Source: an uncultured virus (IMG/VR IMGVR_UViG_3300028887_000111) (Duplodnaviria > Heunggongvirae > Uroviricota > Caudoviricetes). From it: a DNA stretch of 64,000 nucleotides. The stretch is taken from positions 1 through 64,000 of IMG/VR virus record IMGVR_UViG_3300028887_000111. One strand, given 5' to 3'. Shown here one piece after another: positions 1 through 64,000 of this stretch. The first letter of the stretch is position 1, and the number at the start of each line of letters is the position of its first letter. Made by a program: the position numbers and the translations under genes. The notes beneath the pieces were generated by a model. It had not been told where the DNA came from and ran no database searches. It worked only from the letters and a program-made list of their open reading frames with translations.

Positions 1-1
1 G

Positions 2-1324
2 GATAACGAAAAATATTCTAAACGTTTAAAAGAATTGTCTCCGAATCTTATCTTAGTCGATGATTATACTGTATATAGAGATTCATTAAAACATCATTGC
101 AATGTCTGCAATGGTGATTTTTATGCATCTCCCAATAACACATTAAAAGGCAAAGGGTGTCCATATTGTCATAATAAAAAGGTTTTGATTGGTTTTAATG
201 ATATGTGGACTACTAATCCTGAAATTTGTGAATTATTAGATAATCCAGATGACGGGTATAAATATGTATTTGGAACAAATAAAAAAATATCTTTTAAATG
301 TCCTTCTTGTGGTGGAATAAGACATACTAAACCAGTATCAGTTCAGTATAATAAATATTGTTCTCGTTGCAGAGATTCAATTTCTTATCCTGAAAAATTT
401 ATGATTGCCTTATTGAATCAAACGGGTATACCATACGAATATCAATTTACAAAAGTAAATCAAAAATGGTGTAGCAAATATAAATACGATTTTTATTTTG
501 AATATAATGGAATAAAAGTAATTATCGAAACCAATGGTATTCAACATTACGAGAAAAGTTTTTCTACTAATGGTGGGCATAGTTTGGAGGACGTTAAACT
601 TAACGATGATTTTAAAAGGCAATTAGCTTCAAAATATATTGATAAATATATAGTCGTTGATTGCAGAAAGTCGGAATATGATTATATCACCAGTCAAATT
701 CTTAATAGTGAGTTAAGTACAATTTTTGATTTTTCTCATATTGATTTAAAACAGTGCCACGAATTTGCAATAGATTCTTTAATTGTTAAAGTATGTACTG
801 ATTATAAAAATGGTATGTCTTTCAGAAATATTATGGCTAAATATAAAACATCTCGAAGTGGATTAAGACACTATTTGATTGAAGGAAATGTAATTGGTTT
901 ATGCGAATACAATCCTCGTATTAATCAATTAGAATGTCAAGCTAATAAGGTAATATGCTTAGACACCAATCAAGAATATTATAGCATTATAGAGGCTAAA
1001 CGGCAAACAAATGTTAGTGAATATTCAATTACTCAAAGTTGTAAATACCACAAAATATTGAATACTCCATCAATATATAAAAGGTGGATGTATTACGATG
1101 AATATTTAGAAAAACAAGATAATCTCCCAGAATATAAATTTGAAAATGGTAATTTCAGTCCAATAATTTGTATAAATACAGGACAGGTTTTTGATTCAAT
1201 TAATGATGCTAAACGTTGGATAGGAAAGGGAGATATACAAGGAGCGTTATCTGGAAGGCAAGTAACTGCTGGCAGACACCCTGAGACTGGTGAAAAATTG
1301 TCATGGCAATATTATTCTGGATAA
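2..1324 (+). CDS. Free-standing homing-endonuclease-like protein (Zn ribbons, PD-(D/E)xK-type core, NUMOD1-like C-terminal repeats); 5' end probably outside the window
   Basis: CxxC pairs, YDFY...IIETNGIQHY motif, two ICL/IxTxQxF/Y repeats; frame is open from base 2; AT-rich relative to its neighbours. Confidence 0.65.
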   Translation, partial: DNEKYSKRLKELSPNLILVDDYTVYRDSLKHHCNVCNGDFYASPNNTLKGKGCPYCHNKKVLIGFNDMWTTNPEICELLDNPDDGYKYVFGTNKKISFKCPSCGGIRHTKPVSVQYNKYCSRCRDSISYPEKFMIALLNQTGIPYEYQFTKVNQKWCSKYKYDFYFEYNGIKVIIETNGIQHYEKSFSTNGGHSLEDVKLNDDFKRQLASKYIDKYIVVDCRKSEYDYITSQILNSELSTIFDFSHIDLKQCHEFAIDSLIVKVCTDYKNGMSFRNIMAKYKTSRSGLRHYLIEGNVIGLCEYNPRINQLECQANKVICLDTNQEYYSIIEAKRQTNVSEYSITQSCKYHKILNTPSIYKRWMYYDEYLEKQDNLPEYKFENGNFSPIICINTGQVFDSINDAKRWIGKGDIQGALSGRQVTAGRHPETGEKLSWQYYSG

Positions 1325-1346
1325 TATAAAGGAGGTGATGTAGGTC

Positions 1347-3197
1347 TTGAAAAGGAATAAAATTATTCTCACTCCGATTAAGAAAAAAATATGTGAATTA
1401 GACGCCGAGTCTATTGCTTATTATCGGAGGAATCCATGCATTGCGTGTGAAGACCTACTTTAGCTTGGTATTAGATTAATTGATGCTCAAAAATGGATAT
1501 TGCAAAGCACATGGAACGCATCACATAGTGTTTGGTGTTGTAGTCGAAACTTTGGCAAATCTTTTTTGGGCGCAATTCTTATGATTTTGAAGGCGGTACT
1601 TTATGAAAATCAAGCTATTTATATAGTTTCATCCGTCGGAGATCAGGCAAAGGAAACATTCTCGAAGCTTGAAGAAATAATCACTCGCATGGGTAAGACG
1701 GCGGCTTCTATTCGTTCTTTAAAGGATATACTCGAAAAAGAAACGAAAAAGACAGCAACTAACAAAACTGGATTCAGTCATAATCCAGCGGGATATGAAG
1801 TAGAATTTTATAATGGTAGTTCAATTAATACGTTGAACAGTCGTCCAGATTCAGCTCGTTCTCGAAGGGCTACGCTTGTATTTTTTGATGAGAGCGCATT
1901 TTGCTCTGATGAATTAATAGCTGTCTGCGAAGCGTTTGCAACGCAAAATAGCGATTTCAGTACATCTACGGAAGAAAACTATAATCCTGAAGCGGAGCAT
2001 AGGAAAGTGCCTACTCAGTTGGTTTATGCTTCATCGCAAGACCAAATGGATAAAACATTCTATAAGCACTATAAGAATTTTGCAAAGCGCATGATTGCAG
2101 GAGATAGAGATTATTTTGTTTGTGACATGATTTGTGATGTAGCAATTCAAACCTATATGAATGGTGAGCCATATACTCCCCTACTCACAAGAGACAAAGT
2201 TGATGCAGCTCTCAAGAGTAATAAAGATAAGGCATTAAGAGAATATTTCAATCAGCCCACAATGGACGGTGGAAGTAGTCAAATTGTTAAATGGGACACT
2301 ATTCGTAGAAATGAGAACTTTTATTTGCCTACGTTGCATTGGAAACCAAATAGTAACATCGTAATAGCCTTCGATCCTGCGAGAACGGCAGACAATAGCA
2401 TTATAGGCGTTATGAATGTTTACCAAGACAAAGAATTGGGTTGGTGTGGAGACATTATAAATTGTGTAAACATGATTGATAACGCCACTAAGAAAAAATA
2501 CAAACTTGATTCTAATAGGCAATTGGAAGAACTTAGGTCGTTAATTAATATTTATAATGGGCAAAATCCTGATTATGAGTATCTGAATCTGCTCGAAATT
2601 GATGCGGGTGCTGGCGGTGGTGGTGTCAGTGCTTACGGAGATGGACTTTTGAATGAGTATTCGGATAAATACGGCAAGGTTCATAGAGGATTTATTGATA
2701 AGACGAATGAATTGTATCAAACTTATGTTAGTCGTTATCCAAATGCCTGTGATAAATTAAGGCTTATTAGTCCTAAAAAATATCGTACTCAAATGGTTGA
2801 GGAAATGATAGAGCTTATGGATTTAGGTGTTATTAAATTCCCTTATGAGTATTCGGGGCAAGACTTCATAAAAGTTATTGATGGCGTTGACGCGGAAGGT
2901 AACGAGATATGGGTAAATCATGAACTTTCAGATGATGAGAAGATGGCATTAGTTCAAATAGACCTTATGAAAAATGAGGTAACTTCTATTCATAAGACTG
3001 AAAATGCAGAAAGGACTTCTGTCAATTATGCGTTATCTAAAGAGAAAGAAAATCGTATGCACGATGACCGCTTCTACGTTTTGATTATGCTTGCTCATAG
3101 ATTATACGAATTACGTAGAGGAAGTGTAATAAACAAACCGAAAGTTGAGGAAGAAGCAAACTTCTTCATGGCTCGCCCCGCAAAAAGATATAACTGA
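1347..3197 (+). CDS. terL: Terminase large subunit, with an in-frame TAG at 1461-1463 (the track ORF starts at 1500)
   Basis: Walker A-like SRNFGKS, Walker B FFDES, nuclease motifs AFDPA and HDDR; GGAGG RBS before TTG 1347; lies directly upstream of the portal. Confidence 0.9.
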
Positions 3198-3211
3198 AAG
3201 GAAGTGATTAA

Positions 3212-4726
3212 GTGAATCAAGCAGAAATAAATAGTGAAGAAATTAATGAATATTATGACTTCTTGCAATTTGCTCGGCTTCGTAAGCAAGTTTTGGCGGA
3301 TTTGTCAAGTAGTGTAGAGCAACGCAACATCTTTCTCAAGAAACACCCACGAGATAGGATATTGAAAGCGTTACTTTGTCCAGACAAACCATCATCCGAG
3401 AAAATGCTTCGTGAGATTAGTCACTTCTTTTACGCTGTCTCTCCTCACTATCGTAGAGCAATAACGATGCTTGCAACAGTAATGTTGAATAATTATGTCT
3501 TGCGACCTGTTGGCGATACTGGGGGTAAAGGTGCAAACTCATTTAATAAAGAGTATCGCAAGTTATGTCGCACAGTTAGCCATTATAAGTTAAAGACGGA
3601 AATCCCAAAGATATTAACTACTTGCTTACTTGATGGTGTGTTCTTTGGAATTGAATATGATGACACGGATAATTACTTTATAAAGCCTGTGATGCCCGAA
3701 TACTGCATTATCAGTAGTGTAGAAAATGGTGTTTGGAGATTTGCATTTGACCTCGACTATTTCACGCAAAAAACGCTCATTTATCTGCCACAGTATGGCA
3801 AGGATTTTGAAACTGCGTATTGGGCGTATAGAGGTAAAAAAGACCTTGAGGGCAAATGGATTATTGAGCCAGATAAAACTAAGCGTTGGTTTGAACCTAA
3901 GAAGCAGATATGCATAAAGTTTGATCCTGAAATGCCGTGGACAATACCGCCGTTTGTGGGAATTTTTAAATCTATTATTGATCTTGACACTTACGAAGAA
4001 ATTAAAAAAGATGGCGCAATGCTTGACAATTACAAGCTTATTCATTATCGCATTCCGACTGATACGGATGGTGTACCAAAACTGAGCTTTGAGCAAGCGA
4101 CTAAGTATTATAATATGAGTTCAAGTGTTGTTCCTGATGGCATAGGACTTGTAATGTCGCCGTTTAGTGTTGATGCTATCAACCTAAAGGATAATACTAA
4201 TGACGCAAAGAATTATACCAAAGAAGCAACTAAAGACTTATTTGATAACTTTGGTATCGCTCCAGTTTTGTTTGGTATTATGGATAATGTTACATCACAA
4301 GCTCTTGAACTTGCGATACGCCCTGTTGAAGCTATGATGATGAAGTGTATTCGTCAAATACAACATTTGTATAATGTCAAGATACAGAAAATGGATCTTA
4401 AAAATTTATTTGAGATTTATTTCTTGGAGCAAAGTATATATACGGTTGACACAGTTCAAAATTATTATTTCAAGGCGGCTCAATATGGAATGTGTAGTAA
4501 ACTGTATTATGCGGCTTCACTTGGCTTAGAACCTATAGATGTGATAAATCAGAGCTATCTTGAAAATGAGATTCTGAAGTGTTGCGATGAAATCTTTAAT
4601 CGTCCGCTTATTAGTTCAAACACTCTGAGTAATGGCGGTATTGAAGGTGAAAGTGGTAGACCAACGACAGATAACCCTACAGACAACACGGAGAATAACG
4701 AGAACACTTCTAATGAATATAAGTGA
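3212..4726 (+). CDS. Portal protein
   Basis: 504 aa, follows TerL; acidic C-terminal tail with GRP motif. Confidence 0.8.
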   Translation: MNQAEINSEEINEYYDFLQFARLRKQVLADLSSSVEQRNIFLKKHPRDRILKALLCPDKPSSEKMLREISHFFYAVSPHYRRAITMLATVMLNNYVLRPVGDTGGKGANSFNKEYRKLCRTVSHYKLKTEIPKILTTCLLDGVFFGIEYDDTDNYFIKPVMPEYCIISSVENGVWRFAFDLDYFTQKTLIYLPQYGKDFETAYWAYRGKKDLEGKWIIEPDKTKRWFEPKKQICIKFDPEMPWTIPPFVGIFKSIIDLDTYEEIKKDGAMLDNYKLIHYRIPTDTDGVPKLSFEQATKYYNMSSSVVPDGIGLVMSPFSVDAINLKDNTNDAKNYTKEATKDLFDNFGIAPVLFGIMDNVTSQALELAIRPVEAMMMKCIRQIQHLYNVKIQKMDLKNLFEIYFLEQSIYTVDTVQNYYFKAAQYGMCSKLYYAASLGLEPIDVINQSYLENEILKCCDEIFNRPLISSNTLSNGGIEGESGRPTTDNPTDNTENNENTSNEYK

Positions 4727-4734
4727 GGTGTGAA

Positions 4735-4932
4735 ATGGATAAATTTATTATCGTAGTACAGCCCAAGACGCAGGAAGAACTTGCATCTATGGGCTTTACT
4801 TATACAAAGACGACGCTCAACGGCAAGACTGTTTATGCTTTTGCCAATACGGAAGGTTTGCAGAAATACTTGGCTGAAAAATATTCGGACGAGGAATGGC
4901 ATTTTATGCAACGCAACCTTTTGTGTTTCTGA
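4735..4932 (+). CDS. Small hypothetical protein
   Basis: GAGGTG RBS before ATG 4735; between portal and protease. Confidence 0.6.
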   Translation: MDKFIIVVQPKTQEELASMGFTYTKTTLNGKTVYAFANTEGLQKYLAEKYSDEEWHFMQRNLLCF

Positions 4933-4975
4933 GTAATCTGAGAAACTACTGAGAAAGGAGGTAGAAGTAAGAACA

Positions 4976-6187
4976 ATGGATAAGTTTAGTGTTAATTCAT
5001 CTACAAAGTTTACCGTACTTGAAGAACTAAATAGCGAGTTTACCCTTGTAAAGATTAAGGTTATGGCGGCTGGAAAGAACCGCAATATGTCTTATTTTGA
5101 CAAAGACGTTGTAGAAGCACATCTCAACTCTCTTAATTATGCACCTGTTGTTGCTCACCTTTTCAAAGACGAAAATGGAGAGTATAAAATTGGCGGACAT
5201 GATATGTACATTGATTGGGAAGATTGGTCTATCAAGTCTCTTTGCGTTCCTTTTGGCGTTGTAAAGGCTGATACCTTTGAGTGGGAAACTGTTAATGAGT
5301 ATGGTGCTGACGTTGATTATTTGACTTGTGAAGCTATACTTTGGACTGGTAGATACCCAGAATTAAAGGAAACTATCTACTCTGAAGATGTTTGGTTTAA
5401 TCAATCAATGGAAATTGACGCAAAGCAGTATCGCCCATTAGAAGAAGATAGTAATTTTGTTGAAATTCTTGATTTTGAATTTAGTGCTCTTTGTCTCCTC
5501 TATAAGTCTGATAATCGCGAGGAGAATGTAGAACCATGCTTTATTTCAGCAGATGTAACTCCTATTAACTTCAGCGCAGATGACTTTGCAATTAAGATGA
5601 ATGAAATGAAACAGGCTATGTCCGAAGTCTTTGCTTTTGAAGATAAGGAAGGTGAAAACATGGACGAGAATAAGGAATTTACAGCAGAAACAGAACCCGA
5701 AGTAGTAGAACCTGAGACTTCTTCAAATGAAACTGAGCCTGTTGTAGAACCCGAAGTAATCCCCGTAGACTACGAGGCTCTTTACAATGACGCACTCGTA
5801 ACGATTGATGCTCTTACTGCACAGAACGCAGATTTTGAAGCTCAGATTACTGTACTTAACGAGCAGATTTCAACTCTTACTCCTTATAAGCTCGCAGTTG
5901 AAAAGGCTGAGAGAGAAAAGGCTGAAAGTGAAATTTTTGCAAAGTATGATGGACGTATTGGGGAGATGCCCGAATACAAGCTTCTCAAAGAGAAGTCTAA
6001 TGAATACGATCTTGAACAGCTCGATAAGGAATGTATTATGCTTGTTGGCAAATTTGCAATGAGCACATTTGCTTTCAAAGAGTCTAAAACAACAAAAGCT
6101 GAAACTATGAAGTTTTCAGTAGAAACAACCCCCGCCAAAGTGTCTCCTTATGGTGACATATTTGAGCGATATGGAAATAACGATTAA
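4976..6187 (+). CDS. Prohead protease/scaffold fusion
   Basis: N-terminal GKNRN...GGH...QSME pattern, acidic coiled-coil C-terminus, position before the capsid genes. Confidence 0.7.
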   Translation: MDKFSVNSSTKFTVLEELNSEFTLVKIKVMAAGKNRNMSYFDKDVVEAHLNSLNYAPVVAHLFKDENGEYKIGGHDMYIDWEDWSIKSLCVPFGVVKADTFEWETVNEYGADVDYLTCEAILWTGRYPELKETIYSEDVWFNQSMEIDAKQYRPLEEDSNFVEILDFEFSALCLLYKSDNREENVEPCFISADVTPINFSADDFAIKMNEMKQAMSEVFAFEDKEGENMDENKEFTAETEPEVVEPETSSNETEPVVEPEVIPVDYEALYNDALVTIDALTAQNADFEAQITVLNEQISTLTPYKLAVEKAEREKAESEIFAKYDGRIGEMPEYKLLKEKSNEYDLEQLDKECIMLVGKFAMSTFAFKESKTTKAETMKFSVETTPAKVSPYGDIFERYGNND

Positions 6188-6208
6188 TAGAAAGGAAGGT
6201 TAAAGTTT

Positions 6209-6691
6209 ATGGCACATGGAATTTTTAGAAGCGACTCATGTTCTTATACACATGACGGCGCACTTATTAGAACAGCACAGGCTTATGGCGATATAGATAA
6301 CGGCGCACCTATCCTCTGTGGTGGTCTTGCTACAACAGGCACTTTTGCTGGAGAGAGAGAGGTATTCACAACTTCTGCTGCTACAGGCGCAAACGCTGCT
6401 GACGTTTGGGTAGTTACATCTCCTGAACACGCATACACAACAGATATGAAGCCTCTTGAGAACTTCTACAATGCTTCTGGTGATATTGCAAGAATCAGCA
6501 AGCTCGTAAAGTGCGACATCTTCTCAATTACAGGTGAGGTTTGCTCTGGCACACCTTCAACTACAGACAAGTACATTGCCGCAGGTAATGGCAAGTGGAC
6601 AGCTTCTTCAGCATCTACAAAGGCTTTTGCACAGCTCCTTAACACAGAGGTAGTTGGCGGCAAGACAATGTACGTATTCGAGGTTCTTTAA
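6209..6691 (+). CDS. Head decoration/cement protein
   Basis: 160 aa, Ala/Gly/Thr-rich, immediately before the major capsid gene. Confidence 0.6.
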   Translation: MAHGIFRSDSCSYTHDGALIRTAQAYGDIDNGAPILCGGLATTGTFAGEREVFTTSAATGANAADVWVVTSPEHAYTTDMKPLENFYNASGDIARISKLVKCDIFSITGEVCSGTPSTTDKYIAAGNGKWTASSASTKAFAQLLNTEVVGGKTMYVFEVL

Positions 6692-6719
6692 TTTAATATA
6701 GAAAGGAAGGTATTTGATT

Positions 6720-7700
6720 ATGGAAGCAAATTTCAGAAAGCTTTGTATTGACGCTTATCGTGGCGTTCCTACTGCATTTGCAGAGGGCAACCCCACAGAC
6801 GTTATCGTTAATAAGATTAAAGAGGCTAATAACGGCTCTACAACTATAGATTATAAGGCAATCCGCGATGGCAAGTGTCCTGAACTCTTTGCAGTTATCG
6901 AGGAGCTTATTGACGTTGCTCTCGATGTTACAGCTCTTGATAACTCACCTCTCGCTGATATGATTGAGACAAAGAACGGTGAGTGGGGTGACAAGCCTGA
7001 GTTTCTCGTTTCTGATAACTCACTCCTCACAGTTGACGTTGTTGCTAACGGTACACAGGGCATCCGTCGTCAGAGACTTATTGGCGGTCAGAAGGTTACT
7101 CTCACGCCCGTAAATAAGGCTATAAAGATTTACGAGGAGCTTATTCTTATTCTCTCAGGCAGAATTGACTGGGTTGAGTTTGTAAATCGTGTAGCTAAGA
7201 GCTTTGAGCGTGAGTTCTATGCAAGTGTTGCAAAACAGCTCAACAACCTCTCAACAGCAAGATTTACCGTAACCGCTTCTGGTTCACCTACTGAGTCTGG
7301 ACTTCTCAACCTTATTGAGAAGGTAGAGGCTGCTACAGGCAAGACCGCTTACGTTCTTGGAACAAGAACAGCTCTCAGGAACTTCCCTATGTCTCAGATT
7401 GGAGAGACTGTAAAGGACGATTATTATGATGTTGGATTCTCTCAGAGATTCAACGGAACACCTTGCATTAGACTCAAGAACTATCTTGATGCTGCTGGCA
7501 ACTTCGTTCTCTCTGACACAAGAGTTTATGTAATCGCTGGCGATGACAAGTTCATCAAGCATTATATAGAGGGCGAGCCTATTGTAATTGCAAGAGATGC
7601 TGCTGACAACGCTGATCTCACACAGGAGTACACAGTAATCCGTCGTGAGGGTACTGCTGTTGTAGTATCTGACACAATGGGTGTTTACGACTTTACTTAA
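6720..7700 (+). CDS. Major capsid protein
   Basis: About 326 aa, biased codon usage, position in head module, followed by a stem-loop. Confidence 0.8.
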   Translation: MEANFRKLCIDAYRGVPTAFAEGNPTDVIVNKIKEANNGSTTIDYKAIRDGKCPELFAVIEELIDVALDVTALDNSPLADMIETKNGEWGDKPEFLVSDNSLLTVDVVANGTQGIRRQRLIGGQKVTLTPVNKAIKIYEELILILSGRIDWVEFVNRVAKSFEREFYASVAKQLNNLSTARFTVTASGSPTESGLLNLIEKVEAATGKTAYVLGTRTALRNFPMSQIGETVKDDYYDVGFSQRFNGTPCIRLKNYLDAAGNFVLSDTRVYVIAGDDKFIKHYIEGEPIVIARDAADNADLTQEYTVIRREGTAVVVSDTMGVYDFT

Positions 7701-7709
7701 TCAAATTAT

Positions 7710-7731
7710 GGGCGGTTGAAATATACCGCCC
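7710..7731 (+). terminator. Stem-loop after the capsid gene (partial terminator or mRNA stabiliser)
   Basis: GGGCGGT-N8-ACCGCCC; no clear U-tract. Confidence 0.5.
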
Positions 7732-7758
7732 TCACTATGAGTTAAAGGAGAATTAAAT

Positions 7759-8292
7759 ATGGGTAGACCTACAAAGGCAAATACGGAAAAGGCAAGTGCT
7801 GAAAAGCCTGTAAGAATAAAAATTGAGTCTGACTATCTTATCCCTGTTAAGAGCAATATTGGCGGAGTTCTGTATTACAAGTCAAAGAAAACTGGCTATG
7901 AAGAAATATGGGACGATACTGGTGTTGTGATTGAGATGGAATATGGCGAGCTTGTTTCTATGCGTAATTCTCAAAAGAAGTTCTTTATTAACAACTGGAT
8001 TGTTTTTGAGGACACTGATGATTATACCGCAGATGAGATTTATAAGGCTCTCAATGTTGACAAGTATTACACATCAAACGGACTGTATAAGGATATTGAT
8101 GACATTTTCAACTTCTCAGCTAAGAAGATTGAAGAAATAGTGCCTACTCTCTCAAAACCCGTAAGGGAAACTATACTTACAAAGGCATACACAATGCTTG
8201 CAGAGGAAGATGAACGACTTGATTCAAAGGCAAAGGTTAAGGCTCTTGAAAAGGCACTTGGCGTAAGTTTTGATATGGACGAGGTGAGCTAA
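7759..8292 (+). CDS. Hypothetical head-associated protein
   Basis: AAAGGAG RBS; gene order. Confidence 0.55.
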   Translation: MGRPTKANTEKASAEKPVRIKIESDYLIPVKSNIGGVLYYKSKKTGYEEIWDDTGVVIEMEYGELVSMRNSQKKFFINNWIVFEDTDDYTADEIYKALNVDKYYTSNGLYKDIDDIFNFSAKKIEEIVPTLSKPVRETILTKAYTMLAEEDERLDSKAKVKALEKALGVSFDMDEVS

Positions 8293-8714
8293 TGACCGCT
8301 TACACAACAATTTATAGCAGTTTTATGGATAAGGTCAATGACTACGATTTGGCGGATATGACCGAGAGTATGGCACAGACCGCTATGCGTGGTTGGCTTA
8401 ATCAGGCTGTTGTAAGATTTTTAGAGTCCTGTAAAAAGGACTTGACTCAGACCGAAGAAGGCGGTTTTACTGAGGATTTAGACCTTATGGAGATAGATAT
8501 ACTAACCGAGGGAATGGTTGAAGCATGGCTGAAGCCTATACGTAATAATCTTGATTTACTGCGGAACGCATTAAGCACTAAGGATTTTACGACTTTTTCT
8601 CCTGCAAATCTTCTGGATAAGGTCAATGCTACCTATACTATGGCTCATGCCAACTTCCTATCGCGTATTAAAGAATATTCATTTATTCGTAACGATGTAG
8701 GTGACTTGATATGA
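8292..8714 (+). CDS. Putative head-tail adaptor
   Basis: 140 aa helical protein, coupled to neighbours; gene order. Confidence 0.55.
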   Translation: MTAYTTIYSSFMDKVNDYDLADMTESMAQTAMRGWLNQAVVRFLESCKKDLTQTEEGGFTEDLDLMEIDILTEGMVEAWLKPIRNNLDLLRNALSTKDFTTFSPANLLDKVNATYTMAHANFLSRIKEYSFIRNDVGDLI

Positions 8715-9043
8715 GCGTAAAGATAGATTATGCCGAATTGGACGAAAGAGCGTTTCAGAACTACTTTCAGTACATGATTGGCAAGATTTACAAAATATTA
8801 CCTATGAAAGAGGAAGGCTGTAAAACGCTTACGTCTTACCTCGAAAGTCTCAAGGTTGAGATGATTGGTAGTTATGGGCTATATCGTCAACTTATTGAAG
8901 AACCACAGTTTATGAGTGCATTGAATATCGTGGAGTATCTTATAGACAACGATTATGACACAGCAGTATGTAAGCGCGAAGTATTTAAGGCAATACGTTG
9001 CATAGAGAACATTAATAAGAAGTATTTTGGAAAGGAGGGATAA
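8711..9043 (+). CDS. Hypothetical virion-module protein
   Basis: ATGA overlap with the previous gene. Confidence 0.5.
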   Translation: MSVKIDYAELDERAFQNYFQYMIGKIYKILPMKEEGCKTLTSYLESLKVEMIGSYGLYRQLIEEPQFMSALNIVEYLIDNDYDTAVCKREVFKAIRCIENINKKYFGKEG

Positions 9044-9044
9044 T

Positions 9045-10025
9045 ATGGCTGACTTTAATGCGTATAAGGCAAGAGTGCAGTTTCGTGGCACGACGCAGAG
9101 AGATCGCACCCTGTACTATGAGAAACGCAATTTGAAGCTTAATGCTGTTAATTCCCTTTCTTGCAAGGATTGTCTTGTTAATGGTGTGGCACAGAAACTC
9201 ATAATTGATGACGGTACTCTCCCCTACTACAAAGATGTAAAAAGTTTACCTGATGAATACTTTGACGCGGGTAATTTGGTTGAATGGGCTGGCGCGATGT
9301 GGCTTATTGTTTCTTGTGATTGGGATAAGGAAGTTTACACATATGGCAAGATGCAACAGTGCAACTACGTCCTCAAATGGCAGAATACAGAAGCGGATAT
9401 TATTGAGCGTTGGTCGGTAGTGCTCAGTGCCTCGAAGTATAATAACGGCGAAAAATATAATAACGTCATAGTTGTTGGCTCAAATCAGCTTATGGTGTAT
9501 TTGCCGATTGATGAGGAAACTTTGAAACTGAGATCGGATAAGCGTCTTATGGTTGACTTTAATACGGAGTTACCAAAATGCTACGACATTACTCGTGTCG
9601 ATACGGTTACTATGGGATATGACGGAACAGCCGAGCCGAGATATGACGGCAAGGGTTGTATTCTGCTTGTACTCACGGAAACCGAGATTAACCCCGATGT
9701 TGACAGAATTGACTTAATGCTTTGCGACTACGTTAATCCTAACGACATACCACACCCAAGTCCAATAAACATAACATATTCGGGCGCACCATCTATCAGA
9801 ATAGGTGGTCGTAAGACCTTTACAGCGGAGACAGAGAATGAAGTTGTGTTCTCTCTCGTTAATTCCGCGCTATTGGACGGCAAGCTGACAATGGAGCAGA
9901 CTGGCAACAAATGCGTTGTTAAGTGTGCAAATGATTCGGCTTTGGTTGGGGCAACTTTCAAGGTGGTTGTCGCAGGTGGTGGACAACGGAGCGAGTTGCT
10001 TGTTGACGTAATTGGGGCGGTTTAA
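9045..10025 (+). CDS. Putative head-closure/neck protein with Ig-like C-terminus
   Basis: AAAGGAGG RBS before ATG 9045; beta-rich; gene order. Confidence 0.5.
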   Translation: MADFNAYKARVQFRGTTQRDRTLYYEKRNLKLNAVNSLSCKDCLVNGVAQKLIIDDGTLPYYKDVKSLPDEYFDAGNLVEWAGAMWLIVSCDWDKEVYTYGKMQQCNYVLKWQNTEADIIERWSVVLSASKYNNGEKYNNVIVVGSNQLMVYLPIDEETLKLRSDKRLMVDFNTELPKCYDITRVDTVTMGYDGTAEPRYDGKGCILLVLTETEINPDVDRIDLMLCDYVNPNDIPHPSPINITYSGAPSIRIGGRKTFTAETENEVVFSLVNSALLDGKLTMEQTGNKCVVKCANDSALVGATFKVVVAGGGQRSELLVDVIGAV

Positions 10026-10039
10026 GGAGGTGCTGAGAG

Positions 10040-10531
10040 ATGGCTCGTTCAAAAGTAATCCGAGAATGGAAGAACAAAATAGTTTCTGAATTGTCGCAAG
10101 ATGAAGAAATCATAAACGCTCTCGGCTTAAATCCAGATGAAGATCCAGACGATTTGGTGTGGGTTAGGCTATTCCCTCATATGTTTGTCCCACAAACTGA
10201 GGAGCAAGTGCGTAGTTATATCCTCGTCGAGATAGACATACCCGAAAGGCGCACACGTTACGGCAGTAGTGACAGCAACATTTGGGTTCACCCGACTATC
10301 GTGTTCTATGTGCTCACTCATCAAGAGGATATGCGCATGAATTTGGTTGGTGAAAGTGGAACTCGCATGGACTATTTGGCAGAGCTGATTGAGGACAAAT
10401 ATGACGGGCGGCAGGATTTTGGCGTGGGAACGCTGAAGTTGAAGTCGGACGTAGCGGGTAGTGTTAATACGACATACAGGTTTAGACAGCTTGTGTTTGA
10501 GGCGGTAGATGTTGTGGGTGTTTGTGGGTGA
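10040..10531 (+). CDS. Putative tail terminator/completion protein
   Basis: 163 aa; position before the tail tube gene. Confidence 0.5.
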   Translation: MARSKVIREWKNKIVSELSQDEEIINALGLNPDEDPDDLVWVRLFPHMFVPQTEEQVRSYILVEIDIPERRTRYGSSDSNIWVHPTIVFYVLTHQEDMRMNLVGESGTRMDYLAELIEDKYDGRQDFGVGTLKLKSDVAGSVNTTYRFRQLVFEAVDVVGVCG

Positions 10532-10535
10532 TTGA

Positions 10536-11276
10536 ATGTTTGCAGTTGATGAGATTCGTTTACTCAGAGGCGAGCCATTTGATATTGGAGTTGGTATAAC
10601 TCTATATCAACCCACTATAGGAGATATTGCTAAATTTGGTGAAAATGAATATTTAAGCCTTGTTAGCGCACTCACATCTGAGCCTTTTGATATGCCATAC
10701 TACTTAGATCAAATGGGTATTGACTTTGAAAAAATCAAACCTTTTGAACTTTTCTGTATCTTAGTATCGGGGATTGACAAAGAAACGTCAAGATTGCTAT
10801 TTGGCGATTTAGACTTCTCTAAATTTAGACCGATTGAAAAAGACGGAGAATTAATCTTAGCTAATAGTGATGGCGTTATAATCGACTCACTTATGCGTGA
10901 GCGTATCGCAGACAATGTGCGACGTATGCACTGTTTGCCAAAGAATATTTTAACGTCGTGTGAGAATAAATTTACGCACGATTTAATGATAAGGCAACAG
11001 AAGAAAAATATAGACAGGGCGCAACGTAGAAAAGACTTGTTTGGAGACAATTCTCAGTACGCTCCTCTTATTTCTTCTCTTGCTTGTGAATGGCACGATT
11101 ACGATAAGGTTTTTGGATTGAGGATTGGACAGTTTTTTGATGCTATAATTCGTTTGGGTTATAGGCAAAATGCAAACAATCTTTACAGAGGACTTTATGC
11201 AGGTACGGTGTCGTTCAAGGATATTCACAAAACTGATTTAGATTGGATGCGTCCAATCAAGACCAAAAATTTATAA
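10536..11276 (+). CDS. Hypothetical tail-module protein
   Basis: Long ORF in the tail operon. Confidence 0.5.
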   Translation: MFAVDEIRLLRGEPFDIGVGITLYQPTIGDIAKFGENEYLSLVSALTSEPFDMPYYLDQMGIDFEKIKPFELFCILVSGIDKETSRLLFGDLDFSKFRPIEKDGELILANSDGVIIDSLMRERIADNVRRMHCLPKNILTSCENKFTHDLMIRQQKKNIDRAQRRKDLFGDNSQYAPLISSLACEWHDYDKVFGLRIGQFFDAIIRLGYRQNANNLYRGLYAGTVSFKDIHKTDLDWMRPIKTKNL

Positions 11277-11291
11277 GAAAGGTGGTAGTTT

Positions 11292-12122
11292 ATGGCTATA
11301 AATAGTATTGCTATTAAGCAGATTATCGGTGCTTGGGCATTTGACTCAGCAGAAGATGTTCAGTGGATGTGTAGCCAAGTTGAAAATCTGCAAATCACAC
11401 AGGACGGGGAAACAACTGAAAAGTTGGACTCTAACGGTTCGACCATTTTCTCTATTGACAGAAATAAGTCTTGTACTATTTCTTTCGATTCCTCTGTACT
11501 TGATCTTTCTCTCATTGCAAGTCTCAATGGTACTGAAAGAATTGATGCTACAAATGATGCACCGATAAGAGTTCCTTATATCGAGAGATTTACACTTTCT
11601 GCTGCTGATGTAACCGCAGGTTATGTAACTCTTACAAAAACACCTGTTGCTGAGACTGGTGGTGCTTACAAGATTTCGTTCCACACTCTGACCACAGATA
11701 ACTCTCTCGACGACAACTATGAACAGGTTGCTTCTGCGGCTACAAGCACAAAGTTCTACTATGATTCAACAAATCATAGAGTGTACTTCCCTACTGATGC
11801 AACTATTTTCAAGGCTGGTTGTAAGATTGAGATAATCTATGAGTATTCTGTAACTGCTGGTGTTAAGGTTGTCAATGCTGCTGATAAGTTCCCTGATGCT
11901 GCGAAGGTTAGATTCCTCGTACTCGCAGTCGATCTTTGCGATCAGACTAAAGCACGTGCACTGTGGATCACTGCCAAGAATGCGAAACCTCAGACTGGCA
12001 ACACAATCGGCTTCAATCTCTCAGACACAATAAGTGTGACCTTAAACCTCGCTTATAGTTACTGCGACTCCGATAAATCATTCTACGAAATTACTGTTGC
12101 TGACGAGGACTTTACTTGGTAA
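11292..12122 (+). CDS. Major tail (tube) protein
   Basis: 276 aa, Thr/Ala/Ser-rich beta protein, biased codon usage, gene order. Confidence 0.65.
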   Translation: MAINSIAIKQIIGAWAFDSAEDVQWMCSQVENLQITQDGETTEKLDSNGSTIFSIDRNKSCTISFDSSVLDLSLIASLNGTERIDATNDAPIRVPYIERFTLSAADVTAGYVTLTKTPVAETGGAYKISFHTLTTDNSLDDNYEQVASAATSTKFYYDSTNHRVYFPTDATIFKAGCKIEIIYEYSVTAGVKVVNAADKFPDAAKVRFLVLAVDLCDQTKARALWITAKNAKPQTGNTIGFNLSDTISVTLNLAYSYCDSDKSFYEITVADEDFTW

Positions 12123-12128
12123 TTAAAT

Positions 12129-12443
12129 ATGGGCAAAAAGGTTGAATGTTGGGTTTGTGGTAAGGAGCATGATTATTGCCCTACTTGTGGTCAAACCCAC
12201 GGTTGGAGATATGTAGCCGATACAATTGAGCATTACCAGATACATATGACTATCGAAGAATATAGAAGCGGTGTTCTTACAAAGGAACAGGCTATTGAAG
12301 TATTCGCAGATAAGTGTGGAGTCCATGTCGACGATGATTTGTCTTGGATGCTCCCTCATGTAGAAAAAGGTGTACGTGAAATTATCGGTGAAAAAGGAAG
12401 AGAAAGAACCACTAAGACCACAAGAAAAAATAAACTGTATTAA
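12129..12443 (+). CDS. Zn-binding hypothetical protein
   Basis: CxxC-x5-CxxC at the N-terminus. Confidence 0.55.
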   Translation: MGKKVECWVCGKEHDYCPTCGQTHGWRYVADTIEHYQIHMTIEEYRSGVLTKEQAIEVFADKCGVHVDDDLSWMLPHVEKGVREIIGEKGRERTTKTTRKNKLY

Positions 12444-12450
12444 TAAAGAA

Positions 12451-12488
12451 AGGGGTAAGTTAAAATAAAAAAACTTACCCCTAATTTT
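12451..12488 (+). terminator. Intrinsic terminator
   Basis: AGGGGTAAGTT...AACTTACCCCT followed by AATTTTT. Confidence 0.7.
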
Positions 12489-12498
12489 TATAAGCCCC

Positions 12499-12527
12499 TT
12501 GACAAAACATAAAATTAATGCTATAAT
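12499..12527 (+). promoter_or_regulatory. Consensus sigma-A promoter
   Basis: TTGACA-17 bp-TATAAT with extended -10 TG. Confidence 0.85.
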
Positions 12528-12592
12528 ATAATTAGAGAAGAATAAGGGTGTTTTTACGCTCTCGCAAGGCAAGAAATTAGAAAGGGGTATTT

Positions 12593-14048
12593 ATGGAAGA
12601 AAATAAAAACATATATAGTGTTTATGTGCATACAAATCTAACTAATGGTAAGAAGTATGTAGGGATAACAAGAAAAAAGCCATGTGAACGGTGGCGTAAA
12701 GGTGGCTCTGGATATTGTGAGAATAAGTCATTTTGGGAAGATATTAAGCTTTTTGGATGGGACGATGGTTTCTCTCATGATGTGGTGGCGACTGGATTGA
12801 CTTGTTATGAGGCTGGCAAAATGGAAATTGCCCTAATAAAGAAATATGATTCATTTCGTAATGGATATAATAGGACTTTAGGTGGGGAAGGAATGGATGG
12901 ATTTGTTGTTGGCAGTCCTATACGAGAAAGAATGTCTCCAGATGTTTATGCAGAATGGTCTGCTAAAAACGCAGAAAGAATGAAACGCTTGGGAATAGAG
13001 AGGACTCGGAGGGTTATTTCTCTAACGGAAAATAAAATATATGATTCTGCGGTTGATGCGTCGAATCAAACTGGTGTTCCAACTCAAAGAATTAGGGATA
13101 TGTGTAGTAAGAATAAGCGTACTCATTTTATTGATTCTCAGGGTTTCAATTATAGATTTTGTTGGTATAACGATGAATTTGATATGACGATGGATGAATT
13201 TACAATTACTTATTATCCCAACGCAGTCATATGTCTGGAGACTCAGCAGATATTTGCGGGTGTTAATGAAGCATCTCGTATTATGAATATACCCCAAAGT
13301 CAAATTAGTCAAGTATGTTCTGATAAATGGATTACTGTTCATGGGCATAAATTCGTTTACTATAAAGATTATGTTAATGGTAAACATGACACGAGAGAAA
13401 GCAAAAATGTTGAAAGATTTAAGCATGAAATAATTTGTCTCGAAACTGGACAAGTATATTATAATTCCACTAAGGCATCAGAAGATTTTGAGTGTCAAGC
13501 TAATATGATTAATCGTGCGGTTAATAACTAATTTTACTTGTAAAGGTTATCATTTTGCAGACTATAACGATTATAAATCAAATCCAGACAATTATTTACT
13601 CCCCAATGTTGTGGATAAGACCGTAATGCAATTCGATAAATTCGGTAAATTTATAGCAGAATACCCAAGCTATCAAATTGCAGCAAAAACATTAAATGTA
13701 TGTGAGCGAAATGTTCACGCTTCATGTAGTAATGGTAAGAGTAAACGTTTTGTTTGTGCTGATAGTTTATGGATGTTTAAAAGAGATTATACACCACAGG
13801 CATTATATGACAAAGTTCAAATGTTTTGGAGTACTATAAAAAACTATAAGTGCGTCGGACAATATAGTTTAGATGACGAATTATTAAACATTTATGATAC
13901 GGCTACATCTGCGGCAAAGAGTATAGGCTGTACTCAGCCACCAATTGCTCAATGTTGCAAAGGCAAAAAGAAGATTATTAAAGGATATAAATGGAAATAT
14001 GTGTCTCCAATGACATACTTAGATAATAATTCTATTGAAGTCGCTTAA
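12593..14048 (+). pseudogene. GIY-YIG homing endonuclease with NUMOD1-like repeats, frameshifted near 13525-13531
   Basis: YSVYVH...KKYVGIT and GYN motifs; one repeat is split across ORFs 12593-13531 and 13515-14048. Confidence 0.75.
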
Positions 14049-14074
14049 TGCGACTTCTTTTTATAGGAGGAAGT

Positions 14075-14617
14075 ATGAAACGAATAATGAGCGTGGATCA
14101 GTCTACGTCCGCATCGGGCATAGGCTTTTTTGTTAATGGCAAACTAAAAGATTATTGCCTGATAAAACCGAAAATGAGTAAACGAGCTGATGAGTTGCGA
14201 GTTGAAGAAGAACCGCACCTTATCAGTATTATTATGCCCGAAGCAGATTACGGTACTACCCTACTCCGTATAACGGCAATAACAGACCAACTTGAAAAGC
14301 TTATTGAGAAATTCAAGCCTGATGAGATATGGTTTGAGGAAATATTTGAAAATGCAAATCCGAAAGGGTTTAGGTCGCTTGCAAGACTGCAAGGCTTCAT
14401 AGCACACATTGCCCACAAACACAATGTTAAGTATACCATTATAGAGGAATCAAAGTGGATAACGGCGTGGGGCAAATATGGTAGAGGTGTAAAGCGACCA
14501 GAAAGAAAAGAAGATATAAGACAGAAAGTAAATGATTATTACAATCTTGATATAAAGGTAGATGACGTATCTGATGCCATAGCGATTGGGAGATACGCAG
14601 TCGAAACACAAATCTAA
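14075..14617 (+). CDS. RuvC-like Holliday junction resolvase
   Basis: VDQST..SG.G, FEE and DDVSDAIAIG acidic motifs; GGAGG RBS. Confidence 0.8.
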   Translation: MKRIMSVDQSTSASGIGFFVNGKLKDYCLIKPKMSKRADELRVEEEPHLISIIMPEADYGTTLLRITAITDQLEKLIEKFKPDEIWFEEIFENANPKGFRSLARLQGFIAHIAHKHNVKYTIIEESKWITAWGKYGRGVKRPERKEDIRQKVNDYYNLDIKVDDVSDAIAIGRYAVETQI

Positions 14618-14687
14618 CTGATGTGCTTATATCAATACAGAAATAAGTACCAAAGTTAAAATACTAATTATAAAGGAGAAATAAATT

Positions 14688-15269
14688 ATGGCTACAAAGA
14701 TATTAGATGTTATGGGCAAGAACTTTGCTCTCAGAAACACAACCAAGAATATTAACGGCGCAAAGGTAGAAATCAAGGGCTACCTTGACGTAGAAACAAT
14801 AACAAATATAGTACAGACCGTGGCGCAGACCTGTTTTCAGAATGGCGAGTTCCATGCAGAGAACCGTGAAATTGCTCGTCGTTTTGCGATACTGAAATAT
14901 CTTACCGACATAGAGGTAAAAGAGGAAGAAATCAGCGAAGTTTTTAAGTATACGCAGGGAGGAAATTGGTTTGCACAGATTGAGAATGATGTAACAAGGC
15001 TTCCTCTTTGGTCAGAGGTAGAGTCGGCTATTGATAAGCAAATTGACTTTATGTTCCTGACACACAAGACATCGTTTGACAAGCTGTGTTCTGACATATC
15101 GGCAAACATTGCGGTAGACAACACACAGAATCTTGCCGATATAAAGGAAGTGCTTGACGGGCTGAGTAAGGTAAACGAAAAGGATTTTGTGAAGGCAATA
15201 ACCGAGGATGTTATAGAAAAGACAGGTGGTGAGCCTAATGGCGAAAAGTTTGAAGGAGCAACTAAGTAA
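14688..15269 (+). CDS. Putative tail assembly chaperone
   Basis: Position upstream of the tape measure gene; AAAGGAG RBS. Confidence 0.45.
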   Translation: MATKILDVMGKNFALRNTTKNINGAKVEIKGYLDVETITNIVQTVAQTCFQNGEFHAENREIARRFAILKYLTDIEVKEEEISEVFKYTQGGNWFAQIENDVTRLPLWSEVESAIDKQIDFMFLTHKTSFDKLCSDISANIAVDNTQNLADIKEVLDGLSKVNEKDFVKAITEDVIEKTGGEPNGEKFEGATK

Positions 15270-15786
15270 AATTGCATTAAAAAAAGTTAAAATGCCTAAC
15301 GGCGAAAGTCTTGCAACAATAATGGTACACGAAGCGCGAAGGCTGTATGACTGCATTCAGTATTACATTGACAGGTATTATGATAGCTACCATCCTACAA
15401 TATATGAGCGTACTAATGGATATAGAAATGCGTTGTACGCAGAGGGATTAGCCGATATTAAAATTGTTGGCAACACGTTGCGTATCGGCGTGGGATTTCA
15501 AAACGACTTGGCAATGCACCAAAATCTTTCAGGAGTATATCGAGAAGATTTTGGCGGTGAATATTGGATTCCTATTAAAGAAAGACATGAAACGTTTGTT
15601 CCATTAATGATGGAGCGAGGATGGCACAGCCCTCGCCTTGCAAATATGATAGGACAAGAAGTTCCGCGCTTGACTTATTTTGCAGGAATTAACGCCGTAG
15701 AAAAGGGCATAAGAGATTTTAATAAAACAAATAAATTAGGTATAAAAATAGATGCCGATGACTTCTTCAACGGCAAAGCGTATTGA
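15238..15786 (+). CDS. Hypothetical tail-module protein
   Basis: YxPxxYERT motif; directly before the tape measure gene. Confidence 0.5.
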   Translation: MAKSLKEQLSKIALKKVKMPNGESLATIMVHEARRLYDCIQYYIDRYYDSYHPTIYERTNGYRNALYAEGLADIKIVGNTLRIGVGFQNDLAMHQNLSGVYREDFGGEYWIPIKERHETFVPLMMERGWHSPRLANMIGQEVPRLTYFAGINAVEKGIRDFNKTNKLGIKIDADDFFNGKAY

Positions 15787-15803
15787 CGAAAAGAGGTGGT
15801 TAG

Positions 15804-18800
15804 ATGGCAGATAATATGATAGAGTTAGTTGCTTCGTTAAATGTAGATGATAGTGCGAAGCAAATTAACGAAGTTGATATTCCTAAATTGCAGAAAAAAA
15901 TTGAGGGAATAAAAATCAAGTGCGAGTTAGACACTGAAGGTATTTCTTCTATACAATCACAATTGGCAAATATCAGCAAAAAACTCAAACTTGACATTGG
16001 TGGGTTTACTTTTGATAAGAATATTGATAATGCGGTCAGTGTTATACAAAATAGTTTATCTAATATTAAAACTGGCATAAAAATACCTGTTGATATTGAT
16101 GAAAATGCCATTGAGAATGTCGGTGATTCTCTTAGAAATCTTGGTTTGGGATCTAAGGATATTGAAAGATTAACTAAATACTTTCAAGACCTTGATGTTA
16201 CTATAACAAAGATAAAACCTAAATTTGTGGAACTTGCTGGTTCTGGTGGCGAAAAGATATTGGATTCGTTATCAATATCTGGTGTAGACAGAAAAACTGG
16301 TGGCATTATAAATATTGTCGATCAACTTGACAACATAGAAGGTAAAACCGCTAAAACCACTTATACAATAACTCAAAATTTAGCAAAGGTAGAGCAAGAA
16401 AACAAGAAAATAGAGGACTCTGCAAAAGCAGCACAAATTGCATACAATGACTTCTTGAAGTCGCGGGGGACGGCTGACGTATATCACAAGAAGTATGGAG
16501 ACAGAGAAGAACTCCAATCTCAGTTTGAAACTATTCGGCGGATTATGTCTGAGTTTGACAATACTCAACCTGTTGAAAAACAGAGAGAGACAATTATCAA
16601 GCTTGATAACGAACTGAAGAAAATAAAGGTTGACATAGACGCAATCAACAAAGCGAAGTCTGATGCTGTGTCATCTACCGTAAATGATTATTACCCAGAC
16701 ATTGCCAAAATTGTTAGTTCTGACAAGTCAAGCAAGTCGGCGCAATTAGATACAGCTAAATCAACTTTAAACGCTTTCTTCGGAGAACAAGGCATCGCCG
16801 ACAACGCTAATAGAATTAAGCGGGCTGTTGAGGACACTACTGGCGAATTACAGCGTTTCTACGTCCAAGTTGAAAAGGGAGATAAATCCGTTGAAACTCT
16901 CACTTATGCTCTTAATGAGCAAGGCGACGCTTATGTTTATCTCGGCAAGACAATTCGTGAGGCTGATAACTCTACGGCATTTCGCCGTCATGATATTGCA
17001 ACTCAGTGGGCAGAACAGACCGAGAAACTAAAGGCGTTTATAAGCAAAGCCGAAAAAGCTGGTGTGGCAAGCACACTTCTCGGAACTGAAATATCCAACT
17101 TAAAGGCAAAGCTGGCGGAAGGCGGGGACACTTCTGCTATGAACGCTTTTCTTGATGATTTTGACATTGCCAAAGCTAAATTACAAGCGTTCAATGCAGA
17201 GGCTACCAAGAATAATGCGATAGCAAATCTTAGTAATCGTATTCGTAAATTATCAGCCGATGTAAACGCATATGCCGAGTCCAATAAGCGAGCCGTAGAA
17301 TCCACTAAGAAAATGGCGGATGGTAAGACGTTTGCGGAGCAATGGTCTAATATAATGGCGCAAATGGCAAAAGGCGCACAGCTTTCAGACCGAGAGGTTA
17401 AAAATCTTGCAACCGACTTGGCGGTATTCAAAAAAGAGGCAAGTGCCGCTGGACTTGCCGGCGCAACTGCTTTTGAAAAATTTGCCAATGCGTTTAAGTT
17501 GGTTTCTACTTATATATCGGCAAATCAGATTATAAATATGGTGACTCGGCAAATTCGTTCTGCTATTTCTGAGCTTCAGAGCATGGACGACATACTGACC
17601 GAAATTTCAAAAACTTCGGATAGAACTGAGGAGAGTTTGCGAGCACTCGGCAAAGCTTCATTTGACGTAGCAAGTAGTTACGGTAGAACAGCCAGCGACT
17701 ACTTACTTGGCGTGCAAGAAATGAGCCGAGCTGGTTTTGGTGAAAAGCAATCCGAAACGCTATCTGAACTTTCTCTAAAGGCACAAGCCGCAGGTGATAT
17801 GACGGCGGAAATGGCAAATCAGTACATTATTGCTACTAACGCAGCTTACAGTTTGGGAGGTAGCGAGCAAAAGCTTAATTCAGTTTTGGACTCCCAGAAC
17901 TACATCACCAATAGAAATGCGGTAAACATGGAGAGTTTGGCAGAGGCTACCAAAATAGCGGCTTCTCAAGCTGCCGCCTCTGGTGTTGAAATAAATGAGC
18001 TTACATCCGCAGTTGGAACTATGATAGCGACTACTCAGCAAGGCGGAGAGATTGCCGGTAGAGCTTTCAAGGGCATACTAATGAATATAGCCCAAGTCAA
18101 GGCGGATGCGGCTGATATAGGCGACGGTGGCGAGTCTATAACAACTGAGTCTCTGTCTAAATATGAAGCGGCTACCAAAGCTCTGGGCGTATCTCTTAAA
18201 GAAGTTAAGAATGGTGTGTGGGCATTGCGTGATCCCATGCAAGTTCTTAAAGAGTTGTCTATCGCTGTTAAGAAAGAGTCTGAGGACTCTATCAAAGTCG
18301 CCAATCTCATATCCAGTGTTGGTGGAAAATACCGAGGCAATCAACTGATTGCGTTGCTTGAGAACTGGGAAACATACGAAAAGATGATGTCCGAGTTTGC
18401 TTCAGATAACGCAGTTGGCTCGGCTATGCGTGAAGCGGAGAAGTCCGCAAACAACTGGTCTGGTAGCATCAACAAGCTCAAAAACAGTTGGGCTGAAATG
18501 ACCAACGAGTTTGTTAATTCAGATAATGCTGTTAAAATACTTGACTCTCTCAACGAAATAATTCAGAGTTTAACAGACTCAAGTGTAACACAGACACTTG
18601 GCGTAATTGCCAAGCTGATTACAAATATAATTAGAGCTTTTGGAAATATAAGCAAATTCGCTGGAACACTCCCGACGTTGATAAGCACAATCGCCCTTAT
18701 TAAAGGCTTAAAAGGCGGAGGTATTTTTGGTAGCGGTGCAGCCGAAGGCGCAACTGGAATTGGAAGGATTACATCAGCTTTCAAAAACCTTAATTTAGAG

Positions 18801-21800
18801 GTAATTGCAATAACAGCTTCGGTAACGCTTTTAACTAACGCTTTTACTAAGTGGTGGAATAAAGAAAAGACAGCCAGAGCAAAAGCCGAAAGAGAAAGAA
18901 AAGAACAAGAAGAACTCAGACGGCAAACCCTCGAAAAGATAAAGGCTTACGAAGAAGAAGCTAACGAGCTTAATTCTCTCACAAACGAGTATGTCAAGTT
19001 GGTTACATCGACCAAGGACATAAATAGCGTTAAAACGGAATTAGTCAATCTGCAAGACCAAATTGTTTCCAAGTATCAACTGGAAAAAGATAGTATAGAC
19101 CTTGTAAACAAGAGTCTTGAGGAAAACATCTCTCTGTTGACACAGCAGAAAGTAAAAGAGAATGAGACTTGGCTTAGAGAAAACTCGGCTGATATAAAAA
19201 GAGCCAATGATTTCTTTACTCAAAACAAAAAGCAATCTCCTTACACTTTGTCTTTTGATGTTCTTAGGGATAGATATGGTGCTACTCAAAAAGAGAATGA
19301 TAGATATGAAAAGGCTTTGACAGAATCCTCTGTTGCGTATAGCAAGGTAAAGCAGTATCTTGAAACTTATTATCAAAGCATTTTGCAGAATATTGATTTT
19401 GTAGAGGAAGATAGTGCTGGGGCTGGCGGCAAAGATAAGATAAGGAGTTTCGTCATTAAGACGGGGTTGAACGCCGAAGAGCAAACCAAGACGATGAACG
19501 CTTTGACTGAAGCATATCAGTCGTGGATGTCTCTACAGAACAATCTAAATAACACATATACTTCATTTGACTTTGATGGTTTATTGGAAGATATAAACAA
19601 TCAAAACAAAGCCTTTTCTGAGTTTTATGAAATACGTAGCAAGGAACAGTCTATAAAACAACAATCTGTTGGTCTAAAGGCTTTTGAAGATGATGTGAAA
19701 ACGGCTGATGAATACAATAGACTCATAATTCAACTTAATGAGCTGAACGCGAAATACAATGATGAAGCAGCGACAGTTGCAGATAGGTTTAGCGCATCTT
19801 TGCAATTAAAGGAAACGGTTAAGTCTCTTAGAGAGATTGGTCTTAAATATCCAGAAGTTTCAGCAAATATTGAAAGCGCAATTTCACAAATAGGGTTGTC
19901 CTCCATGCAAGCTTCAAACTCTTTTGAAACTGCGAAAGAGGCGTGGTTAAAGTCACTTGACGAGGCTCAAAAAGGTGTTGTAAGTGATATTGATAAGATC
20001 GTGAGCGCAATGCAAAAGATTGCTTCTGGCGAAGCTCTTAATGCTAAGACGGCATGGGAAATAATCAATATGGACGATCAAGGGCTGTTATCAAATATTC
20101 AAGTTGACGCAAACGGCGATTACATTCTTAGCTTGGAGGAAATTGTTAATCTTAAAGATGGCATTATTCAAAAAGAAGTTGAGGAACGTAAGCAAAGCGT
20201 AGCTACGGCGCAAACTCAGGCTAACATCTTGGGAAACAGAATAGAACTCCAAAAGAAAGAACTTGAATTGGAAAAGGCAAAATATAATATCATGTTGGCA
20301 AACGGCATAAACTCGGCTGCTGACGAAAAGTATTATAGGGAACTCATTGCAAAAATTGAGGCTTTGGAGACTGCTATTGAAGGTGATAATGCAGCAATGG
20401 AGGCTTATAACTACACCATCAAAAATGAGTCTTTGTATATTGCCGAGCTTACATCTAAAACCGGCGACCTAATCAACACCCAAGCTATGCAAGAGGCAAT
20501 CCTCAAGCGGCTTAATGCTGAACTCGACGCTCTCAACAAAGAAGCTGACGGCTTGCTCAAAGCGCAGACATCTACCATTGACAACATTATCTCCAAGCGA
20601 GAGGCAGAACTTGACGTTCTTGAAAAGCAGAAAGAGGCTTTAGAGGAGCAAAAAGAAAACCTTGAAGAAATCCTCGACCACTACAAAACCGTTCAAGACG
20701 TTGTAACTTCCACTATTGACAAGCAGATAGAGGCGATAGAGGAAGAACGCAAGGCGATTGAAGAATACTACGACGAGCAAATCAAACAACTCAAGGCTCA
20801 GAATGACGAGCGTGAAACTGCGATAGAGCGTGAGCAAAAGCTTGCTAACCTCGCCAACGCCAAGAATAACAAGGTGCGTGTTTACAGCGAGGAGCGTGGT
20901 TTTGAATACGTTGTAGACCAAGATGCTTTAAAGAAAGCGCAGAATGAGCTTGACAGTTTTGAAAACAGCGAGAAAATCAAGGCTTTAGAGGCTGAAAAAG
21001 AAAAGGCAACTGAGGGCTTTGACGAGCGTATTAAGAGTTATGAGGACTATGCCAAACTGTGGAAGAAGTCTACGGACGAAATCACTGAGGCTGAGGAAGA
21101 ACAGCTTGCACAAGAAATTCTCGGCTCTGACTGGCGAGACAAAATCAAGAACAAGGACACTGAGACTGTACAGCAGTTCCAAAAGGCTTACCAGAATTAC
21201 GAGAGCAGCCTGAGTAGGCTCACCAAGATAGAGATGACTGATTTGGACAAGAGTATAAAGGCAAAGCAAAAAGAAATAAACTCTTGGAAGGATTATAAGA
21301 CCTCTATTCAGGATGCGGCAACTGCACTGAAGAACGCCAATGAGGATTATAGCAAATATCTCAATACCATACAGATTGACGAGAACTCTACGCAAGAGAC
21401 TCGCATAAACAATCTCAACACTTTTGTGGCTAACTACAAAAAAGTGGTATCTCAAATTGTAGATACACAAAAAGACATAGACGCTACAACTGCAAAGATA
21501 AACAACTTATCAAGTGCGGCGGCTGGAATGACCGGCAGTACATCTGTTGCGAGTGGCATATCAAGCGGCGCAAGTTCTCTCAGCGATTTAGCAAGCGGAA
21601 TAAGTGCAACAGCCTCCAAGATAGGCAAGCTTTTAGACCTCTTTGAGAAAAAAGGCGGTGCATTTGATTACTTAAAGGCAATTGCTCAGTTTGCTATTAC
21701 GGGCAAGTTGAGTGATGAAACCGCCAAGAATACTGGGCTTTCTTGGAAAAGTGTATTGCATGGTGCAAGAGATATGTCTATCCCAGACGTAGCTTACACA

Positions 21801-21998
21801 ACGCCTACCGCTTTGAGTTCACCGCAAGGCTATCTTGCAAATGCCGTTAATAAGAATTTGGCGGCAACTACCAACTTCAATATCTCCAATATAGAGATAA
21901 ACGGAGTGCAAAATCCAGTTGAGTTTGCACAAGCGTTTGAGACTCAAATCAATCGCTACTGGCAGACAAAACTGACAGAGAACAAGGTATATCAATAA
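15804..21998 (+). CDS. Tail tape measure protein
   Basis: 2064 aa helical/coiled-coil protein with a TP901-type core (aa ~590-900). Confidence 0.9.
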   Translation: MADNMIELVASLNVDDSAKQINEVDIPKLQKKIEGIKIKCELDTEGISSIQSQLANISKKLKLDIGGFTFDKNIDNAVSVIQNSLSNIKTGIKIPVDIDENAIENVGDSLRNLGLGSKDIERLTKYFQDLDVTITKIKPKFVELAGSGGEKILDSLSISGVDRKTGGIINIVDQLDNIEGKTAKTTYTITQNLAKVEQENKKIEDSAKAAQIAYNDFLKSRGTADVYHKKYGDREELQSQFETIRRIMSEFDNTQPVEKQRETIIKLDNELKKIKVDIDAINKAKSDAVSSTVNDYYPDIAKIVSSDKSSKSAQLDTAKSTLNAFFGEQGIADNANRIKRAVEDTTGELQRFYVQVEKGDKSVETLTYALNEQGDAYVYLGKTIREADNSTAFRRHDIATQWAEQTEKLKAFISKAEKAGVASTLLGTEISNLKAKLAEGGDTSAMNAFLDDFDIAKAKLQAFNAEATKNNAIANLSNRIRKLSADVNAYAESNKRAVESTKKMADGKTFAEQWSNIMAQMAKGAQLSDREVKNLATDLAVFKKEASAAGLAGATAFEKFANAFKLVSTYISANQIINMVTRQIRSAISELQSMDDILTEISKTSDRTEESLRALGKASFDVASSYGRTASDYLLGVQEMSRAGFGEKQSETLSELSLKAQAAGDMTAEMANQYIIATNAAYSLGGSEQKLNSVLDSQNYITNRNAVNMESLAEATKIAASQAAASGVEINELTSAVGTMIATTQQGGEIAGRAFKGILMNIAQVKADAADIGDGGESITTESLSKYEAATKALGVSLKEVKNGVWALRDPMQVLKELSIAVKKESEDSIKVANLISSVGGKYRGNQLIALLENWETYEKMMSEFASDNAVGSAMREAEKSANNWSGSINKLKNSWAEMTNEFVNSDNAVKILDSLNEIIQSLTDSSVTQTLGVIAKLITNIIRAFGNISKFAGTLPTLISTIALIKGLKGGGIFGSGAAEGATGIGRITSAFKNLNLEVIAITASVTLLTNAFTKWWNKEKTARAKAERERKEQEELRRQTLEKIKAYEEEANELNSLTNEYVKLVTSTKDINSVKTELVNLQDQIVSKYQLEKDSIDLVNKSLEENISLLTQQKVKENETWLRENSADIKRANDFFTQNKKQSPYTLSFDVLRDRYGATQKENDRYEKALTESSVAYSKVKQYLETYYQSILQNIDFVEEDSAGAGGKDKIRSFVIKTGLNAEEQTKTMNALTEAYQSWMSLQNNLNNTYTSFDFDGLLEDINNQNKAFSEFYEIRSKEQSIKQQSVGLKAFEDDVKTADEYNRLIIQLNELNAKYNDEAATVADRFSASLQLKETVKSLREIGLKYPEVSANIESAISQIGLSSMQASNSFETAKEAWLKSLDEAQKGVVSDIDKIVSAMQKIASGEALNAKTAWEIINMDDQGLLSNIQVDANGDYILSLEEIVNLKDGIIQKEVEERKQSVATAQTQANILGNRIELQKKELELEKAKYNIMLANGINSAADEKYYRELIAKIEALETAIEGDNAAMEAYNYTIKNESLYIAELTSKTGDLINTQAMQEAILKRLNAELDALNKEADGLLKAQTSTIDNIISKREAELDVLEKQKEALEEQKENLEEILDHYKTVQDVVTSTIDKQIEAIEEERKAIEEYYDEQIKQLKAQNDERETAIEREQKLANLANAKNNKVRVYSEERGFEYVVDQDALKKAQNELDSFENSEKIKALEAEKEKATEGFDERIKSYEDYAKLWKKSTDEITEAEEEQLAQEILGSDWRDKIKNKDTETVQQFQKAYQNYESSLSRLTKIEMTDLDKSIKAKQKEINSWKDYKTSIQDAATALKNANEDYSKYLNTIQIDENSTQETRINNLNTFVANYKKVVSQIVDTQKDIDATTAKINNLSSAAAGMTGSTSVASGISSGASSLSDLASGISATASKIGKLLDLFEKKGGAFDYLKAIAQFAITGKLSDETAKNTGLSWKSVLHGARDMSIPDVAYTTPTALSSPQGYLANAVNKNLAATTNFNISNIEINGVQNPVEFAQAFETQINRYWQTKLTENKVYQ

Positions 21999-22004
21999 CA
22001 TAGT

Positions 22005-22037
22005 GAGAGCCATCTTTCGGGGTGGCTCTCTAACTTT
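22005..22037 (+). terminator. Stem-loop/terminator after the tape measure gene
   Basis: GAGAGCCATC-TTCG-type loop-GGTGGCTCTC. Confidence 0.55.
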
Positions 22038-22052
22038 ATAAGGAGGGAGATA

Positions 22053-23903
22053 ATGCTTCAATTCCCAACAAATGTATATCCGCAGAATGTGGCATTTGAT
22101 CCTACGGTTGCGGATGATAATAATGACTTAAAATTCGTATTTAATGGCGACATACTAACGTCCATTAGTTGGAAGATATGCGACTATGCCACAGGTGAGG
22201 AAGTGGAAAACGCCCATAAGGTAAATGGCGCAAGACTTCCTTTGGGTTATAACGGCGATTATATGGGCTATATTCAGCATGGCACTTTCGGAGAAAATTT
22301 AGAGGTGGGGCATGACTATGTGATGCAGATGATGTTCACGCAAAGCACAACAAACGGCTCAGAGAACGTGTGTGATATGCCTGTTGTGCGTGGCACAGTC
22401 AAAGCACATAACACATCTACCTCTTTTTATATAGCGGACAAAATCCCCAACATATACGAGTGGGATAGTGATAACGTGAAAACGCCTACAAGATATAACG
22501 ACCTTGATTTTTCACAGATGAATATAGAGGTTGCGATAGAAAACAATGGTGAGATTATCACAGAGTCACGAAAGATTGCAAGTTATAACTACAACACAGG
22601 AGAGGTAACGGTTGCAACGGCGTTTAGTTATCCCCCACTTGCTGGTTATAGATATGTCATATACAGCAACTATCTGGTAACGCCACAGTATTATTTCATG
22701 TGCAGGACAACCCCTGAAAACGAGTTGACTATGGCTAATGCTCATTACAACGTACTTGCATCCATAGACGTAGACGGCAGTTATTTTCAGATTGAGGGCG
22801 TAATGATAAAGAGTTGGCGCATGGAACTTTCGTGGTTTAGGAATGATATTGCCGTTGATAGCGACGGTTGGAGGTTGCTTGAAACTACGCCTGAGATATA
22901 CTCACAGCGAATATCTTGGAAGTTCTACAATCCCTTTATGGGTTATAACACGGTAGACAAGACATACAGCTTATCTCACCAATATTACAGAGTTAAGTGC
23001 GTGGTTGTCACACAAGACGGCGTAGAGCTTGAAAGTTACGCAAAGATAAATCTCAGCCAAAACACTACCGAAATCGTATCGCCAAGTGGCATAACGTTTG
23101 AGGAGTTAAACGCAGACACTCCCGATTGCAAACCTGAAACGGGTTTAGCGACTCACCATGCTTTACAAATCAATGTCGCTTTTAGTGCTGACGTTCCAGA
23201 CAACTCATCAGACATTATTCACACTCTTTATCGGCGCAACAAAGAGACAGGCGAGGTCGCATTTGTACAGAGTGCGTGGCACAGACAGGGCGCAAGACTT
23301 GAAAAGTTCACTGATTATTTTGTTCCTTGCAAGGGTGACTTTGAATATATCTATGTGGCAAGGCAGAAAAACGGAACGCCGTATGTCAACTGCATGGCTC
23401 ACGCTGATTATGCAACTGCTATGGAGGGATATTCCATAACGGCTCTTGTTCCACATTACGACCAGAACTACGGTTCTCACCCATACGACATTCAGTTTTA
23501 CGATATAGGTGATTGTTGGAAGTTTGTGGGCGAAATACAGGACACAACCGTGACACAGAATATAGACAGAGTTTCGCACGTAGGTCACGGCAAATACTCG
23601 ACAGTATCTTCTGGCAATCCTAATTATTCGTCTGGAACGATTTCAGCGATGATGGGCTATGTGGACTGCGTGAGCAAGAAGTTTGTGGACACGGTAGATA
23701 TGGTAAGGGCATGGCGCAATTTTATCACGCAGAACGCTATATTCATGCTTAAATCCCCTAAAGGCGATGTGTGGGTAGTTAATATCACTGAGGCTCCCAC
23801 AACTACATACGATGAAAGCAACACAGCAAGACCGACAACCTTTACGTTTACGTGGGCTGAGTGCTGCGACATAAGTGATATAAACATTTACATGAGTTTC
23901 TGA
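22053..23903 (+). CDS. Putative distal tail/baseplate protein
   Basis: 616 aa beta-rich protein directly after the tape measure gene. Confidence 0.55.
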   Translation: MLQFPTNVYPQNVAFDPTVADDNNDLKFVFNGDILTSISWKICDYATGEEVENAHKVNGARLPLGYNGDYMGYIQHGTFGENLEVGHDYVMQMMFTQSTTNGSENVCDMPVVRGTVKAHNTSTSFYIADKIPNIYEWDSDNVKTPTRYNDLDFSQMNIEVAIENNGEIITESRKIASYNYNTGEVTVATAFSYPPLAGYRYVIYSNYLVTPQYYFMCRTTPENELTMANAHYNVLASIDVDGSYFQIEGVMIKSWRMELSWFRNDIAVDSDGWRLLETTPEIYSQRISWKFYNPFMGYNTVDKTYSLSHQYYRVKCVVVTQDGVELESYAKINLSQNTTEIVSPSGITFEELNADTPDCKPETGLATHHALQINVAFSADVPDNSSDIIHTLYRRNKETGEVAFVQSAWHRQGARLEKFTDYFVPCKGDFEYIYVARQKNGTPYVNCMAHADYATAMEGYSITALVPHYDQNYGSHPYDIQFYDIGDCWKFVGEIQDTTVTQNIDRVSHVGHGKYSTVSSGNPNYSSGTISAMMGYVDCVSKKFVDTVDMVRAWRNFITQNAIFMLKSPKGDVWVVNITEAPTTTYDESNTARPTTFTFTWAECCDISDINIYMSF

Positions 23904-23907
23904 GGAG

Positions 23908-25176
23908 GTGAGAGGATTGGAATACTACAATACGTATGATAGTGGCTATATAAGAGCAATCAATAATCAGCACAACACCTATAAAATAAAGCTGGAACTG
24001 TTGTCTTACTTTGAGAGTGTTATAGGCAATATCACAAAAGATGTGTCTACAACAGCGCAAGGTCAGCTCAATATCAACTATCAGCCGCTTACTCGTAGGT
24101 CGGTTAGTCTCAGCATGATTAACGTGGACGAGCAGTATATCCCCTCCGCCAACAATACATTTTGGTTTGAGCGTAAATTCAAGTTGTGGATTGGCGTGGT
24201 AGACCGTCTTACGGGTAACACCTATTGGTGGGCGCAAGGCGTATTCTACACCCAATCCGCAAATTATGACGGCAAGACCGTTAACATAGAGGCTGTTGAT
24301 AAAGGTGGAGCGTTGGACGGCACACTCGGCATGAACCAAGCAGGAGTTCAGCACAAGATAGAGGTAGGCTCTACGATTGACGAGCTGATACGCAGCGCAC
24401 TTATGCTTAATTTGCATGACGATGAAAACGCATACGAGTATACAATTTATCGTGGTGGCGATAAGCCTGTTGACCCCGTTGTGCCTATAATCGACCTTAA
24501 ATATCGCAATATAAAAACACAATCCGAAATTAGCATAGACTCCAACAACAGTATAGGTGAAATATTCACTCAGCTTTCAAATGGCTATGGTGCAGATGTT
24601 TACTATGACATAAACGGACATTTGCAGTTTGCGGAACTGACAGACGGAACGCGAGTGGACGGTTATAAGTACATGGCTCATCAGTGGGAATACAACTGTG
24701 ATAACGCTTTCTATGGGCTTGCTAACTTTCAATATAATTTCGAGGGCAAGAACTGTGTGACCGTGTTCACTAACAGCTCTCAGTTTGAGAACGTGTCGTA
24801 TACTGCCTTTAACTACAATCCTACTTCTCCCCTACGTGTGGGCTTGGTTGGCACACGCCGCATGGAGGATGTGGAAATGCCGTATCTGGACGTAAACGCT
24901 AATGAGGTTCTGGAGCGTTGCAAACGGTACGCCAACTACTTGCTTATAGTAGAAGCGATGAAGGGTATGAATGTTACCTTTGACTCCCCTCTCATACCGC
25001 ATTTGGATGTAAACCGTACTATCGGCATTACGGATAAGACACAGAAATTTATTAATGAGACATTTATAATACAGTCAATCTCTATGCCGTTGTCCGCTGG
25101 CTCTATGAGCATAACGGCAACAAATCTGGGCTGGCTGCCTAATGTATACGGAGTGGAGGGAATAGGTAATGGATAA
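23908..25176 (+). CDS. Putative baseplate hub/Tal-like protein
   Basis: YYDINGHLQF and IPHLDVN motifs; gene order. Confidence 0.6.
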   Translation: MRGLEYYNTYDSGYIRAINNQHNTYKIKLELLSYFESVIGNITKDVSTTAQGQLNINYQPLTRRSVSLSMINVDEQYIPSANNTFWFERKFKLWIGVVDRLTGNTYWWAQGVFYTQSANYDGKTVNIEAVDKGGALDGTLGMNQAGVQHKIEVGSTIDELIRSALMLNLHDDENAYEYTIYRGGDKPVDPVVPIIDLKYRNIKTQSEISIDSNNSIGEIFTQLSNGYGADVYYDINGHLQFAELTDGTRVDGYKYMAHQWEYNCDNAFYGLANFQYNFEGKNCVTVFTNSSQFENVSYTAFNYNPTSPLRVGLVGTRRMEDVEMPYLDVNANEVLERCKRYANYLLIVEAMKGMNVTFDSPLIPHLDVNRTIGITDKTQKFINETFIIQSISMPLSAGSMSITATNLGWLPNVYGVEGIGNG

Positions 25177-25999
25177 GTTATTTCAGCTCATAGACGAGCG
25201 TATCGCTTATATGGCGAAGAAAATGCCATTTATATCCTCTCTGCCTTGCGAGGTTACAGAAGTGCTTGATAACAACATGGTAAAAGTGCAACTGTTTTCG
25301 GACGGGGCGATTTATACAGTACCTAACTGGTCTGGCTCTGCATTGAGAGTGGGCGAAAATGCTCATCTTTTCTTTAGAGGCAGCACGTTCTCGGAGTCGA
25401 CCGCATACGTGGGAGCAGCCCCCACAAGATTGACAACTAATTATGTGGTATCTACTAACAAACTTGGGGAGTTATTATCTACCGAGCGAGAAGTGGCGAC
25501 TATTTACTTTAGCAACTATTCGTCTAAGCTTTTGCTGATATGCAATGCTTGTGTGCAAGGTAACAACTCAAGTAACGGAAGTGGCAACTTTAAGATATAT
25601 ATAGATAATGTCTTGCAGGATTATATTGTGCGATTTAGTGTAATCGGAAACGGCTATGAGACAGTAGCTTTTACTCTCCCCTATGAACTTGATTTAGGAA
25701 GTCACAAAATCACAATTGGCGTTATTGGGGAGTATGCAAATCTAACTGCTATGATGTGCTATGTATATGGCGCGGTAGAAACCTACGAGCCTCCATATAC
25801 TCCAACAGAGGACAGTGATTACATTTGGAATACTTCAAATGGCGAGGCGAGCGTTTTATATTATATTGGAGATGTTACAAATCCTATTGTACCTGACACA
25901 CATAACGGTAATCCAGTTACAACCTTAGAAGCAACAGCTTTTAACTATACAAACGTTACTTCTGTTTATATTCCGGACGGCATTGAAAAAATAGAATAA
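25169..25999 (+). CDS. Tail tip protein ending in the start of a BspA-type leucine-rich repeat
   Basis: C-terminal IVPDTHNGNPVTTLEATAF...TSVYIPDGIEKIE. Confidence 0.5.
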   Translation: MDKLFQLIDERIAYMAKKMPFISSLPCEVTEVLDNNMVKVQLFSDGAIYTVPNWSGSALRVGENAHLFFRGSTFSESTAYVGAAPTRLTTNYVVSTNKLGELLSTEREVATIYFSNYSSKLLLICNACVQGNNSSNGSGNFKIYIDNVLQDYIVRFSVIGNGYETVAFTLPYELDLGSHKITIGVIGEYANLTAMMCYVYGAVETYEPPYTPTEDSDYIWNTSNGEASVLYYIGDVTNPIVPDTHNGNPVTTLEATAFNYTNVTSVYIPDGIEKIE

Positions 26000-26011
26000 G
26001 GAGGCGATGAC

Positions 26012-26839
26012 ATGGCAATTACAGGAACAGGAACGCAGCAAGACCCATATGTAGTAACCACGTGGGCGGAGCTTGCCTCTAAAACAAGTGAAACCGGCGT
26101 ATATATCAAGCTCGGCAGCAACATTGATATGAATACCGAGTACCCAGAGGGACTAACATCCGGCTTGACGGTGAACTGCGCTCAGATAGACGGTGACGGT
26201 AAAACTGTAAAGAACCTTTTTCTGAAATCAGGTGCGTTGATTACGTGCGCTGGGAGAAATAGCACATGGAAGAACGCCCAGCTTCTCAATTGGGTGATTG
26301 GCGACGGAAGTAGTGCGGCAAGTATTACTGCTAATGGCAGTACCTCTGGCACATACACCTTTAGTCAGTGCAAGATCTCCGGCAGGCTTAATGGCGGCTC
26401 TGGTGATAATACATCATTCTTGGCGGCTTCTGGACGAATAAAGTTTTATCGCAGCTCAATTAACTTTCAGATGACGGCTAATACCTCGACAGTTGATATG
26501 TCTGGAGACTGGCGAAATTGCTGTACTATGGAATACTGCAACGTTAATTTCTCCGGAGAAACAGACATAACCCTTAATATTGTACTTGTAAACTCGTATA
26601 TCAAGGGCAATCTGGCAAATGCCACAATATCAGCTACCCGATACCCAGACGGTCAGGTGAGCGTATATTCAGTGCTGGATATTAGTGCAGCGGCTGTTTC
26701 GGCAAATTCAGCCACAAATCTTGTGCTTGCCAACAGCGAAAAATGCAGTAGTATAGGGCAGTATTTGACTTCTGTAACATCAGCACAACTAACATCTGCC
26801 GAGTATCTTAACAGTATCGGATTCCCGATTCAAACGTAA
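26012..26839 (+). CDS. Putative tail fibre/adhesin (beta-helix-like)
   Basis: N-terminal GTGTxxDPYxV and DGDGKTVKNL motifs. Confidence 0.5.
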   Translation: MAITGTGTQQDPYVVTTWAELASKTSETGVYIKLGSNIDMNTEYPEGLTSGLTVNCAQIDGDGKTVKNLFLKSGALITCAGRNSTWKNAQLLNWVIGDGSSAASITANGSTSGTYTFSQCKISGRLNGGSGDNTSFLAASGRIKFYRSSINFQMTANTSTVDMSGDWRNCCTMEYCNVNFSGETDITLNIVLVNSYIKGNLANATISATRYPDGQVSVYSVLDISAAAVSANSATNLVLANSEKCSSIGQYLTSVTSAQLTSAEYLNSIGFPIQT

Positions 26840-26851
26840 GGCGGTGGAGCT

Positions 26852-27601
26852 ATGGCAAATCTGCTTTATAAGAACTATAACACAGGCTGTTATGTTGGTT
26901 GGAGTAGTAGTGCTGGCGATTATGAACCCGGCGCTTACTGTTACGGTTTCGGTTCAAATTTAGCTTCCTACTATGCCGATTTAAAGCCAAACACAACATA
27001 TACCATTCAAAGAGTAGATGCATCATCACGGTTCAGGCTTGGACTCACATCACAGGACATTAAGTATTTATCGGCAACGTCAGAAACGACTGTAGACCAA
27101 TCTTTATGGGCTTGGGGCTATCGTGCTGATAGTTCTAACGCTATAACCTTTACAACGACAGATACAGCAATACACTTGTGCGTTTATTACACCAATAACA
27201 GCGAATACACCACAAGGGTAATGCTCAATGAGGGCAGTACCATACAGCCTTACGAAGCACCTACTATCCCATTCGGCTGGTATATAGACCAAGACGGGCA
27301 GCTCGCAAATTCGGAATTTATAGATATGCCAGACAAGCCATTCGTGGGCGACTCGCCGCTGACAATGTGGCGGACGAGCAATAGTGCTCTTAAAACAGGT
27401 TTGACCCCAGACAATGTAGTTTTCGGTGCATTTGCAAATTGTCCTAATTTAGATTCAGTCTCTATACCCAGAAGCGTTAAGTTTATTGGGAATGAGGCTT
27501 TTCGCAATACACAACTGCGTTCAGTCACTATTGCAAGCGACTGCGTTTATTCAGACACTTCGTTCCCAGACGGGTGCGTAGTAAGTTTTTATCCAGATTA
27601 A
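26852..27601 (+). CDS. Tail-associated protein with C-terminal BspA-type LRRs
   Basis: AFANCPNLDSVSIPRSVKFIGNEAFRNTQLRSVTI. Confidence 0.6.
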   Translation: MANLLYKNYNTGCYVGWSSSAGDYEPGAYCYGFGSNLASYYADLKPNTTYTIQRVDASSRFRLGLTSQDIKYLSATSETTVDQSLWAWGYRADSSNAITFTTTDTAIHLCVYYTNNSEYTTRVMLNEGSTIQPYEAPTIPFGWYIDQDGQLANSEFIDMPDKPFVGDSPLTMWRTSNSALKTGLTPDNVVFGAFANCPNLDSVSIPRSVKFIGNEAFRNTQLRSVTIASDCVYSDTSFPDGCVVSFYPD

Positions 27602-27618
27602 AGAAAGGAAGATGAGTT

Positions 27619-27924
27619 ATGGCAAACAGATATTCTGTTATTAACGGAGACTTATATGTAAATGGTGTCGTAAATGAAATGAAAGTTTCAACTGGTTCTG
27701 ACATCAGAATTAAGGCTTCGGGTACAGGCTCATGTAAGGTGGTTGGTAAGCTGACCGCTAACGGTGACTACAAGACACTTTCACTGGTAAGACTCAGTGA
27801 TTTTGCTGTTGTGGACACTATTACTGATAATGAGATTTACGCCGCTGACGCAAGCGGTCTGTACTCGATATCCGTTTCAAACGCAAGCGGATTCACTAAT
27901 GTATGGGCTACGGTTCTTGCATAA
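27619..27924 (+). CDS. Small virion-associated hypothetical protein
   Basis: AAAGGA RBS; beta-rich. Confidence 0.5.
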   Translation: MANRYSVINGDLYVNGVVNEMKVSTGSDIRIKASGTGSCKVVGKLTANGDYKTLSLVRLSDFAVVDTITDNEIYAADASGLYSISVSNASGFTNVWATVLA

Positions 27925-27939
27925 GGAGGCGATTAATAT

Positions 27940-28584
27940 ATGGATGTTGTAACATTAGGTGCTGCGCTGAAAGGCGCAAAGGATTATACAGACACTAAGA
28001 CAGAAGCGTTTGAGGAAGGCGTGGTTTATAAGGGTAGCGTAGATTACTACGCTGACCTCCCAGACGATGCCGAGATTGGCGATTCTTATACGGTCAAGTA
28101 TCAGGGTTCTTCTGGCTCAGAGGTTAGCGGACTGAGATACACTTGGGGATATGATTCTGGTGCTGGTGAAAATGCGTGGATTCCTTTTTCTAAAGACAGT
28201 TACACAAAGGGCGAAGTTGATACGCTCTTAAACGCAAAGGCTAATCAGGCAACTACTTATACTAAGACTGAGACTGATAATCTCTTGATGACACATTTTG
28301 TCAAGGGTGAGAATATTGAGATTACCGACAACTTAGACGGTACGCAAACCATCTCTGCTACTGGCGATATTAGTGCTGTTGATACGGTAGCTCGTGGCGA
28401 AATTGTAGACCATGAAGCCGACAAGAATAATCCACATGAGGTTACTGCCACACAAATTGGCATTGAAAACAAGGCTGCGGCAAGTGGCGGTACAGATGAT
28501 TCGCTCGTTACCACTGGCGACAAATATAATTGGAATGATAAAGCAAAGGTTACTATTAATAGTAAAAAGCTCGTTATAGAATGA
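27940..28584 (+). CDS. Tail-fibre-associated protein
   Basis: YKGSV..YADLP, YTKxExD repeats, NPHEVTATQIG motif. Confidence 0.6.
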   Translation: MDVVTLGAALKGAKDYTDTKTEAFEEGVVYKGSVDYYADLPDDAEIGDSYTVKYQGSSGSEVSGLRYTWGYDSGAGENAWIPFSKDSYTKGEVDTLLNAKANQATTYTKTETDNLLMTHFVKGENIEITDNLDGTQTISATGDISAVDTVARGEIVDHEADKNNPHEVTATQIGIENKAAASGGTDDSLVTTGDKYNWNDKAKVTINSKKLVIE

Positions 28585-28595
28585 GAGGTGAGAAA

Positions 28596-30746
28596 ATGGC
28601 AAATAATACTTTAAATCAAATAGATTATAAAGGCACTGTGTATGATATTGAGGATAGCACAGCAAGGGGCGTAGCTGACACGGCGGTACAATCAGTAAAG
28701 GTCAATGGCACAGCTCTTACTCCCGATGCAAACCAAGCGGTTGACATCACAGCTATTCCAGCAAGTATTGTGTCCGCTGGCGCACTGGCAAATGGCATGA
28801 CAGCAACAACGCAAACAACTTCTGACGATAGCACCAAACTTGCAACAACTGCATTTGTACACGATGTTGTTGATTTACTTCCCTCGCCTATGGTTTACAA
28901 AGGAACGCTCGGAACAGGCGGCACAATAACAACTCTGCCTGTTGACGGTACAGCGGAAGTTGGCGACACTTACAAGGTAATTACCGCTGGCACATACGCT
29001 TCACAGGCGGCAAAGGTTGGCGATATGTTTATCTGTCTCACAAAGGCAACAAGCTCAAATACATGGAGCTATGTACCGTCTGGTGATGACACTGACGTAA
29101 CACAGGTGTCCGCTGGTACAGGTCTTACAACTGCAAGCGGTAGTCCTATTACAACAACTGGCACTATTAAAGCAAAGCTCAAATCATCAACAGCTCTTGC
29201 AGAAGCGGCTACAAACTCCACAACTTCTGGTAAGTCGTATGCTGTTAATGTTGATAGCAACGGTGACTTAGCTTGTAATGTACCGTGGACTGATACCACA
29301 TACAGCGCAGCAACCACAACAACTGCTGGACTTATGAGCGCACAGGATAAGACAGATTTGGGCAACGTCAAGACACAAGCAAACTGGAACACAAACAATG
29401 GTGTGAAGAATTTAGCACCGTTAAATGCGGCAACAACACCAAACACGGGTTATTTTGCCAACACATCGGTAAACTTACCCGCTGGCACATATGTTATATC
29501 TTATAGGCTAACAACAACAGGTAGTTTTGGTTTAGGTGTTACAGTCGACGGAAGCGCTATTGCGAAAAATTCTACATCACCTCCGTATAACAATACATTA
29601 ATTACACATGAAATTACAGCAAATACGAGCTTAACGGCATACCAGTTTTATACAAACGGCGGTGCGACTGTAACTGATTTTATGATAACCCCCAAATCTC
29701 TCTACGATGCAGACTCCACCTATGAACCCTACGCTTTACCAAATTCCACACTTACTCAGCAAACCACCGTTTTAGAAGAAATGAACGGTGCGAAGAATCT
29801 TGCACCATATAATAGCGGCGAACATACTGGTAATGCTTCGTATTGGTTTCAGCACACTAATTGTATTGATATATCAGCAGGAACGTCCGTGTATTTAGTA
29901 TTTGATTATACAGTAACGGCTGGTCAGTATAGCATACAGCTTACTGATGAAAATGGTCAGATAATCTCTGGTACAGCAGCGTATACAACAGAGGGTACAA
30001 CATCAGGACATAAAACGGCAAAAGTAACAATACCTACTGGTAAAACCGCAAAAGGTTATAACTCATATCATAGCTCAAACGCAACCGTTACTGTTTCCAA
30101 CTTTATGATAGTACCAGCAGAAATCTATGAAGCTGGTTTCACCGATTATCAGCCCTACGCTCTCAGCAACGCCGAGTTGACTGCGAAAGAGCAAACGAAT
30201 GAAAACAATATTTCATGGGCTAACAATTACAGCTATAAAAATCTGATAAATGTAACCCGTGATAGTATAAAAGCGGCAAATCCTAACTTGATATGGACAG
30301 ATTATACAGTATCGAATCACGGCGGTTTATCGTTTACTGTGAATCCAGATTTATCAATTACAGTTAGTGGCACAACAACATCACAATCAGTAGAATTCAA
30401 CATCTTGCGACGTACTGACGGTAAAACGATATTTAAAGAGGTTGGCAATTATCGCATTGACGGTAAGGTACAAAGCGGTAAAGGAATGTTAGCGGCAAAC
30501 CGTACTGTGAGTGGTAGTGGTGTGAGATACGGCGCAGATGAAGGCGCAACCGCAACATTCGACGTATCACAGTCCGACTTATCTGCACCTGTCGGCATTT
30601 GGTACGGAATTAATGAAGGCGTAGGTGTAAATGTTGATATGACGATTTATCCTATGATATGTTTATCGACTATGGATAGAACATATCAGCAGTATGCGCC
30701 GTCTAACGCAGAACTGTACGCTATGATACAGGCTTTACAGTCCTAA
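28596..30746 (+). CDS. Tail fibre/receptor-binding protein with three tandem C-terminal modules
   Basis: DDSTKLATTAFV and AGLMSAQDK fibre motifs; three modules each running from KNL to Y(E/Q)(P/Q)YAxxN. Confidence 0.75.
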   Translation: MANNTLNQIDYKGTVYDIEDSTARGVADTAVQSVKVNGTALTPDANQAVDITAIPASIVSAGALANGMTATTQTTSDDSTKLATTAFVHDVVDLLPSPMVYKGTLGTGGTITTLPVDGTAEVGDTYKVITAGTYASQAAKVGDMFICLTKATSSNTWSYVPSGDDTDVTQVSAGTGLTTASGSPITTTGTIKAKLKSSTALAEAATNSTTSGKSYAVNVDSNGDLACNVPWTDTTYSAATTTTAGLMSAQDKTDLGNVKTQANWNTNNGVKNLAPLNAATTPNTGYFANTSVNLPAGTYVISYRLTTTGSFGLGVTVDGSAIAKNSTSPPYNNTLITHEITANTSLTAYQFYTNGGATVTDFMITPKSLYDADSTYEPYALPNSTLTQQTTVLEEMNGAKNLAPYNSGEHTGNASYWFQHTNCIDISAGTSVYLVFDYTVTAGQYSIQLTDENGQIISGTAAYTTEGTTSGHKTAKVTIPTGKTAKGYNSYHSSNATVTVSNFMIVPAEIYEAGFTDYQPYALSNAELTAKEQTNENNISWANNYSYKNLINVTRDSIKAANPNLIWTDYTVSNHGGLSFTVNPDLSITVSGTTTSQSVEFNILRRTDGKTIFKEVGNYRIDGKVQSGKGMLAANRTVSGSGVRYGADEGATATFDVSQSDLSAPVGIWYGINEGVGVNVDMTIYPMICLSTMDRTYQQYAPSNAELYAMIQALQS

Positions 30747-30825
30747 TAAAAAGGTAATTTTAACATACGCAACAAACCTAAATCTTGTCTGAAAAGACGT
30801 TAAAACTAAGGAAAGGATAAATTTA

Positions 30826-31356
30826 ATGACATTACATGAAATTTACACAGCACTTGGCAACAGAATGGTCGGAGCAATGATGATACACTCTCAGCTTATT
30901 CAGATATTTGCCTTCGTTGATTTACTCCCTGATATGAGAAAACAGGAAAATCAGTTACAAGAAGAAACTCATGGATATTCTGAGTTGTGCAAATACTACA
31001 TTCAACATCATCACGATATTTTAGTCGCAAATAACCCACCACAGATTGACATTCTTGATATGCCATTATTAGATAAGTCTACCGATGATCTTACATCAGA
31101 AGATAAAATGAGACTTATACAATATGGTATGAACGAATGGATTAAATGGGAGAAACAATCTAAAATATTGTATGAGGACTCCTACCGCAACCTTGTGGAT
31201 ATTTCAGAAGTAGCGTCAGCAGAATTTATAACGCGTTTTGTCAGAGATGTAGACCTTGAACTTAAAGAAGCAGAGAGGATTTACAGAGTGAGAAAAGGCA
31301 TTAATTGGAATCTTGACACGATTTATGACAAACAGGCAAGATTTGGTAAGAGGTAA
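30826..31356 (+). CDS. Ferritin-like four-helix-bundle protein
   Basis: EExH and WxxWE patterns in a helical protein. Confidence 0.45.
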   Translation: MTLHEIYTALGNRMVGAMMIHSQLIQIFAFVDLLPDMRKQENQLQEETHGYSELCKYYIQHHHDILVANNPPQIDILDMPLLDKSTDDLTSEDKMRLIQYGMNEWIKWEKQSKILYEDSYRNLVDISEVASAEFITRFVRDVDLELKEAERIYRVRKGINWNLDTIYDKQARFGKR

Positions 31357-31739
31357 TGTATATATATTACTGTAACAACCCACGAGAAAATTATCGTGCA
31401 GGGGATTGTGTTATAAGAGCAATCTCTGTTGTGACAGGTGAACCGTGGGAAAAGATATATATAGAACTGTGTGGCGAAGGATATTTTATGGGTGATTGGG
31501 GAAACAATAATGCGGTATGGGATGCTTATCTTAGACGTAGAGGCTTCAAGAGATATATTTGCTCTAACGACTGCCCTTATTGTTATTCAGTTGTAGATTT
31601 TGCAAATGAGCACCCCAATGGCTCGTATATCCTCGCTACTGGCAGTCATGCCATTGGACTTATAAATGGAGACTGGTATGATTCTTGGGACAGTGGCTTA
31701 GTAACACCAATATATTATTATACGAAGGAAGGTGATTAA
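31356..31739 (+). CDS. Conserved hypothetical protein, possibly peptidase-like (Cys/His/Asp)
   Basis: GDCVIRAI...H...YDSWDSG. Confidence 0.55.
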   Translation: MYIYYCNNPRENYRAGDCVIRAISVVTGEPWEKIYIELCGEGYFMGDWGNNNAVWDAYLRRRGFKRYICSNDCPYCYSVVDFANEHPNGSYILATGSHAIGLINGDWYDSWDSGLVTPIYYYTKEGD

Positions 31740-32324
31740 AACGGCTTGGGGGAATCAATATGGTTATGGTATGCAACAACCTCAAATGACCACATTTATA
31801 AATGTGCCTTCTGAGGAAGTCGCATATAAGTGGAGAGTTGACCCTAATACTTCTGTTAATTTCATTAATGAAAACGAGGGGTTTGTTTATAAAAAATCTG
31901 TTGGAATGTCTATTCTTGAACCCTTTTTGTTTGAAGTTTATCGCCTTGAAAAAGTAGGAGACAACAATCCTAAGAATGAGGAACAAGTGCAAAACACATC
32001 AAATATAGATTTGTCTGACTATATAACGAAGTCTGAGTTTGAAACCTATAAACAAACGATTGATGACATGAAGAAAATTGTAGAGGAGTTGAAAGGTTAA
32101 TGGCTAATCCTTTTGTGTCACAAAATCAACCAATGCAAGGGCAGATGCAACAGCCAGATTTTGGTCAGGCTTATCAGCAGTTTGCTCCTAATTGGCGACA
32201 GTATTTTAAGAATTTACCGGAAGATATACAAACGCCAGAACAGGCGGTTAGGTATTTTGCACAGAACGGACAAATACCTCCACTTATTCAGAGGCAAGTT
32301 TATTCAATGCTAAATAGGAGGTAA
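31732..32324 (+). CDS. Two small Gln/Asn-rich hypothetical proteins (31732-32100 and 32100-32324)
   Basis: Coupled ORFs with RBS. Confidence 0.5.
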
Positions 32325-32439
32325 TTTCGGTATTAGGGCAATAGCCTTGATATAAATTCATTCATTTTACACACCGATTGCACATAATGGATGCAATCGC
32401 TCACCCCATTAACAATTTTGGGGAGAAAGGAGAGTTATT

Positions 32440-33333
32440 ATGGCTCTTAACAATGGAAATGGAACAGACACAACAATGCTCGTAACACCTTCTTATGGTA
32501 TGCCGTTTGGTGGCGGTTACGGTGGTGGAAACGGTCTTTTCGGCGGTGGAGATAGCTGGCTCGGAATACTGTTTCTTATCGCTCTCTGTAATGGCGGATT
32601 CGGTTTTGGCGGTGGCTTCGGCGGAGGCTATGGCAATATGATGCTTGGCTATGACTTCCCGTGGCTTCTTAACGGTCAGAACAATCTCGGAAACAATATG
32701 AATAACGGTTTCCGTGATGCACAGCTCCACGACAGCATTACCTCTGTACAGAGTGCAATCTCGGCTCTCGCAACTCAGTTATGTCAGTGCTGCGGCGATA
32801 TGAGATATGATATGTGTAACGGTTTCAACGGTGTCAATAATTCTATTTTCGGAGCACAGACAGCTCTTGCACAGCAGATGAACGCAAACGAAATTGCAAG
32901 CCTTAATCGCTCTTTTGCAGAGCAGACAGCAAATGCACAGGGATTCAACGGCGTACAGGCAGGTCTTTCAGATGTCCGCTACACAGTAGCACAGGAGAAC
33001 TGTCAGGACAGATATGAGGCAGCTCAGAACACTCAGAACATCATAACTGCTCTTACAGCAGGAATCCAGTCTATAAAGGACGACCTCTGTCAGGACAGAC
33101 TTGACGCAGAGCGCAGAGAGAACGCAAACCTCAGAAGTGAACTTATGTATGCAAGAGGTCAGGCTTCACAGGTTGACCAGACAACACAGCTTAGAGCTTC
33201 TCAGCTTGCAGCTAACACAGCCCTCCTGAATGAACTTCGCTCATGCCCGATACCCGCACAGCCTGTATATGGAAATCAGGCAATCTTCACCTGCCCTAAC
33301 AACAATGGTTGCGGTTGCAACAGCTCATTCTAA
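32440..33333 (+). CDS. Gly-rich/Cys-rich coiled-coil protein
   Basis: Gly-rich N-terminus with a hydrophobic segment, CQCC, C-terminal PIPAxP and GCGC. Confidence 0.6.
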   Translation: MALNNGNGTDTTMLVTPSYGMPFGGGYGGGNGLFGGGDSWLGILFLIALCNGGFGFGGGFGGGYGNMMLGYDFPWLLNGQNNLGNNMNNGFRDAQLHDSITSVQSAISALATQLCQCCGDMRYDMCNGFNGVNNSIFGAQTALAQQMNANEIASLNRSFAEQTANAQGFNGVQAGLSDVRYTVAQENCQDRYEAAQNTQNIITALTAGIQSIKDDLCQDRLDAERRENANLRSELMYARGQASQVDQTTQLRASQLAANTALLNELRSCPIPAQPVYGNQAIFTCPNNNGCGCNSSF

Positions 33334-33389
33334 GTTTTACAAAACGTATAATGAGCGACTTCCAAATTAATAACTGAAAGGAGTTCATT

Positions 33390-34013
33390 ATGTCTAAATT
33401 CATAGACTTGACAGGATTAAAATTTAATATGCTTACCGTAAAAGAACGAGATTTTACAAAGAAGAAAACATATTGGATATGCCAATGTGATTGTGGCAAA
33501 ACTACATCTGTCGAATCAAGTAATTTAAAGAACGGGCTTGTTAAGAGTTGTGGTTGTTTAAAACACACCCCATGGAACAAAACTCATGGAGAATCTAATA
33601 CTAAATTATATAGACATTGGGTATGTATGATGCGCAGGTGTTATGATGAGAATTATCATTCTTATAAGTATTATGGTGCAAGAGGCATCGAAGTGTGCAA
33701 AGAATGGCACAACTACGAAGTCTTTAAGACTTGGACGCTTCTTACAAGAGCAGATGAGTCTTTAACCTGCGAACGCAAAGACTATAATGGGGATTATTGT
33801 CCTGAGAATTGTACATGGATTCCTTTGAGCGAACAGGCAAACAATAGGCGAAGCTGCATTATGATAACTTACCAAGATAAAACTCAAAATCTTATGCAAT
33901 GGTGTAAAGAATTAAAGTTAAGTTATCCTAAAATCTATACGAGAATGTATAGAAATAAGATGACTTTTGAGGAGGCTATTAAAATTCCTGTCGAGCAATC
34001 TCGAAAGGAGTGA
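33390..34013 (+). CDS. HNH-related homing endonuclease
   Basis: DLTGLKF, WICQCDCG, SCGC, YGARGIEVC, ERKDYNGDYCPENCTW. Confidence 0.8.
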   Translation: MSKFIDLTGLKFNMLTVKERDFTKKKTYWICQCDCGKTTSVESSNLKNGLVKSCGCLKHTPWNKTHGESNTKLYRHWVCMMRRCYDENYHSYKYYGARGIEVCKEWHNYEVFKTWTLLTRADESLTCERKDYNGDYCPENCTWIPLSEQANNRRSCIMITYQDKTQNLMQWCKELKLSYPKIYTRMYRNKMTFEEAIKIPVEQSRKE

Positions 34014-34019
34014 TTAATT

Positions 34020-34508
34020 TTGAGCGAATACTCATCAAATGCAACGCAGGTTGTACAGATAAATCAGCCTGTAATATTCACTGAATCTCCTGTTCCTTGC
34101 AACAGAGGACTTGTATTCCATAGAGAAGAAAGCGGTATCTTTCTTCTCGCAAATAATGCGCCTTCTACTAACACTTGTAGTTGCGGTTGCAGAAAAATCT
34201 ACGAAACACTTTATCAGGTAGAGTTCCACGGAAATATTTCTGTTCCTACCGATCCTGCTGGCACAGTTGAGCCTATAAGTCTTGCTATTGCAATTAATGG
34301 CGAAACTGACCCAAGCAGTATTATGACTGTCACAGTACCTCTGGTATCTGATACTTTTGGCGATAATGTTGGTGCTTCTATTATAGTGGCAATTCCCAGC
34401 ATTTATGGCTGTCAGAGTGTTTCGGTAAGAAATATCAGCACACAGGCAATTAACGTAATGAATGCCAATATCTTGTTTAACTATATTGGCTATCGCAGAG
34501 TTAGATAA
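34020..34508 (+). CDS. Beta-sandwich protein (BclA C-terminal-domain-like)
   Basis: YQVEFHGNI, ISLAIAINGE, beta-rich. Confidence 0.45.
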   Translation: MSEYSSNATQVVQINQPVIFTESPVPCNRGLVFHREESGIFLLANNAPSTNTCSCGCRKIYETLYQVEFHGNISVPTDPAGTVEPISLAIAINGETDPSSIMTVTVPLVSDTFGDNVGASIIVAIPSIYGCQSVSVRNISTQAINVMNANILFNYIGYRRVR

Positions 34509-34513
34509 GAAAG

Positions 34514-34954
34514 GTGGCAAACATGGATAAGAAGATTGATACTCTTTATGACCTTTGTGAGATGACCTTTAAGGAATTGGAGTCCACAAAGAGAGAACTT
34601 GAAAACGCTGGCGGTCAGCTTGGCGAGCAGCACGTTGAATACCTCAAAGATCTCACAGAAGTGCTGAAAGACATCAAATGTGTTATCGGCATGATGGAAG
34701 ATGAGGAAGAAGGCTATTCTGGCAACTACTACGATGACGATATGTCTATGGCAAGAGGTGGTCGTGGTGGCAGATCAAATCGTGGTGGATATACTCGTAG
34801 AGGCTCATATGAGCGTGGACGTAGCAATCGTAGAAGCTATGGACGCATGGAGTCCCGCGATGATTTCATGGATAGATTCGAGGAACTTATGGACGAAGCT
34901 CCAGATGAAGCAACTCGTAAGAAATTCGAGAAGCTCATGATGGAGATGAGATAA
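34514..34954 (+). CDS. Hypothetical protein with an Arg/Gly-rich segment
   Basis: ARGGRGGRSNRGGY between acidic helices. Confidence 0.55.
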   Translation: MANMDKKIDTLYDLCEMTFKELESTKRELENAGGQLGEQHVEYLKDLTEVLKDIKCVIGMMEDEEEGYSGNYYDDDMSMARGGRGGRSNRGGYTRRGSYERGRSNRRSYGRMESRDDFMDRFEELMDEAPDEATRKKFEKLMMEMR

Positions 34955-34961
34955 CTAACAA

Positions 34962-34999
34962 GGGGCGGTAGTTCACCGCTATCGCCCCACTTCTTTTTT
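34962..34999 (+). terminator. Intrinsic terminator
   Basis: GGGGCGGTAG...CTATCGCCCC followed by a T-rich tract. Confidence 0.75.
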
Positions 35000-35016
35000 A
35001 CGAGAGGGGTGGTTTT

Positions 35017-35217
35017 ATGAGAGAAATATTTAAGAAAATTGCAAAATTAATTGATGTTAAAAGTCTTATCAGCCTCTTGTTTGCGGTGTGCCTATCGATA
35101 GCCTTTTTGAACGGAGATGTAGATGTAAAGGATTATCTTACGGTTTGCACTATGGCGTTTACGTTTTTCTTTAGTTATCAGAATAATAAAAAGACAAACA
35201 CGGACAAGGAGGAGTAA
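35017..35217 (+). CDS. Holin
   Basis: 66 aa, two hydrophobic segments, charged C-terminus, upstream of endolysin. Confidence 0.7.
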   Translation: MREIFKKIAKLIDVKSLISLLFAVCLSIAFLNGDVDVKDYLTVCTMAFTFFFSYQNNKKTNTDKEE

Positions 35218-35303
35218 GCAATGGACGATAAAGATATTTTACTCAGCGCAGAAGCCGATGAAGAACTCTCAAATGGAAAAGGAAATGACGAGGAGGTGTG
35301 AAT

Positions 35304-36158
35304 ATGGCTTTTACAAATTCATCTTTGGTGTCTTATACTCAAATATCACCAAATAGAAACTCACCAAGAAATCAGCCCATTACTAAAATCACAATACATC
35401 ATATGGCAGGTATTATGTCTGTAGAACAATTTGGCAATCTTGTGGCGAATCCTGCAAGGCAAATGTCCGCTAATTACTGTATAGGCTCAGATGGACGTAT
35501 AGGTTTATTCTGCCCCGAAAGCGACAGATCGTGGTGTAGTGGTAGTGCTTGGAATGACAATCGCTCTATCACCATCGAGGTTTCAAATGATGTTTATGGC
35601 GAGCCGTGGTCTATTTCGCAAACTGTTTACGCTTCGTTAATCAAACTTTGCGTGGATATTTGCAAGCGCAACGGCATTAAGAAACTTGAATTTACAGGCG
35701 ATAAAAATGGCTCTTTGACCTATCACTATATGTTCCAAGCAACTCAGTGTCCCGCAACTTGGATAAAGGGACATACGCAGGAGATTTGCGACAAGGTAAA
35801 TGCACAGCTCAACGAAGTCATTGGTCTTTACACCAAGACTCTCACAAGTGGAACACCCATTTATAAAGAGATTGGGAAACCCGCAACTGGCAAAATCACT
35901 GTGGCTACTAAATATACAATCGTGGAGGAAAAGATAGTAAATTATGTCAAGTACGGCAAACTCAAATCTGGCGCAGGTTGGGTTGAGATTGAAAAACTGA
36001 AAAGGACATTTAACATAAATAATTCAGACGATGTAAAAGAGCTTCAGAACGCCCTTAATGCAAAGGGGTTCAATTGCGGTAGCGCGGATGGTGTTATGGG
36101 GGCGCATACTCAAAATGCCATGTTTCAGGCTCTTTGTGAAATGTGGTTGCAAAAGTGA
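35304..36158 (+). CDS. Endolysin, N-acetylmuramoyl-L-alanine amidase (Amidase_2) with C-terminal peptidoglycan-binding domain
   Basis: ITIHHMAG, SITIEVSN, H...TQCP; LQNALN..GF..GSADGVMG. Confidence 0.9.
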   Translation: MAFTNSSLVSYTQISPNRNSPRNQPITKITIHHMAGIMSVEQFGNLVANPARQMSANYCIGSDGRIGLFCPESDRSWCSGSAWNDNRSITIEVSNDVYGEPWSISQTVYASLIKLCVDICKRNGIKKLEFTGDKNGSLTYHYMFQATQCPATWIKGHTQEICDKVNAQLNEVIGLYTKTLTSGTPIYKEIGKPATGKITVATKYTIVEEKIVNYVKYGKLKSGAGWVEIEKLKRTFNINNSDDVKELQNALNAKGFNCGSADGVMGAHTQNAMFQALCEMWLQK

Positions 36159-36166
36159 GGTTTGAC

Positions 36167-36523
36167 ATGGCAATATCGGATAAGGAATTTTATGAACTGA
36201 AGGCAAATTCTCAGTCTAATGCACAGGCAATTAGCAATTTGCAGTCAAGAGTTAGCGATGTGGAAAAGAAGCAGGAAATGCTTTACGAAATGAATAGTAA
36301 TATCGCACTTATCGCACAATCTCTTAAGCAAGTTGAGGGTGACGTTGGAGAGGTAAAGGAAAATCAAAAGGAACTTAGTAATAAGGTATCTACCTTAGAA
36401 AACGCTCCCGCAAAAGAAACTTTGGATAATATTAAAAAAATAAAAATAGCTGCCATTACAGCAGTTACAACAATGATAGCCACAGGCGTTGCAGGTGCGA
36501 TAATCGTAGCTTTGGCTAAATAA
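36167..36523 (+). CDS. XhlA-like coiled-coil membrane protein (lysis accessory)
   Basis: Coiled coil plus a C-terminal hydrophobic helix. Confidence 0.55.
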   Translation: MAISDKEFYELKANSQSNAQAISNLQSRVSDVEKKQEMLYEMNSNIALIAQSLKQVEGDVGEVKENQKELSNKVSTLENAPAKETLDNIKKIKIAAITAVTTMIATGVAGAIIVALAK

Positions 36524-36525
36524 TT

Positions 36526-36576
36526 ATAAGGGTATGTATTAGGTCTTAATTGACTTGGTACATACCCTTATTTTTT
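36526..36576. terminator. Terminator at the convergence of the two gene blocks
   Basis: ATAAGGGTATGTA...TACATACCCTTAT followed by a T-tract. Confidence 0.8.
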
Positions 36577-37084
36577 ACCTCGTGGTGCTGCCTATGCCAC
36601 CATTTCTTATGCCGTCTGTTTCATCGTTTATAGTTTTAAAATACTGTTGTATGACTCCCTGACACATAGCCTCGCCCTGCCTAATGCTGATTGTTTTACC
36701 GTCTGGGCTGTCGTTGTAGAATTTAACCCATATATGACCCTCATTATCAGAATTACTATAGTCTGCGTCTATTACGGCAACCGAGTTCCATAACTGCATC
36801 TTGTACTTAAAACCAAGCCCCGATCTCGGATAGATTGCAAGGAACTTGTCATCGTCAAGGAGAACTCTTATGCCAGTAGGTACTTTAACAGTGCCTTTAG
36901 GTGGGATTGCGATATTGTATGGAGCGAAGAAATCATGACCTGCCGAGCCTGTTGTTGCTCTCTTGGGTAACTTAATCATATTATAGATTGCCCTACTATC
37001 CCTTGCATCTAAACACTCGTCATCAAGATACTCGGCAAAGTCAGCGAAAAACTGTCTTTCACTTATCTTCTCAAATTTATTCAT
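36575..37084 (-). CDS. dut: Trimeric dUTPase
   Basis: SAGHD, PRSG, VIDADY, RNGGIGST motifs. Confidence 0.95.
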   Translation of the reverse strand: MNKFEKISERQFFADFAEYLDDECLDARDSRAIYNMIKLPKRATTGSAGHDFFAPYNIAIPPKGTVKVPTGIRVLLDDDKFLAIYPRSGLGFKYKMQLWNSVAVIDADYSNSDNEGHIWVKFYNDSPDGKTISIRQGEAMCQGVIQQYFKTINDETDGIRNGGIGSTTR

Positions 37085-37355
37085 TCTCATCATTTCCTCT
37101 CTGGTCTATTGACCTCCACCAACTATGCGTTCCGTTGGCTTCTTCAAGAACTGTGCCTGTAAAACTCTCTACGGCTTGGTTGCCGTATTCTGGTGAACAG
37201 TCATAAACCACAAAATAGTTATCATTCTTGTAGAACTGTGTGAGCGTTCCTTCTTCTCTACAAGGAATTAATAGTCTCACAATGTTTACGTTCTCATAGC
37301 GCACTGAGCCTTGTGGGTCTGCGGTTTCTGGGAGTAAATCAGGGTGCAACATCAT
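37077..37355 (-). CDS. Hypothetical protein
   Basis: Overlaps both neighbours in operon fashion. Confidence 0.45.
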   Translation of the reverse strand: MMLHPDLLPETADPQGSVRYENVNIVRLLIPCREEGTLTQFYKNDNYFVVYDCSPEYGNQAVESFTGTVLEEANGTHSWWRSIDQRGNDENE

Positions 37356-37935
37356 CGTTTTCGTTCTCCTTTATGAGATTTGCTATCATATGAACCTTGT
37401 TGTAAACGTCGCTCCAATTATAAACTCGTGAAAACATAGGAATAGGTTTGTTTGTTTGATTATATGGCATATCCATGCAGATGCTTACATATTCTTTATC
37501 TCCAATGAGATTAAAAAGTGCATCATCTACCAATACATCAAGCCTAATTAATTGCTTACACTGAGTATTAATGGTATGTCTCCATACATAATCCTTTGGA
37601 AAAAAATCGAGATTACGGGCTAAGTGACCTATCTTCTTTTTAAGATTTTGAGGCAAGCTGCTTGTGACAAAGTATATATCATGCCCTTCATCCCAAAGTT
37701 TTTTGATAACTTCGTATGCGCCGCCTATCAACCCTACCTTCTTCCACATAACAGGATCTTTAAACGCCATATCTATAATCCATTTGTACTGGTCAGGCAG
37801 AGCGTCCTCCATGCTGTACGTTTTAAAATCGTCCATGCATAGATTAAGTCCTAATCTCTCATTCACATAGTTTACAACTTGCTGTGGGCTGTCTACTACC
37901 ACGCCATCGAGATCAAAGCCAATCGTAAGAGCCAT
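37339..37935 (-). CDS. HAD-family 5'(3')-deoxyribonucleotidase-like protein
   Basis: FDLDGV, FVTS, LVDD, PYN motifs. Confidence 0.85.
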   Translation of the reverse strand: MALTIGFDLDGVVVDSPQQVVNYVNERLGLNLCMDDFKTYSMEDALPDQYKWIIDMAFKDPVMWKKVGLIGGAYEVIKKLWDEGHDIYFVTSSLPQNLKKKIGHLARNLDFFPKDYVWRHTINTQCKQLIRLDVLVDDALFNLIGDKEYVSICMDMPYNQTNKPIPMFSRVYNWSDVYNKVHMIANLIKENENDDVAP

Positions 37936-37944
37936 TAAAACACC

Positions 37945-38937
37945 TCACAGCCACGGAAAGAAAAGGTTGTATAATGCTTCGCCTGTCTTAGAGTCGGTAT
38001 TGAGTGTAATACGCACGCCATGCTTTTCATTGAACTTCTTGAGGCTATCCATAATGGCTAAAAGGTCTGCATCGCGCTCGGCATCTGCCCTCTTCTGAGC
38101 TTCTTCTTTTTCAGCGCGTTCCTTTTCTTTAAGGGTTGCAAGTTCCTGTTCAAGTCTCTTAATCTGTTCTGCTGTTGTTTCCATTATTCTTCCTCCATAT
38201 CTTTTTCACTTTTACCAAGTGAGATTTCACTGAGTTTATAATAGCTGATATACTTGCCATCACCATAGGCGTATGTGGTCGCCAAGAGCAGATCGCCGTC
38301 TGGAAGCGTGATAACATCAAGTATGCGAATGTGGTCGCACTCGTCATTTACATACTGGCTCTCGTCTATAAACTTCTCGTCTTGTTCATAGGGGGTAAAC
38401 ATACGCTTATACTCCCACATACGGAAGATTGTATCAGACGGAAGTGTGGCAAGATACTCGCCAAATGAATTGTATTGCATAAGCACTCCTTACTTGACAT
38501 ATTTGTACAGGTCTGTTGGGATTGTAGACTTCTTGGCTGTTTTCTTTTTGCCTTTATATAAGTAATACTCTTGGCGGAGAGTGTCGCTTACTATATAATA
38601 TGTAGTTCCACTCTCGCCAATAACAGTCACCCATAAAAGCATGGTTTCATCATACGGAAACACGTTGTAAATGACTGAATCAAACATTGTTGTCGCGCTC
38701 CCACTCAGCCATAAGCTGCCGATCTCTCCAAAGGTCGTACTTGTAGTCCTCGTCTGGTTCTGGAATTTCTGCTTCTGTTTTGTAGCAACACTCCTCACAA
38801 TAATGATCTTTACCTAATACATACACCGTATCGCCAATATATATGTCCCCTCCGCAGCCGTCGCATTTGAAAGCAACCGCTGGTTCATAGTTAGGGCAGC
38901 TTGAAATACAGGGGTGGTGTCTACATTCTTCACACAT
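37945..38937 (-). CDS. Four small hypothetical proteins (37945-38184, 38184-38486, 38490-38687, 38680-38937; the last is Cys-rich)
   Basis: Tightly packed ORFs with RBS-like sequences. Confidence 0.5.
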
Positions 38938-38938
38938 A

Positions 38939-39133
38939 TTAGTCCTCCTCCACTTTCATAAAGCGTTCACAATAGCACAACCCCTCGGTCTGCTGTTCTT
39001 TGAAATCCTTGCACATACAGCGAGTATGATTATCTCGTACAAGTCTACAACAACAGTAACCGTCATTTGCTTTGACTTCCTTAGTAACTGCTTCATACAT
39101 CTCTTTATCTGGGTTGGGAATTATCTTCAACAT
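38939..39133 (-). CDS. Ferredoxin-thioredoxin reductase catalytic-subunit-like protein
   Basis: GYCCC...CMC...CYC spacing; downstream of nrdG. Confidence 0.6.
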   Translation of the reverse strand: MLKIIPNPDKEMYEAVTKEVKANDGYCCCRLVRDNHTRCMCKDFKEQQTEGLCYCERFMKVEED

Positions 39134-39603
39134 ATTCTCACTCCTTTTTGATTATCACTTGCCAAGTTTACACCAAGCACTTCATCGTAATGTGACTGTT
39201 GGTCGGGGATATATCGCCCAAATTTAACGATTATATTTTTGAAGTCTGCCTTTAGTTTGTTGATGTATGGCTGTATCTCGTCCTCATAATAGCCAGTATA
39301 GATAACTATATCATCATTGCATCGGTTGCGAAATTCACAGATAAACGCCATCAACTCTTCAATATCATCAAATGGTTCTAAGCCTCCGAGACAAACAGCC
39401 TGAGATATATCGTTGCTCACATATCTATCAACAAGTTCTTTGCAACTAATCTCTATTACTGGCGCAGTAGCAAGCGGTAAGTTTTGACATACCGCTTTGC
39501 CACATTCTGCGTCACATTTGAAACTACATTTTGACGTAGCAATAAACATAGATGGTAGCTTGTAGTTGACAAGATCCTCGTCTATCAAGTCTTTAATTTT
39601 CAT
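39127..39603 (-). CDS. nrdG: Anaerobic ribonucleotide reductase activase
   Basis: CSFKC...C, GGLEP, YTGY, SDNQ; adjacent to nrdD. Confidence 0.85.
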   Translation of the reverse strand: MKIKDLIDEDLVNYKLPSMFIATSKCSFKCDAECGKAVCQNLPLATAPVIEISCKELVDRYVSNDISQAVCLGGLEPFDDIEELMAFICEFRNRCNDDIVIYTGYYEDEIQPYINKLKADFKNIIVKFGRYIPDQQSHYDEVLGVNLASDNQKGVRIC

Positions 39604-39606
39604 CGA

Positions 39607-42570
39607 TTAGTCTCCTTTAAGTTCTGCATAAGAATACCATTGTCTTGCTGAAAACTCCTTGAACCGATCCTTTGAATATGATTTACTTCCAACGATGAAT
39701 CCAACTATTCGTTGATATGTGTCATATACAGGTTCGCCACAAACTGGACATATATCAGTACCGACAAAACCGTGATGATGTTTGCAAGCATTGATTTTTG
39801 TATTAAAGGCAAAGTATATAACCCCCGAAGCAGCTATATGATTGAGCATATCCCATGCTACATCCGTATTAGGGAAATTGTTTTCGAGGTTGATGTGAGC
39901 GATCGCGCCACCTCCGCAAAGTTTATCAAGAATCGATGATAGGTGAAGTTTTTCAGAGATAGTGCATTTTGCTGTAAGCGGAATCCACTGATTTGAATAT
40001 ATAAAGGTGTCGGTCTTTGGATGATAAAGAGCATTATCTTTTTGACAAAGGATAACAGCGCAGCGTTCTGCGGGTACTGATTCCACGTTTATAGAATACT
40101 CTGTTGTGAAGTTATCCTTAACACTGTTAATAACATCAAAGACCTTTTTGGCAAACTCTATACCACTTTTCGTGTAAGAAATATAACCGAAGTTGTCTGT
40201 CTCAGTGTAACCCATTGCCTTAACAACTTCATAAAGACCTAAAATGCCCACGGTACAATATTGCTTGGCAAGCTCCATAGCTCCGTCTTGGTAATTTGGA
40301 AGTAGTCCCTTTTCAATGTTTCTCTGTATTATGTGACGTACACAATCTAAGGTTTTACAACAAAGTTCTACTCTATGCTTCAATTTTTTAAGATAAGATT
40401 CTTCGTCTTTGCCTACTTCATAAAAGATACGCATAAGATTAATAGTATTAACCTTTACAGAACCAATTGATAATGCTGTTCCACCTATAGAATTAATGAA
40501 AGCATCGAGTTTAGACGTATCTGAGAGTAAACGACAATTATGAGATATTACTCCATTGGGTAAGGTGAAGTATGGTTCATCTTCAGACTTCATCTCAAAA
40601 CAATACACATATTCATTATCGTAGTCAACAGGCTCAATAGAAGCAATTTTATAATACTCGCTATTATTAACAAATTTAAAGCCAGATGTTTTATGCTTTC
40701 TTTTGTTCATTGGGCTATACCAACGTATACAATACAGAGGATAATTTCTTTTAAAGTTTTCACCTCTAATAACAACCGCTTCATCTGTTCTGTCGCTAAT
40801 ATCAATGATACTATTCATGCCAAGAGAAGTAATCAGACACTCAATTTGCTGAACTAACTTTGCAGACGTTGTATAAATTCTGTTTGAATTGCCGCCATCC
40901 GTAGCGTAGAATCCATCTAAAATACCCTTGCGGAAGTCTCTATTTTGAAGTAGACAATTGAGATTAAGTTCTTTTTCATAACAATAATTGCCTAAAACCC
41001 ATTCTTTAATAAAACCGTATACTCCCCAACTTGCAATTTTTGTGGGATAAACATTGTTATAAGGAGTGCTCAATTTATACTCCGCATTGGGATCAAGGCT
41101 CTTTACAGCTCTTTCAACAGTACCAAGCGTTGACTGATACTTGCTTTGATTAAGGGAGAGATCAACGAATGGCTTATGATTTTCTTTCTTCTGATATGTA
41201 CTGCCGTCGCCTAAGTACATTCCTACTAAAAAACCTTGCTCATAGGTGAGATGTCTGTCTTGTTCTGGAACTGCATCAAGCACCCTGCAATTAACCATTA
41301 AATAGTCGTCTGTGGTTAGGTCAATTACTTTTCTATCTCCTTTTAAAGTGGGGAATATGTGATTGTCCGTGACATATAACTCTTTCTTATTTGCAGTCAC
41401 AACCTTAAACATTTTTCTCTTTGGTAGCCTAATCACCTTACCACTAACCCAACTTCCATTATGAAAAATGGTAAAGTTGCGTTTCTTTTCGTGGTACGGA
41501 GCATTATATAGTTCTTCAAACGTCATATAATTTACACCATCGGACGACTTGGTAAGACACATCTGTTCTCCTGAAAAGCAACAATTACTGAGTACCCCTA
41601 CGTTGTCGCTGATAAAGAAGTTGCTGTCGTTCCACTTAACATTATGGTCTGAACACCACCTCGCAAAACTCTCGTCAACAAATTTACCGTTCTTGTAAAG
41701 CAGAGAATATGTCAGTACGGGAAATGTGAACATATTTGCTTCTCTTATTTCGGACACAACCTGCATAAAGACCTTTTCAATCTCTATGATTTCCTCTACA
41801 TAATCAATTGCCATTGTACCATCTGGGAACTCAACTCCGCCAAAAAGTTCTTCAATATAATTACGATCAAAAATAGAAACATTTGTAAATGAACTCTGAT
41901 CTACTCTGAGAAATGGTTGATTAAGACGATAGATTAACTTTTGAAAGCTCTGTTTTAAATAGTAATCTTTATCTTTAATGTAGTAGCCCGTCTCGCAATC
42001 CTTCTTCCAAAAGTAGAAACTCCATACAAGGACATTTGGGAGTCCTACCGCACCTGAAGAACGATTGCACATGTATGAAACAAACTCTATTACATCATCA
42101 AGGAACGTAGTAAGATGTTTAGGGGCTTCTGAGTTATAATTATTTAAGAAGAACAATCCTTCTTTTGCTAAACGAGTTAAATCGTAGGCGTAACAATAGG
42201 GCTTATATGTAGCTGATGGAGCATCGTGGAGATAATATGCGCCTGAATATTCATCTTCAAGCCATTCTCTTGCGTCCGCAAGACCATACTTCTTGTTCAT
42301 TTCATAGAAGATTTTGTTAAAAGCAAAGAGTTTATCATGGCTCTTGCCTTTCTCTGCAAGCAAACTTGCTATGTCTTTGTGGCTTGCGTTAGCGTTGGCA
42401 TCTATTGTAACATCAGCCATATTTTTGTCAATAAAGCCTTCTATAAAATCAGAAAAATTCATTTGAGAGTTATGAAAACCGTTTAATATTTCAAATTCTT
42501 CGCCGTATTTGTCTACTACTTTATTAAATGCAGTAGTAAAATTTTTGCCAGTTTTGATATTTACGTCCAT
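39607..42570 (-). CDS. nrdD: Class III anaerobic ribonucleotide reductase containing an intein
   Basis: FTFPV, SNC/CRL finger loop, ESVPAE, C-terminal CxxH/CxxC and RIVGF glycyl-radical motif. Confidence 0.95.
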   Translation of the reverse strand: MDVNIKTGKNFTTAFNKVVDKYGEEFEILNGFHNSQMNFSDFIEGFIDKNMADVTIDANANASHKDIASLLAEKGKSHDKLFAFNKIFYEMNKKYGLADAREWLEDEYSGAYYLHDAPSATYKPYCYAYDLTRLAKEGLFFLNNYNSEAPKHLTTFLDDVIEFVSYMCNRSSGAVGLPNVLVWSFYFWKKDCETGYYIKDKDYYLKQSFQKLIYRLNQPFLRVDQSSFTNVSIFDRNYIEELFGGVEFPDGTMAIDYVEEIIEIEKVFMQVVSEIREANMFTFPVLTYSLLYKNGKFVDESFARWCSDHNVKWNDSNFFISDNVGVLSNCCFSGEQMCLTKSSDGVNYMTFEELYNAPYHEKKRNFTIFHNGSWVSGKVIRLPKRKMFKVVTANKKELYVTDNHIFPTLKGDRKVIDLTTDDYLMVNCRVLDAVPEQDRHLTYEQGFLVGMYLGDGSTYQKKENHKPFVDLSLNQSKYQSTLGTVERAVKSLDPNAEYKLSTPYNNVYPTKIASWGVYGFIKEWVLGNYCYEKELNLNCLLQNRDFRKGILDGFYATDGGNSNRIYTTSAKLVQQIECLITSLGMNSIIDISDRTDEAVVIRGENFKRNYPLYCIRWYSPMNKRKHKTSGFKFVNNSEYYKIASIEPVDYDNEYVYCFEMKSEDEPYFTLPNGVISHNCRLLSDTSKLDAFINSIGGTALSIGSVKVNTINLMRIFYEVGKDEESYLKKLKHRVELCCKTLDCVRHIIQRNIEKGLLPNYQDGAMELAKQYCTVGILGLYEVVKAMGYTETDNFGYISYTKSGIEFAKKVFDVINSVKDNFTTEYSINVESVPAERCAVILCQKDNALYHPKTDTFIYSNQWIPLTAKCTISEKLHLSSILDKLCGGGAIAHINLENNFPNTDVAWDMLNHIAASGVIYFAFNTKINACKHHHGFVGTDICPVCGEPVYDTYQRIVGFIVGSKSYSKDRFKEFSARQWYSYAELKGD
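40537..41580 (-). mobile_element. Intein with LAGLIDADG endonuclease (348 aa)
   Basis: Starts CFSGEQ, block B VTDNHIF, GMYLGDG and GFYATDG, ends SHN followed by Cys. Confidence 0.92.
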
Positions 42571-42572
42571 GA

Positions 42573-42987
42573 TTAACCCCTTTCATTAACCCACTTAACT
42601 GCTTCACCGAAGTTCATAACCTGTCCGTCTACATCTAATACAGGCATAAAGTCAAACCCCTTTTGTATCATAAGTTCCTTGTCGTCACAGATTGTATATT
42701 CAATCTTAGCGTTGTCTAATTTTTTCTCCAGAATCTTGCACTTCGGGCAGTATGTACTGTACAACGTTATCATTCTCTCACCCTCTCTTTAACTTCTTCA
42801 TTGCTTTCTTTGCCACCATTAATTCACCGTCTATCTCGACTACAGGCAGAGACTTCACTTTATTTGCTCCTACCCACTCAGTTCCAACTCTCTCGACCTC
42901 GTATGAAATATCTCTTTCATCTAAGAAATTTAAGAGTTCAACGGCTTTACTGTTTAATATTTCGCTTACATAAACTTTAACGTTCAT
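42573..42987 (-). CDS. Two glutaredoxin/NrdH-like proteins (42573-42773 with CPKC; 42778-42987 lacking CxxC)
   Basis: CPKC...PVLDVDG; LPVVEIDG in the second. Confidence 0.7.
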
Positions 42988-43070
42988 ACTTGCCTCCCTC
43001 ACGAGCGCAAGCCCAAAACATAGAAGCGTTTGCAATAATAACGCTGCCTAATATAATCCTAATCATTCTT

Positions 43071-43619
43071 TTACCCTCTGTAATATCTGAATAACATATC
43101 TATAAATTCACAGATTTCGTTGCACTTGTCTTGAGTGCTATTGTCACACACAAAATCCACATAATCTCTTGCATCCTTAAAGGCTTCTGCGTCGTGCTGT
43201 AAACGCTTGAAAATTTCTTCGTCACTGTCGCCACGCTTGTTCATACGGTCAGCCACGATAGAACTATCAACGTCGAGATAGATACTCAATATCGGGCGAT
43301 TACGATAGTTGCGATATAAGTCCTTCAATCCGTTCACGTCGCACACATAAAGGTCGGAACTGTCGAGCTGGCTCTGAGTGCTGAAGTAGAAGTTCCCAGC
43401 AAACCAAGTCGAGCACACTATCTGCTTTTGGTCGGCAAAAAATGCAGCTTCTTCTATTGAGCAAAATGTATGCGAAGTCAGATCGGCTTCATCATTCTCC
43501 CTCGGTGGTCTTGTTGTATAAGATTTCAAAACAGAATAGCTATACTTTTTAGCGAGTTTATTAGCTAAGGTTGTTTTGCCAGAGCCTGAGACTCCCAAAC
43601 ACGCAATCAATGGTTTCAT
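43071..43619 (-). CDS. gmk: Guanylate-kinase-like protein
   Basis: GVSGSGKT, SYTTRPPR, RGDS. Confidence 0.85.
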   Translation of the reverse strand: MKPLIACLGVSGSGKTTLANKLAKKYSYSVLKSYTTRPPRENDEADLTSHTFCSIEEAAFFADQKQIVCSTWFAGNFYFSTQSQLDSSDLYVCDVNGLKDLYRNYRNRPILSIYLDVDSSIVADRMNKRGDSDEEIFKRLQHDAEAFKDARDYVDFVCDNSTQDKCNEICEFIDMLFRYYRG

Positions 43620-44483
43620 TTAAGCTCCCTCCTCCTGTATTAACCCGTATTGTACCATAAGTTCTTTTTGCCACGCTCTTTCATCGAGGTATTGCATTTC
43701 TGCATTGAGTCTGGCGATTATTGCTTCTTGTTTGGTTTCGTAATAACAAAACAAAACCCTTTCACCGTAATGTTTTAACTCTGCTTTCCACGGTTTGGTA
43801 GGATAATTTTTTATATAACCAACGCCCTTAACACCAGAAGTATTATCGGCTCTTAATTTTTGGTTATGGGATTGATCTATTCTTGTTGCTTTATCGTCTA
43901 AATTTTCTCGCCTATTGTCTAACGCATTGCGGCTTATATGATCTGCGTCTTTCATCCCAAACAATTGATGCATTGATTGAGATTTTTTGTCTCTAACCCT
44001 AACATATCCATTGTGCGTATGTTCGATATGCCAACAGACATCTTTAATTGTGTCAAAATCACTCATAGAAAAATATACTTCTACCGAGTCATCGTTGTCG
44101 CAACGAAACTTCCCGAAAGGCTCGTGCTTGTCATCTGTAAGATTTAATTCTAATGTCGGATTATCTTTTAGTGGCTTTTTGCAGGCTTCTTGTGCATTTT
44201 TAATCATTTTGATACCACATTCTCTCCTACAACAACCACATGATTTTGATGTGCCATCTTTTAAGTGACTATGTTTTACGTCTACCAAATTGTGTTCATC
44301 GCAATCGCATATACAATGCCATTTTGCCGATACATCACGCCCATTAGAATAATGATAGTCATTGGCTCTGCATATAACTGTTAATCTCCCAAATTTCATC
44401 CCCGTGAAATCTTCCTTTGGTTTGGCTTTTATGTCTGTAAACTTTTTCTTTTCATTTTCAATAAAGTCATTATCTAATATCAT
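43620..44483 (-). CDS. HNH-AP2 homing endonuclease
   Basis: KFGRLTV, CDC, SCGC, DHISRNALDNRRENL, NTSGVKGV. Confidence 0.85.
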   Translation of the reverse strand: MILDNDFIENEKKKFTDIKAKPKEDFTGMKFGRLTVICRANDYHYSNGRDVSAKWHCICDCDEHNLVDVKHSHLKDGTSKSCGCCRRECGIKMIKNAQEACKKPLKDNPTLELNLTDDKHEPFGKFRCDNDDSVEVYFSMSDFDTIKDVCWHIEHTHNGYVRVRDKKSQSMHQLFGMKDADHISRNALDNRRENLDDKATRIDQSHNQKLRADNTSGVKGVGYIKNYPTKPWKAELKHYGERVLFCYYETKQEAIIARLNAEMQYLDERAWQKELMVQYGLIQEEGA

Positions 44484-44997
44484 TTTCTCCCCTCTCTCCA
44501 CATGGGTACATCTCTTTGCACTCGCCAGTATAAACACACATTGGGACAAGAAACTCTGCAAACTCAGGATTTGTCTCCAACACCTTATCGCATATTCCTC
44601 GCACCCACGCTCTCGTTTCTTCCGCAGCTTGATTACACAGTCTCTTGTTGGCAATAACCATTAATTCTTCTCCATTAACGTCCCAAATCATCGTTACTGG
44701 TGCGTCCTGCGGAGCTTTGTTTCTATCATACTCGTTCTGTCTGTCATTTCTTTGCGATCTGACATAGGGCTGAGAATGAACGTGGCGTACTAAGTGACCT
44801 ACCACACAATAGGGTATATCCTCTAACAAGAAGGAGAACCGCAAACATCTTATCGGTGAATGTCTTGCTTTCAAAATTGCCTTCTTCCATTCTTCTGTCG
44901 GCGGATTCTTAACATTCAGCCCGACAGTAACCAATGCCCTCTGTTTTACTTCTACCCAATCTTCTTCTGTGGGATGTCTTAAAACTGTTATCTTCAT
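44470..44997 (-). CDS. thyX: Flavin-dependent thymidylate synthase (short form)
   Basis: HSP, RH-x7-SQR, RLC..A..E.R motifs. Confidence 0.8.
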   Translation of the reverse strand: MKITVLRHPTEEDWVEVKQRALVTVGLNVKNPPTEEWKKAILKARHSPIRCLRFSFLLEDIPYCVVGHLVRHVHSQPYVRSQRNDRQNEYDRNKAPQDAPVTMIWDVNGEELMVIANKRLCNQAAEETRAWVRGICDKVLETNPEFAEFLVPMCVYTGECKEMYPCGERGENDIR

Positions 44998-45000
44998 ATC

Positions 45001-45228
45001 TTACCTCACGTAGAACTTGCCCACGAGCGCATTAAGCAACTCGCTATCTTCTTCATCGTATTCAATCACTATAGGCTCACTGAGATTCAGACTAAGCAAA
45101 CCCATTATGCTACGCCCGTCAACTCTGTACTTGCCGCTGACTGCCGTAACGTCTCCGCGACACTTCATGGCGTAGGTCACAAACTCTTTGACCTTGCCGA
45201 TGTCGTCAATCTGGATTCTTTTCGTCAC
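45001..45228 (-). CDS. HPr-family protein
   Basis: VDGRSIMGLLSL (Ser46 signature); no His in the sequence. Confidence 0.75.
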   Translation of the reverse strand: MTKRIQIDDIGKVKEFVTYAMKCRGDVTAVSGKYRVDGRSIMGLLSLNLSEPIVIEYDEEDSELLNALVGKFYVR

Positions 45229-45430
45229 TTAAAAGCCTCCATTCTTTGCCGTCGATTGCTCGACCAATATGTTTTATGTATTCATCATCCTCACGAATCG
45301 CCTGTAATTCTTCGGCGGTCAGTGTTCTGACCCATACTGGCTGTTGCGAGTTTCGCCGGTTCATTTCTTTTATATTTTTGTGTAACTCGGCATAGCACCG
45401 AGCTGTGTAACTAACTGTCGTTGTCATACA
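45206..45430 (-). CDS. Hypothetical protein
   Basis: AAGGAG RBS; fills the operon gap. Confidence 0.4.
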   Translation of the reverse strand, partial: CMTTTVSYTARCYAELHKNIKEMNRRNSQQPVWVRTLTAEELQAIREDDEYIKHIGRAIDGKEWRLLSDEKNPD

Positions 45431-45447
45431 CATTAATCTTCTCCTTT

Positions 45448-46158
45448 TTACCATAATTGCCTATGGAACACGTTAGTTCCATACCCAGAAGCATACCACG
45501 AATCAGCTTGCCAATCACCAAATATAGTGTTTTGATTTGCAAAGTAATAATCAACCGCATCTGCCATATCGCCATAATAAACAGAACCGTTACAATACCA
45601 AGTGTTGTCAGGGCAGAAACCCCATGGAACACAGGATGTATACAAGCAGTTTTCGATAGACTGCCCTGTGCGATATGATTGGTTCATGACCGATGCAACG
45701 ATTTTAGCTCGTTCGCCAACGTCGCTCATACCACCATATTCAGACGCAACGATCTTACAAAGAAGCTCATACTCTCTATCGCTTATTGGCAAATCCCCTG
45801 CCGACTGCACCTCTGCTTCTGTCTGTGGCTCAACCACATAAGGCTGAGTTTCAATCTCAGGAGTAGTCGGATAAACAATCTTCTCGGTCGTTGTCGTTGC
45901 CACCGTCATCAATTCCGTCATTATCGTGCTTGTTGTGGTCGTAGACGACGTTGTTGATTTCAAACCAGTAGTAGTCTGAGAGGATGTTGTAGTACATTCT
46001 GTACTTGTCACCTCCGTGGTCATAGGTTGTATAACTTCTGTGTCTGTGCTTCTACTGCCACGGCAACCTATTCCAATAGCCAATAGAAGTGAGATAGCTA
46101 ATGCTCTGACTCCTCCTAAGAGGAGACATCGGTAGCGTGAAGTCTTTCGATACTTCAT
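45448..46158 (-). CDS. Exported protein: Thr-rich linker plus SleB/Hydrolase_2-like domain
   Basis: Signal/lipoprotein-like N-terminus; LLCKIVASE.G...VASVMN. Confidence 0.55.
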   Translation of the reverse strand: MKYRKTSRYRCLLLGGVRALAISLLLAIGIGCRGSRSTDTEVIQPMTTEVTSTECTTTSSQTTTGLKSTTSSTTTTSTIMTELMTVATTTTEKIVYPTTPEIETQPYVVEPQTEAEVQSAGDLPISDREYELLCKIVASEYGGMSDVGERAKIVASVMNQSYRTGQSIENCLYTSCVPWGFCPDNTWYCNGSVYYGDMADAVDYYFANQNTIFGDWQADSWYASGYGTNVFHRQLW

Positions 46159-46248
46159 TTCTATCACCATTCCTTTCATTTGTTGCGAGAAATACGAGGT
46201 ATATACTTCTCTGGGTTTACGAGAAGCCGTACCGCTCCTTTATATACT

Positions 46249-46277
46249 ATTATACCGCACCGACTTGCATTTGTCAA
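46249..46277 (-). promoter_or_regulatory. Consensus sigma-A promoter for the nucleotide-metabolism operon
   Basis: TTGACA-17 bp-TATAAT on the minus strand with an A-rich upstream element. Confidence 0.85.
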
Positions 46278-46284
46278 GTGTTTT

Positions 46285-46946
46285 TCAAAATTTTTTTTGA
46301 GAAATTTTCACGTCTGTTTCTTGGTAATTCTTTGCCACTATGACTGTAGCGGCGGGCAAGTTCTCGTCGGATTTATAGGCGAAAACTATGGTATTACCAC
46401 TTGCCCTGTAAGAGAAATCAGTCTCTTTATCGAGATTATTTATGCACTCTTTCACCCATTTGTTAATCTCGGCATCCTTTATTGGCACACCGTCCGCATA
46501 CAAGAAGAAGTCTTTTGGGTATTGTATGGTATCGGCTGTTGGGTTTTCATCATCGAGATAAATCTCTTTATCGCAAGCACCGCAATGCAGATATTCTCCC
46601 TCAAATCTATCACTTACAATATCATCAAACTTGTAGGCAAGTTTTGACTCACAATGTGGGCAAGTAATCTCATATTCCTGTTCCTTATCCTGATAGTTGT
46701 TCTCAATTATCCTCATTAGTTATCTCCTTAATCGCAGTTTGTGGAAGTTACATATTGCACAATATAAGCGACTTCCTTTGTTTCGTTATTGTGTTTAGGA
46801 TATACCATTACGTCATATATCCCATAGTCATACTGCTCTACGTCAGTAAAAATTTCATCCATATCCGCAGGGTCGAGATAACCACCACGGGCTATTGCTC
46901 GTTTGTACTGAGCTTCGGTTATGGGCTTTTCTTTTCTTGCAAGCAT
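46285..46946 (-). CDS. Two hypothetical proteins (46285-46716 Zn-ribbon; 46728-46946)
   Basis: CPHC/CGAC pair; RBSs present. Confidence 0.5.
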
Positions 46947-47128
46947 TAATTATTCCTCCTAAACTTTTTAACAAGCGAATCTACGGCTTCTTGCCAAGTC
47001 ATTTTATCATCATATACTCGTTCAATGAAGTATGCTAATTCGTTAAGTTGCTCATCTGTAAAATTAAAGCCTTCCATTTTTGCACTTGCGATGGCGTTAT
47101 TAAAGGCTTTCTTGGTTTCGTCGGTCAT
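46946..47128 (-). CDS. VbhA-like antitoxin
   Basis: 60 aa helical protein with SxxxEG inhibitory motif (SAKMEG). Confidence 0.6.
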   Translation of the reverse strand: MTDETKKAFNNAIASAKMEGFNFTDEQLNELAYFIERVYDDKMTWQEAVDSLVKKFRRNN

Positions 47129-47162
47129 AAGTCACCTCGCATTAAATGTTTCTTCTATTGGG

Positions 47163-48368
47163 TTAGCACCCATTCACTACATTAATTATAGTAGGTGTTA
47201 GACACACCTCTATCCCATAGCTAAAAGCATCTGGAAATACCTTTCTAATTATCTGCAAACTGCCGTTTACGTCTGAATTGATTAGAGTATTATTTGCTTG
47301 AAACAACCCTCTTTTAACTCTCCGTCTTTTATTGTAATTTTCTTTACACGGTAGTTCTCCATCTAAAAAACTTGTTCCACTTGTATAACTTTCTTCAGTT
47401 TCAACAAACTCAATGCCTACATCTTCACATTTATATTTAAGCTGTTGTATCAACATTTTATAAGGAATAAAAACAAAGTTCTGCGAATTTACTTTATCCA
47501 TTCTAAGGTTCTGTTTCCACTCGTCGTTATGTCCTACAACTAAAGTATCTATCTGATGTTGTACACACCATTTGACTATGTAATGGCTTGCGTGGTGCAT
47601 ATAATTCTTGACTCTGTTGAACCGCTTGAAAGTTATTTGTTCAAGTTGTTTACTCCAAAACTGACCTTTGGGTAATTTAGATTGTAGTTCAGATCTGCGT
47701 TTATTATAGAATTGGTTTATGCTCTTTAATCCTCTACCGTTAATAATAAATGGCTGCTCACCAATATTATTTGAAGTTGTAGCAAGATTATTAACACCTA
47801 AATCAATTCCTACAATACGCTTGTTATCGGACATAGCATCAGGAACTTCAATCTGAGATACTATCTCCATGACGTATACACAACCCTTTGGGACAAATCT
47901 CACTTGAATTAACCTGCCGACACATCTGCATTTCCACCTAACGGATTGCAATTTGAGCACTCTAAATTTCAGTTCCCCATTCTCAAAATAGCAAGCGTTG
48001 TTTGGTATCATCCAATTGAATCTACCATCTTTCTTGAGATATTTTGGCATTTGAGGTCTGCCGAGAAATTTCTTTGGGTTCTTTTCATACTCTTTCAAAC
48101 CTTTAAAAAATGACTTCCAATTCTTATCAAGCAAACGCAGAACACAATTCGCAGGTTGGCTCATACAATCTTTATATTGCTGATGTGTTTTGAGATTGAT
48201 GTTCATTTCTTTGTATGAGACATATCGTTTGTTATTAATATATTCCTGCCTAATAATATAATTAGCATAATTATAAAGATTCTTCGCATTAAAGCACATT
48301 TCGTCAATGACACCCCACAACGAATGCGTCCTGCGGATAATCTGTTGTTCTACTCTGTTCGCAATCAT
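47163..48368 (-). mobile_element. tnpB: TnpB-family RNA-guided nuclease (IS200/IS605 group), no tnpA nearby
   Basis: KNLYN, GIDLGVNNL, QLKYK, EESYTS, DVNGSLQI. Confidence 0.9.
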
Positions 48369-48423
48369 ATATTACACCATCTCCTTTTATTTACCCCTAC
48401 GTAAAATAGCCAAAAACGGGCTG

Positions 48424-49170
48424 TTAATTTTCACCATCAATCCTCTTTTTAGCTATCTCAAAGTAGTTCTCATCAAGCTCTATGCCTATAAAATCTCTGT
48501 TGGTGTTCTTTGCTGCCACGCCTGTTGAACCGCTACCCATGCAATTGTCAAGCACTAAGTCTCCTTCGTCTGTATAGGTCTTAATGAGATATTCAAGCAG
48601 AGCAACAGGCTTTTGTGTGGGGTGGAACTTATCTTTATCATGGGTGAACTTCTGTACATCTCTCGGATAACGTGTGCCATGATTGACTGTCAACTGTTCC
48701 TTTGACCATTTCGTGTCATAATTGGTGCTGGCTCTACCTGATATTGCCGTATAAGGTTTGCCCTCTGTCATCTGAGGATAATACTTCATTGCGTGAGATT
48801 TGTCTTTGACATAGCAAGCTGCACTCTTGGAAAAGATTAATATATTCTCGTGTGCTTTCATAGGAGCAAAGTTGCAATTCAATCTGCCAGTAGCCATAGG
48901 TTTCTCCCATATCCATTCATACTTCAGCATATCAAGATTGCTTGCCCCTAATACCTTATCAAATGGCGTTTGAGCAAAGAGTGCTATACAACCATTGTCT
49001 TTTATGATGCGTTTGTACGCCCCCCATAGAGATTCAAGATTAATGGTGCTATCCCATTTATTCTTAGTAGTACCATAAGGAAGATCGCAAAGAATCAAGT
49101 CTACACTCTTATCTGGAATACCGCCCATTAATTCAAGGCAGTCGCCTTGCCATAATTCTATATTGCTCAT
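48424..49170 (-). CDS. N6-adenine/N4-cytosine DNA methyltransferase (beta class)
   Basis: DLPY, HPTQKP, DNCMGSGSTG. Confidence 0.93.
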   Translation of the reverse strand: MSNIELWQGDCLELMGGIPDKSVDLILCDLPYGTTKNKWDSTINLESLWGAYKRIIKDNGCIALFAQTPFDKVLGASNLDMLKYEWIWEKPMATGRLNCNFAPMKAHENILIFSKSAACYVKDKSHAMKYYPQMTEGKPYTAISGRASTNYDTKWSKEQLTVNHGTRYPRDVQKFTHDKDKFHPTQKPVALLEYLIKTYTDEGDLVLDNCMGSGSTGVAAKNTNRDFIGIELDENYFEIAKKRIDGEN

Positions 49171-49198
49171 TCAGTCTCCTTTCACATAAAAGCAGAAT

Positions 49199-49573
49199 TT
49201 AATTTTCAACCGTAACATCAACTCCCATAACCATTGATACCTCATTGTTTGGAAACATTGCCTTTAAACCATCAAACATTTTGGTTGCTTCCGTGTAAGA
49301 TATTTGATTAGGTATAATTGACGCCACCACTGTACTATCAGGTTTTACATCAAGAGTCTTTACAGAATTGATAAAAGTCTCTGAGTGTATCTGTCTCTCG
49401 ATAGCAGTAATGTCTATAACTTCTTTAGCTTTCTTAATTAAAGTCTTGTGATAGTCTGAAATCTCAACAGAGTCGCCTTCATATCCCCAAATTCGTCTAC
49501 TATCAAGATGATCGCCGTCCCAAAAAGCACATATATCTCCCACTTGGATTTCTCTTTCATAAAAATCTTTCAT
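49199..49573 (-). CDS. Hypothetical protein
   Basis: GAGGTG RBS; bounded by repeat sites. Confidence 0.55.
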   Translation of the reverse strand: MKDFYEREIQVGDICAFWDGDHLDSRRIWGYEGDSVEISDYHKTLIKKAKEVIDITAIERQIHSETFINSVKTLDVKPDSTVVASIIPNQISYTEATKMFDGLKAMFPNNEVSMVMGVDVTVEN

Positions 49574-49601
49574 TATTTCACCTCATAAAACACAGGTTTA
49601 A

Positions 49602-50510
49602 TCAATTAATCGCATCATAAATTTTACCTATCTCATATTCATATTTGTCAATAGGCGTTCTCTTGTAAAAATCACAATAACATTTGCCGTCATCGTGAAT
49701 GACATATTCAATGCCTTTGGTATACTTCGTGGTATCTGCTACTCCTTGCAGAAAGAACACTCTCATTCTGTCTTTACGTCTTAATCTGCACCACCATGAA
49801 TCAGATGTATGCTCGTAATTGATAATATCAAATTGATCTTCCTTTTTGCTATCAAACATATAGTTGGTGAAATAACCTTTATAACGCCAAAATACATCGC
49901 ATCTAAACCTTACTGAAATAAAACCTTGTTGCTGCGCCCAATTGATAAAATTATCTCGCCACCGATTAAAGTTTTCAATCGGACGAAAAATAACAGCTAC
50001 CGCCGATACAGTAATACCAACAGAGTTTAATCGAGAGATAATTCTTTTATAGGCTAAAGCTGGCGTATGAATTTGCATTATGTTCTCTCGCTCTGCTTGT
50101 CTATAATCGTGAACTGAGATGTTTACATAATCCACAACATCTCTCATTAACTCAATCGGTATCTGATAAAGGTTAGTGCCATTAGTTGTCATAGTAACTC
50201 TCAACACTTTATCCTTTATGTGGAACTCTCTTAGCTTAATCAATACAAGTGATAACAAATCGACATCAAGTGTAGGCTCACCACCTGTAATATCAAGAGA
50301 TACTGGATTCTTGTCTCCTATTTCATTTAAGAGATGTTCTAAAGACGGGATAAAGTTATCTAAAAAACCTTTTATATCATATTGTACTACAGGCTTATCT
50401 TTGTTGTAGCAGAACGGGCACTTCGCATTACAGCCACAAGGAATCACCAATTTAACAGAGATAACCTTGTTGTAATCTTCTCGTTCTCGAAAGAAAATCA
50501 CATTACTCAC
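49602..50510 (-). CDS. Radical SAM protein
   Basis: CNAKCPFC, TGGEP, TTNG. Confidence 0.9.
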   Translation of the reverse strand: MSNVIFFREREDYNKVISVKLVIPCGCNAKCPFCYNKDKPVVQYDIKGFLDNFIPSLEHLLNEIGDKNPVSLDITGGEPTLDVDLLSLVLIKLREFHIKDKVLRVTMTTNGTNLYQIPIELMRDVVDYVNISVHDYRQAERENIMQIHTPALAYKRIISRLNSVGITVSAVAVIFRPIENFNRWRDNFINWAQQQGFISVRFRCDVFWRYKGYFTNYMFDSKKEDQFDIINYEHTSDSWWCRLRRKDRMRVFFLQGVADTTKYTKGIEYVIHDDGKCYCDFYKRTPIDKYEYEIGKIYDAIN

Positions 50511-50546
50511 CTCACTTAAAACGAATCTTTTATTGCTTTTTTAGGG

Positions 50547-50705
50547 CTACTTTTTGGCTATTCTACGTTGTAAAATTTTGGGTTCTCGCTGCCCACCTTG
50601 CATTGTAGTGAGTGAAGGAGAAATACCCCCCCCACTGTAACAACGCTTGATAACATCCATGCCTTTAATCGGCAGATTTACTATCACTTTTATCTCGTTC
50701 TTCAT
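50547..50705 (-). CDS. TRD-like mini-protein 9 (52 aa), G8 tract in frame
   Basis: AAGGAG RBS; MKNEIK...RCYSGGGISPSLTTMQGGQREPKI. Confidence 0.75.
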   Translation of the reverse strand: MKNEIKVIVNLPIKGMDVIKRCYSGGGISPSLTTMQGGQREPKILQRRIAKK

Positions 50706-50856
50706 GTTTGCTCCTTATAAGCATTTTAGGCTCAGTGTTGCCACCTCTGCCTATGCCATTCAATGTGGGAGATACCCCCCCCGTAGTGTATATTCTGCGC
50801 CGACACTCCGTCCACTGTGGAATTTTGAGTTCGGCTATTTGTTTTAATTCATTCAC
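50665..50856 (-). CDS. TRD-like mini-protein 8 (63 aa), G8 tract in frame
   Basis: AAGGAG RBS, GTG start; RIYTTGGVSPTLNGIGRGGNTEPK. Confidence 0.75.
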   Translation of the reverse strand: MNELKQIAELKIPQWTECRRRIYTTGGVSPTLNGIGRGGNTEPKMLIRSKHEERDKSDSKSAD

Positions 50857-51007
50857 TTTTTATCTCCTTAAAGGCGTAGTGATAACTACCTCCACTGATA
50901 TTTGAACAATGACACATACCTACACAACAGCCACTATATATTCTATGCTGCTGATGGTATTGAGTGCCATAATTCTTCTCTCCTACCCCCCCCACCAGTT
51001 TTGGCAA
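50849..51007 (-). CDS. TRD-like module 7, G8 tract in frame, start uncertain
   Basis: PKLVGGVGEKNYGTQYHQQHRIY...GGSYHY; TTG start without a clear RBS. Confidence 0.55.
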   Translation of the reverse strand: MPKLVGGVGEKNYGTQYHQQHRIYSGCCVGMCHCSNISGGSYHYAFKEIKSE

Positions 51008-51021
51008 GGAAGTGAAAGGGG

Positions 51022-51288
51022 TTACTGAAAAGAAAATTCAAGCTGTCTGTCTACATTGGAGAACTTCTCGTCATAACACTCATAGTCATTATCATACTGT
51101 GCTTTATAAAGGTGTTCTGCTAACAGTTCAATGCAGTTTGTTACGATGCTGTTGCCAGCCTGTCGGTAGAGCTGAGTATCACTCATACCTACCGCCTTGC
51201 ACTTTTCTACATCTTCATTAGTAAAACCCATCAGTCTCCAACATTCGGTAGGAGTTAATTTGCGGATAGCCCAATCTTCAACGTTCAT
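51022..51288 (-). CDS. C5 methyltransferase C-terminal subunit (motifs IX-X)
   Basis: IRKLTPTECWRLMGF, LYRQAGNSIV; AAAGGA RBS before ATG 51288. Confidence 0.85.
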   Translation of the reverse strand: MNVEDWAIRKLTPTECWRLMGFTNEDVEKCKAVGMSDTQLYRQAGNSIVTNCIELLAEHLYKAQYDNDYECYDEKFSNVDRQLEFSFQ

Positions 51289-51514
51289 ACTATCATTCCT
51301 TTCAATTCTGTATATATTGCAATTACCTGCGGTGAGAGTAGGGCAGGTTTGCCCCCCCCCTCTGAACTCTGCCACGACGCAGCTTTGAATTTGGATAGGA
51401 TAGGTCAGCCACTCCACCATTCTCACAAAGGATATATCCTTGCTTCGTAGCTTGTTTTACCCTTATGTAATCTTTACTTTCATCGGGAGATAAGAGATCG
51501 TGCACATCACTCAT
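51289..51514 (-). CDS. TRD-like module 6, G9 tract out of frame (G8 would fuse it to the motif IX-X subunit)
   Basis: KQATKQGY...DLSYPNSKLRRGRVQ / GGQTCPTLTA. Confidence 0.8.
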
Positions 51515-51680
51515 TTTTATCTTCCTTTCTGACTTTCTTTAGAAGCACCCCAGTTCTTGCTTTCTGTTGATTGCTAACTCCGTTGTCATATCTTGTTAAA
51601 ATACAACTTGCATACTGCATAGGGCAAGGTTTATTCACAGTCATGTCCACCCCCCCTATGGTTATGTATTTGTCTGGCAT
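51507..51680 (-). CDS. TRD-like mini-protein 5 (57 aa), G7 tract in frame
   Basis: MPDKYITIGGVD...ASCILTRYDNGVSNQQKARTGV. Confidence 0.7.
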   Translation of the reverse strand: MPDKYITIGGVDMTVNKPCPMQYASCILTRYDNGVSNQQKARTGVLLKKVRKEDKNE

Positions 51681-51827
51681 TTCTTAACCCTCTTTATCAA
51701 TATCTTCTTGGCATCTTTGTAATCTCTGGAAAGTATTGTCTTAGAAATACCCCCCCCCGCTTACGACAATGCCTTGCTCACTGTAATTGGTTGGCAATGC
51801 CACCGCCACTCTTATCTGATTTTTCAT
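51662..51827 (-). CDS. TRD-like mini-gene 4, G9 tract out of frame
   Basis: With G8 reads MKNQIRV...SGGGISKTILSRDYKDAKKILI. Confidence 0.7.
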
Positions 51828-51967
51828 CTTTACTTACCTTTCTTATTAGTATCTTACAGGGATCTTTGTGTTCTCTCGTGGATAGAGTACACATACCCCC
51901 CTACGGAATACAACCGCCCATTATGTTCATACATATTAGGCATTGTCATTAGCAGTTTTACGTTCAT
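51778..51967 (-). CDS. TRD-like mini-gene 3, G6 tract out of frame
   Basis: With G5 or G8 reads MNVKL...RLYSVGG(G)MCTLSTREHKDPCKILI. Confidence 0.7.
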
Positions 51968-52107
51968 TTTTTCACCAACACTTTCGGAACTCCTTTGTAG
52001 TCTGTTGATTTGAGTGACCACATTGCACCCCCCCCACTGGCTACTTCTTGATTTTGATGTTGCTTACCAGTAGAGGGAAGGACTCGTCCCACATATTTTA
52101 TTTCCAT
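51964..52107 (-). CDS. TRD-like mini-protein 2 (47 aa), G8 tract in frame
   Basis: GGAG RBS; MEIKYVG...SGGGAMWSLKSTDYKGVPKVLV. Confidence 0.75.
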   Translation of the reverse strand: MEIKYVGRVLPSTGKQHQNQEVASGGGAMWSLKSTDYKGVPKVLVKK

Positions 52108-52203
52108 TGAACTACTCCTGTTGCACCAAATGTGCCTTTAAATTCTGAATAGCTGTTTTAGCATACTGCTGTTTAAGTGTGCGACAATATCCGTTCTGGT
52201 CAT

Positions 52204-53169
52204 TCATCGGAACTGCCCCCCTATAGTGACATCGTTAGATGTATAGATAGGCTGATTGCAAATAATGCCGTAATTAGGGAAGTCATTGCGTGTCTCATAC
52301 AGCTCATTCCATAGTTCTTCTTCCTCTGAGAGTGTGCCGTTATTAGCCATCTCATCAAGTGCCTTACCAGCAGCATCAGATGTGAGAATATACTTCTCAT
52401 TCACATCAAAGTCAAGAACATGGAATAAACGTATGCCCGTATCAAATGCCTGTGGAAACTCAAACTTACCAGTGTCTACATCCTTGCGTATACTTACAGC
52501 AAATACGCGTTCCCGGTTCTGAGGTATGCCACAATCCTTTGCATTGACTATCTGCCAATAAGTGTTATAACCAATCTCACTGAGATAATCGCACCACTCA
52601 TTAAACTGTGGCTTAAATCTCTGTGATACAAGATTCTTTACATTTTCAAGAAGTAAGAACTTCGGCAGAGTGTCTGTCTCTTTAGCCTTTGCGAGTAAGC
52701 GTTCTACTTCATAAAGCAAACCGCTTCGTGTCTTACCACGTTCAATGCCCTGAATCTGACCAGCGATGCTGATGTCGGTGCATGGGAACGAGTATGTTAC
52801 AAAGTCTGCATAAGGCAATTCTTCTATCTTTGATATGTCTCCCATATTCTTAGAAAGAACTGATGCCAGATAATACTTCTTTAAGTCTGCACTGTTGCGT
52901 TTCTTCTGCCAGTCATAAGCCTTGTTCTTCTCAAAGACATAGCCAATGTTACGACTTTCAAGGTACTCCACCATTTCATCTACGGGCGGATAATCATAGT
53001 TCTCAATAAGTTCTGGTGTAAGTCCACAGTGAACGGCAGCGTAGCTCACGATTGCATCTTTGTCAATCTCTGATGTTGCTATTACCTCAGTGTCAAATAA
53101 ACCAGAGTTTTTAAATCCTCTGATCTGAGCACCTATGCCAGAAAATAATTCAATCATTGTCAACTTCAA
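52204..53169 (-). CDS. C5 cytosine methyltransferase N-terminal subunit (motifs I-VIII), ending just after a G6 tract
   Basis: FSGIG, SFPC, LENV, QNRERVF; lacks motifs IX-X. Confidence 0.92.
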   Translation of the reverse strand: MKLTMIELFSGIGAQIRGFKNSGLFDTEVIATSEIDKDAIVSYAAVHCGLTPELIENYDYPPVDEMVEYLESRNIGYVFEKNKAYDWQKKRNSADLKKYYLASVLSKNMGDISKIEELPYADFVTYSFPCTDISIAGQIQGIERGKTRSGLLYEVERLLAKAKETDTLPKFLLLENVKNLVSQRFKPQFNEWCDYLSEIGYNTYWQIVNAKDCGIPQNRERVFAVSIRKDVDTGKFEFPQAFDTGIRLFHVLDFDVNEKYILTSDAAGKALDEMANNGTLSEEEELWNELYETRNDFPNYGIICNQPIYTSNDVTIGGQFR

Positions 53170-53255
53170 TTAAATTCCTCCTTGTTTCTAATTTGTTACT
53201 CTGTCAGTCAATAAAAGTAAAGTTTTATTGGATAAATAGAGCCACTTTTCGGCTA

Positions 53256-54119
53256 TTATACGTTACCCAATCCCTTTAAAATATGAGCGATTACATCAAC
53301 TGTCCAACCATTACCTATGGCTGTGTATCTTGCTGTGTTTGAAACGCAGCTCGTATACTCATCTGGCAGCGTTTGTAATCTTTCATATTCAAGAGGTGTG
53401 AGTTTTCTTGCTCTGCCATTATCCATTACTTTCTTTTGAGTATTACCACCGCCACAAGTTGTAAGAGTATGGCACTTAAAAGCAGGATTAAAAATTCTTT
53501 TGTGAATATCGTGATTTTTAAAATCCATTATCGCACACACTTGTTTACTCATATCAATATTCGTCAACGGATAATTGTAGAAAAAATTTTCGTCAACATT
53601 CGTTTCCATAATATCTGCAAGAACCTTATTAGATTTCTCATACATCATATCTACAGGTATATTTGTCCAATAATAGCGAGGTCTACTTTGAGCAGAGAAA
53701 TCTGCACTATCTATGAAGATTGGCTCACAGCCTAAACATTCAGATATAACCTGTTTGCATTCATCCTTCATACTTGCCACATTTTCAAACAAGAAATATC
53801 TTGGCTTCATTTCTTCAAAAGCCCTTACAAACTCAAAAAATAATTTGCTTTTACCATCAAGATTCTGTCTTGTCTTACTCTGTACGATGCTCAAAGACTG
53901 ACACGGACTACCGCCAATAAGTAAATCAAAATTTGCGTACTCTCTAAAATCCGCTGTTGTAACATCTCCTTTGTGCTCAATCTGAGGATAATTTTTTTCG
54001 CTTACTTTTATAGCGTTTGGCTCAATTTCATATGCAACATATTTTTCTACTGGAATGCCCGCCCTTTCAAGTGCCACCATTCCACAACTTATGCCGTCAA
54101 AAAGACTTAATACTTTCAT
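53256..54119 (-). CDS. C5 cytosine methyltransferase (single chain)
   Basis: FDGI, GGSPCQ, FENV, QSRPR, RKLTPLEYERLQ, GNGW. Confidence 0.93.
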   Translation of the reverse strand: MKVLSLFDGISCGMVALERAGIPVEKYVAYEIEPNAIKVSEKNYPQIEHKGDVTTADFREYANFDLLIGGSPCQSLSIVQSKTRQNLDGKSKLFFEFVRAFEEMKPRYFLFENVASMKDECKQVISECLGCEPIFIDSADFSAQSRPRYYWTNIPVDMMYEKSNKVLADIMETNVDENFFYNYPLTNIDMSKQVCAIMDFKNHDIHKRIFNPAFKCHTLTTCGGGNTQKKVMDNGRARKLTPLEYERLQTLPDEYTSCVSNTARYTAIGNGWTVDVIAHILKGLGNV

Positions 54120-54206
54120 TTTTCTCTCCTTATCACTAATTTATTATTTTGCAATCACATAAAAGAACCGTTTTATTCAGTTTTGACCTACGTAGAATAG
54201 GCAAAT

Positions 54207-54944
54207 TCAGACTGCTTCGATTCTGTTTTTTGCAATCTCAAAATATTTTTCATTAAGCTCCATACCGATGAAGTCTCTGTTAAGACTTTTAGCCGCCACA
54301 CCAGTTGAACCACTTCCCATAACGCAATCCAAAACCAAGTCACCTTCTCTTGTGTAAGTTTTAATAAGATATTCAAGTAAGGCTACTGGCTTCTGTGTGG
54401 GGTGAAATCCGCCTTTATCTCTTGTGAACTTCTGTATTGTCTTAGGGTGACGCTTGCCGTCCTTATTGTCTGTTACAATAGTTCCTAAACCGCCTTTCCA
54501 GTTGTCGCTCATTCTGCCCGACTTCTGGCAATACGGTGTACCATCTGTCTTTTGAGGAAAATACTTCATAGGTGTTCTTGTGCCATTTGTTACTCTGCCC
54601 TTGCCAAAGATGAACACGAACTCGTGTATTCTGAATGGTTGAAGATTCACATTAGGAGCATTTGTTCCATTGTCTTTCTCCCATACCCAATCATATTTGT
54701 AGAGGTGTGGCATAAGATTGAACAACTGTACTCCAAACCTGAACGTGCCTGTAAGAGCAATACAACCGTCCTCTCTAATCAGACGTTCAAACTCGTGGCA
54801 CACTCTTTCTAAATCGAATGACCTATCCCATTTATTGCCTGTCTCCTTATAGGGGAGGTCACAAAGGATTAAATCTACGCTGTTGTCGGGCAAATCTTTG
54901 AGATGCTCAAAGCAGTCGCCTTGAAATAACTGTATATTACTCAT
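54207..54944 (-). CDS. N6-adenine/N4-cytosine DNA methyltransferase, paralogue of 48424-49170
   Basis: DLPY, HPTQKP, MGSGSTG; start MSNIQ after AAAGGA. Confidence 0.93.
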   Translation of the reverse strand: MSNIQLFQGDCFEHLKDLPDNSVDLILCDLPYKETGNKWDRSFDLERVCHEFERLIREDGCIALTGTFRFGVQLFNLMPHLYKYDWVWEKDNGTNAPNVNLQPFRIHEFVFIFGKGRVTNGTRTPMKYFPQKTDGTPYCQKSGRMSDNWKGGLGTIVTDNKDGKRHPKTIQKFTRDKGGFHPTQKPVALLEYLIKTYTREGDLVLDCVMGSGSTGVAAKSLNRDFIGMELNEKYFEIAKNRIEAV

Positions 54945-55007
54945 TACATCTTCCTTTCGCATAAAAGATTTATTTTATCCAGTTTTTATAGCCTGTTTTT
55001 GGCTATT

Positions 55008-55553
55008 TTACGTTAGTGATTTTTCATATTTGTGCAGCTCTCGCATCTCCAATTTGCTCGGAAGGAAGTCTCTGCAAAAATATGCCGATCCAAAGTGGTT
55101 GCCCTTAGTGTATGTAGTCATATTGCCATTAGTGTGATAATCTATTCTTGCATCAAAGCACAACATCTGAATCTCGTTTTGAAATATTTTAAACCGCTTC
55201 TTGCCCTGTATACTATTGCAAGGCAGAAGGATTGCAAAAGGTTTACCGAGTTCAAAAGCTCTCTGCAACACATCGTCCTTTTTACTAAAAGGCGGATTGC
55301 TTATCATTATGTCCCACTTCTCAGGTTCATAATTGAAGAAGTCTTGACCTTCAGCAAGAGAACTTCTAACTACGTCATACCCCCCCCGCTTGAATGTCTG
55401 GTAGAACGCCGACCATTCCTCGTCAAACGGACACCAAATCGTCTTATCTTTTGGGATAAACTCAAGCAGAGGATCAACCGCATAGTAGGGAGTGTATACT
55501 TCATCTCCTGCCGCCGTGCGGTCACAAGTTAAATACCCAACATTTAAAGGCAT
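55008..55553 (-). CDS. Short adenine-methyltransferase-like protein with an in-frame G8 tract
   Basis: DEVYTP, IWCPFD, SNPPFS. Confidence 0.8.
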   Translation of the reverse strand: MPLNVGYLTCDRTAAGDEVYTPYYAVDPLLEFIPKDKTIWCPFDEEWSAFYQTFKRGGYDVVRSSLAEGQDFFNYEPEKWDIMISNPPFSKKDDVLQRAFELGKPFAILLPCNSIQGKKRFKIFQNEIQMLCFDARIDYHTNGNMTTYTKGNHFGSAYFCRDFLPSKLEMRELHKYEKSLT

Positions 55554-55590
55554 TTTAATCTCTCCTCTCTAATCTAATAAAAGGCATATT

Positions 55591-56284
55591 TCAAGTTTTG
55601 TATGGTTCTGGAAGGAAACGCCATGCTACAACGTGAGTATATTGTTTTAATCCTACCCAACGATATACATCAGACTCATCTCCGAGAATAGGAGAATAAT
55701 TAGTCCAATACCCAATTTGTATTTCGCCACTGTCATCTGTAACAAGATAATGTTCACGTTCAGGCGGTGGAGAACCTATATACCACATATCTCTCATCTT
55801 TTTCACCTCACATAAAAGACACGTTTCATTCGTTCAATACTCGTCAATATCTTCATCGGTAAAATGGCTATACAAAAATCTGATTTCTGCAATAGTTAAT
55901 ATTATTAGCCTTTCCGAATCATCGGTATAGTCGTTATAACTGTGTGCTGAGCGGTCTTTCTTATCCGCTATCAGCTTATCAACTATGCTCTCCATTAGTT
56001 TTGTTTCTTCATCAGTCATTCTGTTCACCGTCCCTTTTCTTCCTAAAAACTATCTCATATTCTGAGTTAGGATAACTAATAGTTCTCTCTAAGCTCTGAC
56101 CACTTTCAAGTTCTGTTTCTTCTGCGGCTTCTTCATACTGCTCTTGCAACCATGCATAAAAAGCGGCAACAACTTCATCGGTAACATCAGATTTATTTAT
56201 CCAACGCTTTTTATCCTTGGTGAGTGTTCCAGCGTATATAGTACCCGCAAAGCCTATACCAACATGATATTCAGCCATTTTCAT
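55591..56284 (-). CDS. Three small hypothetical proteins (55591-55797 DUF551-like, 55834-56028, 56012-56284)
   Basis: VVAWRFLPEPY in the first; RBSs; bounded by repeat sites. Confidence 0.55.
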
Positions 56285-56312
56285 TTCCTCCTAACTGTTT
56301 GAAATTCGTCTT

Positions 56313-57449
56313 TCAAACAACCTTGATGCCAGTAATTTCTTCAAACACACTTGCATCAAAATTAGGAATATCCTTGACTGCAACTCTTTCATCTTCTGTC
56401 ATATTATCCCACATAATACCACAAGCTGTTTTGAAATCAACCGATTTGAGATAACCGCCAGTTGTTTCGTGTTCAGGATGTGCTTCTTTTTCTTCCGCCG
56501 TCATATTCTCACTGTAAATCCACCAGTCGTTCTCATACTTCCAATCCATAGCTCTTACAGCTAAGTTGCTATTAAAAGCATTTCTGTCAATATCTAATGG
56601 CTTGTTGAAAGCGCATAACGGTTGCTCAATTGAATTAAAAAAGCCAGTAGAGAAATCACCGCTGTTCCAATCACCGCTGTTCCAATTGCCGCTGTTGCAA
56701 TTACCGCTGTTGTAATCACCGCTGTTGCGATTGCCGCTGTTCCAATTACCGCTGTTGTAATCACCGCTGTTGTAATCACCGCTGTTGCAATTACCGCTGT
56801 TGTAATCACCGCTGTTGCGATTACCGCTGTTGTAATCACCGCTGTTGTAATCACCGCTGTTGCAATTACCGCTGTTGCAATTACCGCTGTTGTAATCACC
56901 GCTGTTGCAATTACCGCTGTTGCAATTACCGCTGTTGTAATCACCGCTGTTGCGATTACCGCTGTTGCAATTACCGCTGTTGTAATCACCGCTGTTGTAA
57001 TCACCGCTGTTGCAATTACCGCTGTTGTAATCACCGCTGTTGCGATTACCGCTGTTGCAATTACCGCTGTTGTAATCACCGCTGTTGCGATTACCGCTGT
57101 TGCAATTACCGCTGTTGCGATTACCGCTGTTGCGATTGCCCGTACAGTCCTTTCCTGTATTGGCTAAATCAAGAACCTCGTGCCAAGTAAGCTCCCTTAA
57201 AATTACGATTTCATCTGTGACGGATTTATCGCCTTTAGTCTCAACATTACCGATAGCTTCGACTTCTGCAACCTTATTGTTGCTGTTAAAGCCGTAATAA
57301 TTGAAGCAATCTGAGACCTTCCGGCAGAAGTGAAATCCTGCACCACACATCTCAATATTGCCATCGTGCTTGAAAGTTTTGCCAACCTCGTACTGAAAAC
57401 CTCTGCAAGTCCAGTCAGGGTTGAACACTTTGTAGCCTTTAATACTCAC
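56313..57449 (-). CDS. Pentapeptide-repeat protein
   Basis: 32 (N/D)xNSG repeats between globular N- and C-terminal domains. Confidence 0.85.
   Translation of the reverse strand: MSIKGYKVFNPDWTCRGFQYEVGKTFKHDGNIEMCGAGFHFCRKVSDCFNYYGFNSNNKVAEVEAIGNVETKGDKSVTDEIVILRELTWHEVLDLANTGKDCTGNRNSGNRNSGNCNSGNRNSGDYNSGNCNSGNRNSGDYNSGNCNSGDYNSGDYNSGNCNSGNRNSGDYNSGNCNSGNCNSGDYNSGNCNSGNCNSGDYNSGDYNSGNRNSGDYNSGNCNSGDYNSGDYNSGNWNSGNRNSGDYNSGNCNSGNWNSGDWNSGDFSTGFFNSIEQPLCAFNKPLDIDRNAFNSNLAVRAMDWKYENDWWIYSENMTAEEKEAHPEHETTGGYLKSVDFKTACGIMWDNMTEDERVAVKDIPNFDASVFEEITGIKVV
56658..57137. repeat. 15-bp tandem repeat, about 32 units
   Basis: ACCGCTGTTG(CAATT/TAATC/CGATT) units. Confidence 0.95.
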
Positions 57450-57517
57450 TATTATTCCTCCTTAAAACTCAACTTTTATTTGGTTAATCATTACCGCTAA
57501 TTTGTTGTCTTGTAAAT

Positions 57518-58600
57518 TTAAAACAAAGCACAGCCTTGCCTCTTAAAGTCTGCTACTGCATTATCCCATGCCTCATTATCTAAGCAACAAAGTTCTTTCA
57601 GATGCTTCTTGCAGTAAATCTTGCTTGTTCCTCTGCCGAGAAGTTTCAGATTCATTGCAAGCACATCATTCTGTCTTACGTTCCTACCGCACACTTCGCA
57701 AGTCTTGTTGAAGTATTGCAAAGCCGTATCATAGTTGTCAAGTCCTTTGTGCTCCATAAACTCTGTCACAACTTCTTCTGTTGGTTCTGGTCTAAGTAAA
57801 CCACCATTCCAAGCTCCGTTTACATATTCGTCTATAGTGCAATTCAGCTTAGTCCAGCGATTCTCCTGCGCAAAGACTTTGCGCAGGATGCTGCGCCATC
57901 GGTCATACGCCATGCGATACCAATACTTATCTAATACCCAAGTGTACTTGGTGTAATACGGGCAAGCCACTGAACACCCAACTCTACTATATCCCTTACG
58001 GTATTTAGGATTTATTTCAATGCCGTTTTTAAGAATATAGAGCCATATGTCAAGCTCACTCCACTTTCTTATAGGCAAGCAACTAAACCAATCACGATCT
58101 CCCCACTTTGGATTGTGCGATATATCCTGTCGGTCTGCTCTCTGCGCTGATTCGTCATTTCTCACGCCCATAAAGAAAAGCATCTGTGGTTCACTATCAA
58201 AGTATTCTATGCTCTTACCTTCCTTGAATACTGTACAGCAACCACGGCTGAATCTTGTGGGAATGAAATGCTCTTTGAAGATGTATTTGTAGAACCCAAT
58301 GTCGGGATTGATAATTGTCCAGTCTTTATGAGCTTTTACCATTTTATAGGTATCGCCTGTATCAAGAGTAGTGTTATTGAAGTGAACACCCACATCAGGT
58401 AAAACACGAGTTACCAAATCAAGAGTTACCATGCTGTCTTTACCTGTAGATGTAAATACTACTTTCTTGTGATTCGGATAGTCCTGTATCGCCTTGTTGA
58501 TAACGCTCATTGAGTCTGCAATTCTGTCATCAAGTTCCCCACTGAGCCTTGCTATGGTCTGCTGCCAAGTCTCAAATTGTTGCGAAAGTTTGATTTTATT
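57518..58600 (-). CDS. PAPS-reductase-family (PP-loop) protein, body; its 5' part is on the inverted segment
   Basis: STGKDS, CCTVFK, GVRNDES..R, RVGC..CP; frame is open up to the inverted repeat. Confidence 0.88.
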   Translation of the reverse strand, partial: NKIKLSQQFETWQQTIARLSGELDDRIADSMSVINKAIQDYPNHKKVVFTSTGKDSMVTLDLVTRVLPDVGVHFNNTTLDTGDTYKMVKAHKDWTIINPDIGFYKYIFKEHFIPTRFSRGCCTVFKEGKSIEYFDSEPQMLFFMGVRNDESAQRADRQDISHNPKWGDRDWFSCLPIRKWSELDIWLYILKNGIEINPKYRKGYSRVGCSVACPYYTKYTWVLDKYWYRMAYDRWRSILRKVFAQENRWTKLNCTIDEYVNGAWNGGLLRPEPTEEVVTEFMEHKGLDNYDTALQYFNKTCEVCGRNVRQNDVLAMNLKLLGRGTSKIYCKKHLKELCCLDNEAWDNAVADFKRQGCALF

Positions 58601-58855
58601 GCCAATTTAGCAACGTAGAATAGGCATTTCCCAGTGAAAGGAGAATGATAATGCAACCCATCTTCAAAGAGATGATTCAAATGTGGAGCGATTTAGGTTA
58701 TCCTCTGCTGATAGAGGAAGGCAAGTATTGGCTTGAAAACCACTTCGTCTGCGGATTTACAGCCGATGGTGAACTTCACAAGCTGTATAAATACAAGGTG
58801 GCAGACGATTTAAGCATTGAGATAACGCCTTACAAGTCGAATAAAATCAAACTTT
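58585..58855. other. Invertible segment carrying the RBS and first 70 codons of the PAPS-reductase-family gene (OFF orientation)
   Basis: 16-bp inverted repeats AAAGTTTGATTTTATT (58585-58600) and AATAAAATCAAACTTT (58840-58855); inversion gives an in-frame fusion. Confidence 0.85.
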
Positions 58856-59162
58856 AATGTCTTGTCTTTACATCAGAAAAGTCAAACTTAGGTTTATTCT
58901 TTAATTTCTCGTTGCATTCATCAATGGCTTTGTGTAGATCGGACTTCCTACCCCATTCAATATACCCTGCAATATTTGTGATAAGATAGAATATATACAT
59001 TACTACCATAGGAATATTCATAGTGCCGAGAAAGTTTACTCCCAACCACGCTATGTTCCCTAATATCCATATCCACCAGCCAGAGCGTTTCTTATGGGCG
59101 ATAAGTACATTACCGCCCAAGCTGAATACGCTGCCGAGAATTGAAAATATTAAGACTATCAC
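58854..59162 (-). CDS. PnuC-like small membrane protein
   Basis: Three hydrophobic helices, GW..W...N and GY..W patterns. Confidence 0.6.
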   Translation of the reverse strand: MIVLIFSILGSVFSLGGNVLIAHKKRSGWWIWILGNIAWLGVNFLGTMNIPMVVMYIFYLITNIAGYIEWGRKSDLHKAIDECNEKLKNKPKFDFSDVKTRH

Positions 59163-59983
59163 TTCTTGTTATCCTCTGCGATTATCTCTTTTGCAAGCTT
59201 CTGAGCTGCTTCTTCAAAGGCAATTTCTTTAGCTCTCTTGCGGAGAAGATAACGCTCGTGTCTTGCCTTACGACGCTCAACGTGCCATGCTTCGTGTTCC
59301 TGTTTTTCTTCTACTGTATTAAGAACCTTGCCACAGTAGATACAAGTGCGTGATAATTCATCTTCACATCTATTCAATTTGACAGCTTCGGCGTATGCTT
59401 TGTAAAAATTACCTCCACAAATTGCATTCGCAAGAGCTTCAAGAACACCCTGTCTTTCATCATAATCTGCCTTATCACAAGTTGCAGAACCCTTAACGGT
59501 AGTGACCTTATCAAAAACATTGCCACTAAGCAACTCAATATTTGTTGTCATTGTCGGGATAGTGCCGTTGCAACTCTTATCCACTCTCGTTCCTTCTGTT
59601 ACATAAAATGTAAATTTCATTGAATTTTTACCTCCATTTTTTGCCGATATACCGTCGTTTGAAAATGCGTTAAAATGTTCTGCTAACTCTTTATTTAATC
59701 TCTCTGCATATTCTTCGGCTTGTTTTTCATTAAACACATACTCCACATTCGGGAATAACACGGATCTAATAGCTACTGGTTCAAGCGTATCTCCCCTACA
59801 CCACCAACCATGATTATTTTGGCAAAGACCACCGCAGCTATGTTTATAACCACTTTCTTCAAAATCAACTGCATAATCACCACCTGAAGAAATGCCACGA
59901 ATAATGCCTACTTCACCAACTTCGACATTATCAATGTCTCTTTGAACTACATAACGCACTCTGTCTCCAACTTTAAACTCCAT
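59159..59983 (-). CDS. Hypothetical protein (SH3/KOW-like N-terminus, C2H2-like motif)
   Basis: FKVGDRV; CxxC...HxxxH; AAGGAG RBS. Confidence 0.55.
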   Translation of the reverse strand: MEFKVGDRVRYVVQRDIDNVEVGEVGIIRGISSGGDYAVDFEESGYKHSCGGLCQNNHGWWCRGDTLEPVAIRSVLFPNVEYVFNEKQAEEYAERLNKELAEHFNAFSNDGISAKNGGKNSMKFTFYVTEGTRVDKSCNGTIPTMTTNIELLSGNVFDKVTTVKGSATCDKADYDERQGVLEALANAICGGNFYKAYAEAVKLNRCEDELSRTCIYCGKVLNTVEEKQEHEAWHVERRKARHERYLLRKRAKEIAFEEAAQKLAKEIIAEDNKK

Positions 59984-60011
59984 ATTAACACTCCTTTTAG
60001 ACTTTAAAATG

Positions 60012-60048
60012 TAAAAAAATACCAGAGGGCGAGTTGCCTTACCCTCTG
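60012..60048 (-). terminator. Intrinsic terminator downstream of dnaE
   Basis: CAGAGGG...CCCTCTG followed by GTATTTTTTT on the minus strand. Confidence 0.7.
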
Positions 60049-60054
60049 ATTACT

Positions 60055-60083
60055 ATTATAACACATAAATATTAGAATGTCAA
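60055..60083 (-). promoter_or_regulatory. Consensus sigma-A promoter at the head of the cassette region
   Basis: TTGACA-17 bp-TATAAT with extended -10 TG. Confidence 0.85.
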
Positions 60084-60087
60084 TACC

Positions 60088-63000
60088 TTATTTAGACTTT
60101 CTATAAGAATTTAGATACCAATATTTTCTGCCGTTGTACTCTCGTGCTGAGACTTGCTCCGCGTAGAATATGTCGCCCTTTTGCAGCTTGCACTTCTCGT
60201 ACACAGCTTTCATCACCGTGAGGTCGCTATCCTTGCCTTTGCCGAGGAAAGTCGCTGAGACTTTGTATGCCCAGAGCTTGCCGTCAGACTTGCGCTTGCA
60301 GGGATAGACCGTGCGGACGTAGCCAACTCTACGCTCACTCTCCTTGCCACTTGCCGCGATGTAGCCCAAGTATTCAAGCTGGGCTTCTATCTTCTCCACG
60401 GCGGGTATATCCGTATTCGGCAGACTTGCCGCGTAGTCCTCTATGAGAACGCCGAAGTCGGCAAACTGATACGCGCTTGCTGTCTCTTTGGTCGCCAGTC
60501 GGTTAAGTTGCTCTATGGTGAACCGTTCTATCGCAGTCTTTTTAATCTGCGACTTGCTTACCCATTCGCCACCGTCACGTTTGAACAGCTTTTGGAATAG
60601 GTCGAATATTGCAAGGAGCTTTGCGCTGCCGCCAAATTCGCTGAAGAAGTCCAACCGGATAAGGATTTCAGTCTGACGGGTGTTGCAAGGGTTCACGCGG
60701 AGAAAGTCGAGGAAAGAACTGAATTGCTGATCTCGCATATCGTAGAGCGCAGTCGCCACGGCTGAGTTAAGGAACTTGACCGAGCTGACGGACTTGTAGA
60801 TCGTGTTGGTGGACTTGTCACAGGTGTAGCGGTCTGAGGAATGACGGAACTTGATAGGAGATAAGATGATACCGAAACTCGGCAATTCGCCTGTAAGAGA
60901 AGCTGTCTTATCTTCGTCCGAGCCGTAATTATTAAAGCAAACCGTATAATATTCTAATGGATAATGAGATTTGAGATATGCGCCATACAACATATCGTAG
61001 GCTGTGGCTACCGCATGAGGCGCGGCAAATCCGTATGACATACAGCTTTGTACGAGATTCCATATATCTTGGAACTTATCATCATTGCCGACCTGTTTAA
61101 TCCAATTCTCGTGCAACCTATCCTCCAACTTGCTAAAATCTTCGGGCTTTATTTTCTTCTTGCTGATTTTCTTTATAAGCCCTATTGATTCGGCAGGTGA
61201 TACACCGAGCCATTCAAAGTATTGCATAAGGTTTTCTTGGAAAAGTATGAACGAGCCAGTCTCTTTTAAGACTTCATCAAACTGTGGACAGCCCGTGTCA
61301 TACTTGGTTCTTGATATGAACATATCACGCCACGATTCAAATGACGGTCTAAGAGCCGCTGTGAACATTGCACACTCTCTCACGTTAGTTGCTTGATATT
61401 GTTTCATTAGTGAAGTTGCCCAATCTCCATCGACTTGATTAAGTGTAGCGGTCAGTCCTTTTTTAAAAAGCTCAAATGTCTTATCGTCAAGAGCTTCATT
61501 GAGCTGCTGTATGCTCATAATAGGCATACCTATCATCTCAAAGGTTTCAGAGATTAACTTCCAAACAGAAACAATCAAGTAGTCATTTTTCAAAATTTTG
61601 TATTCGTCTGCTTCGGACGATGTTATCATAACACATAAATTGTCACCTACTCTTACGACACCATACTCATAACGCAAGTCTTTGTTATCGAGAATATGAG
61701 CGCAAGGGTGAACCGAAGCAGATACTATCGCACCTACATATCGCTTACTTTCCTCGATTATCGGTTTCCACTTATTGTTATCGGCATACTTCTCAATATT
61801 TTTAGCAACATCATTGAACTCATCAAAAGCCAAACCGTGGGATCGGCAAACATTTCTAAAGGCTTCACCCTCTTGCATTGTGCCGTAAGCTATCATAGGA
61901 TAACAACCGTGTTCGCCAAGTAGCTCTTTAGAGGCTTTCTGAAACGGTTCTTGCGATACTACGTTAAAATCTATGTCTGGGAGTGCTCTGTTCTCCAACA
62001 GCCTCGCAGTTGACATGAAGCGGCTCGCGTACAATTTAACAGGTGATTTGAGCATATCAATCTGTGTCATACCTAAAAGCTTGTTTAAATAATAAGCTCC
62101 ACATGAGCCTCTGCCTGTTCTTGTAAGAATACCACCGTACTTATTAACCGCAAGGTCTGTATTCTTCTCATTAAATAAGAAGTAGTCTGCCGTGTTGATA
62201 GAGATTGTATCAGCAACAGTTTTTAACTCATCCTCTATCTCGGCAATATATTTTGGCTTATCGGCTTCGGATATATTTTCTTCTATGCAAGTCTTTTCAC
62301 ACGCTTTGTAAACGTGTTTGCGCAGTTCATCAACTCGCTCTTGTGGTGTAAGATTTGAATATATCGTAGGCATTTTAATCTCTTTGTCAAGCTGAATATC
62401 CTCACAACTCTCAAAGACAAAAGTGCTGTTCATAGCTTCGTCTATCTGTCGTGGTGACAAAACACCTTGATCTATAAATCTTTGATAGAGAGTGTTGCCG
62501 TCAGGATAGTCAAGCAAGAACTCATCTTCGTCGCCATAATTAAGCCCTTTGCCCTCTAAGTAAGCCTTACGTTCAATCGCTTGCTCTGGATAAATATAGT
62601 GGCTATCTGTGGCGGCGATAAGTTTTAACCCGTACTGCTGTGCTATTTCAAGACATTTGATATTATGCTGTTTCTGCACTTCTACATTATGAGCCTGTAC
62701 TTCAACAAACATATTCTCACCAAAGTGCCGTACTAACGGCTGAAATATGTTCTCAATAGCATCATCAGTCTTTAAAAGACCGGCGACACAGGCTGTAGAC
62801 AGATATATGTCGTCCTTATCCAATGCCAGTAAATCATCAATGAAGATACGGGGCTTGTAATAATAACCGTCAATATGAGCATGAGAGCTAACATAATTGA
62901 CTTTCTTACGAGCCACATCGGTGCGCGGTATGATGATAATGTGGTAATTAGATTTGTCCTTTTCTAAAGGATTGGCGACTATATAGCCCTCAATGCCAAA

Positions 63001-63198
63001 CATACAGCGCAGACCATACTTATCGCACAAGGTTTTTGCCTCAAATATATCACCGCCTGTGCCGTGATTAGTTGTGAAATACATTGTATCGCCCAACTCT
63101 ACTGCACGTTTAACATATTCTTCTGCCTTTATATGAGTGTCGGGGGTGAGAAAAGAGGAAATATGATCGTGTTTGTGGTAATTAACATACTTTCGCAT
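60088..63198 (-). CDS. dnaE: DNA polymerase III alpha subunit
   Basis: PHP domain (HKH, TNHG, TDSH), GRGS, PDID, SYGF...H...Y, LKSHYPLEY. Confidence 0.95.
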   Translation of the reverse strand: MRKYVNYHKHDHISSFLTPDTHIKAEEYVKRAVELGDTMYFTTNHGTGGDIFEAKTLCDKYGLRCMFGIEGYIVANPLEKDKSNYHIIIIPRTDVARKKVNYVSSHAHIDGYYYKPRIFIDDLLALDKDDIYLSTACVAGLLKTDDAIENIFQPLVRHFGENMFVEVQAHNVEVQKQHNIKCLEIAQQYGLKLIAATDSHYIYPEQAIERKAYLEGKGLNYGDEDEFLLDYPDGNTLYQRFIDQGVLSPRQIDEAMNSTFVFESCEDIQLDKEIKMPTIYSNLTPQERVDELRKHVYKACEKTCIEENISEADKPKYIAEIEDELKTVADTISINTADYFLFNEKNTDLAVNKYGGILTRTGRGSCGAYYLNKLLGMTQIDMLKSPVKLYASRFMSTARLLENRALPDIDFNVVSQEPFQKASKELLGEHGCYPMIAYGTMQEGEAFRNVCRSHGLAFDEFNDVAKNIEKYADNNKWKPIIEESKRYVGAIVSASVHPCAHILDNKDLRYEYGVVRVGDNLCVMITSSEADEYKILKNDYLIVSVWKLISETFEMIGMPIMSIQQLNEALDDKTFELFKKGLTATLNQVDGDWATSLMKQYQATNVRECAMFTAALRPSFESWRDMFISRTKYDTGCPQFDEVLKETGSFILFQENLMQYFEWLGVSPAESIGLIKKISKKKIKPEDFSKLEDRLHENWIKQVGNDDKFQDIWNLVQSCMSYGFAAPHAVATAYDMLYGAYLKSHYPLEYYTVCFNNYGSDEDKTASLTGELPSFGIILSPIKFRHSSDRYTCDKSTNTIYKSVSSVKFLNSAVATALYDMRDQQFSSFLDFLRVNPCNTRQTEILIRLDFFSEFGGSAKLLAIFDLFQKLFKRDGGEWVSKSQIKKTAIERFTIEQLNRLATKETASAYQFADFGVLIEDYAASLPNTDIPAVEKIEAQLEYLGYIAASGKESERRVGYVRTVYPCKRKSDGKLWAYKVSATFLGKGKDSDLTVMKAVYEKCKLQKGDIFYAEQVSAREYNGRKYWYLNSYRKSK

Positions 63199-63209
63199 AA
63201 TCATCATCC

Positions 63210-63794
63210 TTATGTATCTAAGAAATCCTTTTCGTCACCCATAACCCATCTCAGCGCAGCCAGTATACCACTCCAATAACCGTAGTCCCAATCGCTTACA
63301 GGCTCTTTGAAGTCTATCCCATACTTCTCGCACACCTTATCAATAGCCTTTATGCAACCGTCGAGAATGTCAACCTGCACACTCTCAGTACCCTCAAGCA
63401 TATTGACAAACATATTTTGCTTTCTCACAAGCCACACGCGATCAAACGCTTCTGACTCATATTCGCGGATTTCTTCTTCCGACCTCATAGGCGGTTCTTC
63501 ATACTCCGGCTCATCGTCCAAGTATTCGTATATATCGTCCGACGAGAAATAGTCAACAAGTATGTCGTAGACCTCTGTGAAACTATCAGCACCACAAATA
63601 AGCTCAAGTATTGTATTAACGACCTCATCGTACTTGTCAACATTTTTGAGCAAGTAATGCCAAATACAGCCGTGACCGGCGTGGTGATAACAGACACCAA
63701 ATCCATTATCACCGTCACGCAGCCAGACCTCAACGTATGAGCATTTCTGTAAATCATCTGTTTTCTTGCCGTAAATTACATCATTTCTCTGCAT
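63210..63794 (-). CDS. Acidic hypothetical protein
   Basis: GGAG RBS before ATG 63794; directly upstream of dnaE. Confidence 0.5.
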   Translation of the reverse strand: MQRNDVIYGKKTDDLQKCSYVEVWLRDGDNGFGVCYHHAGHGCIWHYLLKNVDKYDEVVNTILELICGADSFTEVYDILVDYFSSDDIYEYLDDEPEYEEPPMRSEEEIREYESEAFDRVWLVRKQNMFVNMLEGTESVQVDILDGCIKAIDKVCEKYGIDFKEPVSDWDYGYWSGILAALRWVMGDEKDFLDT

Positions 63795-64000
63795 ATTAAT
63801 CACGCTCCAAACACTTCTTGTTCCGTTTCTTTTATTTGCTCCATTACCACGCATTCAGGTGGGTTCTCAGCCAAGCAGTTGCCCTTATCCCAAGAATACA
63901 CGCGATTTAACTCGTCCTCGTCAGTGAAAAATCTGCGGCTTGGATAGTCAAAATTCAGATTAACCGATACTCCATTTTTGCCGAGGTATCTGTCCTTAAT

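Follow-up and report, generated by a model that had tools for sequence, protein, structure and literature searches.

In a rumen siphophage of ~105 kb, whose genes include one for a YonO-type RNA polymerase, an 18-base palindrome-like linker stands between about 20 accessory genes, which raises the questions of whether these linkers are joints of gene exchange and what makes the crossovers. The window analysed here comprises the first 64,000 nucleotides of the phage record; a contig 99.996% identical to the window phage provided the complete genome (G001), and a complete 99-kb relative (G002) was used for site and interval comparison.

A spacing-specific motif oriented with the genes

The linker motif, T[G/A]AAA-N6-TTTTA[T/A], is found only in the minus-strand early/accessory arm of the genome (Table 1). 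All 13 of the 18-mers listed in a previous sequence-only reading are real and correctly placed; that list had, however, missed one site in the window and seven beyond it (contig 68905-72664). Against 200 dinucleotide-preserving shuffles, the motif is far above chance: on the minus strand of the 72.7-kb contig, T[AG]AAA-N6-TTTTA occurs 17 times versus 0.91 expected (shuffle maximum 4), and on the plus strand seven times versus 0.82. With N4, N5, N7 or N8 between the same arms, only the background level of 0–2 copies is reached, the excess being confined to N6. The looser pattern of the first reading gives 15 (+) and 12 (-) copies at 47000-59000, where 0.90 and 0.72 are expected. In line with its statement that the head operon is devoid of the motif, no excess is seen in the structural arm (1-36540; one copy on each strand versus 0.45 and 0.36 expected), and the core replication genes of the accessory arm likewise lack it. 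That the arms are low-complexity A/T would suit an origin by chance in A/T-rich intergenic DNA, but this virtually negligible option is refuted by the N6-only enrichment and by the recurrence of exact cores in relatives.

The description as a pseudo-palindrome with a 6-bp spacer is correct as to the strict spacer, whereas the symmetry is only partial and the motif follows the direction of the minus-strand genes. Conservation is stronger in the right arm (TTTTAT/TTTTAA) than in the left (ATGAAA/ATAAAA/TTGAAA/ATTAAA), both sites 47141 and 58582 have degenerate arms, and outside the arms the flanking DNA is not kept. In a linker, the left arm T(G/A)AAA, with a stop codon inside it or immediately ahead, is followed by a position-specific 6-nt centre, the right arm TTTTA(T/A), an SD and a start codon. 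Among 25 loosely matched minus-strand sites (36.5-72.7 kb), 18 are followed by an SD-preceded start, 1-41 nt past the right arm and in 13 of these 18 at a distance of 11-18 nt. The right arm adjoins the next ribosome site, and the left arm often contains the upstream stop codon, in eight of these 25 sites, or nine with site 72647, the upstream gene of which is visible in the complete relative only. TTTTA-AGGAGG is the usual ribosome-site context of this phage and general in its relatives, too; TTTTAAGGAGG is common ahead of early genes without a left arm, and distant relatives (polymerase ~55% identical) retain TAAAA-N6-TTTTA-AGGAG. The host signals are of the Firmicutes type (strong GGAGG sites). 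As RNA, the hairpin of the sites is marginal (-3.5 to +3.4 kcal/mol), with 6 of 18 sites unfolded at minimum free energy.

The absence of visible promoters, as noted earlier, is true of the 18-mers themselves, which contain neither sigma-70 hexamers nor a -35/-10 pair; yet the region has a perfect sigma-70 consensus promoter, at which the array transcript probably begins, and the arm has seven ACGTA[GAT]AATAG[CG]C boxes. Promoter-like matches in the region are at shuffle level (43 versus 43.6), and neither of its two 12-of-12 promoters lies at a linker site. The ACGTA[GAT]AAT box with its 5-bp hairpin lacks a -35; a linker starts 26 nt past the box hexamer in all four forward copies of the contig and ends 16 nt ahead of it in three of the seven copies.

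Table 1. Linker sites, promoter elements and cassette genes, with the counterparts of the sites in related phages and metagenome contigs
Feature	Position	Strand	Sequence or content	Context	Counterparts
Site	47141..47158	-	centre GAAACA, degenerate arms ATAGAA...TTTAAT	ahead of gene 46946-47128	core in G002 at 19046, only GCC after another site; metagenome joints at 47158/47159
Site	49186..49203	-	ATTAAA-ttctgc-TTTTAT	upstream stop in left arm; ahead of MTase gene 48424-49170	same-centre variant in G002 adjoins GAAACA site
Site	49585..49602	-	ATTAAA-cctgtg-TTTTAT	ahead of gene 49199-49573	G002 18913; joint 49601->50506 in contigs from two studies (short sides 24 and 18)
Site	50516..50533	-	ATAAAA-gattcg-TTTTAA	ahead of radical-SAM gene 49602-50510; 3' part of 58-nt composite repeat (family D3)	G002 18635
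Site	53211..53228	-	ATAAAA-ctttac-TTTTAT	ahead of MTase fragment 52204-53169	G002 variant 18 nt ahead of gattcg site (empty slot); joint 47158->53211 in an X10 contig
Site	54159..54176	-	ATAAAA-cggttc-TTTTAT	ahead of MTase 53256-54119	same centre at G002 17945, neighbours on both sides non-homologous
Site	54961..54978	-	ATAAAA-taaatc-TTTTAT	ahead of MTase 54207-54962	homology with G002 stops at 54960, the site's 3' edge; different gene beyond
Site	55577..55594	-	TTGAAA-tatgcc-TTTTAT	stop in left arm; ahead of MTase 55008-55553	variant (catgcc) at G002 16677 ahead of homologous MTase; upstream neighbour differs
Site	55812..55829	-	ATGAAA-cgtgtc-TTTTAT	ahead of gene 55591-55806	right arm and downstream DNA joined to centre of site 56299 in an X2 contig
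Site	56299..56316	-	TTGAAA-gacgaa-TTTCAA	stop of pentapeptide gene in left arm; ahead of gene 56012-56284	91%-identical block with G002 ends inside right arm
Site	57462..57479	-	ATAAAA-gttgag-TTTTAA	ahead of pentapeptide-repeat gene 56313-57449	G002 15459, both flanks kept
Site	58582..58599	-	ATAAAA-tcaaac-TTTCGC	inverted partner of 58841	left edge of segment inverted in G004
Site	58841..58858	-	ATTAAA-gtttga-TTTTAT	inverted partner of 58582	right edge of inverted segment
Site	59603..59620	-	ATGAAA-tttaca-TTTTAT	absent from the earlier list	91% block with G002 begins here (own 59619)
Promoter	60055..60083	-	sigma-70 consensus, 12/12, TG-extended	upstream of gene 59159-59983	
Box	50556..50568	-	ACGTAGAATAGCC (-10-like)	followed by 5-bp hairpin	
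Box copies	53251-53263, 55001-55013	-	ACGTAGAATAGCC		
Box copies	48399-48411, 54190-54202, 58613-58625	+	ACGTAGAATAGCC		
Cassette gene region	47163..58510	-	including small ORFs		
Cassette gene	47163-48368	-	TnpB	inside window	
Cassette genes	48424-49170, 53256-54119, 54207-54962, 55008-55553	-	MTases		
Cassette gene	51022-51426 + 52204-53169	-	split MTase		
Cassette gene	49602-50510	-	radical SAM		
Cassette gene	56313-57449	-	pentapeptide repeat		
Cassette gene	57518-58510	-	PAPS-reductase-like		
Invertible cassette	58600..58840	+	ACGTAGAATAGGC box, SD, 70-aa gene 58645-58857		

An ordered scaffold with variable contents

The linkers form an ordered scaffold common to related phages, and the DNA between given linkers varies among these phages, being replaced by unrelated genes, absent, or present as a flipped cassette. 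Of 21 sites, 15 recur in G002 with an unaltered 12-nt core and in collinear order, and three more are one-change variants. When 16 inter-site intervals were compared with this genome, five were homologous (at least 89% covered), two partly so, and nine unrelated, with a coverage of at most 4% in blastn and 0% in tblastx. The ORFs on either side could be scored at 14 site matches, and at 9 of these neither ORF is homologous; at the nucleotide level, a site is kept with its downstream gene ten times and with its upstream gene twice among 31 matches. In relatives, three of the intervals have no content and their two flanking sites stand next to each other: G002 has the empty slots ttctgc-GCC-gaaaca and ctttac-18 nt-gattcg, each with both sites, and an X10 contig has a site-GCC-site slot. 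Sites 58582 and 58841, the genome's sole same-centre pair, are inverted and bound a 270-bp cassette, edged by a 15-nt inverted repeat built from the two sites; the segment 58600-58840 is flipped in G004 and has the window's orientation in G002. Furthermore, the identical 18-mer ATAAAACCTACGTTTTAT is found in six viral contigs ahead of three different genes, with differing SD stretches.

Since the linker scaffold is kept and the DNA between the linkers differs, exchange between co-infecting relatives proceeds by double crossovers that lie in or at the linkers. These sites serve as the joints where cassettes are exchanged, and the array illustrates clearly how phages shuffle genes in nature; with nine unrelated intervals, three empty slots and one inversion, the genes between the sites behave as the cassettes that the sequence-only reading had supposed them to be. 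Many blast block ends also lie at gene boundaries that have no site; of 67 ends, 16 (a raw count) are within 10 nt of a linker site. In addition, gene 56012-56284 sits elsewhere in G002 without its sites, and G007 carries two identical sites in direct orientation, separated by 918 bp.

Candidate machineries for the crossovers

The window contains no tyrosine recombinase, and to this extent the earlier remark that it holds no recombinase is accurate; it does, however, encode TnpB, and the suggested search elsewhere in the genome retrieved two tyrosine recombinases with the catalytic residues (Arg, His-x-x-Arg, His/Trp, Tyr) kept. In G001, their genes occupy 22.7-23.8 kb and 48.6-49.6 kb, the array ~65-78 kb. 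Recombinase 1 (392 aa; ~30-50 kb from the array) is Xer-like, its Arg, His-x-x-Arg, Trp and Tyr aligning to XerH. Recombinase 2 (334 aa) lies behind a sigma-70-like promoter, and R98, K127/K130, H250, R253, H289 and Y298 do not vary across 43 sequences; for its structure model (pLDDT 84.8), the PDB fold matches listed are tyrosine recombinases, the top one being the Tn1549 integrase with an E-value of only 1.7e-3 and a TM of ~0.3. The recombinase-2 profile matches 7/7 motif-bearing genomes tested and two incomplete others, and has no match in G013-G015, which are without the motif. The phage also encodes a Sak-like annealing protein, an SSB and an exonuclease.

We favour a PeSL-like, linker-guided short-homology exchange over site-specific recombination, with a probability of roughly 0.45. 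Linkers of the same position share a short identity, 18 nt alone and as much as ~35 nt when the SD is included, which would guide the crossovers. General or relaxed recombination could make them, the best candidates being the Sak-like protein, exonuclease and SSB that the phage itself encodes, in the manner proposed for the PeSL cassettes of T4-type phages (PMC2839356). The arms may exist for gene expression, probably as DNA to which a protein binds with two-fold symmetry, and the right arm presumably serves also in the TTTTA-AGGAGG context; the missing sigma-70 hexamers and the marginal RNA hairpin speak against such a role. Short-homology exchange is supported by the spacing-specific, strand-oriented motif, the same-order cores, the unrelated intervals and replaced neighbours between them, the empty slots, the G004 inversion, the three different genes behind ATAAAACCTACGTTTTAT, the early genes with TTTTAAGGAGG but no left arm, the element of the distant relatives, the PeSL precedent, the encoded annealing protein, SSB and exonuclease, and the Rad52-like mosaicism treated in PMC3945230. 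The pairing minimum quoted there is, however, equal to or longer than the identity tract of 18 nt (26-35 nt in certain sites), and homology-driven exchange would therefore be inefficient. The block ends at site-less boundaries argue against it as well, and the exact 6-bp inverted-arm geometry, the position-specific centres and the same-centre inversion are what a tyrosine recombinase would be expected to leave.

These latter features fit a reading that we consider rather unlikely, in which one of the two phage recombinases uses the 18-mers as core sites with inverted arms and a crossover centre of 6 bp. Differing centres would, with equally low probability, render the sites heterospecific, only same-position sites of co-infecting genomes recombining, and it is similarly doubtful that the inverted same-centre pair inverts its cassette by this means. 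Besides the strict N6, centres retained in collinear order across phages, the segment found flipped between the sole same-centre pair, which is inverted, flanking sites present in filled and empty slots alike, the XerH-aligned residues of recombinase 1, the invariant residues and predicted fold of recombinase 2, and the distribution of its profile are all in favour, as are inner arms similar to difH/difSL (PMC5357621) and a tract of 18 nt, below the minimum for homologous recombination quoted in PMC3945230. Against it stand arms of only 5–6 bp with no conserved outer arm (10–11 bp in the dif arms described in PMC5357621), the fixed register with stop and SD and the gene-wise orientation, as in an expression signal, and the distance of both recombinase genes from the array. 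Moreover, a hybrid in an X2 contig joins sites of different centres, gene 56012-56284 has been relocated without its sites, G007 retains its direct repeats, and the co-occurrence of recombinase and motif, the only tie between them, is confounded by relatedness. If site-specific recombination nevertheless applied, which we doubt, the early 334-aa recombinase or the Xer-like one of 392 aa would swap DNA between same-centre sites in a natural recombinase-mediated cassette exchange, by which gene order would be kept, deletions within one genome avoided, and anti-restriction methylases and other accessory genes circulated in the phage population. Somewhat less probable still is a motif that is an expression signal only, i.e., an operator or translation-initiation element with no part in recombination; in that improbable case, junctions would coincide with it for the reason that viable ones must fall in the ~30-nt gene gaps filled by the motif. 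The fixed register, the general TTTTA-AGGAGG context, the site travelling more often with the downstream than with the upstream gene, and the many block ends at site-less boundaries agree with this. It leaves unexplained, however, why position-specific centres are kept where both neighbours are replaced, why site pairs are intact in empty slots, and why a 15-nt two-site inverted repeat bounds the flipped cassette; the marginal hairpin and the motif-free core replication genes also count against it.

Comparison with known cassette and linker systems

The array is not an integron, and the earlier label "integron-like" does not hold. In a strict integron, an IntI-type integrase captures promoterless attC cassettes at attI downstream of Pc; attC sites are long, structured imperfect palindromes of about 57-141 bp that recombine as folded single strands. 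Integron arrays and the phage array have in common that ORF cassettes are edged by imperfect inverted repeats touching or near the stop codon and that cassette content varies among relatives, and one consensus promoter does lie upstream of the array. This identity is nonetheless ruled out, its probability being close to nil, by the defining features tested: recombinase 1 scores 22.7 bits with the integron-integrase model TIGR02249 (cut-off 265), neither an integrase gene nor an attI/Pc module beside one adjoins the array, and the sites are of only 18 bp and not attC-like. Furthermore, flanking site pairs persist in empty slots, an outcome that attC x attC excision does not produce, and promoter-like boxes occur inside the array.

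Among tyrosine-recombinase systems, lox sites with heterospecific spacers serve for cassette exchange. Core sites of the dif/Xer type, like the phage sites, consist of two inverted arms around a 6-bp centre, and the exchange or inversion between same-centre sites in dif and lox systems has a counterpart in the slot exchanges and the inversion observed in the phages, though these may be the work of another catalyst; the two encoded recombinases with catalytic residues are candidates for a cognate enzyme. According to PMC5357621, the difH arms are AGTTATGAAAA and AAAAGTTTGA and the difSL arms end in GAAAA, which the phage inner arms GAAA(A)...TTTT resemble. The phage arms are, however, 5–6 bp instead of the 10–13 bp of dif/lox core sites, and about 20 sites per genome stand in register with translation signals.

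In the Bacillus phage SPbeta (PMC10516654), a repeated 15-bp SPBRE at about ten intergenic places is bound by MrpR (YopR), a repressor at promoter regions with a tyrosine-recombinase fold that has lost its catalytic residues. The rumen phage similarly combines a repeated intergenic element with a YonO RNA polymerase (36.5% identity over 97%), but most of its sites are found in the gap from stop codon to SD and not near promoters, a site ending 16 nt upstream of three of the seven promoter-like boxes, and both its recombinases retain their catalytic residues; in these two respects the array departs from an SPBRE/MrpR-type operator. Rad52-like recombinases drive phage mosaicism over short or diverged homology, with quoted minimal pairing segments of 23-27 bp for Red-beta and 31-34 bp for RecA (PMC3945230); an annealing protein with exonuclease and SSB and exchange at short shared sequences are the likeness, identity tracts of 18 nt, below the Red-beta minimum, the difference.

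The PeSLs (promoter-early stem-loops) of the T4-type phages RB49 and phi1 (Arbiol et al. 2010, PMC2839356; Comeau et al. 2014, PMC4122927) are short conserved elements between small non-essential genes of a hyperplastic region, each a strong sigma-70-like promoter plus a terminator stem-loop. Close relatives differ at them by insertions, deletions and replacements, the exchange being ascribed to recombination between copies, and the excision of mini-circles between neighbouring copies is a further mark of PeSLs. The linkers described here likewise punctuate a variable region of small accessory genes and mark indel and replacement junctions. Unlike PeSLs so described, the 18-mer lacks promoter hexamers and has a marginal hairpin, the ACGTA[GAT]AAT box with its 5-bp hairpin being nearer to the PeSL composite, albeit without a -35, and the host signals are of the Firmicutes type; instead, the linkers have position-specific 6-nt centres and form a collinear scaffold with empty slots.

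Genome and accessory gene content

The linear viral contig whose first 64 kb form the window is 72.7 kb long and is 99.996% identical across 22.6 kb to G001, a genome of 104,704 bp with terminal repeats that is rated complete. Terminase, portal, tape measure and endolysin are encoded on the plus strand (1-36.5 kb); from 36.5 kb onward, the minus strand carries dUTPase, NrdD, DNA polymerase, a primase-helicase and many accessory genes. The 32 kb absent from the contig code for a YonO homologue, ClpP, a beta-CASP nuclease, UvrD and an Xer-like tyrosine recombinase. The YonO homologue shares 36.5% identity over 97% with SPbeta YonO, and this polymerase marks the rumen phage as distantly SPbeta-like. 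Contigs with portions of the window come from several studies, in runs designated as gut metagenomes of cattle (bovine) and goat; in the phage collection, megablast found no close relatives and blastn gave short distant matches only. Known RNA families and tRNAs were not found within the window. Four HNH or homing-endonuclease genes (35-1324, 12593-13531, 33390-34013 and 43620-44654) lie scattered in the structural and nucleotide-metabolism modules, and the 32 kb absent from the contig hold two further ones.

The row of methyltransferase (MTase) genes in the cassette region looks like an anti-restriction island; its two phrog_67-type enzymes are 76% alike across part of their length. Between the halves of the split MTase lie about 780 bp with small ORFs and G tracts of 8-9 nt, where metagenome contigs have indels, and no Rfam intron match was obtained there. 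The TnpB gene, for which no omega-RNA family was detected, is missing in G002, a complete mosaic relative, and in an X5 metagenome contig (joint 47159->48445), and is present in the related genome G006 at 81% identity. The region also holds a radical-SAM protein, a pentapeptide-repeat protein, a PAPS-reductase-like protein and small ORFs. At 56564-57223, the pentapeptide-repeat gene consists of 15-nt tandem units in about 31 registers; its product has 378 aa versus 308 aa in G002.

Features of the phage genome and their coordinates
Feature	Position	Strand	Remarks
YonO-type single-chain RNA polymerase, 915 aa	G001 29932-32679		outside window
Recombinase 1, Xer-like	G001 22663-23841		outside window; Arg, His-x-x-Arg, Trp, Tyr aligned to XerH
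Recombinase 2, 334 aa	G001 48597-49601		outside window; among early genes, downstream of sigma-70-like promoter
DNA MTases	window 48424-55553		five genes in a row, one split; phrog_67 (2), phrog_116 (2), phrog_799 (1)
Split phrog_116 MTase	window 51022-53169		N-terminal part 52204-53169, C-terminal part 51022-51426
TnpB-family RNA-guided nuclease gene	window 47163-48368		inside array; 192.8 bits vs cut-off 100
70-aa gene with own ACGTAGAAT box and SD	window 58645-58857	plus	between sites 58582 and 58841
13-nt box ACGTA[GAT]AATAG[CG]C	window 48399-48411, 50556-50568, 53251-53263, 54190-54202, 55001-55013, 58613-58625; contig 70880-70892	both	
Perfect sigma-70 consensus promoters	window 60055-60083, 46249-46277	minus	two

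Conserved, position-specific linkers and the DNA between them

The accessory genes are separated by linker sites, 18-bp motifs of the form T[G/A]AAA-N6-TTTTA[T/A] that we name by their 6-nt centres. All 13 sites listed in the sequence-only reading are present where it placed them (13/13), with one more in the window (59603) and seven past it (68905-72664). The contig's minus strand has T[AG]AAA-N6-TTTTA 17 times, against 0.91 expected and a maximum of 4 in dinucleotide shuffles; chance as the explanation of the motif is barely conceivable. The minus-strand gene arm, whose core replication genes have no linker sites, contains 16 of the 17 matches, and the same arms spaced by N4, N5, N7 or N8 give counts of 0-2. 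The motif is oriented as the genes are, with GGAGG-type ribosome sites within a few bases after its right arm (TTTTAT/TTTTAA). The description of sites as often overlapping the upstream stop codon and preceding the next ribosome-binding site (SD) was borne out: an SD-preceded start follows 18 of 25 loose matches, 11-18 nt past the arm in 13 of these 18, and the upstream stop codon falls within the left arm in 8 of the 25.

The sites are conserved, position-specific linkers. In G002 (99,373 bp, complete), the exact 12-nt core (AAA, centre, TTT) of 15 of 21 sites recurs in the same order, with three more as one-change variants. Six viral contigs share one identical 18-mer with the centre CCTACG, which stands ahead of three different genes and is directly followed by an SD stretch that varies. 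Phages with an approximately 55% identical polymerase have 2-6 copies of TAAAA-N6-TTTTA-AGGAG, versus 0-1 in controls; four other phages have none. Between lineages, no in-step change of left and right arm sequences was seen; compensatory arm change in distant relatives was rejected, the other N6 palindromes at the top of the dyad counts (ATATT/AATAT, GATAT/ATATC, TTAAT/ATTAA, AAATT/AATTT) being situated in coding DNA and chance-like. A word search of open-access papers, which does not prove absence, found no description of the motif or of rumen YonO-type phages. Outside the window, at contig positions 70382-70425, degenerate cgtgtc and gacgaa sites stand in tandem with GGC between them, before an unrelated 88-aa gene; the same centres are also found 14 kb off, at 55812 and 56299. 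Paralogy of the genes 56012-56284 and 70115-70381, both of which follow near-identical gacgaa sites, was rejected, as they have no similarity.

Among relatives, the DNA between the linkers has been exchanged, lost or inverted. G002 consists of blocks of 83-96% identity alternating with unrelated DNA, and the 16 intervals between consecutive sites that it has in common with the window comprise five homologous, two partly homologous and nine unrelated ones, with lengths differing by up to 2677 versus 18 nt and 2426 versus 115 nt. Two slots are empty in G002: only GCC lies between ttctgc and gaaaca, a slot that in the window holds a methylase and TnpB, and 18 nt lie between ctttac and gattcg, as against 2.7 kb in the window. 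Metagenome contigs have a joint 47158->53211, in which three letters intervene, and a joint 55817->57462 that forms a hybrid site; such joints were placed at 85% likeness, some with short sides, and are relied on only where the arrangement in G002 agrees. Portions of the window that the metagenome runs leave uncovered do not count as evidence. Of 14 shared sites that could be scored by the proteins on either side, 9 have no homologous neighbour. The ends of homology blocks are not exclusive to the sites, 16 of 67 lying within 10 nt of a site and many of the rest at other gene boundaries. Sites 58582 and 58841, the sole same-centre pair in the genome, are mutually inverted, and the related genome G004 carries exactly the segment between them in opposite orientation, flanked by the same two sites.

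Candidate catalysts and possible expression signals

Tyrosine recombinases, which the sequence-only reading proposed to seek elsewhere in the genome, are indeed encoded there: two, both outside the window and with catalytic residues kept. Recombinase 1 scores far from the integron-integrase model. Recombinase 2, without a Pfam match, belongs to a divergent family in which 43 sequences all keep R98, K127/K130, H250, R253, H289 and Y298; more than 100 homologues have 300-340 aa, and contigs of about 100 kb carry several of these. For its predicted structure (pLDDT 84.8), the PDB matches listed are only tyrosine recombinases, and weak ones (best E 1.7e-3, TM ~0.3). Its profile matches 9 of the 12 relatives, among them all seven with the motif, and none of the three motif-less ones (G013-G015), a pattern confounded by relatedness. 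With the strict pattern, no linker site was seen near either recombinase gene. A small HTH_7 protein is encoded at G001 46594-46908. The phage also encodes a Sak-like annealing protein, an SSB and an exonuclease, found among the 12 genomes in G001 and G002 only.

What makes the crossovers we infer. At a probability of about 45%, we favour short-homology exchange at the linkers, like that at the promoter-early stem-loops (PeSLs) of T4-type phages, which the phage's own annealing module (Sak-like protein, SSB, exonuclease) would most plausibly carry out. The PeSL precedent (PMC2839356), the part that Rad52-like recombinases play in mosaicism (PMC3945230), the presence of such a module in the phage itself, the motif's fixed register with stop codon and SD, and the occurrence of TTTTAAGGAGG without the left arm too argue for it; however, 18 nt is below the minimum of 23-27 bp quoted for Red-beta (PMC3945230), and this reading does not account for inverted arms at exactly 6 bp. 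This spacing speaks for site-specific exchange by a tyrosine recombinase with the sites as core sites, together with the resemblance of the arms to the inner arms of difH/difSL (PMC5357621), the position-specific centres, the inversion between same-centre sites and the two intact-looking recombinases. Such exchange is nevertheless doubtful, given arms of just 5-6 bp, the hybrid of different-centre sites in a metagenome contig, one gene relocated without its sites, and the related genome G007, which retains identical direct sites 918 bp apart. A strict integron is very unlikely, and the label "integron-like" was given up after the tested integron features failed.

That the motif is an expression signal with no part in recombination is unlikely as well. 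An RNA hairpin as the functional form was rejected: energies with the arms paired range from -3.5 to +3.4 kcal/mol, the minimum-free-energy prediction leaves 6 of 18 sites unfolded, and flanking positions form pairs at 6 of the 18, the chance level by hand count. A sigma-70 promoter reading of the motif was rejected too, as it has no hexamer pair and a start after TTTTAT would remove the SD. The 13-nt box is a separate element: its seven copies comprise a -10-like hexamer without a -35, then an AGCC-N5-7-GGCT hairpin. Box and short hairpin stand at the 3' end of each of the five MTases (three forward, two reversed), and one copy is correctly placed for driving the lone plus-strand gene 58645-58857; the box may be a promoter of a non-sigma-70-consensus class. 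It is similar to the SPbeta box ACCCTCGTAAAATAAG in the yonN-yonK spacer; a YonO promoter link was rejected, since the SPbeta box lies downstream of the published primer-extension primer and is thus not the mapped start. In the leader of the sigma-70 promoter at 60055-60083, upstream of gene 59159-59983, a GC-rich hairpin and T-run could be an attenuator or small RNA.

Relation to known systems

An old open question about phage mosaicism is whether short conserved "linkers" guide homologous exchange or whether random illegitimate joining is followed by selection. This phage is an unusually explicit case, with about twenty 18-bp linkers that have position-specific centres and, in relatives, a conserved order, and with slots that can be occupied, empty or inverted. 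They contain at least five DNA methyltransferases, TnpB and other accessory genes, and the scaffold would thus be the route for anti-restriction genes among rumen phages. Should a recombinase be the catalyst, the array would represent site-specific gene exchange of a kind new in viruses.

The linker array differs from integrons in the features tested. The linkers behave as PeSLs by definition do, but do not have their structure. The 18-mers have the geometry of a tyrosine-recombinase core site and are candidates for one. In the SPBRE/MrpR system of SPbeta, the binder has lost catalysis (PMC10516654), unlike the recombinases of this phage, both of which retain their catalytic residues; a MrpR-like repressor reading of the sites was rejected on these grounds.

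Follow-up and report, generated by a model that had tools for sequence, protein, structure and literature searches.

M.SPRI, M.Phi3TI, M.Rho11sI and M.H2I, the C5 cytosine DNA methyltransferases (MTases) of Bacillus phages studied by the Trautner laboratory, combine one catalytic core with several target-recognition domains (TRDs) of about 40–50 aa that carry a T-L type motif. TRDs outside the canonical interval between motifs VIII and IX have a precedent in a single-polypeptide enzyme, in which we know of no repeat switches, and to our knowledge there is no tested precedent for a C5-MTase TRD as a separate polypeptide. Sorensen (2021) reportedly found poly-G tracts in Fletchervirus phages of Campylobacter, within receptor-binding genes.

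According to PMC3404938, it is established that C5-MTase fragments divided within the variable region assemble noncovalently in M.AquI and M.EcoHK31I, each of two pieces with one specificity, and fragment complementation is established for M.BspRI, M.BsuRI, M.HhaI and M.SssI. The large subunit of M.AquI comprises motifs I–VIII together with a portion of the variable region, the small subunit the remaining variable region and motifs IX–X (PMC3404938). Bacterial phasevarions, as outlined in PMC12707154, are N6-adenine Type I/III systems of bacterial chromosomes with one tract per gene: slippage at simple sequence repeats within Type III mod or Type I hsdM/hsdS genes puts either the MTase itself or the specificity of the MTase into an ON or an OFF state, and in Type I systems HsdS is a separate specificity subunit. 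A preprint describes contingency loci of T-even phages and mentions an unstudied poly-G tract in a Bordetella phage methylase gene (bioRxiv 10.1101/2025.10.21.683753). The phage loci considered here are receptor-binding or other single genes, none of them described as a multi-TRD MTase with a tract per module.

We analysed a 64,000-nt window (positions 1 to 64,000 of IMG/VR record IMGVR_UViG_3300028887_000111) from an uncultured Caudoviricetes phage whose source is the rumen. It contains a C5 MTase in pieces: a large subunit (alpha), a small subunit (beta) with one TRD, and seven separately initiated TRD minigenes. Like the M.SPRI-type enzymes the locus is phage-borne, with single-chain relatives carrying 2–4 TRDs per chain, and the multispecific phage MTases named in an earlier note on this DNA are the right comparison. 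Unlike those enzymes, this locus has a split core and encodes its TRDs in separate ORFs that overlap, with a poly-G tract for each TRD. The division of motifs resembles that of M.AquI, with up to seven further TRD-only ORFs and homopolymer switches added. The locus would share with phasevarions the switching of specificity by intragenic-repeat slippage, and with phage contingency loci the homopolymers in phage genes that lead to frameshift diversity and putative bet-hedging, but it is a phage Type II-like C5 system with a tract for each module. A literature search found no description of a split C5-MTase with poly-G-switched TRD minigenes.

Results

The catalytic core is split in the variable region, with motifs I–VIII in alpha and motifs IX and X in a separate small ORF, a two-subunit layout of the M.AquI type (Table 1). 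Alpha matched the C5 cytosine DNA methyltransferase profile PF00145 at profile positions 30–195 (E = 3.9e-48), and its 321-aa ORF contains LFSGIGA, FPCTDIS, LLENVKN and QNRERVF; beta matched the complementary positions 260–323 (E = 3.8e-9). The alpha start codon lies 7 nt downstream of the Shine–Dalgarno (SD) sequence AAGGAGG. The 90%-identity cluster of alpha comprised 133 members, 296–359 aa in length among the 15 listed, and public data contained a form of 321/322 aa and a TRD1-fused form of 356/359 aa.

The C-terminal part of beta was matched by 222 small proteins of 59–191 aa (E ≤ 1e-10); among the 120 matches listed, TRD6 shared an ORF with motifs IX/X in 19, and 15 began at a conserved internal Met (ATG at 51288; MNVEDW…, 88 aa). 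GAAAGGA was located 8–9 nt upstream of this ATG in 6/6 loci, and initiation there could yield a TRD-less IX–X core. The in-frame beta allele P0001 (160 aa, 92% identical) belonged to a cluster of 82 members, and the ORFs beginning at the internal Met (P0016) to one of 54.

Table 1 Subunits, modules and G runs of the methyltransferase locus (positions in the window; ON, in frame; OFF, out of frame).
Feature	Position	Strand	Start	Description
Large subunit (alpha)	52204..53169	-	TTG	321 aa; C5-MTase motifs I–VIII; ends ...NDVTIGGQFR and stop at the present G6
Module 1 (TRD1)	52112..52215	-	ATG of its own at 52207, in an ATGA that also holds the alpha stop	reads …YCRTLKQQYAKTAIQNL…
Module 2 minigene	51964..52107	-		47 aa; SD CAGGAG; exact protein in a 13-member cluster
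Module 3 minigene	51778..51967	-	ATG at 51967	C-terminal part MCTLSTREHKDPCKILI; G8 (ON) in L011 and L013
Module 4 minigene	51662..51827	-	ATG at 51827	C-terminal part ISKTILSRDYKDAKKILI
Module 5 minigene	51507..51680	-		57 aa; homologous to an in-chain TRD of L005
Small subunit (beta)	51022..51514	-	ATG at 51514	TRD6, motif IX (RKLTPTECWRLMGF) and motif X (GNSIV)
Module 7 minigene	50849..51007	-	TTG	52 aa; HhaI-like TRD (…QHRIYS…); without SD
Module 8 minigene	50665..50856	-	GTG	63 aa; SD AAGGAG
Module 9 minigene	50547..50705	-	ATG	52 aa; SD AAGGAG
Tract 1	52216-52221	-		G6, OFF; C-terminus of the large subunit; G7 would fuse TRD1 in frame
Tract 2	52028-52035	-		G8, ON; module 2
Tract 3	51896-51901	-		G6, OFF; ON at G8 or G5; module 3
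Tract 4	51750-51758	-		G9, OFF; ON at G8; module 4
Tract 5	51650-51656	-		G7, ON; module 5
Tract 6	51352-51360	-		G9, OFF; ON at G8; inside the small subunit (TRD6 and motifs IX/X)
Tract 7	50986-50993	-		G8, ON; immediately 3' of the module 7 start codon
Tract 8	50775-50782	-		G8, ON; module 8
Tract 9	50626-50633	-		G8, ON; module 9
Further run	49020-25	-		C6 as read on the plus strand; in an N6/N4 MTase
Further run	55380-87	-		C8 as read on the plus strand; in an EcoRI-like MTase

The modules are TRDs of C5 MTases, as the earlier note had proposed: they are units of about 40–50 aa with a T-L/I/V motif and are homologous to TRDs of other C5-MTases. Over 46 aa, module 9 shared 54% identity with an in-chain TRD of the full-length, single-chain relative L021 (E = 7e-15), and it had 291 database matches at E ≤ 1e-3, in-chain as well as free-standing and including multi-TRD enzymes. 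The resemblance of modules 8 and 9 to the neighbouring enzyme, which the note had also put forward, exists but is weak, at 29% across 42 aa with E = 0.01. A TRD profile searched against PDB sequences aligned weakly to the M.HhaI TRD (228–257, E = 0.54). Elsewhere we found free-standing ORFs of 43–67 aa that consist of a TRD alone, several lacking any GGG at the position of the tract, together with two-TRD ORFs of about 100 aa. Among the best 80 IMG/VR loci with module-9-like TRDs, 77 carried the TRD in-chain and three carried it free, all three within this phage's own clade.

Stop codons bound each module in all frames, so the modules are not joined by any path that changes frame solely at the tracts, and module boundaries (stops and starts) are independent of tract length. 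Covalent attachment is possible only for TRD1 (at G7) and TRD6 (at G8). The locus lacks the SPR-type arrangement of tandem TRDs within a single chain in the VIII–IX interval, which relatives at 50–58% identity do have. SD-like sequences precede 7–8 of the nine module starts; the same 4-mers were present at 10.6% of positions chosen at random and ahead of 34/58 long ORFs.

The architecture of the locus was conserved across relatives at 75–100% identity, and modules were exchanged between them (M4 vs M4', M2a vs M2b). In L004, L011, L012, L014 and L016, module 4 is replaced by the different module M4', whose tract is at the second Gly-Gly motif. Module 5 occurred in the database in both a 57-aa and a 45-aa form, and the module 7 allele of the window diverged from those of relatives. 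Single chains, mostly of 453–555 aa, with 2–4 TRDs and without a G run of at least six, are encoded by L005, at 58% identity, and by some 30 loci at about 50%. Unrelated database proteins, such as P0121, have more TRDs per chain. Modules 7–9 lie downstream of motif X and L047 has a TRD-like insert after motif X, both comparable to the single-polypeptide precedent with TRDs outside the VIII–IX interval.

In GenBank phages we found no close DNA relative and no protein more than 50% identical, the closest phage MTases being below 50%, and a profile search of genome contigs with the alpha alignment gave no match. With the beta alignment, the nearest genome contigs were gut Clostridia and other MAGs (57–80% over the IX–X core), whose loci were mostly single-chain, a few being split or with poly-G. 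Because the nearest matches are of this mixed and mostly single-chain kind, the host can be assigned to Clostridia only tentatively.

The locus (50547..53169) contains nine runs of G6–G9 on its coding strand, seen as C runs on the plus strand. We recovered them at the exact coordinates reported in the earlier note, whose frame calls were likewise correct (modules 2, 5, 7, 8 and 9 in frame; 1, 3, 4 and 6 out of frame). That note had counted a single other run of at least six, in another MTase; the window has two such runs (Table 1). In the 72.7-kb record, all 11 G runs of at least six were on the minus strand and 11/11 were in MTase genes. Seven runs of at least eight were observed against a mean of 0.29 in 300 shuffles, and 0.18 runs of at least six were expected in 1.7 kb, giving a Poisson P(≥9) of ~4e-13.

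Nearly every TRD has a poly-G tract, and the tract sits on a conserved Gly-Gly. Of the Gly codons, GGG is used least here (7.3%), and GGG-GGG encodes only 2/83 Gly-Gly pairs of long ORFs. Tracts have also been relocated to another Gly site, in module 8 of L011 (shifted to the second Gly-Gly, GIGR-GG-NTEPK), in beta of L019 and in M4'; the tracts themselves are selected for. Poly-G sequences near L080 and L099 were intergenic repeats unrelated to the locus, and P0285 and P0296 were set aside as spurious cluster members.

Homologous tracts in 11 non-redundant related assemblies ranged from G5 to G10, with 17/58 in frame, bearing out the proposal that the tracts are length-polymorphic and switch frames among relatives. 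Tract 1 had lengths of 5–8 over the 11 loci, and G7, present in 3/11, gave fused ORFs of 352–359 aa (L012, L014, L015; also P0307). Beta was out of frame in 5/5 assembled loci. Module 5 was in frame in 5/5 loci that carry it, three with G7 and two (L011 and L013) with an interrupted tract (GGTGGGG). L014 and L016 differed by 3 mismatches in 1515 nt and by two tract lengths, with 0 other indels, and L004 and L012 by 96 mismatches and three tract lengths, again with 0 other indels. These are intragenic homopolymers that differ among close relatives and alter the reading frame. Contigs of four other runs showed tract indels, and run X19 had two alleles at tract 6. The two alleles and the breaking of contigs at tracts are, at the level of contigs, hints of heterogeneity within populations. 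In three runs contig cover had gaps at 50788–51078, which are not interpretable.

Miscalled homopolymers could in principle mimic such variation if the true tracts were fixed and in frame. Poly-G is error-prone on several sequencing platforms, and six tracts of L004 were exactly one G below the in-frame length (G7 vs G8), which could reflect systematic under-calling; both ends of the L004 contig had G7 at tract 9, with no within-contig difference. Lengths, however, differed by up to five, in both directions, over 11 assemblies from several sources, and Logan contigs of run X2, made with a different assembler (though possibly from the same sample), had the L004 lengths at tracts 1, 6 and 9. Together with module stops and starts that do not depend on tract length and the abundance of both in-frame and out-of-frame protein forms, this makes a sequencing or assembly artefact very improbable.

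Purifying selection acts on the coding sequence despite its frequent out-of-frame state. On either side of the tracts pN was far below pS: between the window and L011 the C-terminal part of beta had Sd 16 and Nd 1, between the window and L004 its N-terminal part had Sd 8 and Nd 1, and M1, M7, M8 and M9 gave likewise low pN. A decaying array of pseudogenes, in which a multispecific MTase was frameshifted at homopolymers and lost its function, would fit an in-frame share of about one third, roughly what random tract lengths would give, and also the divergent module 7 and the existence of deletion products. In the window, module 1 has lost 7 nt behind 52138 by a deletion that alters its tail; the missing 7 nt are present in contigs of 4/4 other runs compared. 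This deletion and the deletions between tracts in P0004, P0310 and L014 indicate that some attrition is under way. Loss of function is nonetheless hardly credible as an account of the locus, given the low pN flanking the tracts, the near restriction of indels to tracts (0 others in several pairwise comparisons), the maintenance and relocation of tracts despite the rarity of GGG, and the architecture kept across relatives at 75–100% identity. The G5–G10 range, near-identical contigs differing at two tracts, purifying selection, moved tracts and GGG rarity point to the tracts being contingency loci rather than products of decay or assembly error.

RNA polymerase or the ribosome might instead slip on G7–G9, such that every genotype makes a small amount of each module and the tracts tune dosage instead of being heritable ON/OFF switches. 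Most out-of-frame tracts are one base off the in-frame length, and beta was out of frame in all five assemblies though strongly conserved, which speaks for this idea; length differences at the DNA level were, however, seen directly between near-identical contigs. We consider such slippage improbable as the main explanation, and it is compatible with switching by tract length rather than exclusive of it.

Discussion

Taken as a whole, the locus is best explained as a fragmented multispecific anti-restriction C5-MTase with poly-G-switched TRDs that serves methylation bet-hedging, a reading that we regard as fairly likely. The ancestor would have been a single-chain multispecific C5 enzyme in which several TRDs stood in tandem between motifs VIII and IX, and in this clade the gene would then have been broken into alpha (I–VIII), beta (IX–X and one TRD) and a series of TRD minigenes that overlap and are each initiated separately. 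Slipped-strand mispairing at replication would shift tract lengths and bring each TRD independently in or out of frame, TRD1 onto alpha, TRD6 onto beta and the others as products of about 50 aa. Because the TRDs would switch independently, the phage population would hold many combinations of methylation specificity, a hedge against the varied restriction systems of hosts and methylation-dependent nucleases. The population is thus probably able to vary its methylated sequences and escape host restriction; switching would be reversible and frequent within a lineage, with a benefit to the phage.

How the free modules would act is a separate matter. In-frame free TRDs may join the alpha/beta core noncovalently and provide it with further specificities. 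In its fullest form, the proposal is that free TRD mini-proteins of about 50 aa supply specificity in trans by docking on the split core as HsdS does, each with its own poly-G switch, giving hundreds of methylomes, with tract-to-tract recombination producing chimeric TRDs; we advance this tentatively, as a possibility that falls somewhat short of being probable.

Alternatively, only the covalently attached TRDs (TRD1 on alpha, TRD6 on beta) would work, and the other minigenes would be a reservoir of cassettes that reach the expression sites by recombination or deletion, either between tracts or between co-infecting phages. This would account for three natural tract-to-tract fusions, P0004 (N-terminal part of M4' and beta), L014 (start of module 5 and beta) and P0310 (alpha and the tail of M4'), for beta subunits with other TRDs (P0028, P0045, P0052, P0139), and for the swapping of M4/M4' and M2a/M2b between relatives. 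Isolated module 9 was also not predicted to fold by AF2, although pLDDT values of 56.0 (11 sequences) and 56.3 (46 sequences) are of low confidence, insufficient for a fold search and uninformative about autonomy. Silent cassettes would have no need of SD sites, of stop/start overlaps or of start codons that coincide exactly with TRD boundaries, all of which are present and conserved to relatives at 75% identity. Deletions are moreover one-way, the P0310 product is without a TL motif, and free TRD ORFs without poly-G exist elsewhere, and we judge a reservoir unlikely.

With switched TRDs as the preferred reading, the earlier interpretation retains its TRD identity, its tract polymorphism and its comparison with multispecific phage MTases, and loses the strength of the modules 8/9 likeness and its 2^9 independent states. 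The latter figure is overstated: tract 1 gates the fusion to alpha, tract 6 gates the TRD of beta and possibly the whole of beta, module 5 was in frame in all five loci with it, and module 1 of the window has the 7-nt deletion.

If confirmed, the locus would represent a form of counter-defence in which a phage hedges its bets by diversifying its epigenetic protection, with one switch per recognition module. Contingency loci, a feature of surface and restriction-modification genes in bacteria and of receptor-binding genes in phages, would then extend to anti-restriction methylation by phages. Should the free TRDs act in trans, this would be the first C5-MTase whose specificity subunits are detachable, and a modular system made by nature for directing 5mC methylation to new targets. 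In metagenomic annotation, gene callers now give such loci as many unnamed ORFs of 45–160 aa.

Organization of the locus

The phase-variable, modular reading of this C5-methyltransferase (C5-MTase) locus, as proposed in the earlier note, is well supported by comparative evidence. The window belongs to a tailed phage encoding a terminase, a portal, its own DNA polymerase and an anaerobic ribonucleotide reductase, and the locus is situated within a cluster of five methyltransferase genes. Nine TRD-like units (modules 1–9, M1–M9), with poly-G tracts 1–9 numbered along the minus strand, were placed between and after two PF00145 ORFs, which belong to a large subunit (alpha) and a small subunit (beta, comprising TRD6 and motifs IX–X).

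Features of the window discussed in the text
Feature	Position	Strand	Remarks
Alpha ORF	53169..52204	-	321 aa; motifs I–VIII; PF00145 positions 30–195
Motifs IX–X ORF	51456..51022	-	PF00145 positions 260–323; 1 kb downstream of alpha
G6 run	49020–49025	-	G6 in frame; inside N6/N4 MTase (PF01555), 48424–49170 (-)
G8 run	55380–55387	-	G8 in frame; inside 181-aa EcoRI-like/NPPF adenine MTase (PF13651, phrog_799), 55008–55553 (-)
Transposase-like ORF	47163–48368	-	phrog_506, E 7e-45
Radical-SAM protein	49602–50510	-	PF04055; weak QueE-like PHROG match
PAPS-reductase-like gene	57518–58510		phrog_424; no G run of at least 6

Tract 1 is at the extreme end of alpha, where G7 would join TRD1 (the TRD of module 1) to alpha; at G6, the alpha stop overlaps TRD1's own ATG as ATGA. 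Tract 6 lies inside beta: at G9, the N-part (…SKLRRGRVQRGG) is read in a different frame from the C-part (QTCPTLTAG…RKLTPTECWRLMGF…GNSIV), and at G8 the two are joined in one frame. Modules 2–5 and 7–9 are equipped for separate initiation, each with a start codon at the TRD boundary and a stop that overlaps the next start. A Shine-Dalgarno (SD)-like sequence precedes 7–8 of the 9 starts; these 4-mers were present at 10.6% of positions drawn at random and upstream of 34 of 58 long ORFs. The modules cannot be joined by any path shifting only at tracts, as stop codons occur in all frames. The frame calls made previously were correct: modules 2, 5, 7, 8 and 9 are in frame, and modules 1, 3, 4 and 6 are out of frame.

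At position 52138, in module 1, a 7-nt stretch (TAGACTG, plus strand) carried by the related locus L004 and by contigs of all four other sequencing runs is missing from the window, which alters the TRD1 tail from …NLQSKGTFGATGVVQWK to …NLKAHLVQQE. The methyltransferase cluster has the transposase-like ORF at its edge, and the radical-SAM protein, which may be another DNA-modification gene, is encoded directly downstream of the array.

Occurrence of poly-G tracts

Reading the minus strand over 49800–54200 and counting runs recovered all nine G runs where they had been reported, with lengths of 6, 8, 6, 9, 7, 9, 8, 8 and 8 for tracts 1–9. Seven runs of at least 8 were observed, against a mean of 0.29 when the 64-kb window was shuffled 300 times, and 0.18 runs of at least 6 are expected per 1.7 kb (Poisson P for at least nine, ~4e-13). 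It had been claimed that the window holds one other run of at least 6, in a methyltransferase; there are two, both inside methyltransferase genes. In the whole 72.7-kb record, all 11 runs of at least 6 fall in methyltransferase genes, with G on the coding strand. The homologue of the EcoRI-like/NPPF MTase in related locus L011 has G7, also in frame, with the preceding base changed.

Among the Gly codons of this phage, GGG is the least used (7.3%, 48 long ORFs), and GGG-GGG is used in just 2 of 83 Gly-Gly pairs in long ORFs, so the tracts are not a by-product of glycine coding.

Tract length variation

We compared 11 non-redundant loci, leaving out L003 and L017, a single contig that matches the window at 100% across 2901 compared nt, and L020, which is the L004 contig. 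As had been anticipated, tract length differs among related phages, ranging from G5 to G10 at homologous tracts. Tract 1 was G5 in one locus, G6 in six, G7 in three and G8 in one, and the three G7 loci have fused alpha-TRD1 ORFs of 352–359 aa. Between L014 and L016 there are 3 substitutions in 1515 nt and two differences in tract length, and between L004 and L012 there are 96 substitutions and three such differences; neither pair has any other indel. In the protein collection, an in-frame beta (P0001, 160 aa, …RGRVQRGGQTCPTL…) represents a cluster of 82 sequences, and an 85-aa ORF, the gene-caller product of out-of-frame beta alleles, represents one of 54 members; the 133-member alpha cluster includes forms of 321, 322, 356 and 359 aa.

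Logan contigs were compared from four other runs of four studies. Those of run X2 had gained or lost one or two bases at tracts 1, 6 and 9, run X19 had two tract 6 alleles, and Logan contigs break at tracts, which hints at within-sample heterogeneity.

Tracts were in frame in 17 of 58 cases among the 11 loci, approximately the one third expected of random lengths, which counts against the switch reading, and beta was out of frame in all five assembled loci. Systematic homopolymer under-calling would also fit the lengths in L004, where six tracts are each exactly one G below the in-frame length; against this, the X2 contigs, made with a different assembler, have the L004 lengths too at tracts 1, 6 and 9. 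Further caveats are the 7-nt deletion in the window's module 1 and deletions running between tracts. The latter connect the N-part of M4' with beta in P0004 (M4' being a different module that replaces module 4 in some related loci), the start of M5 with beta in L014:2286–2340, and alpha with the tail of M4' in P0310, so the tracts are also recombination or deletion hot spots.

Selection on modules and tracts

Nei-Gojobori counts, small per segment, gave pN far below pS on both sides of the tracts, indicating that the array is not decaying. Examples are the beta C-part between the window and L011 (Sd 16, Nd 1), the beta N-part between the window and L004 (Sd 8, Nd 1), the C-parts of M8 (pS 0.43–0.81 versus pN 0.03–0.06) and M1 (0.90 versus 0.12), and M7 (0.69–0.74 versus 0.13). 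The tract also changes site: in L011 module 8, the first Gly site has ordinary codons and G7 lies at the second (GIGR-GG-NTEPK), in L019 beta the tract is at the ENGGVADLS site, not RGGGQTCP, and in M4' it is at the second Gly-Gly. That tracts are kept and re-created despite codon bias argues for selection acting on mutability itself.

Identity of the modules and possible action in trans

Module 9 shared 54% identity across 46 aa (E 7e-15) with an in-frame TRD of the 549-aa single-chain relative L021. It had 291 matches at E<=1e-3 among 1.84 billion representative proteins, including long enzymes with several matched stretches (e.g., the 659-aa P0121, in which many TRDs stand in tandem), and its profile aligned weakly (E 0.54) to M.HhaI 228–257, the TRD with the T-L motif. 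The claimed resemblance of modules 8 and 9 to the variable region of the neighbouring enzyme proved weak for module 8 (29% over 42 aa, E 0.01).

The least secure step is that the putative mini-TRDs would act in trans, which is plausible. It is favored by the conserved start codons and SD sites, by free TRD-only ORFs of 43–67 aa in other metagenomic lineages, by two-TRD ORFs of ~100 aa in the database, and by the documented assembly of C5-MTase fragments separated within the variable region (PMC3404938). Several free TRD-only ORFs, P0125, P0126, P0132 and P0174 among them, lack GGG where the tract would be. Against action in trans, of the 80 top-ranking IMG/VR loci carrying a module-9-like TRD, 77 were in-chain and three free, all three from this clade, and AF2 gave an isolated module a pLDDT of 56 with 11 or 46 aligned sequences. 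An internal ATG at 51288 (MNVEDW…) is conserved, with GAAAGGA 8–9 nt upstream in six of six loci, and, in alleles with an out-of-frame tract 6, could provide an IX–X core that lacks a TRD.

Comparison with known systems

The locus has the membership features of the C5-MTase family. Multispecific C5-MTases of Bacillus phages carry all TRDs in one polypeptide; this locus would work alike but lacks that defining feature. Its alpha/beta split matches that of M.AquI (PMC3404938), and its putative switches match the simple-sequence contingency loci of Type I/III methyltransferases (PMC12707154) and the more recently known ones of phage receptor-binding and T-even genes (bioRxiv 10.1101/2025.10.21.683753). 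That preprint mentions a Bordetella phage methylase gene in which poly-G was once seen and left unstudied. Full-text literature searches returned no description of a C5-MTase whose TRDs are encoded separately and each gated by a repeat. The layout is a combination of known parts, namely multispecific TRDs, a split core and contingency tracts.

Relatives and other poly-G loci

All relatives at 74–100% identity to alpha, which sample labels assign to gut metagenomes of cattle, goats and the like, have the split layout with poly-G tracts. Single chains, mostly of 453–555 aa with 2–4 tandem TRDs, were found in L005 (58% identical to alpha) and ~30 metagenome loci (~50%), and these enzymes contained no G runs of at least 6. 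The simplest history suggested by these sequences is that a single-chain multispecific enzyme was broken up in this clade.

A single-chain relative in L047:5001–6623 and L048 has an extra TRD-like insert of ~50 aa after motif X, near the C-terminus. In a gut Clostridia MAG contig (L143:3500–5320), a C5-MTase spread over several frames includes a module-2-like TRD, a G8 and, at the second Gly-Gly of a TRD, a G7; it appears to be a comparable array, interrupted by poly-G, outside the rumen clade. A Bacilli MAG (L162:4130) encodes an intact 462-aa C5-MTase in which an in-frame G8 in the catalytic half (…GRQAGGDA…) may be a switch for the whole enzyme. The repeated motif tacggtcat(ggg)GGGGGG in marine-type phage contigs (L080:1847, 1893, 5819; L099:1700, 1746) is intergenic and was set aside as unrelated to the MTase; it may be a regulatory repeat. 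In a related phage (L004:4586 and L006:4586), G7 occurs 21 codons into a PP-loop/PAPS-reductase-like gene (…SGGADS…).

What the first reader, a model, noticed from the sequence alone, without database searches (positions are those of the whole stretch)
58582..58858. Intragenic inversion switch, caught OFF, in the PAPS-reductase-family gene
Seen: a lone + strand 70-aa ORF (58645-58857, with AAAGGAG RBS) inside a minus-strand region is bounded by exact 16-bp inverted repeats. These are two of the cassette sites and the only pair whose spacers match in inverted orientation (GTTTGA/TCAAAC). Flipping the segment joins ...PYKSNKIKL to SQQFETWQQTIARLSGELDDRIADS-MSVINKA..., giving one ORF of about 425 aa and placing its RBS directly behind the upstream gene's stop. 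This is the most direct evidence in the window that the 18-bp sites recombine. Inference: it is an ON/OFF switch for an enzyme that may act in DNA modification (DndC is a member of this family); the function is not shown by the sequence.
Basis: partly seen in the sequence, partly recalled or inferred. Interest (0 to 1): 0.85.

Follow-up and report, generated by a model that had tools for sequence, protein, structure and literature searches.

The report
Invertible start of a phage enzyme gene
A 271-base piece carrying the start of a phage enzyme gene sits backwards between two short mirror-image repeats. The same flip recurs in many related gut phages, so it looks like a built-in on/off switch rather than an accident.

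Summary
Exact 16-bp inverted repeats (58585-58600 and 58840-58855) bound a segment that carries the ribosome-binding site, start codon and first 68 codons of a PAPS-reductase-family gene. The segment lies in the opposite orientation to the rest of the gene (57518-58606, minus strand). An in-silico flip gives one 423-425-codon frame. The closest homologue (P0001, 423 aa) has exactly that architecture, and 96 of the 120 listed homologues are 402-432 aa.

The new result is that the flip recurs. Eleven distinct loci have an inverted 5' part of this gene, in seven lineages whose repeat arms differ. Three of the eleven lie in bacterial genome assemblies, two of them isolates. Nearest collinear relatives were compared for four lineages and are 91-100% identical across the flipped segment. 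Every flip restores the frame. Two inverted genomes still show dN/dS of 0.05-0.11.

Most arm pairs fit an 18-bp site, ATAAAA-N6-TTTTAT, with matching spacers. In one related clade, a second inverton with near-identical arms breaks a C5 DNA methyltransferase gene.

My reading is a programmed site-specific inversion, probably by a tyrosine recombinase, caught in the OFF state.

Not shown: both orientations within one population, the recombinase, and the enzyme's function.

The parts
58585..58600 (.). Left inverted-repeat arm (AAAGTTTGATTTTATT). The 18-bp reading is 58582-58599, GCGAAA-GTTTGA-TTTTAT.
58840..58855 (.). Right inverted-repeat arm, the exact reverse complement of the left arm. The 18-bp reading is 58841-58858, ATAAAA-TCAAAC-TTTAAT. 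It overlaps the stop codon of the upstream gene. Its codons N-K-I-K-L end the 70-aa ORF.
58601..58839 (.). Invertible core, at present in the orientation that breaks the gene.
   Evidence: inverted relative to collinear relatives such as L003 and L053
58637..58643 (+). Ribosome-binding site AAAGGAG of the flipped 5' piece.
58651..58857 (+). 5' piece of the gene: 68 codons for the N-terminal domain plus a stop created at the junction. The ORF finder starts it at 58645.
   Evidence: no Pfam or PHROG family
58604..58626 (+). Conserved motif (…ACGTAGAATAGGCA) inside the invertible segment. Copies lie beside other 18-bp sites of the window in either orientation. Role unknown.
   Evidence: families D3, D8; pairs I1, I2, I18
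57518..58606 (-). 3' piece of the gene: an open frame of 362 codons with the PAPS_reduct domain (first ATG at 58510, 330 aa). It has no RBS or start of its own at the break.
58854..59162 (-). Upstream gene, a PnuC-like fragment of 102 aa, whose stop overlaps the right arm.
60055..60083 (-). Perfect sigma-70-type promoter match (TTGACA-17-TATAAT) upstream of the operon that would read into the reductase gene.
   Evidence: a consensus match only

Best explanation
This is a programmed DNA inversion switch (an inverton of the 'partial intergenic' type) in a phage genome. A 271-bp segment holds the ribosome-binding site, start codon and N-terminal-domain codons of a PAPS-reductase-family gene of about 423 aa. 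The segment is bounded by two copies of a short recombination site in inverted orientation. One copy lies just behind the stop of the upstream gene. The other lies inside the coding sequence, in a low-confidence linker between the N-terminal domain and the catalytic domain. Recombination between the two copies flips the segment. In one orientation the gene is whole (ON). In the other, which is the window's state, the 5' piece points away and the catalytic part has no start (OFF). The sites look like tyrosine-recombinase core sites: an A-rich half (ATAAAA), a 6-bp spacer that is identical within a pair, and a T-rich half (TTTTAT). I infer a conservative site-specific recombinase, most likely one of the Xer-like tyrosine recombinases that these phages encode. 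What is shown: the repeats, the restored frame, full-length homologues, opposite orientations between near-identical genomes in several lineages, and purifying selection on inverted copies. What is inferred: reversibility within a population, the enzyme that flips the segment, and the benefit. The suggested benefit is bet-hedging over a costly or restriction-exposed DNA or nucleotide modification function.
For: (1) Anatomy: exact 16-bp arms, and the flip gives one frame.
(2) Homologues: 96 of the 120 listed are 402-432 aa. P0001 has the fused architecture.
(3) Recurrence:
- Viral contigs: 3 of 51 loci inverted, 39 collinear, 9 without an N-terminal hit.
- Metagenome contigs: 7 of 80 inverted, 63 collinear, 10 without a hit. 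Two of the ten inverted loci repeat contigs already counted.
- Genome assemblies: 3 inverted, 7 collinear and 1 cut among the 11 close homologues. Two of the inverted ones are isolates, Eubacterium segne BX4 and Lactonifactor sp. BIOML-A5.
- Total: 11 distinct inverted loci in seven lineages with different arms. Their spacers are GTTTGA, AGTTGA, ACTTGA, CCAATC, CGAAAC, AACTGG and CAGAGG.
(4) Where compared, the nearest collinear relatives are almost identical. L070 against L069 is 100% over the 267-bp segment and over 411 bp of flank. L065 against L060 is 98.8% in the segment and 100% in the flank. L002 against L053 is 100% over 271 bp.
(5) Flipping restores a 426-441-codon frame in all 11.
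(6) L001 and L002 are both inverted and have dS about 0.19. Their dN/dS is 0.108 for the 5' piece and 0.053 for the 3' piece, so the gene is not decaying.
(7) Inverted forms occur only in clades that carry the repeat. Among 75 collinear loci, 22 have a repeat of at least 12 bp in the expected places. Only 2 of 223 control comparisons reach that length.
(8) Locus specificity: in an all-against-all comparison of 157 loci (770,944 bases; 1.4 Mb of aligned pairs), every inverted match lies at this 5' end or at one methyltransferase segment.
(9) That second inverton (L012 against L017) has 17-bp arms that differ at 2 positions from the reductase arms of the same clade over the 15 nt they can be aligned. 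One of its arms is a perfect ATAAAA-N6-TTTTAT, and both lie inside coding sequence.
(10) The core AATAAAATCAA is read in different frames and at different protein positions in clades 1, 2 and 3. This points to constraint on the DNA rather than on the protein.
(11) The 18-bp pattern occurs 12 times in the window against 1.0 expected.
(12) The complete relative G001 (100% identical at the locus) encodes one Xer-like tyrosine recombinase and no serine recombinase.
Against: - No sample was shown to hold both orientations. Only Logan contigs were available. The likely source run X1 gave one contig in the window's orientation, X2 showed the same orientation, and X3 showed the collinear junctions.
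- The recombinase is not identified. Orthologues of the G001 recombinase are found in clades 1 and 3 and in one clade-2 genome. They are missing from most clade-2 genomes and present in two genomes without the repeat.
- Tyrosine recombinases are in 15 of the 16 records that are at least 90% complete, so their presence discriminates nothing.
- No recombinase gene lies within 2.5 kb of the gene in L175 or L178.
- The clade-4-type arms and the L178 arms fit the 18-bp pattern only weakly, with 3-6 mismatches.
- Conservation of the arms within clade 1 is only marginally above that of the slowly evolving segment around them.
- The window's own record G000 is 73% complete and holds no recombinase.
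Confidence: 0.75

Rival explanations
1. The inversions are real but not programmed. Short inverted repeats that happen to flank the gene's 5' end are occasionally recombined by general means, such as replication template switching or phage homologous recombination. Loss of the gene is then tolerated or selected, so broken forms reach consensus level in some populations.
For: No recombinase could be tied to the sites. Arms are only 11-18 bp and differ between lineages. The 11-bp clade-4 repeat is near the length that chance can give: control comparisons reach up to 13 bp. No single sample showed both orientations.
Against: Seven different arm pairs lie at the same place in one gene family. No other inversion was found in the 157 loci compared, apart from one with near-identical arms. 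Most arm pairs share one 18-bp architecture with matching spacers. The same DNA core is kept in different reading frames. No inverted copy carries a further disabling change. dN/dS is 0.05-0.11 between two inverted genomes. Within clade 1 the segment of inverted L002 is identical to that of collinear L053 but differs from that of inverted L001.
Confidence: 0.17
2. The orientation in the window is an assembly error produced by the inverted repeat.
For: The window comes from a metagenome assembly. The likely source run shows just one contig.
Against: The arms (16 bp) are shorter than the word sizes that I recall for common assemblers, so they should not make the assembly graph ambiguous. This rests on my knowledge, not on a call. 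The same orientation is seen in a second viral record (L002, 98% protein identity). It is also seen in a 41.9-kb contig of another study about 94% identical in DNA (X2). Analogous inversions occur in many independent assemblies, including isolate genomes.
Confidence: 0.03
3. The 70-aa ORF and the 330-aa ORF are two separate, divergently arranged genes, and the present arrangement is the working one.
For: Both pieces stay under purifying selection in two inverted genomes. The 5' piece keeps its own RBS and ends at a stop created at the junction.
Against: Of the 120 listed homologues, 96 are single proteins of 402-432 aa. Collinear loci outnumber inverted ones: 39 to 3, 63 to 7 and 7 to 3. The 3' piece has no ribosome-binding motif before its first ATG (my reading). 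The AlphaFold model of P0001 is one confident chain (pLDDT 89.5, pTM 0.80) with a single weak linker at residues 61-70.
Confidence: 0.05

Closest known systems
Gene-altering programmed inversions, also called 'partial intergenic' and intragenic invertons of bacteria (Milman et al. 2023, PMC9881135, passages read; Chanin et al., bioRxiv 10.1101/2023.03.11.532203, passages read)
   Same: Short inverted repeats bound a segment that overlaps a coding sequence. Flipping changes or truncates the product. Both papers describe recombinase-mediated, preprogrammed inversions and note that the responsible invertase is often unknown.
   Different: Here the element sits in phage and prophage genomes. It acts as a plain ON/OFF switch by removing the RBS, start and N-terminal domain, rather than swapping alternative domains. 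The target is a PAPS-reductase-family enzyme. 'PAPS' and 'phosphoadenosine' occur 0 times in the main text of PMC9881135; its supplements were not read.
Phage tail-fibre inversion systems (Mu G segment with Gin, P1 C segment with Cin); recalled, and mentioned as phage tail gene inversions in PMC9881135
   Same: A phage-borne invertible segment flanked by inverted repeats that generates two phage types.
   Different: Those systems use serine invertases and exchange tail-fibre C-termini to change host range. Here no serine recombinase was found in G000 or in 4 of the 5 relatives searched. The target is an enzyme gene, and one state is simply off.
Tyrosine-recombinase core sites (Cre/loxP, XerCD/dif, FimB/FimE switch); recalled
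   Same: Two inverted binding halves flank a 6-bp asymmetric spacer. The spacer is identical in the two partners, and the sites stand in inverted orientation, which gives inversion.
   Different: The halves are only 6 bp long, and one half of each partner is degenerate. No recombinase has been shown to bind them. The same pattern also stands just upstream of the RBS of many genes of the window, so it may have a second, regulatory role.
Phase-variable DNA methyltransferases and hsdS 'epigenetic invertons' of bacteria (PMC7672463, search listing and abstract only)
   Same: Inversion toggles a DNA-modification function and creates mixed populations. The second inverton in clade-3 relatives breaks a C5 methyltransferase gene.
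   Different: Those are cellular restriction-modification systems that switch specificity. Here the genes are carried by phages and are switched on or off.

Membership tests
Programmed DNA inversion (inverton) | Inverted repeats bound the segment | tested here: met
   Exact 16-bp arms in the window. Arms of 11-20 bp in every other inverted locus.
Programmed DNA inversion (inverton) | Both orientations exist in otherwise near-identical DNA | tested here: met
   L070/L069 100%, L002/L053 100%, L065/L060 98.8%, L098 and L102 against L099 91-95%.
Programmed DNA inversion (inverton) | Both orientations coexist in one clonal population | not testable with these tools
   Only Logan contigs were served. 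X1 and X2 show the inverted form and X3 the collinear junctions, never both in one run. Contigs drop rare variants.
Programmed DNA inversion (inverton) | A cognate site-specific recombinase | tested here: inconclusive
   Tyrosine recombinases are present in all five relatives searched and in 15 of the 16 records that are at least 90% complete. No orthologue tracks the repeat and none is adjacent.
Tyrosine-recombinase-type core site | Two inverted half-sites around a 6-8 bp spacer that is identical in both partners | tested here: met
   Both arms fit ATAAAA-N6-TTTTAT with at most 3 mismatches for clades 1, 2 and 3, L173, L036, L178 and the methyltransferase inverton. Each of these pairs except L178 has one arm at 0-1 mismatch. 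Random places reach 1 mismatch or fewer in 28 of 5000 draws and 3 or fewer in 305 of 5000. Spacers are reverse-complementary within pairs. Clade 4 and L175 fit weakly, with 3-6 mismatches.
Serine invertase system (Hin/Gin/Cin) | A resolvase-family invertase encoded by the element | tested here: not met
   PF00239 is absent from G000 and from G001-G004, and present only in G005.
Shufflon or domain-swapping inversion | Alternative coding segments are brought into frame by inversion | tested here: not met
   In the present orientation the frame upstream of the break is closed by a stop at 58607-58609 and gains no start. There is one segment and one pair of matching spacers.
PAPS_reduct (Pfam PF01507) superfamily | Domain match above the curated cut-off, and the fold | tested here: met
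   E 4.3e-26, 92.4 bits against a cut-off of 22.5. Foldseek's best matches are CysH and APS reductases with TM-score 0.65-0.71 on the target. phrog_424 E 1e-32.
Assimilatory PAPS/APS reductase (CysH) proper | Equivalog-level match | tested here: not met
   NCBIfam cysH and PAPS_reductase models score 39-60 bits against cut-offs of 154-254. The protein has an extra N-terminal domain and about 150 extra C-terminal residues.
DndC (phosphorothioation) | Specific similarity to DndC and presence of dnd partner genes | not tested
No DndC model or sequence was compared. Neighbours in the window are DNA methyltransferases and a radical-SAM protein.

The most novel reading that the evidence does not exclude
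Large phages of gut and rumen Clostridia carry their own site-specific inversion system. Its short sites (ATAAAA-N6-TTTTAT) have been planted repeatedly inside different DNA-modification-type genes: the PAPS-reductase-family enzyme in at least seven lineages and a C5 methyltransferase in one. One phage stock would then contain virions with different modification gene sets, a phage-borne counterpart of bacterial phasevarions. That would hedge against hosts whose defences either require or attack a given modification.
Probability: 0.4. Interest if true: 0.85.

Novelty: new variant of a known kind. Interest (0 to 1): 0.72.

Why it matters
Programmed inversions are well known in bacteria. In phages the known cases are essentially limited to tail-fibre host-range switches. 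An ON/OFF inverton is a new use of the mechanism when it sits on an enzyme gene in a phage's modification module, has arisen with different arms in many lineages, and has a sister inverton in a methyltransferase gene. It would mean that phage populations are heterogeneous by design in how they treat their DNA or nucleotide pool. It also has a practical side. Gene callers split such genes into a short orphan ORF and a 'truncated' enzyme, which mis-annotates an abundant 'cysH-like auxiliary metabolic gene' of gut and rumen viromes. Two cultured isolates carry the element in the OFF state, so the switch is directly testable.

Tried and rejected
- BLAST of the locus DNA and of the 70-aa ORF against the annotated phage collection found nothing.
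- The 70-aa piece has no Pfam or PHROG family.
- Read-level orientation counts could not be made, because all 24 runs offered were kept as contigs. The single contig in X1 is no evidence that the other orientation is absent.
- In X19, contigs join both arms to other sequences (table 7). I could not tell whether these are further recombination partners or other phages that share the site.
- I tried to tie a recombinase to the repeat by co-occurrence across 49 viral records, using the orthologue of the G001 recombinase and PF00589. The result was imperfect or uninformative.
- I looked for a recombinase next to the gene in two isolate prophages and found none within 2.5 kb.
- A sigma-70 scan found no promoter inside the invertible segment beyond a 9-of-12 match on the minus strand at 58605-58576. 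I draw nothing from it.
- I checked whether the window's own C5 methyltransferase (52204-53169) has the repeat seen in clade-3 relatives. It does not (my reading).
- Sequence and fold searches for a more specific enzyme function gave only the general PAPS/APS-reductase, CysD, FAD-synthase and TtuA fold.
- My duplicate filter for the tree wrongly merged five short collinear loci (L090, L096, L108, L113, L125) with L078. They were left out of the 76 rows. This does not affect the inverted rows.
Full report
**What is in the window**

The window is phage DNA. A block of + strand genes runs from 1 to 36.5 kb; I did not annotate it. A minus-strand module from 36.5 to 64 kb holds DNA polymerase III alpha, anaerobic ribonucleotide reductase, dUTPase, thymidylate-related genes, five DNA methyltransferase ORFs, a radical-SAM protein and a TnpB-like gene.

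At the finding, an exact 16-nt inverted repeat has arms at 58585-58600 and 58840-58855, with 239 nt between them. Between the arms, on the + strand, lie an AAAGGAG motif (58637-58643) and an ORF that ends at 58857.

On the minus strand, a PAPS_reduct-domain ORF (57518-58510, 330 aa; E 4.3e-26) has a frame that stays open upstream to 58606. That point is inside the left arm's flank.

Flipping 58585-58855 in a script joins the two pieces in frame, giving 425 codons from the first ATG. Homologues begin at the second ATG (58651), which is also the start better spaced from the ribosome-binding motif.

**Is the fused form the normal one?**

Yes. A search with the unaltered 362-codon 3' frame found 882 relatives. 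Of the 120 listed, 96 are 402-432 aa.

The closest, P0001 (423 aa, 95% identical), matches the 70-aa ORF over its first 68 residues (65 of 68 identical, E 9e-46). It continues straight into the reductase part.

An AlphaFold model of P0001, built with 39 homologues, is confident (pLDDT 89.5, pTM 0.80). It shows a small helix-plus-sheet N-terminal domain (residues 1-60) and a weak linker at residues 61-70 (block pLDDT 64). After the linker comes the catalytic domain. The internal repeat arm of the window's clade lies in that linker.

The fold matches PAPS/APS reductases, CysD, the PAPS domain of FAD synthase, and TtuA. NCBIfam's CysH models are far below their cut-offs. The family is therefore clear and the reaction is not.

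**The flip recurs**

I fetched DNA around relatives and asked on which strand the N-terminal piece lies.

| Collection | Loci | Inverted | Collinear | No N-terminal hit or cut |
|---|---|---|---|---|
| Viral contigs | 51 | 3 | 39 | 9 |
| Metagenome contigs | 80 | 7 | 63 | 10 |
| Genome assemblies (close homologues) | 11 | 3 | 7 | 1 |

Two of the metagenome loci (L052, L128) are the same contigs as L001 and L036. Two of the three inverted genome-assembly loci are isolates, Eubacterium segne BX4 and Lactonifactor sp. BIOML-A5. This leaves 11 distinct inverted loci.

The nearest collinear relative of an inverted locus is nearly the same DNA:
- L070 against L069: 100% over the 267-bp segment and 100% over 411 bp of flank.
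- L065 against L060: 98.8% in the segment and 100% in the flank.
- L002 against L053: 100% over 271 bp.
- L098 and L102 against L099: 91-95%.

On a protein tree of 76 rows, the 8 inverted rows need at least 6 changes of state. Five further collinear rows were lost to a flaw in my duplicate filter.

The arms differ between lineages, giving seven different arm pairs. In L036 the inverted part is internal, at about residues 24-85.

In every one of the 11 loci, flipping between the arms restores a frame of 426-441 codons with no other defect.

**Not decay, not chance, not everywhere**

L001 is identical to the window at the locus. L002 comes from another sample. Both are inverted and differ at dS of about 0.19.
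- Their 5' piece has dN/dS 0.108 (6.5 synonymous and 3.5 non-synonymous changes).
- Their 3' piece has dN/dS 0.053 (37 synonymous and 9 non-synonymous changes).

A gene dead since their common ancestor would not look like this.

Among 75 distinct collinear loci, a repeat of at least 12 bp links the 250 nt upstream with the region 120-330 nt into the gene in 22 loci. These fall in three clades; a fourth clade has 11 bp. The same upstream region compared with other parts of the gene reaches 12 bp in 2 of 223 comparisons. Inverted forms occur only in repeat-bearing clades.

As a control for how common inversions are, I compared 157 fetched loci all against all. These included 26 loci around the polymerase gene and totalled 770,944 bases, with 1.4 Mb of aligned pairs. 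Every inverted match of at least 60 bp lay at this gene's 5' end, with one exception.

**A second inverton with the same arms**

The exception is a 303-bp segment about 1.7 kb downstream in clade-3 relatives. L017 has an intact C5 cytosine methyltransferase frame there. In L012 the segment inside that gene is inverted at 100% identity and breaks the frame.

Its 17-bp arms differ at two positions from the reductase arms of the same clade, over the 15 nt they can be aligned. One arm is a perfect ATAAAA-N6-TTTTAT. Both arms lie in coding sequence, so they cannot be explained as intergenic regulatory motifs.

**The site**

Every pair except L178 has one arm at 0-1 mismatch and the partner at 2-3. 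Spacers are reverse-complementary within each pair. Random places reach 1 mismatch or fewer in 28 of 5000 draws. Clade 4 and L175 fit only weakly.

In the window the pattern occurs 12 times with at most one mismatch, against 1.0 expected (0 of 100 shuffles reach 12). Eleven of the 12 lie in the minus-strand module, mostly just upstream of a ribosome-binding site. Their spacers all differ, except for the pair at the finding.

The core AATAAAATCAA of clades 1-3 is read as N-K-I-K in clade 1 and as I-K-S in clades 2 and 3. In clade 2 it sits about 27 codons further into the protein. This is what selection on the DNA site would give.

Among clade-1 relatives, similarity upstream of the gene ends exactly at the upstream arm. 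The site therefore also marks a mosaic boundary.

**Who flips it?**

This is not settled.
- The window's record (72.7 kb, 73% complete) has neither a tyrosine nor a serine recombinase.
- The complete 104.7-kb relative G001 has one Xer-like tyrosine recombinase. By my arithmetic from the contig ranges it lies about 2.4 kb beyond the window's first base.
- Orthologues occur in clades 1 and 3 and in one clade-2 genome. They do not track the repeat.
- Tyrosine recombinases are almost universal in these phages.
- A serine recombinase was found in only 1 of the 5 relatives searched.

**Reads**

Only assembled contigs of public runs were available.
- The likely source run (X1) and a run of another study (X2, about 94% identical) hold the window's orientation in single long contigs.
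- X3 holds both junctions of the collinear form.
- X19 joins the arms to other sequences.
- No run was shown to hold both orientations, and contigs cannot show their absence.

**Verdict**

The element is best described as a phage-borne ON/OFF inverton of the 'partial intergenic' class known from bacteria (PMC9881135 and bioRxiv 10.1101/2023.03.11.532203, passages read). It is caught OFF and very probably works by conservative site-specific recombination.

Three searches of the held paper library found no report of such a switch on a PAPS-reductase-family gene or of ON/OFF invertons on phage enzyme genes; I judged from their listings alone. PMC9881135 does not mention PAPS in its main text. Subscription journals and supplements were not covered.

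The relatives sit in Clostridia genomes and in gut and rumen metagenomes. The window's own host is unknown.

Noticed in passing
L012:5820-6122 against L017 (also L013, L014): Second inverton in clade-3 relatives. A 303-bp segment inside a C5 cytosine DNA methyltransferase gene is inverted at 100% identity in L012, which breaks the frame. Its 17-bp arms belong to the same site family as the reductase arms.
   Followed up: yes
window 38633, 49186, 49585, 50516, 53211, 54159, 54961, 55812, 57462, 58841, 59603 (and 30746): The 18-bp pattern ATAAAA-N6-TTTTAT occurs 12 times against 1.0 expected. Most copies lie directly upstream of the ribosome-binding sites of minus-strand genes. All spacers differ. 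They could be recombination sites, operators, or both.
   Followed up: partly
window 48399-48427, 50555-50577, about 53250-53264, 54190-54203, 54985-55013, 58604-58626: A second conserved motif (TGSCTATTCTACGT, or its complement) lies 10-25 nt from several of the 18-bp sites, in either orientation. Some copies form the 3' half of a small hairpin. Role unknown.
   Followed up: no
window 50547-53169 (minus strand): The C5 methyltransferase 52204-53169 lacks its C-terminal motifs. These sit in a separate ORF (51022-51426) about 780 nt downstream. Further small ORFs (50547-51007) repeat a glycine-rich short motif. It looks like a fragmented or multi-domain methyltransferase region and deserves its own look.
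   Followed up: no
window 58585 and 58840-58855, run X19: In run X19, contigs join each repeat arm to sequences that are neither the window's nor the collinear partner. One of them carries another ATAAAA-N6-TTTTAT site immediately beside the arm.
   Followed up: no
L001, L002, L003, L053: Mosaicism around the switch. The invertible segment of L002 is identical to that of collinear L053 and close to that of L003 (dS 0.05). Its 3' part is closer to L001 (dS 0.20 against 0.50 to L003).
   Followed up: partly
window 58854-59162 (minus strand): The upstream gene is only a 102-aa piece matching the last third of PnuC-like nicotinamide mononucleotide transporters. Collinear clade-1 relatives have a different upstream gene, and similarity ends exactly at the repeat arm.
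   Followed up: partly
window 47163-48368 (minus strand): A TnpB-like gene (OrfB_IS605 plus the Cas12f1-like TNB domain) lies inside the phage's methyltransferase cluster.
   Followed up: no
window 39607-42570 (minus strand): The anaerobic ribonucleotide reductase gene carries an intein with a LAGLIDADG-like domain.
   Followed up: no
window 56313-57449 (minus strand): A DUF7666 protein has a long run of 15-nt tandem repeats (56564-57223) that encode pentapeptide repeats.
   Followed up: no
L172 (Hominimerdicola aceti isolate), L176 and L029: Collinear loci that carry a repeat in the right places but for which no inverted form was seen. L172 has 13 bp with the clade-2 core. L176 and L029 share an 11-bp repeat, CCGAAATTTTA.
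   Followed up: no
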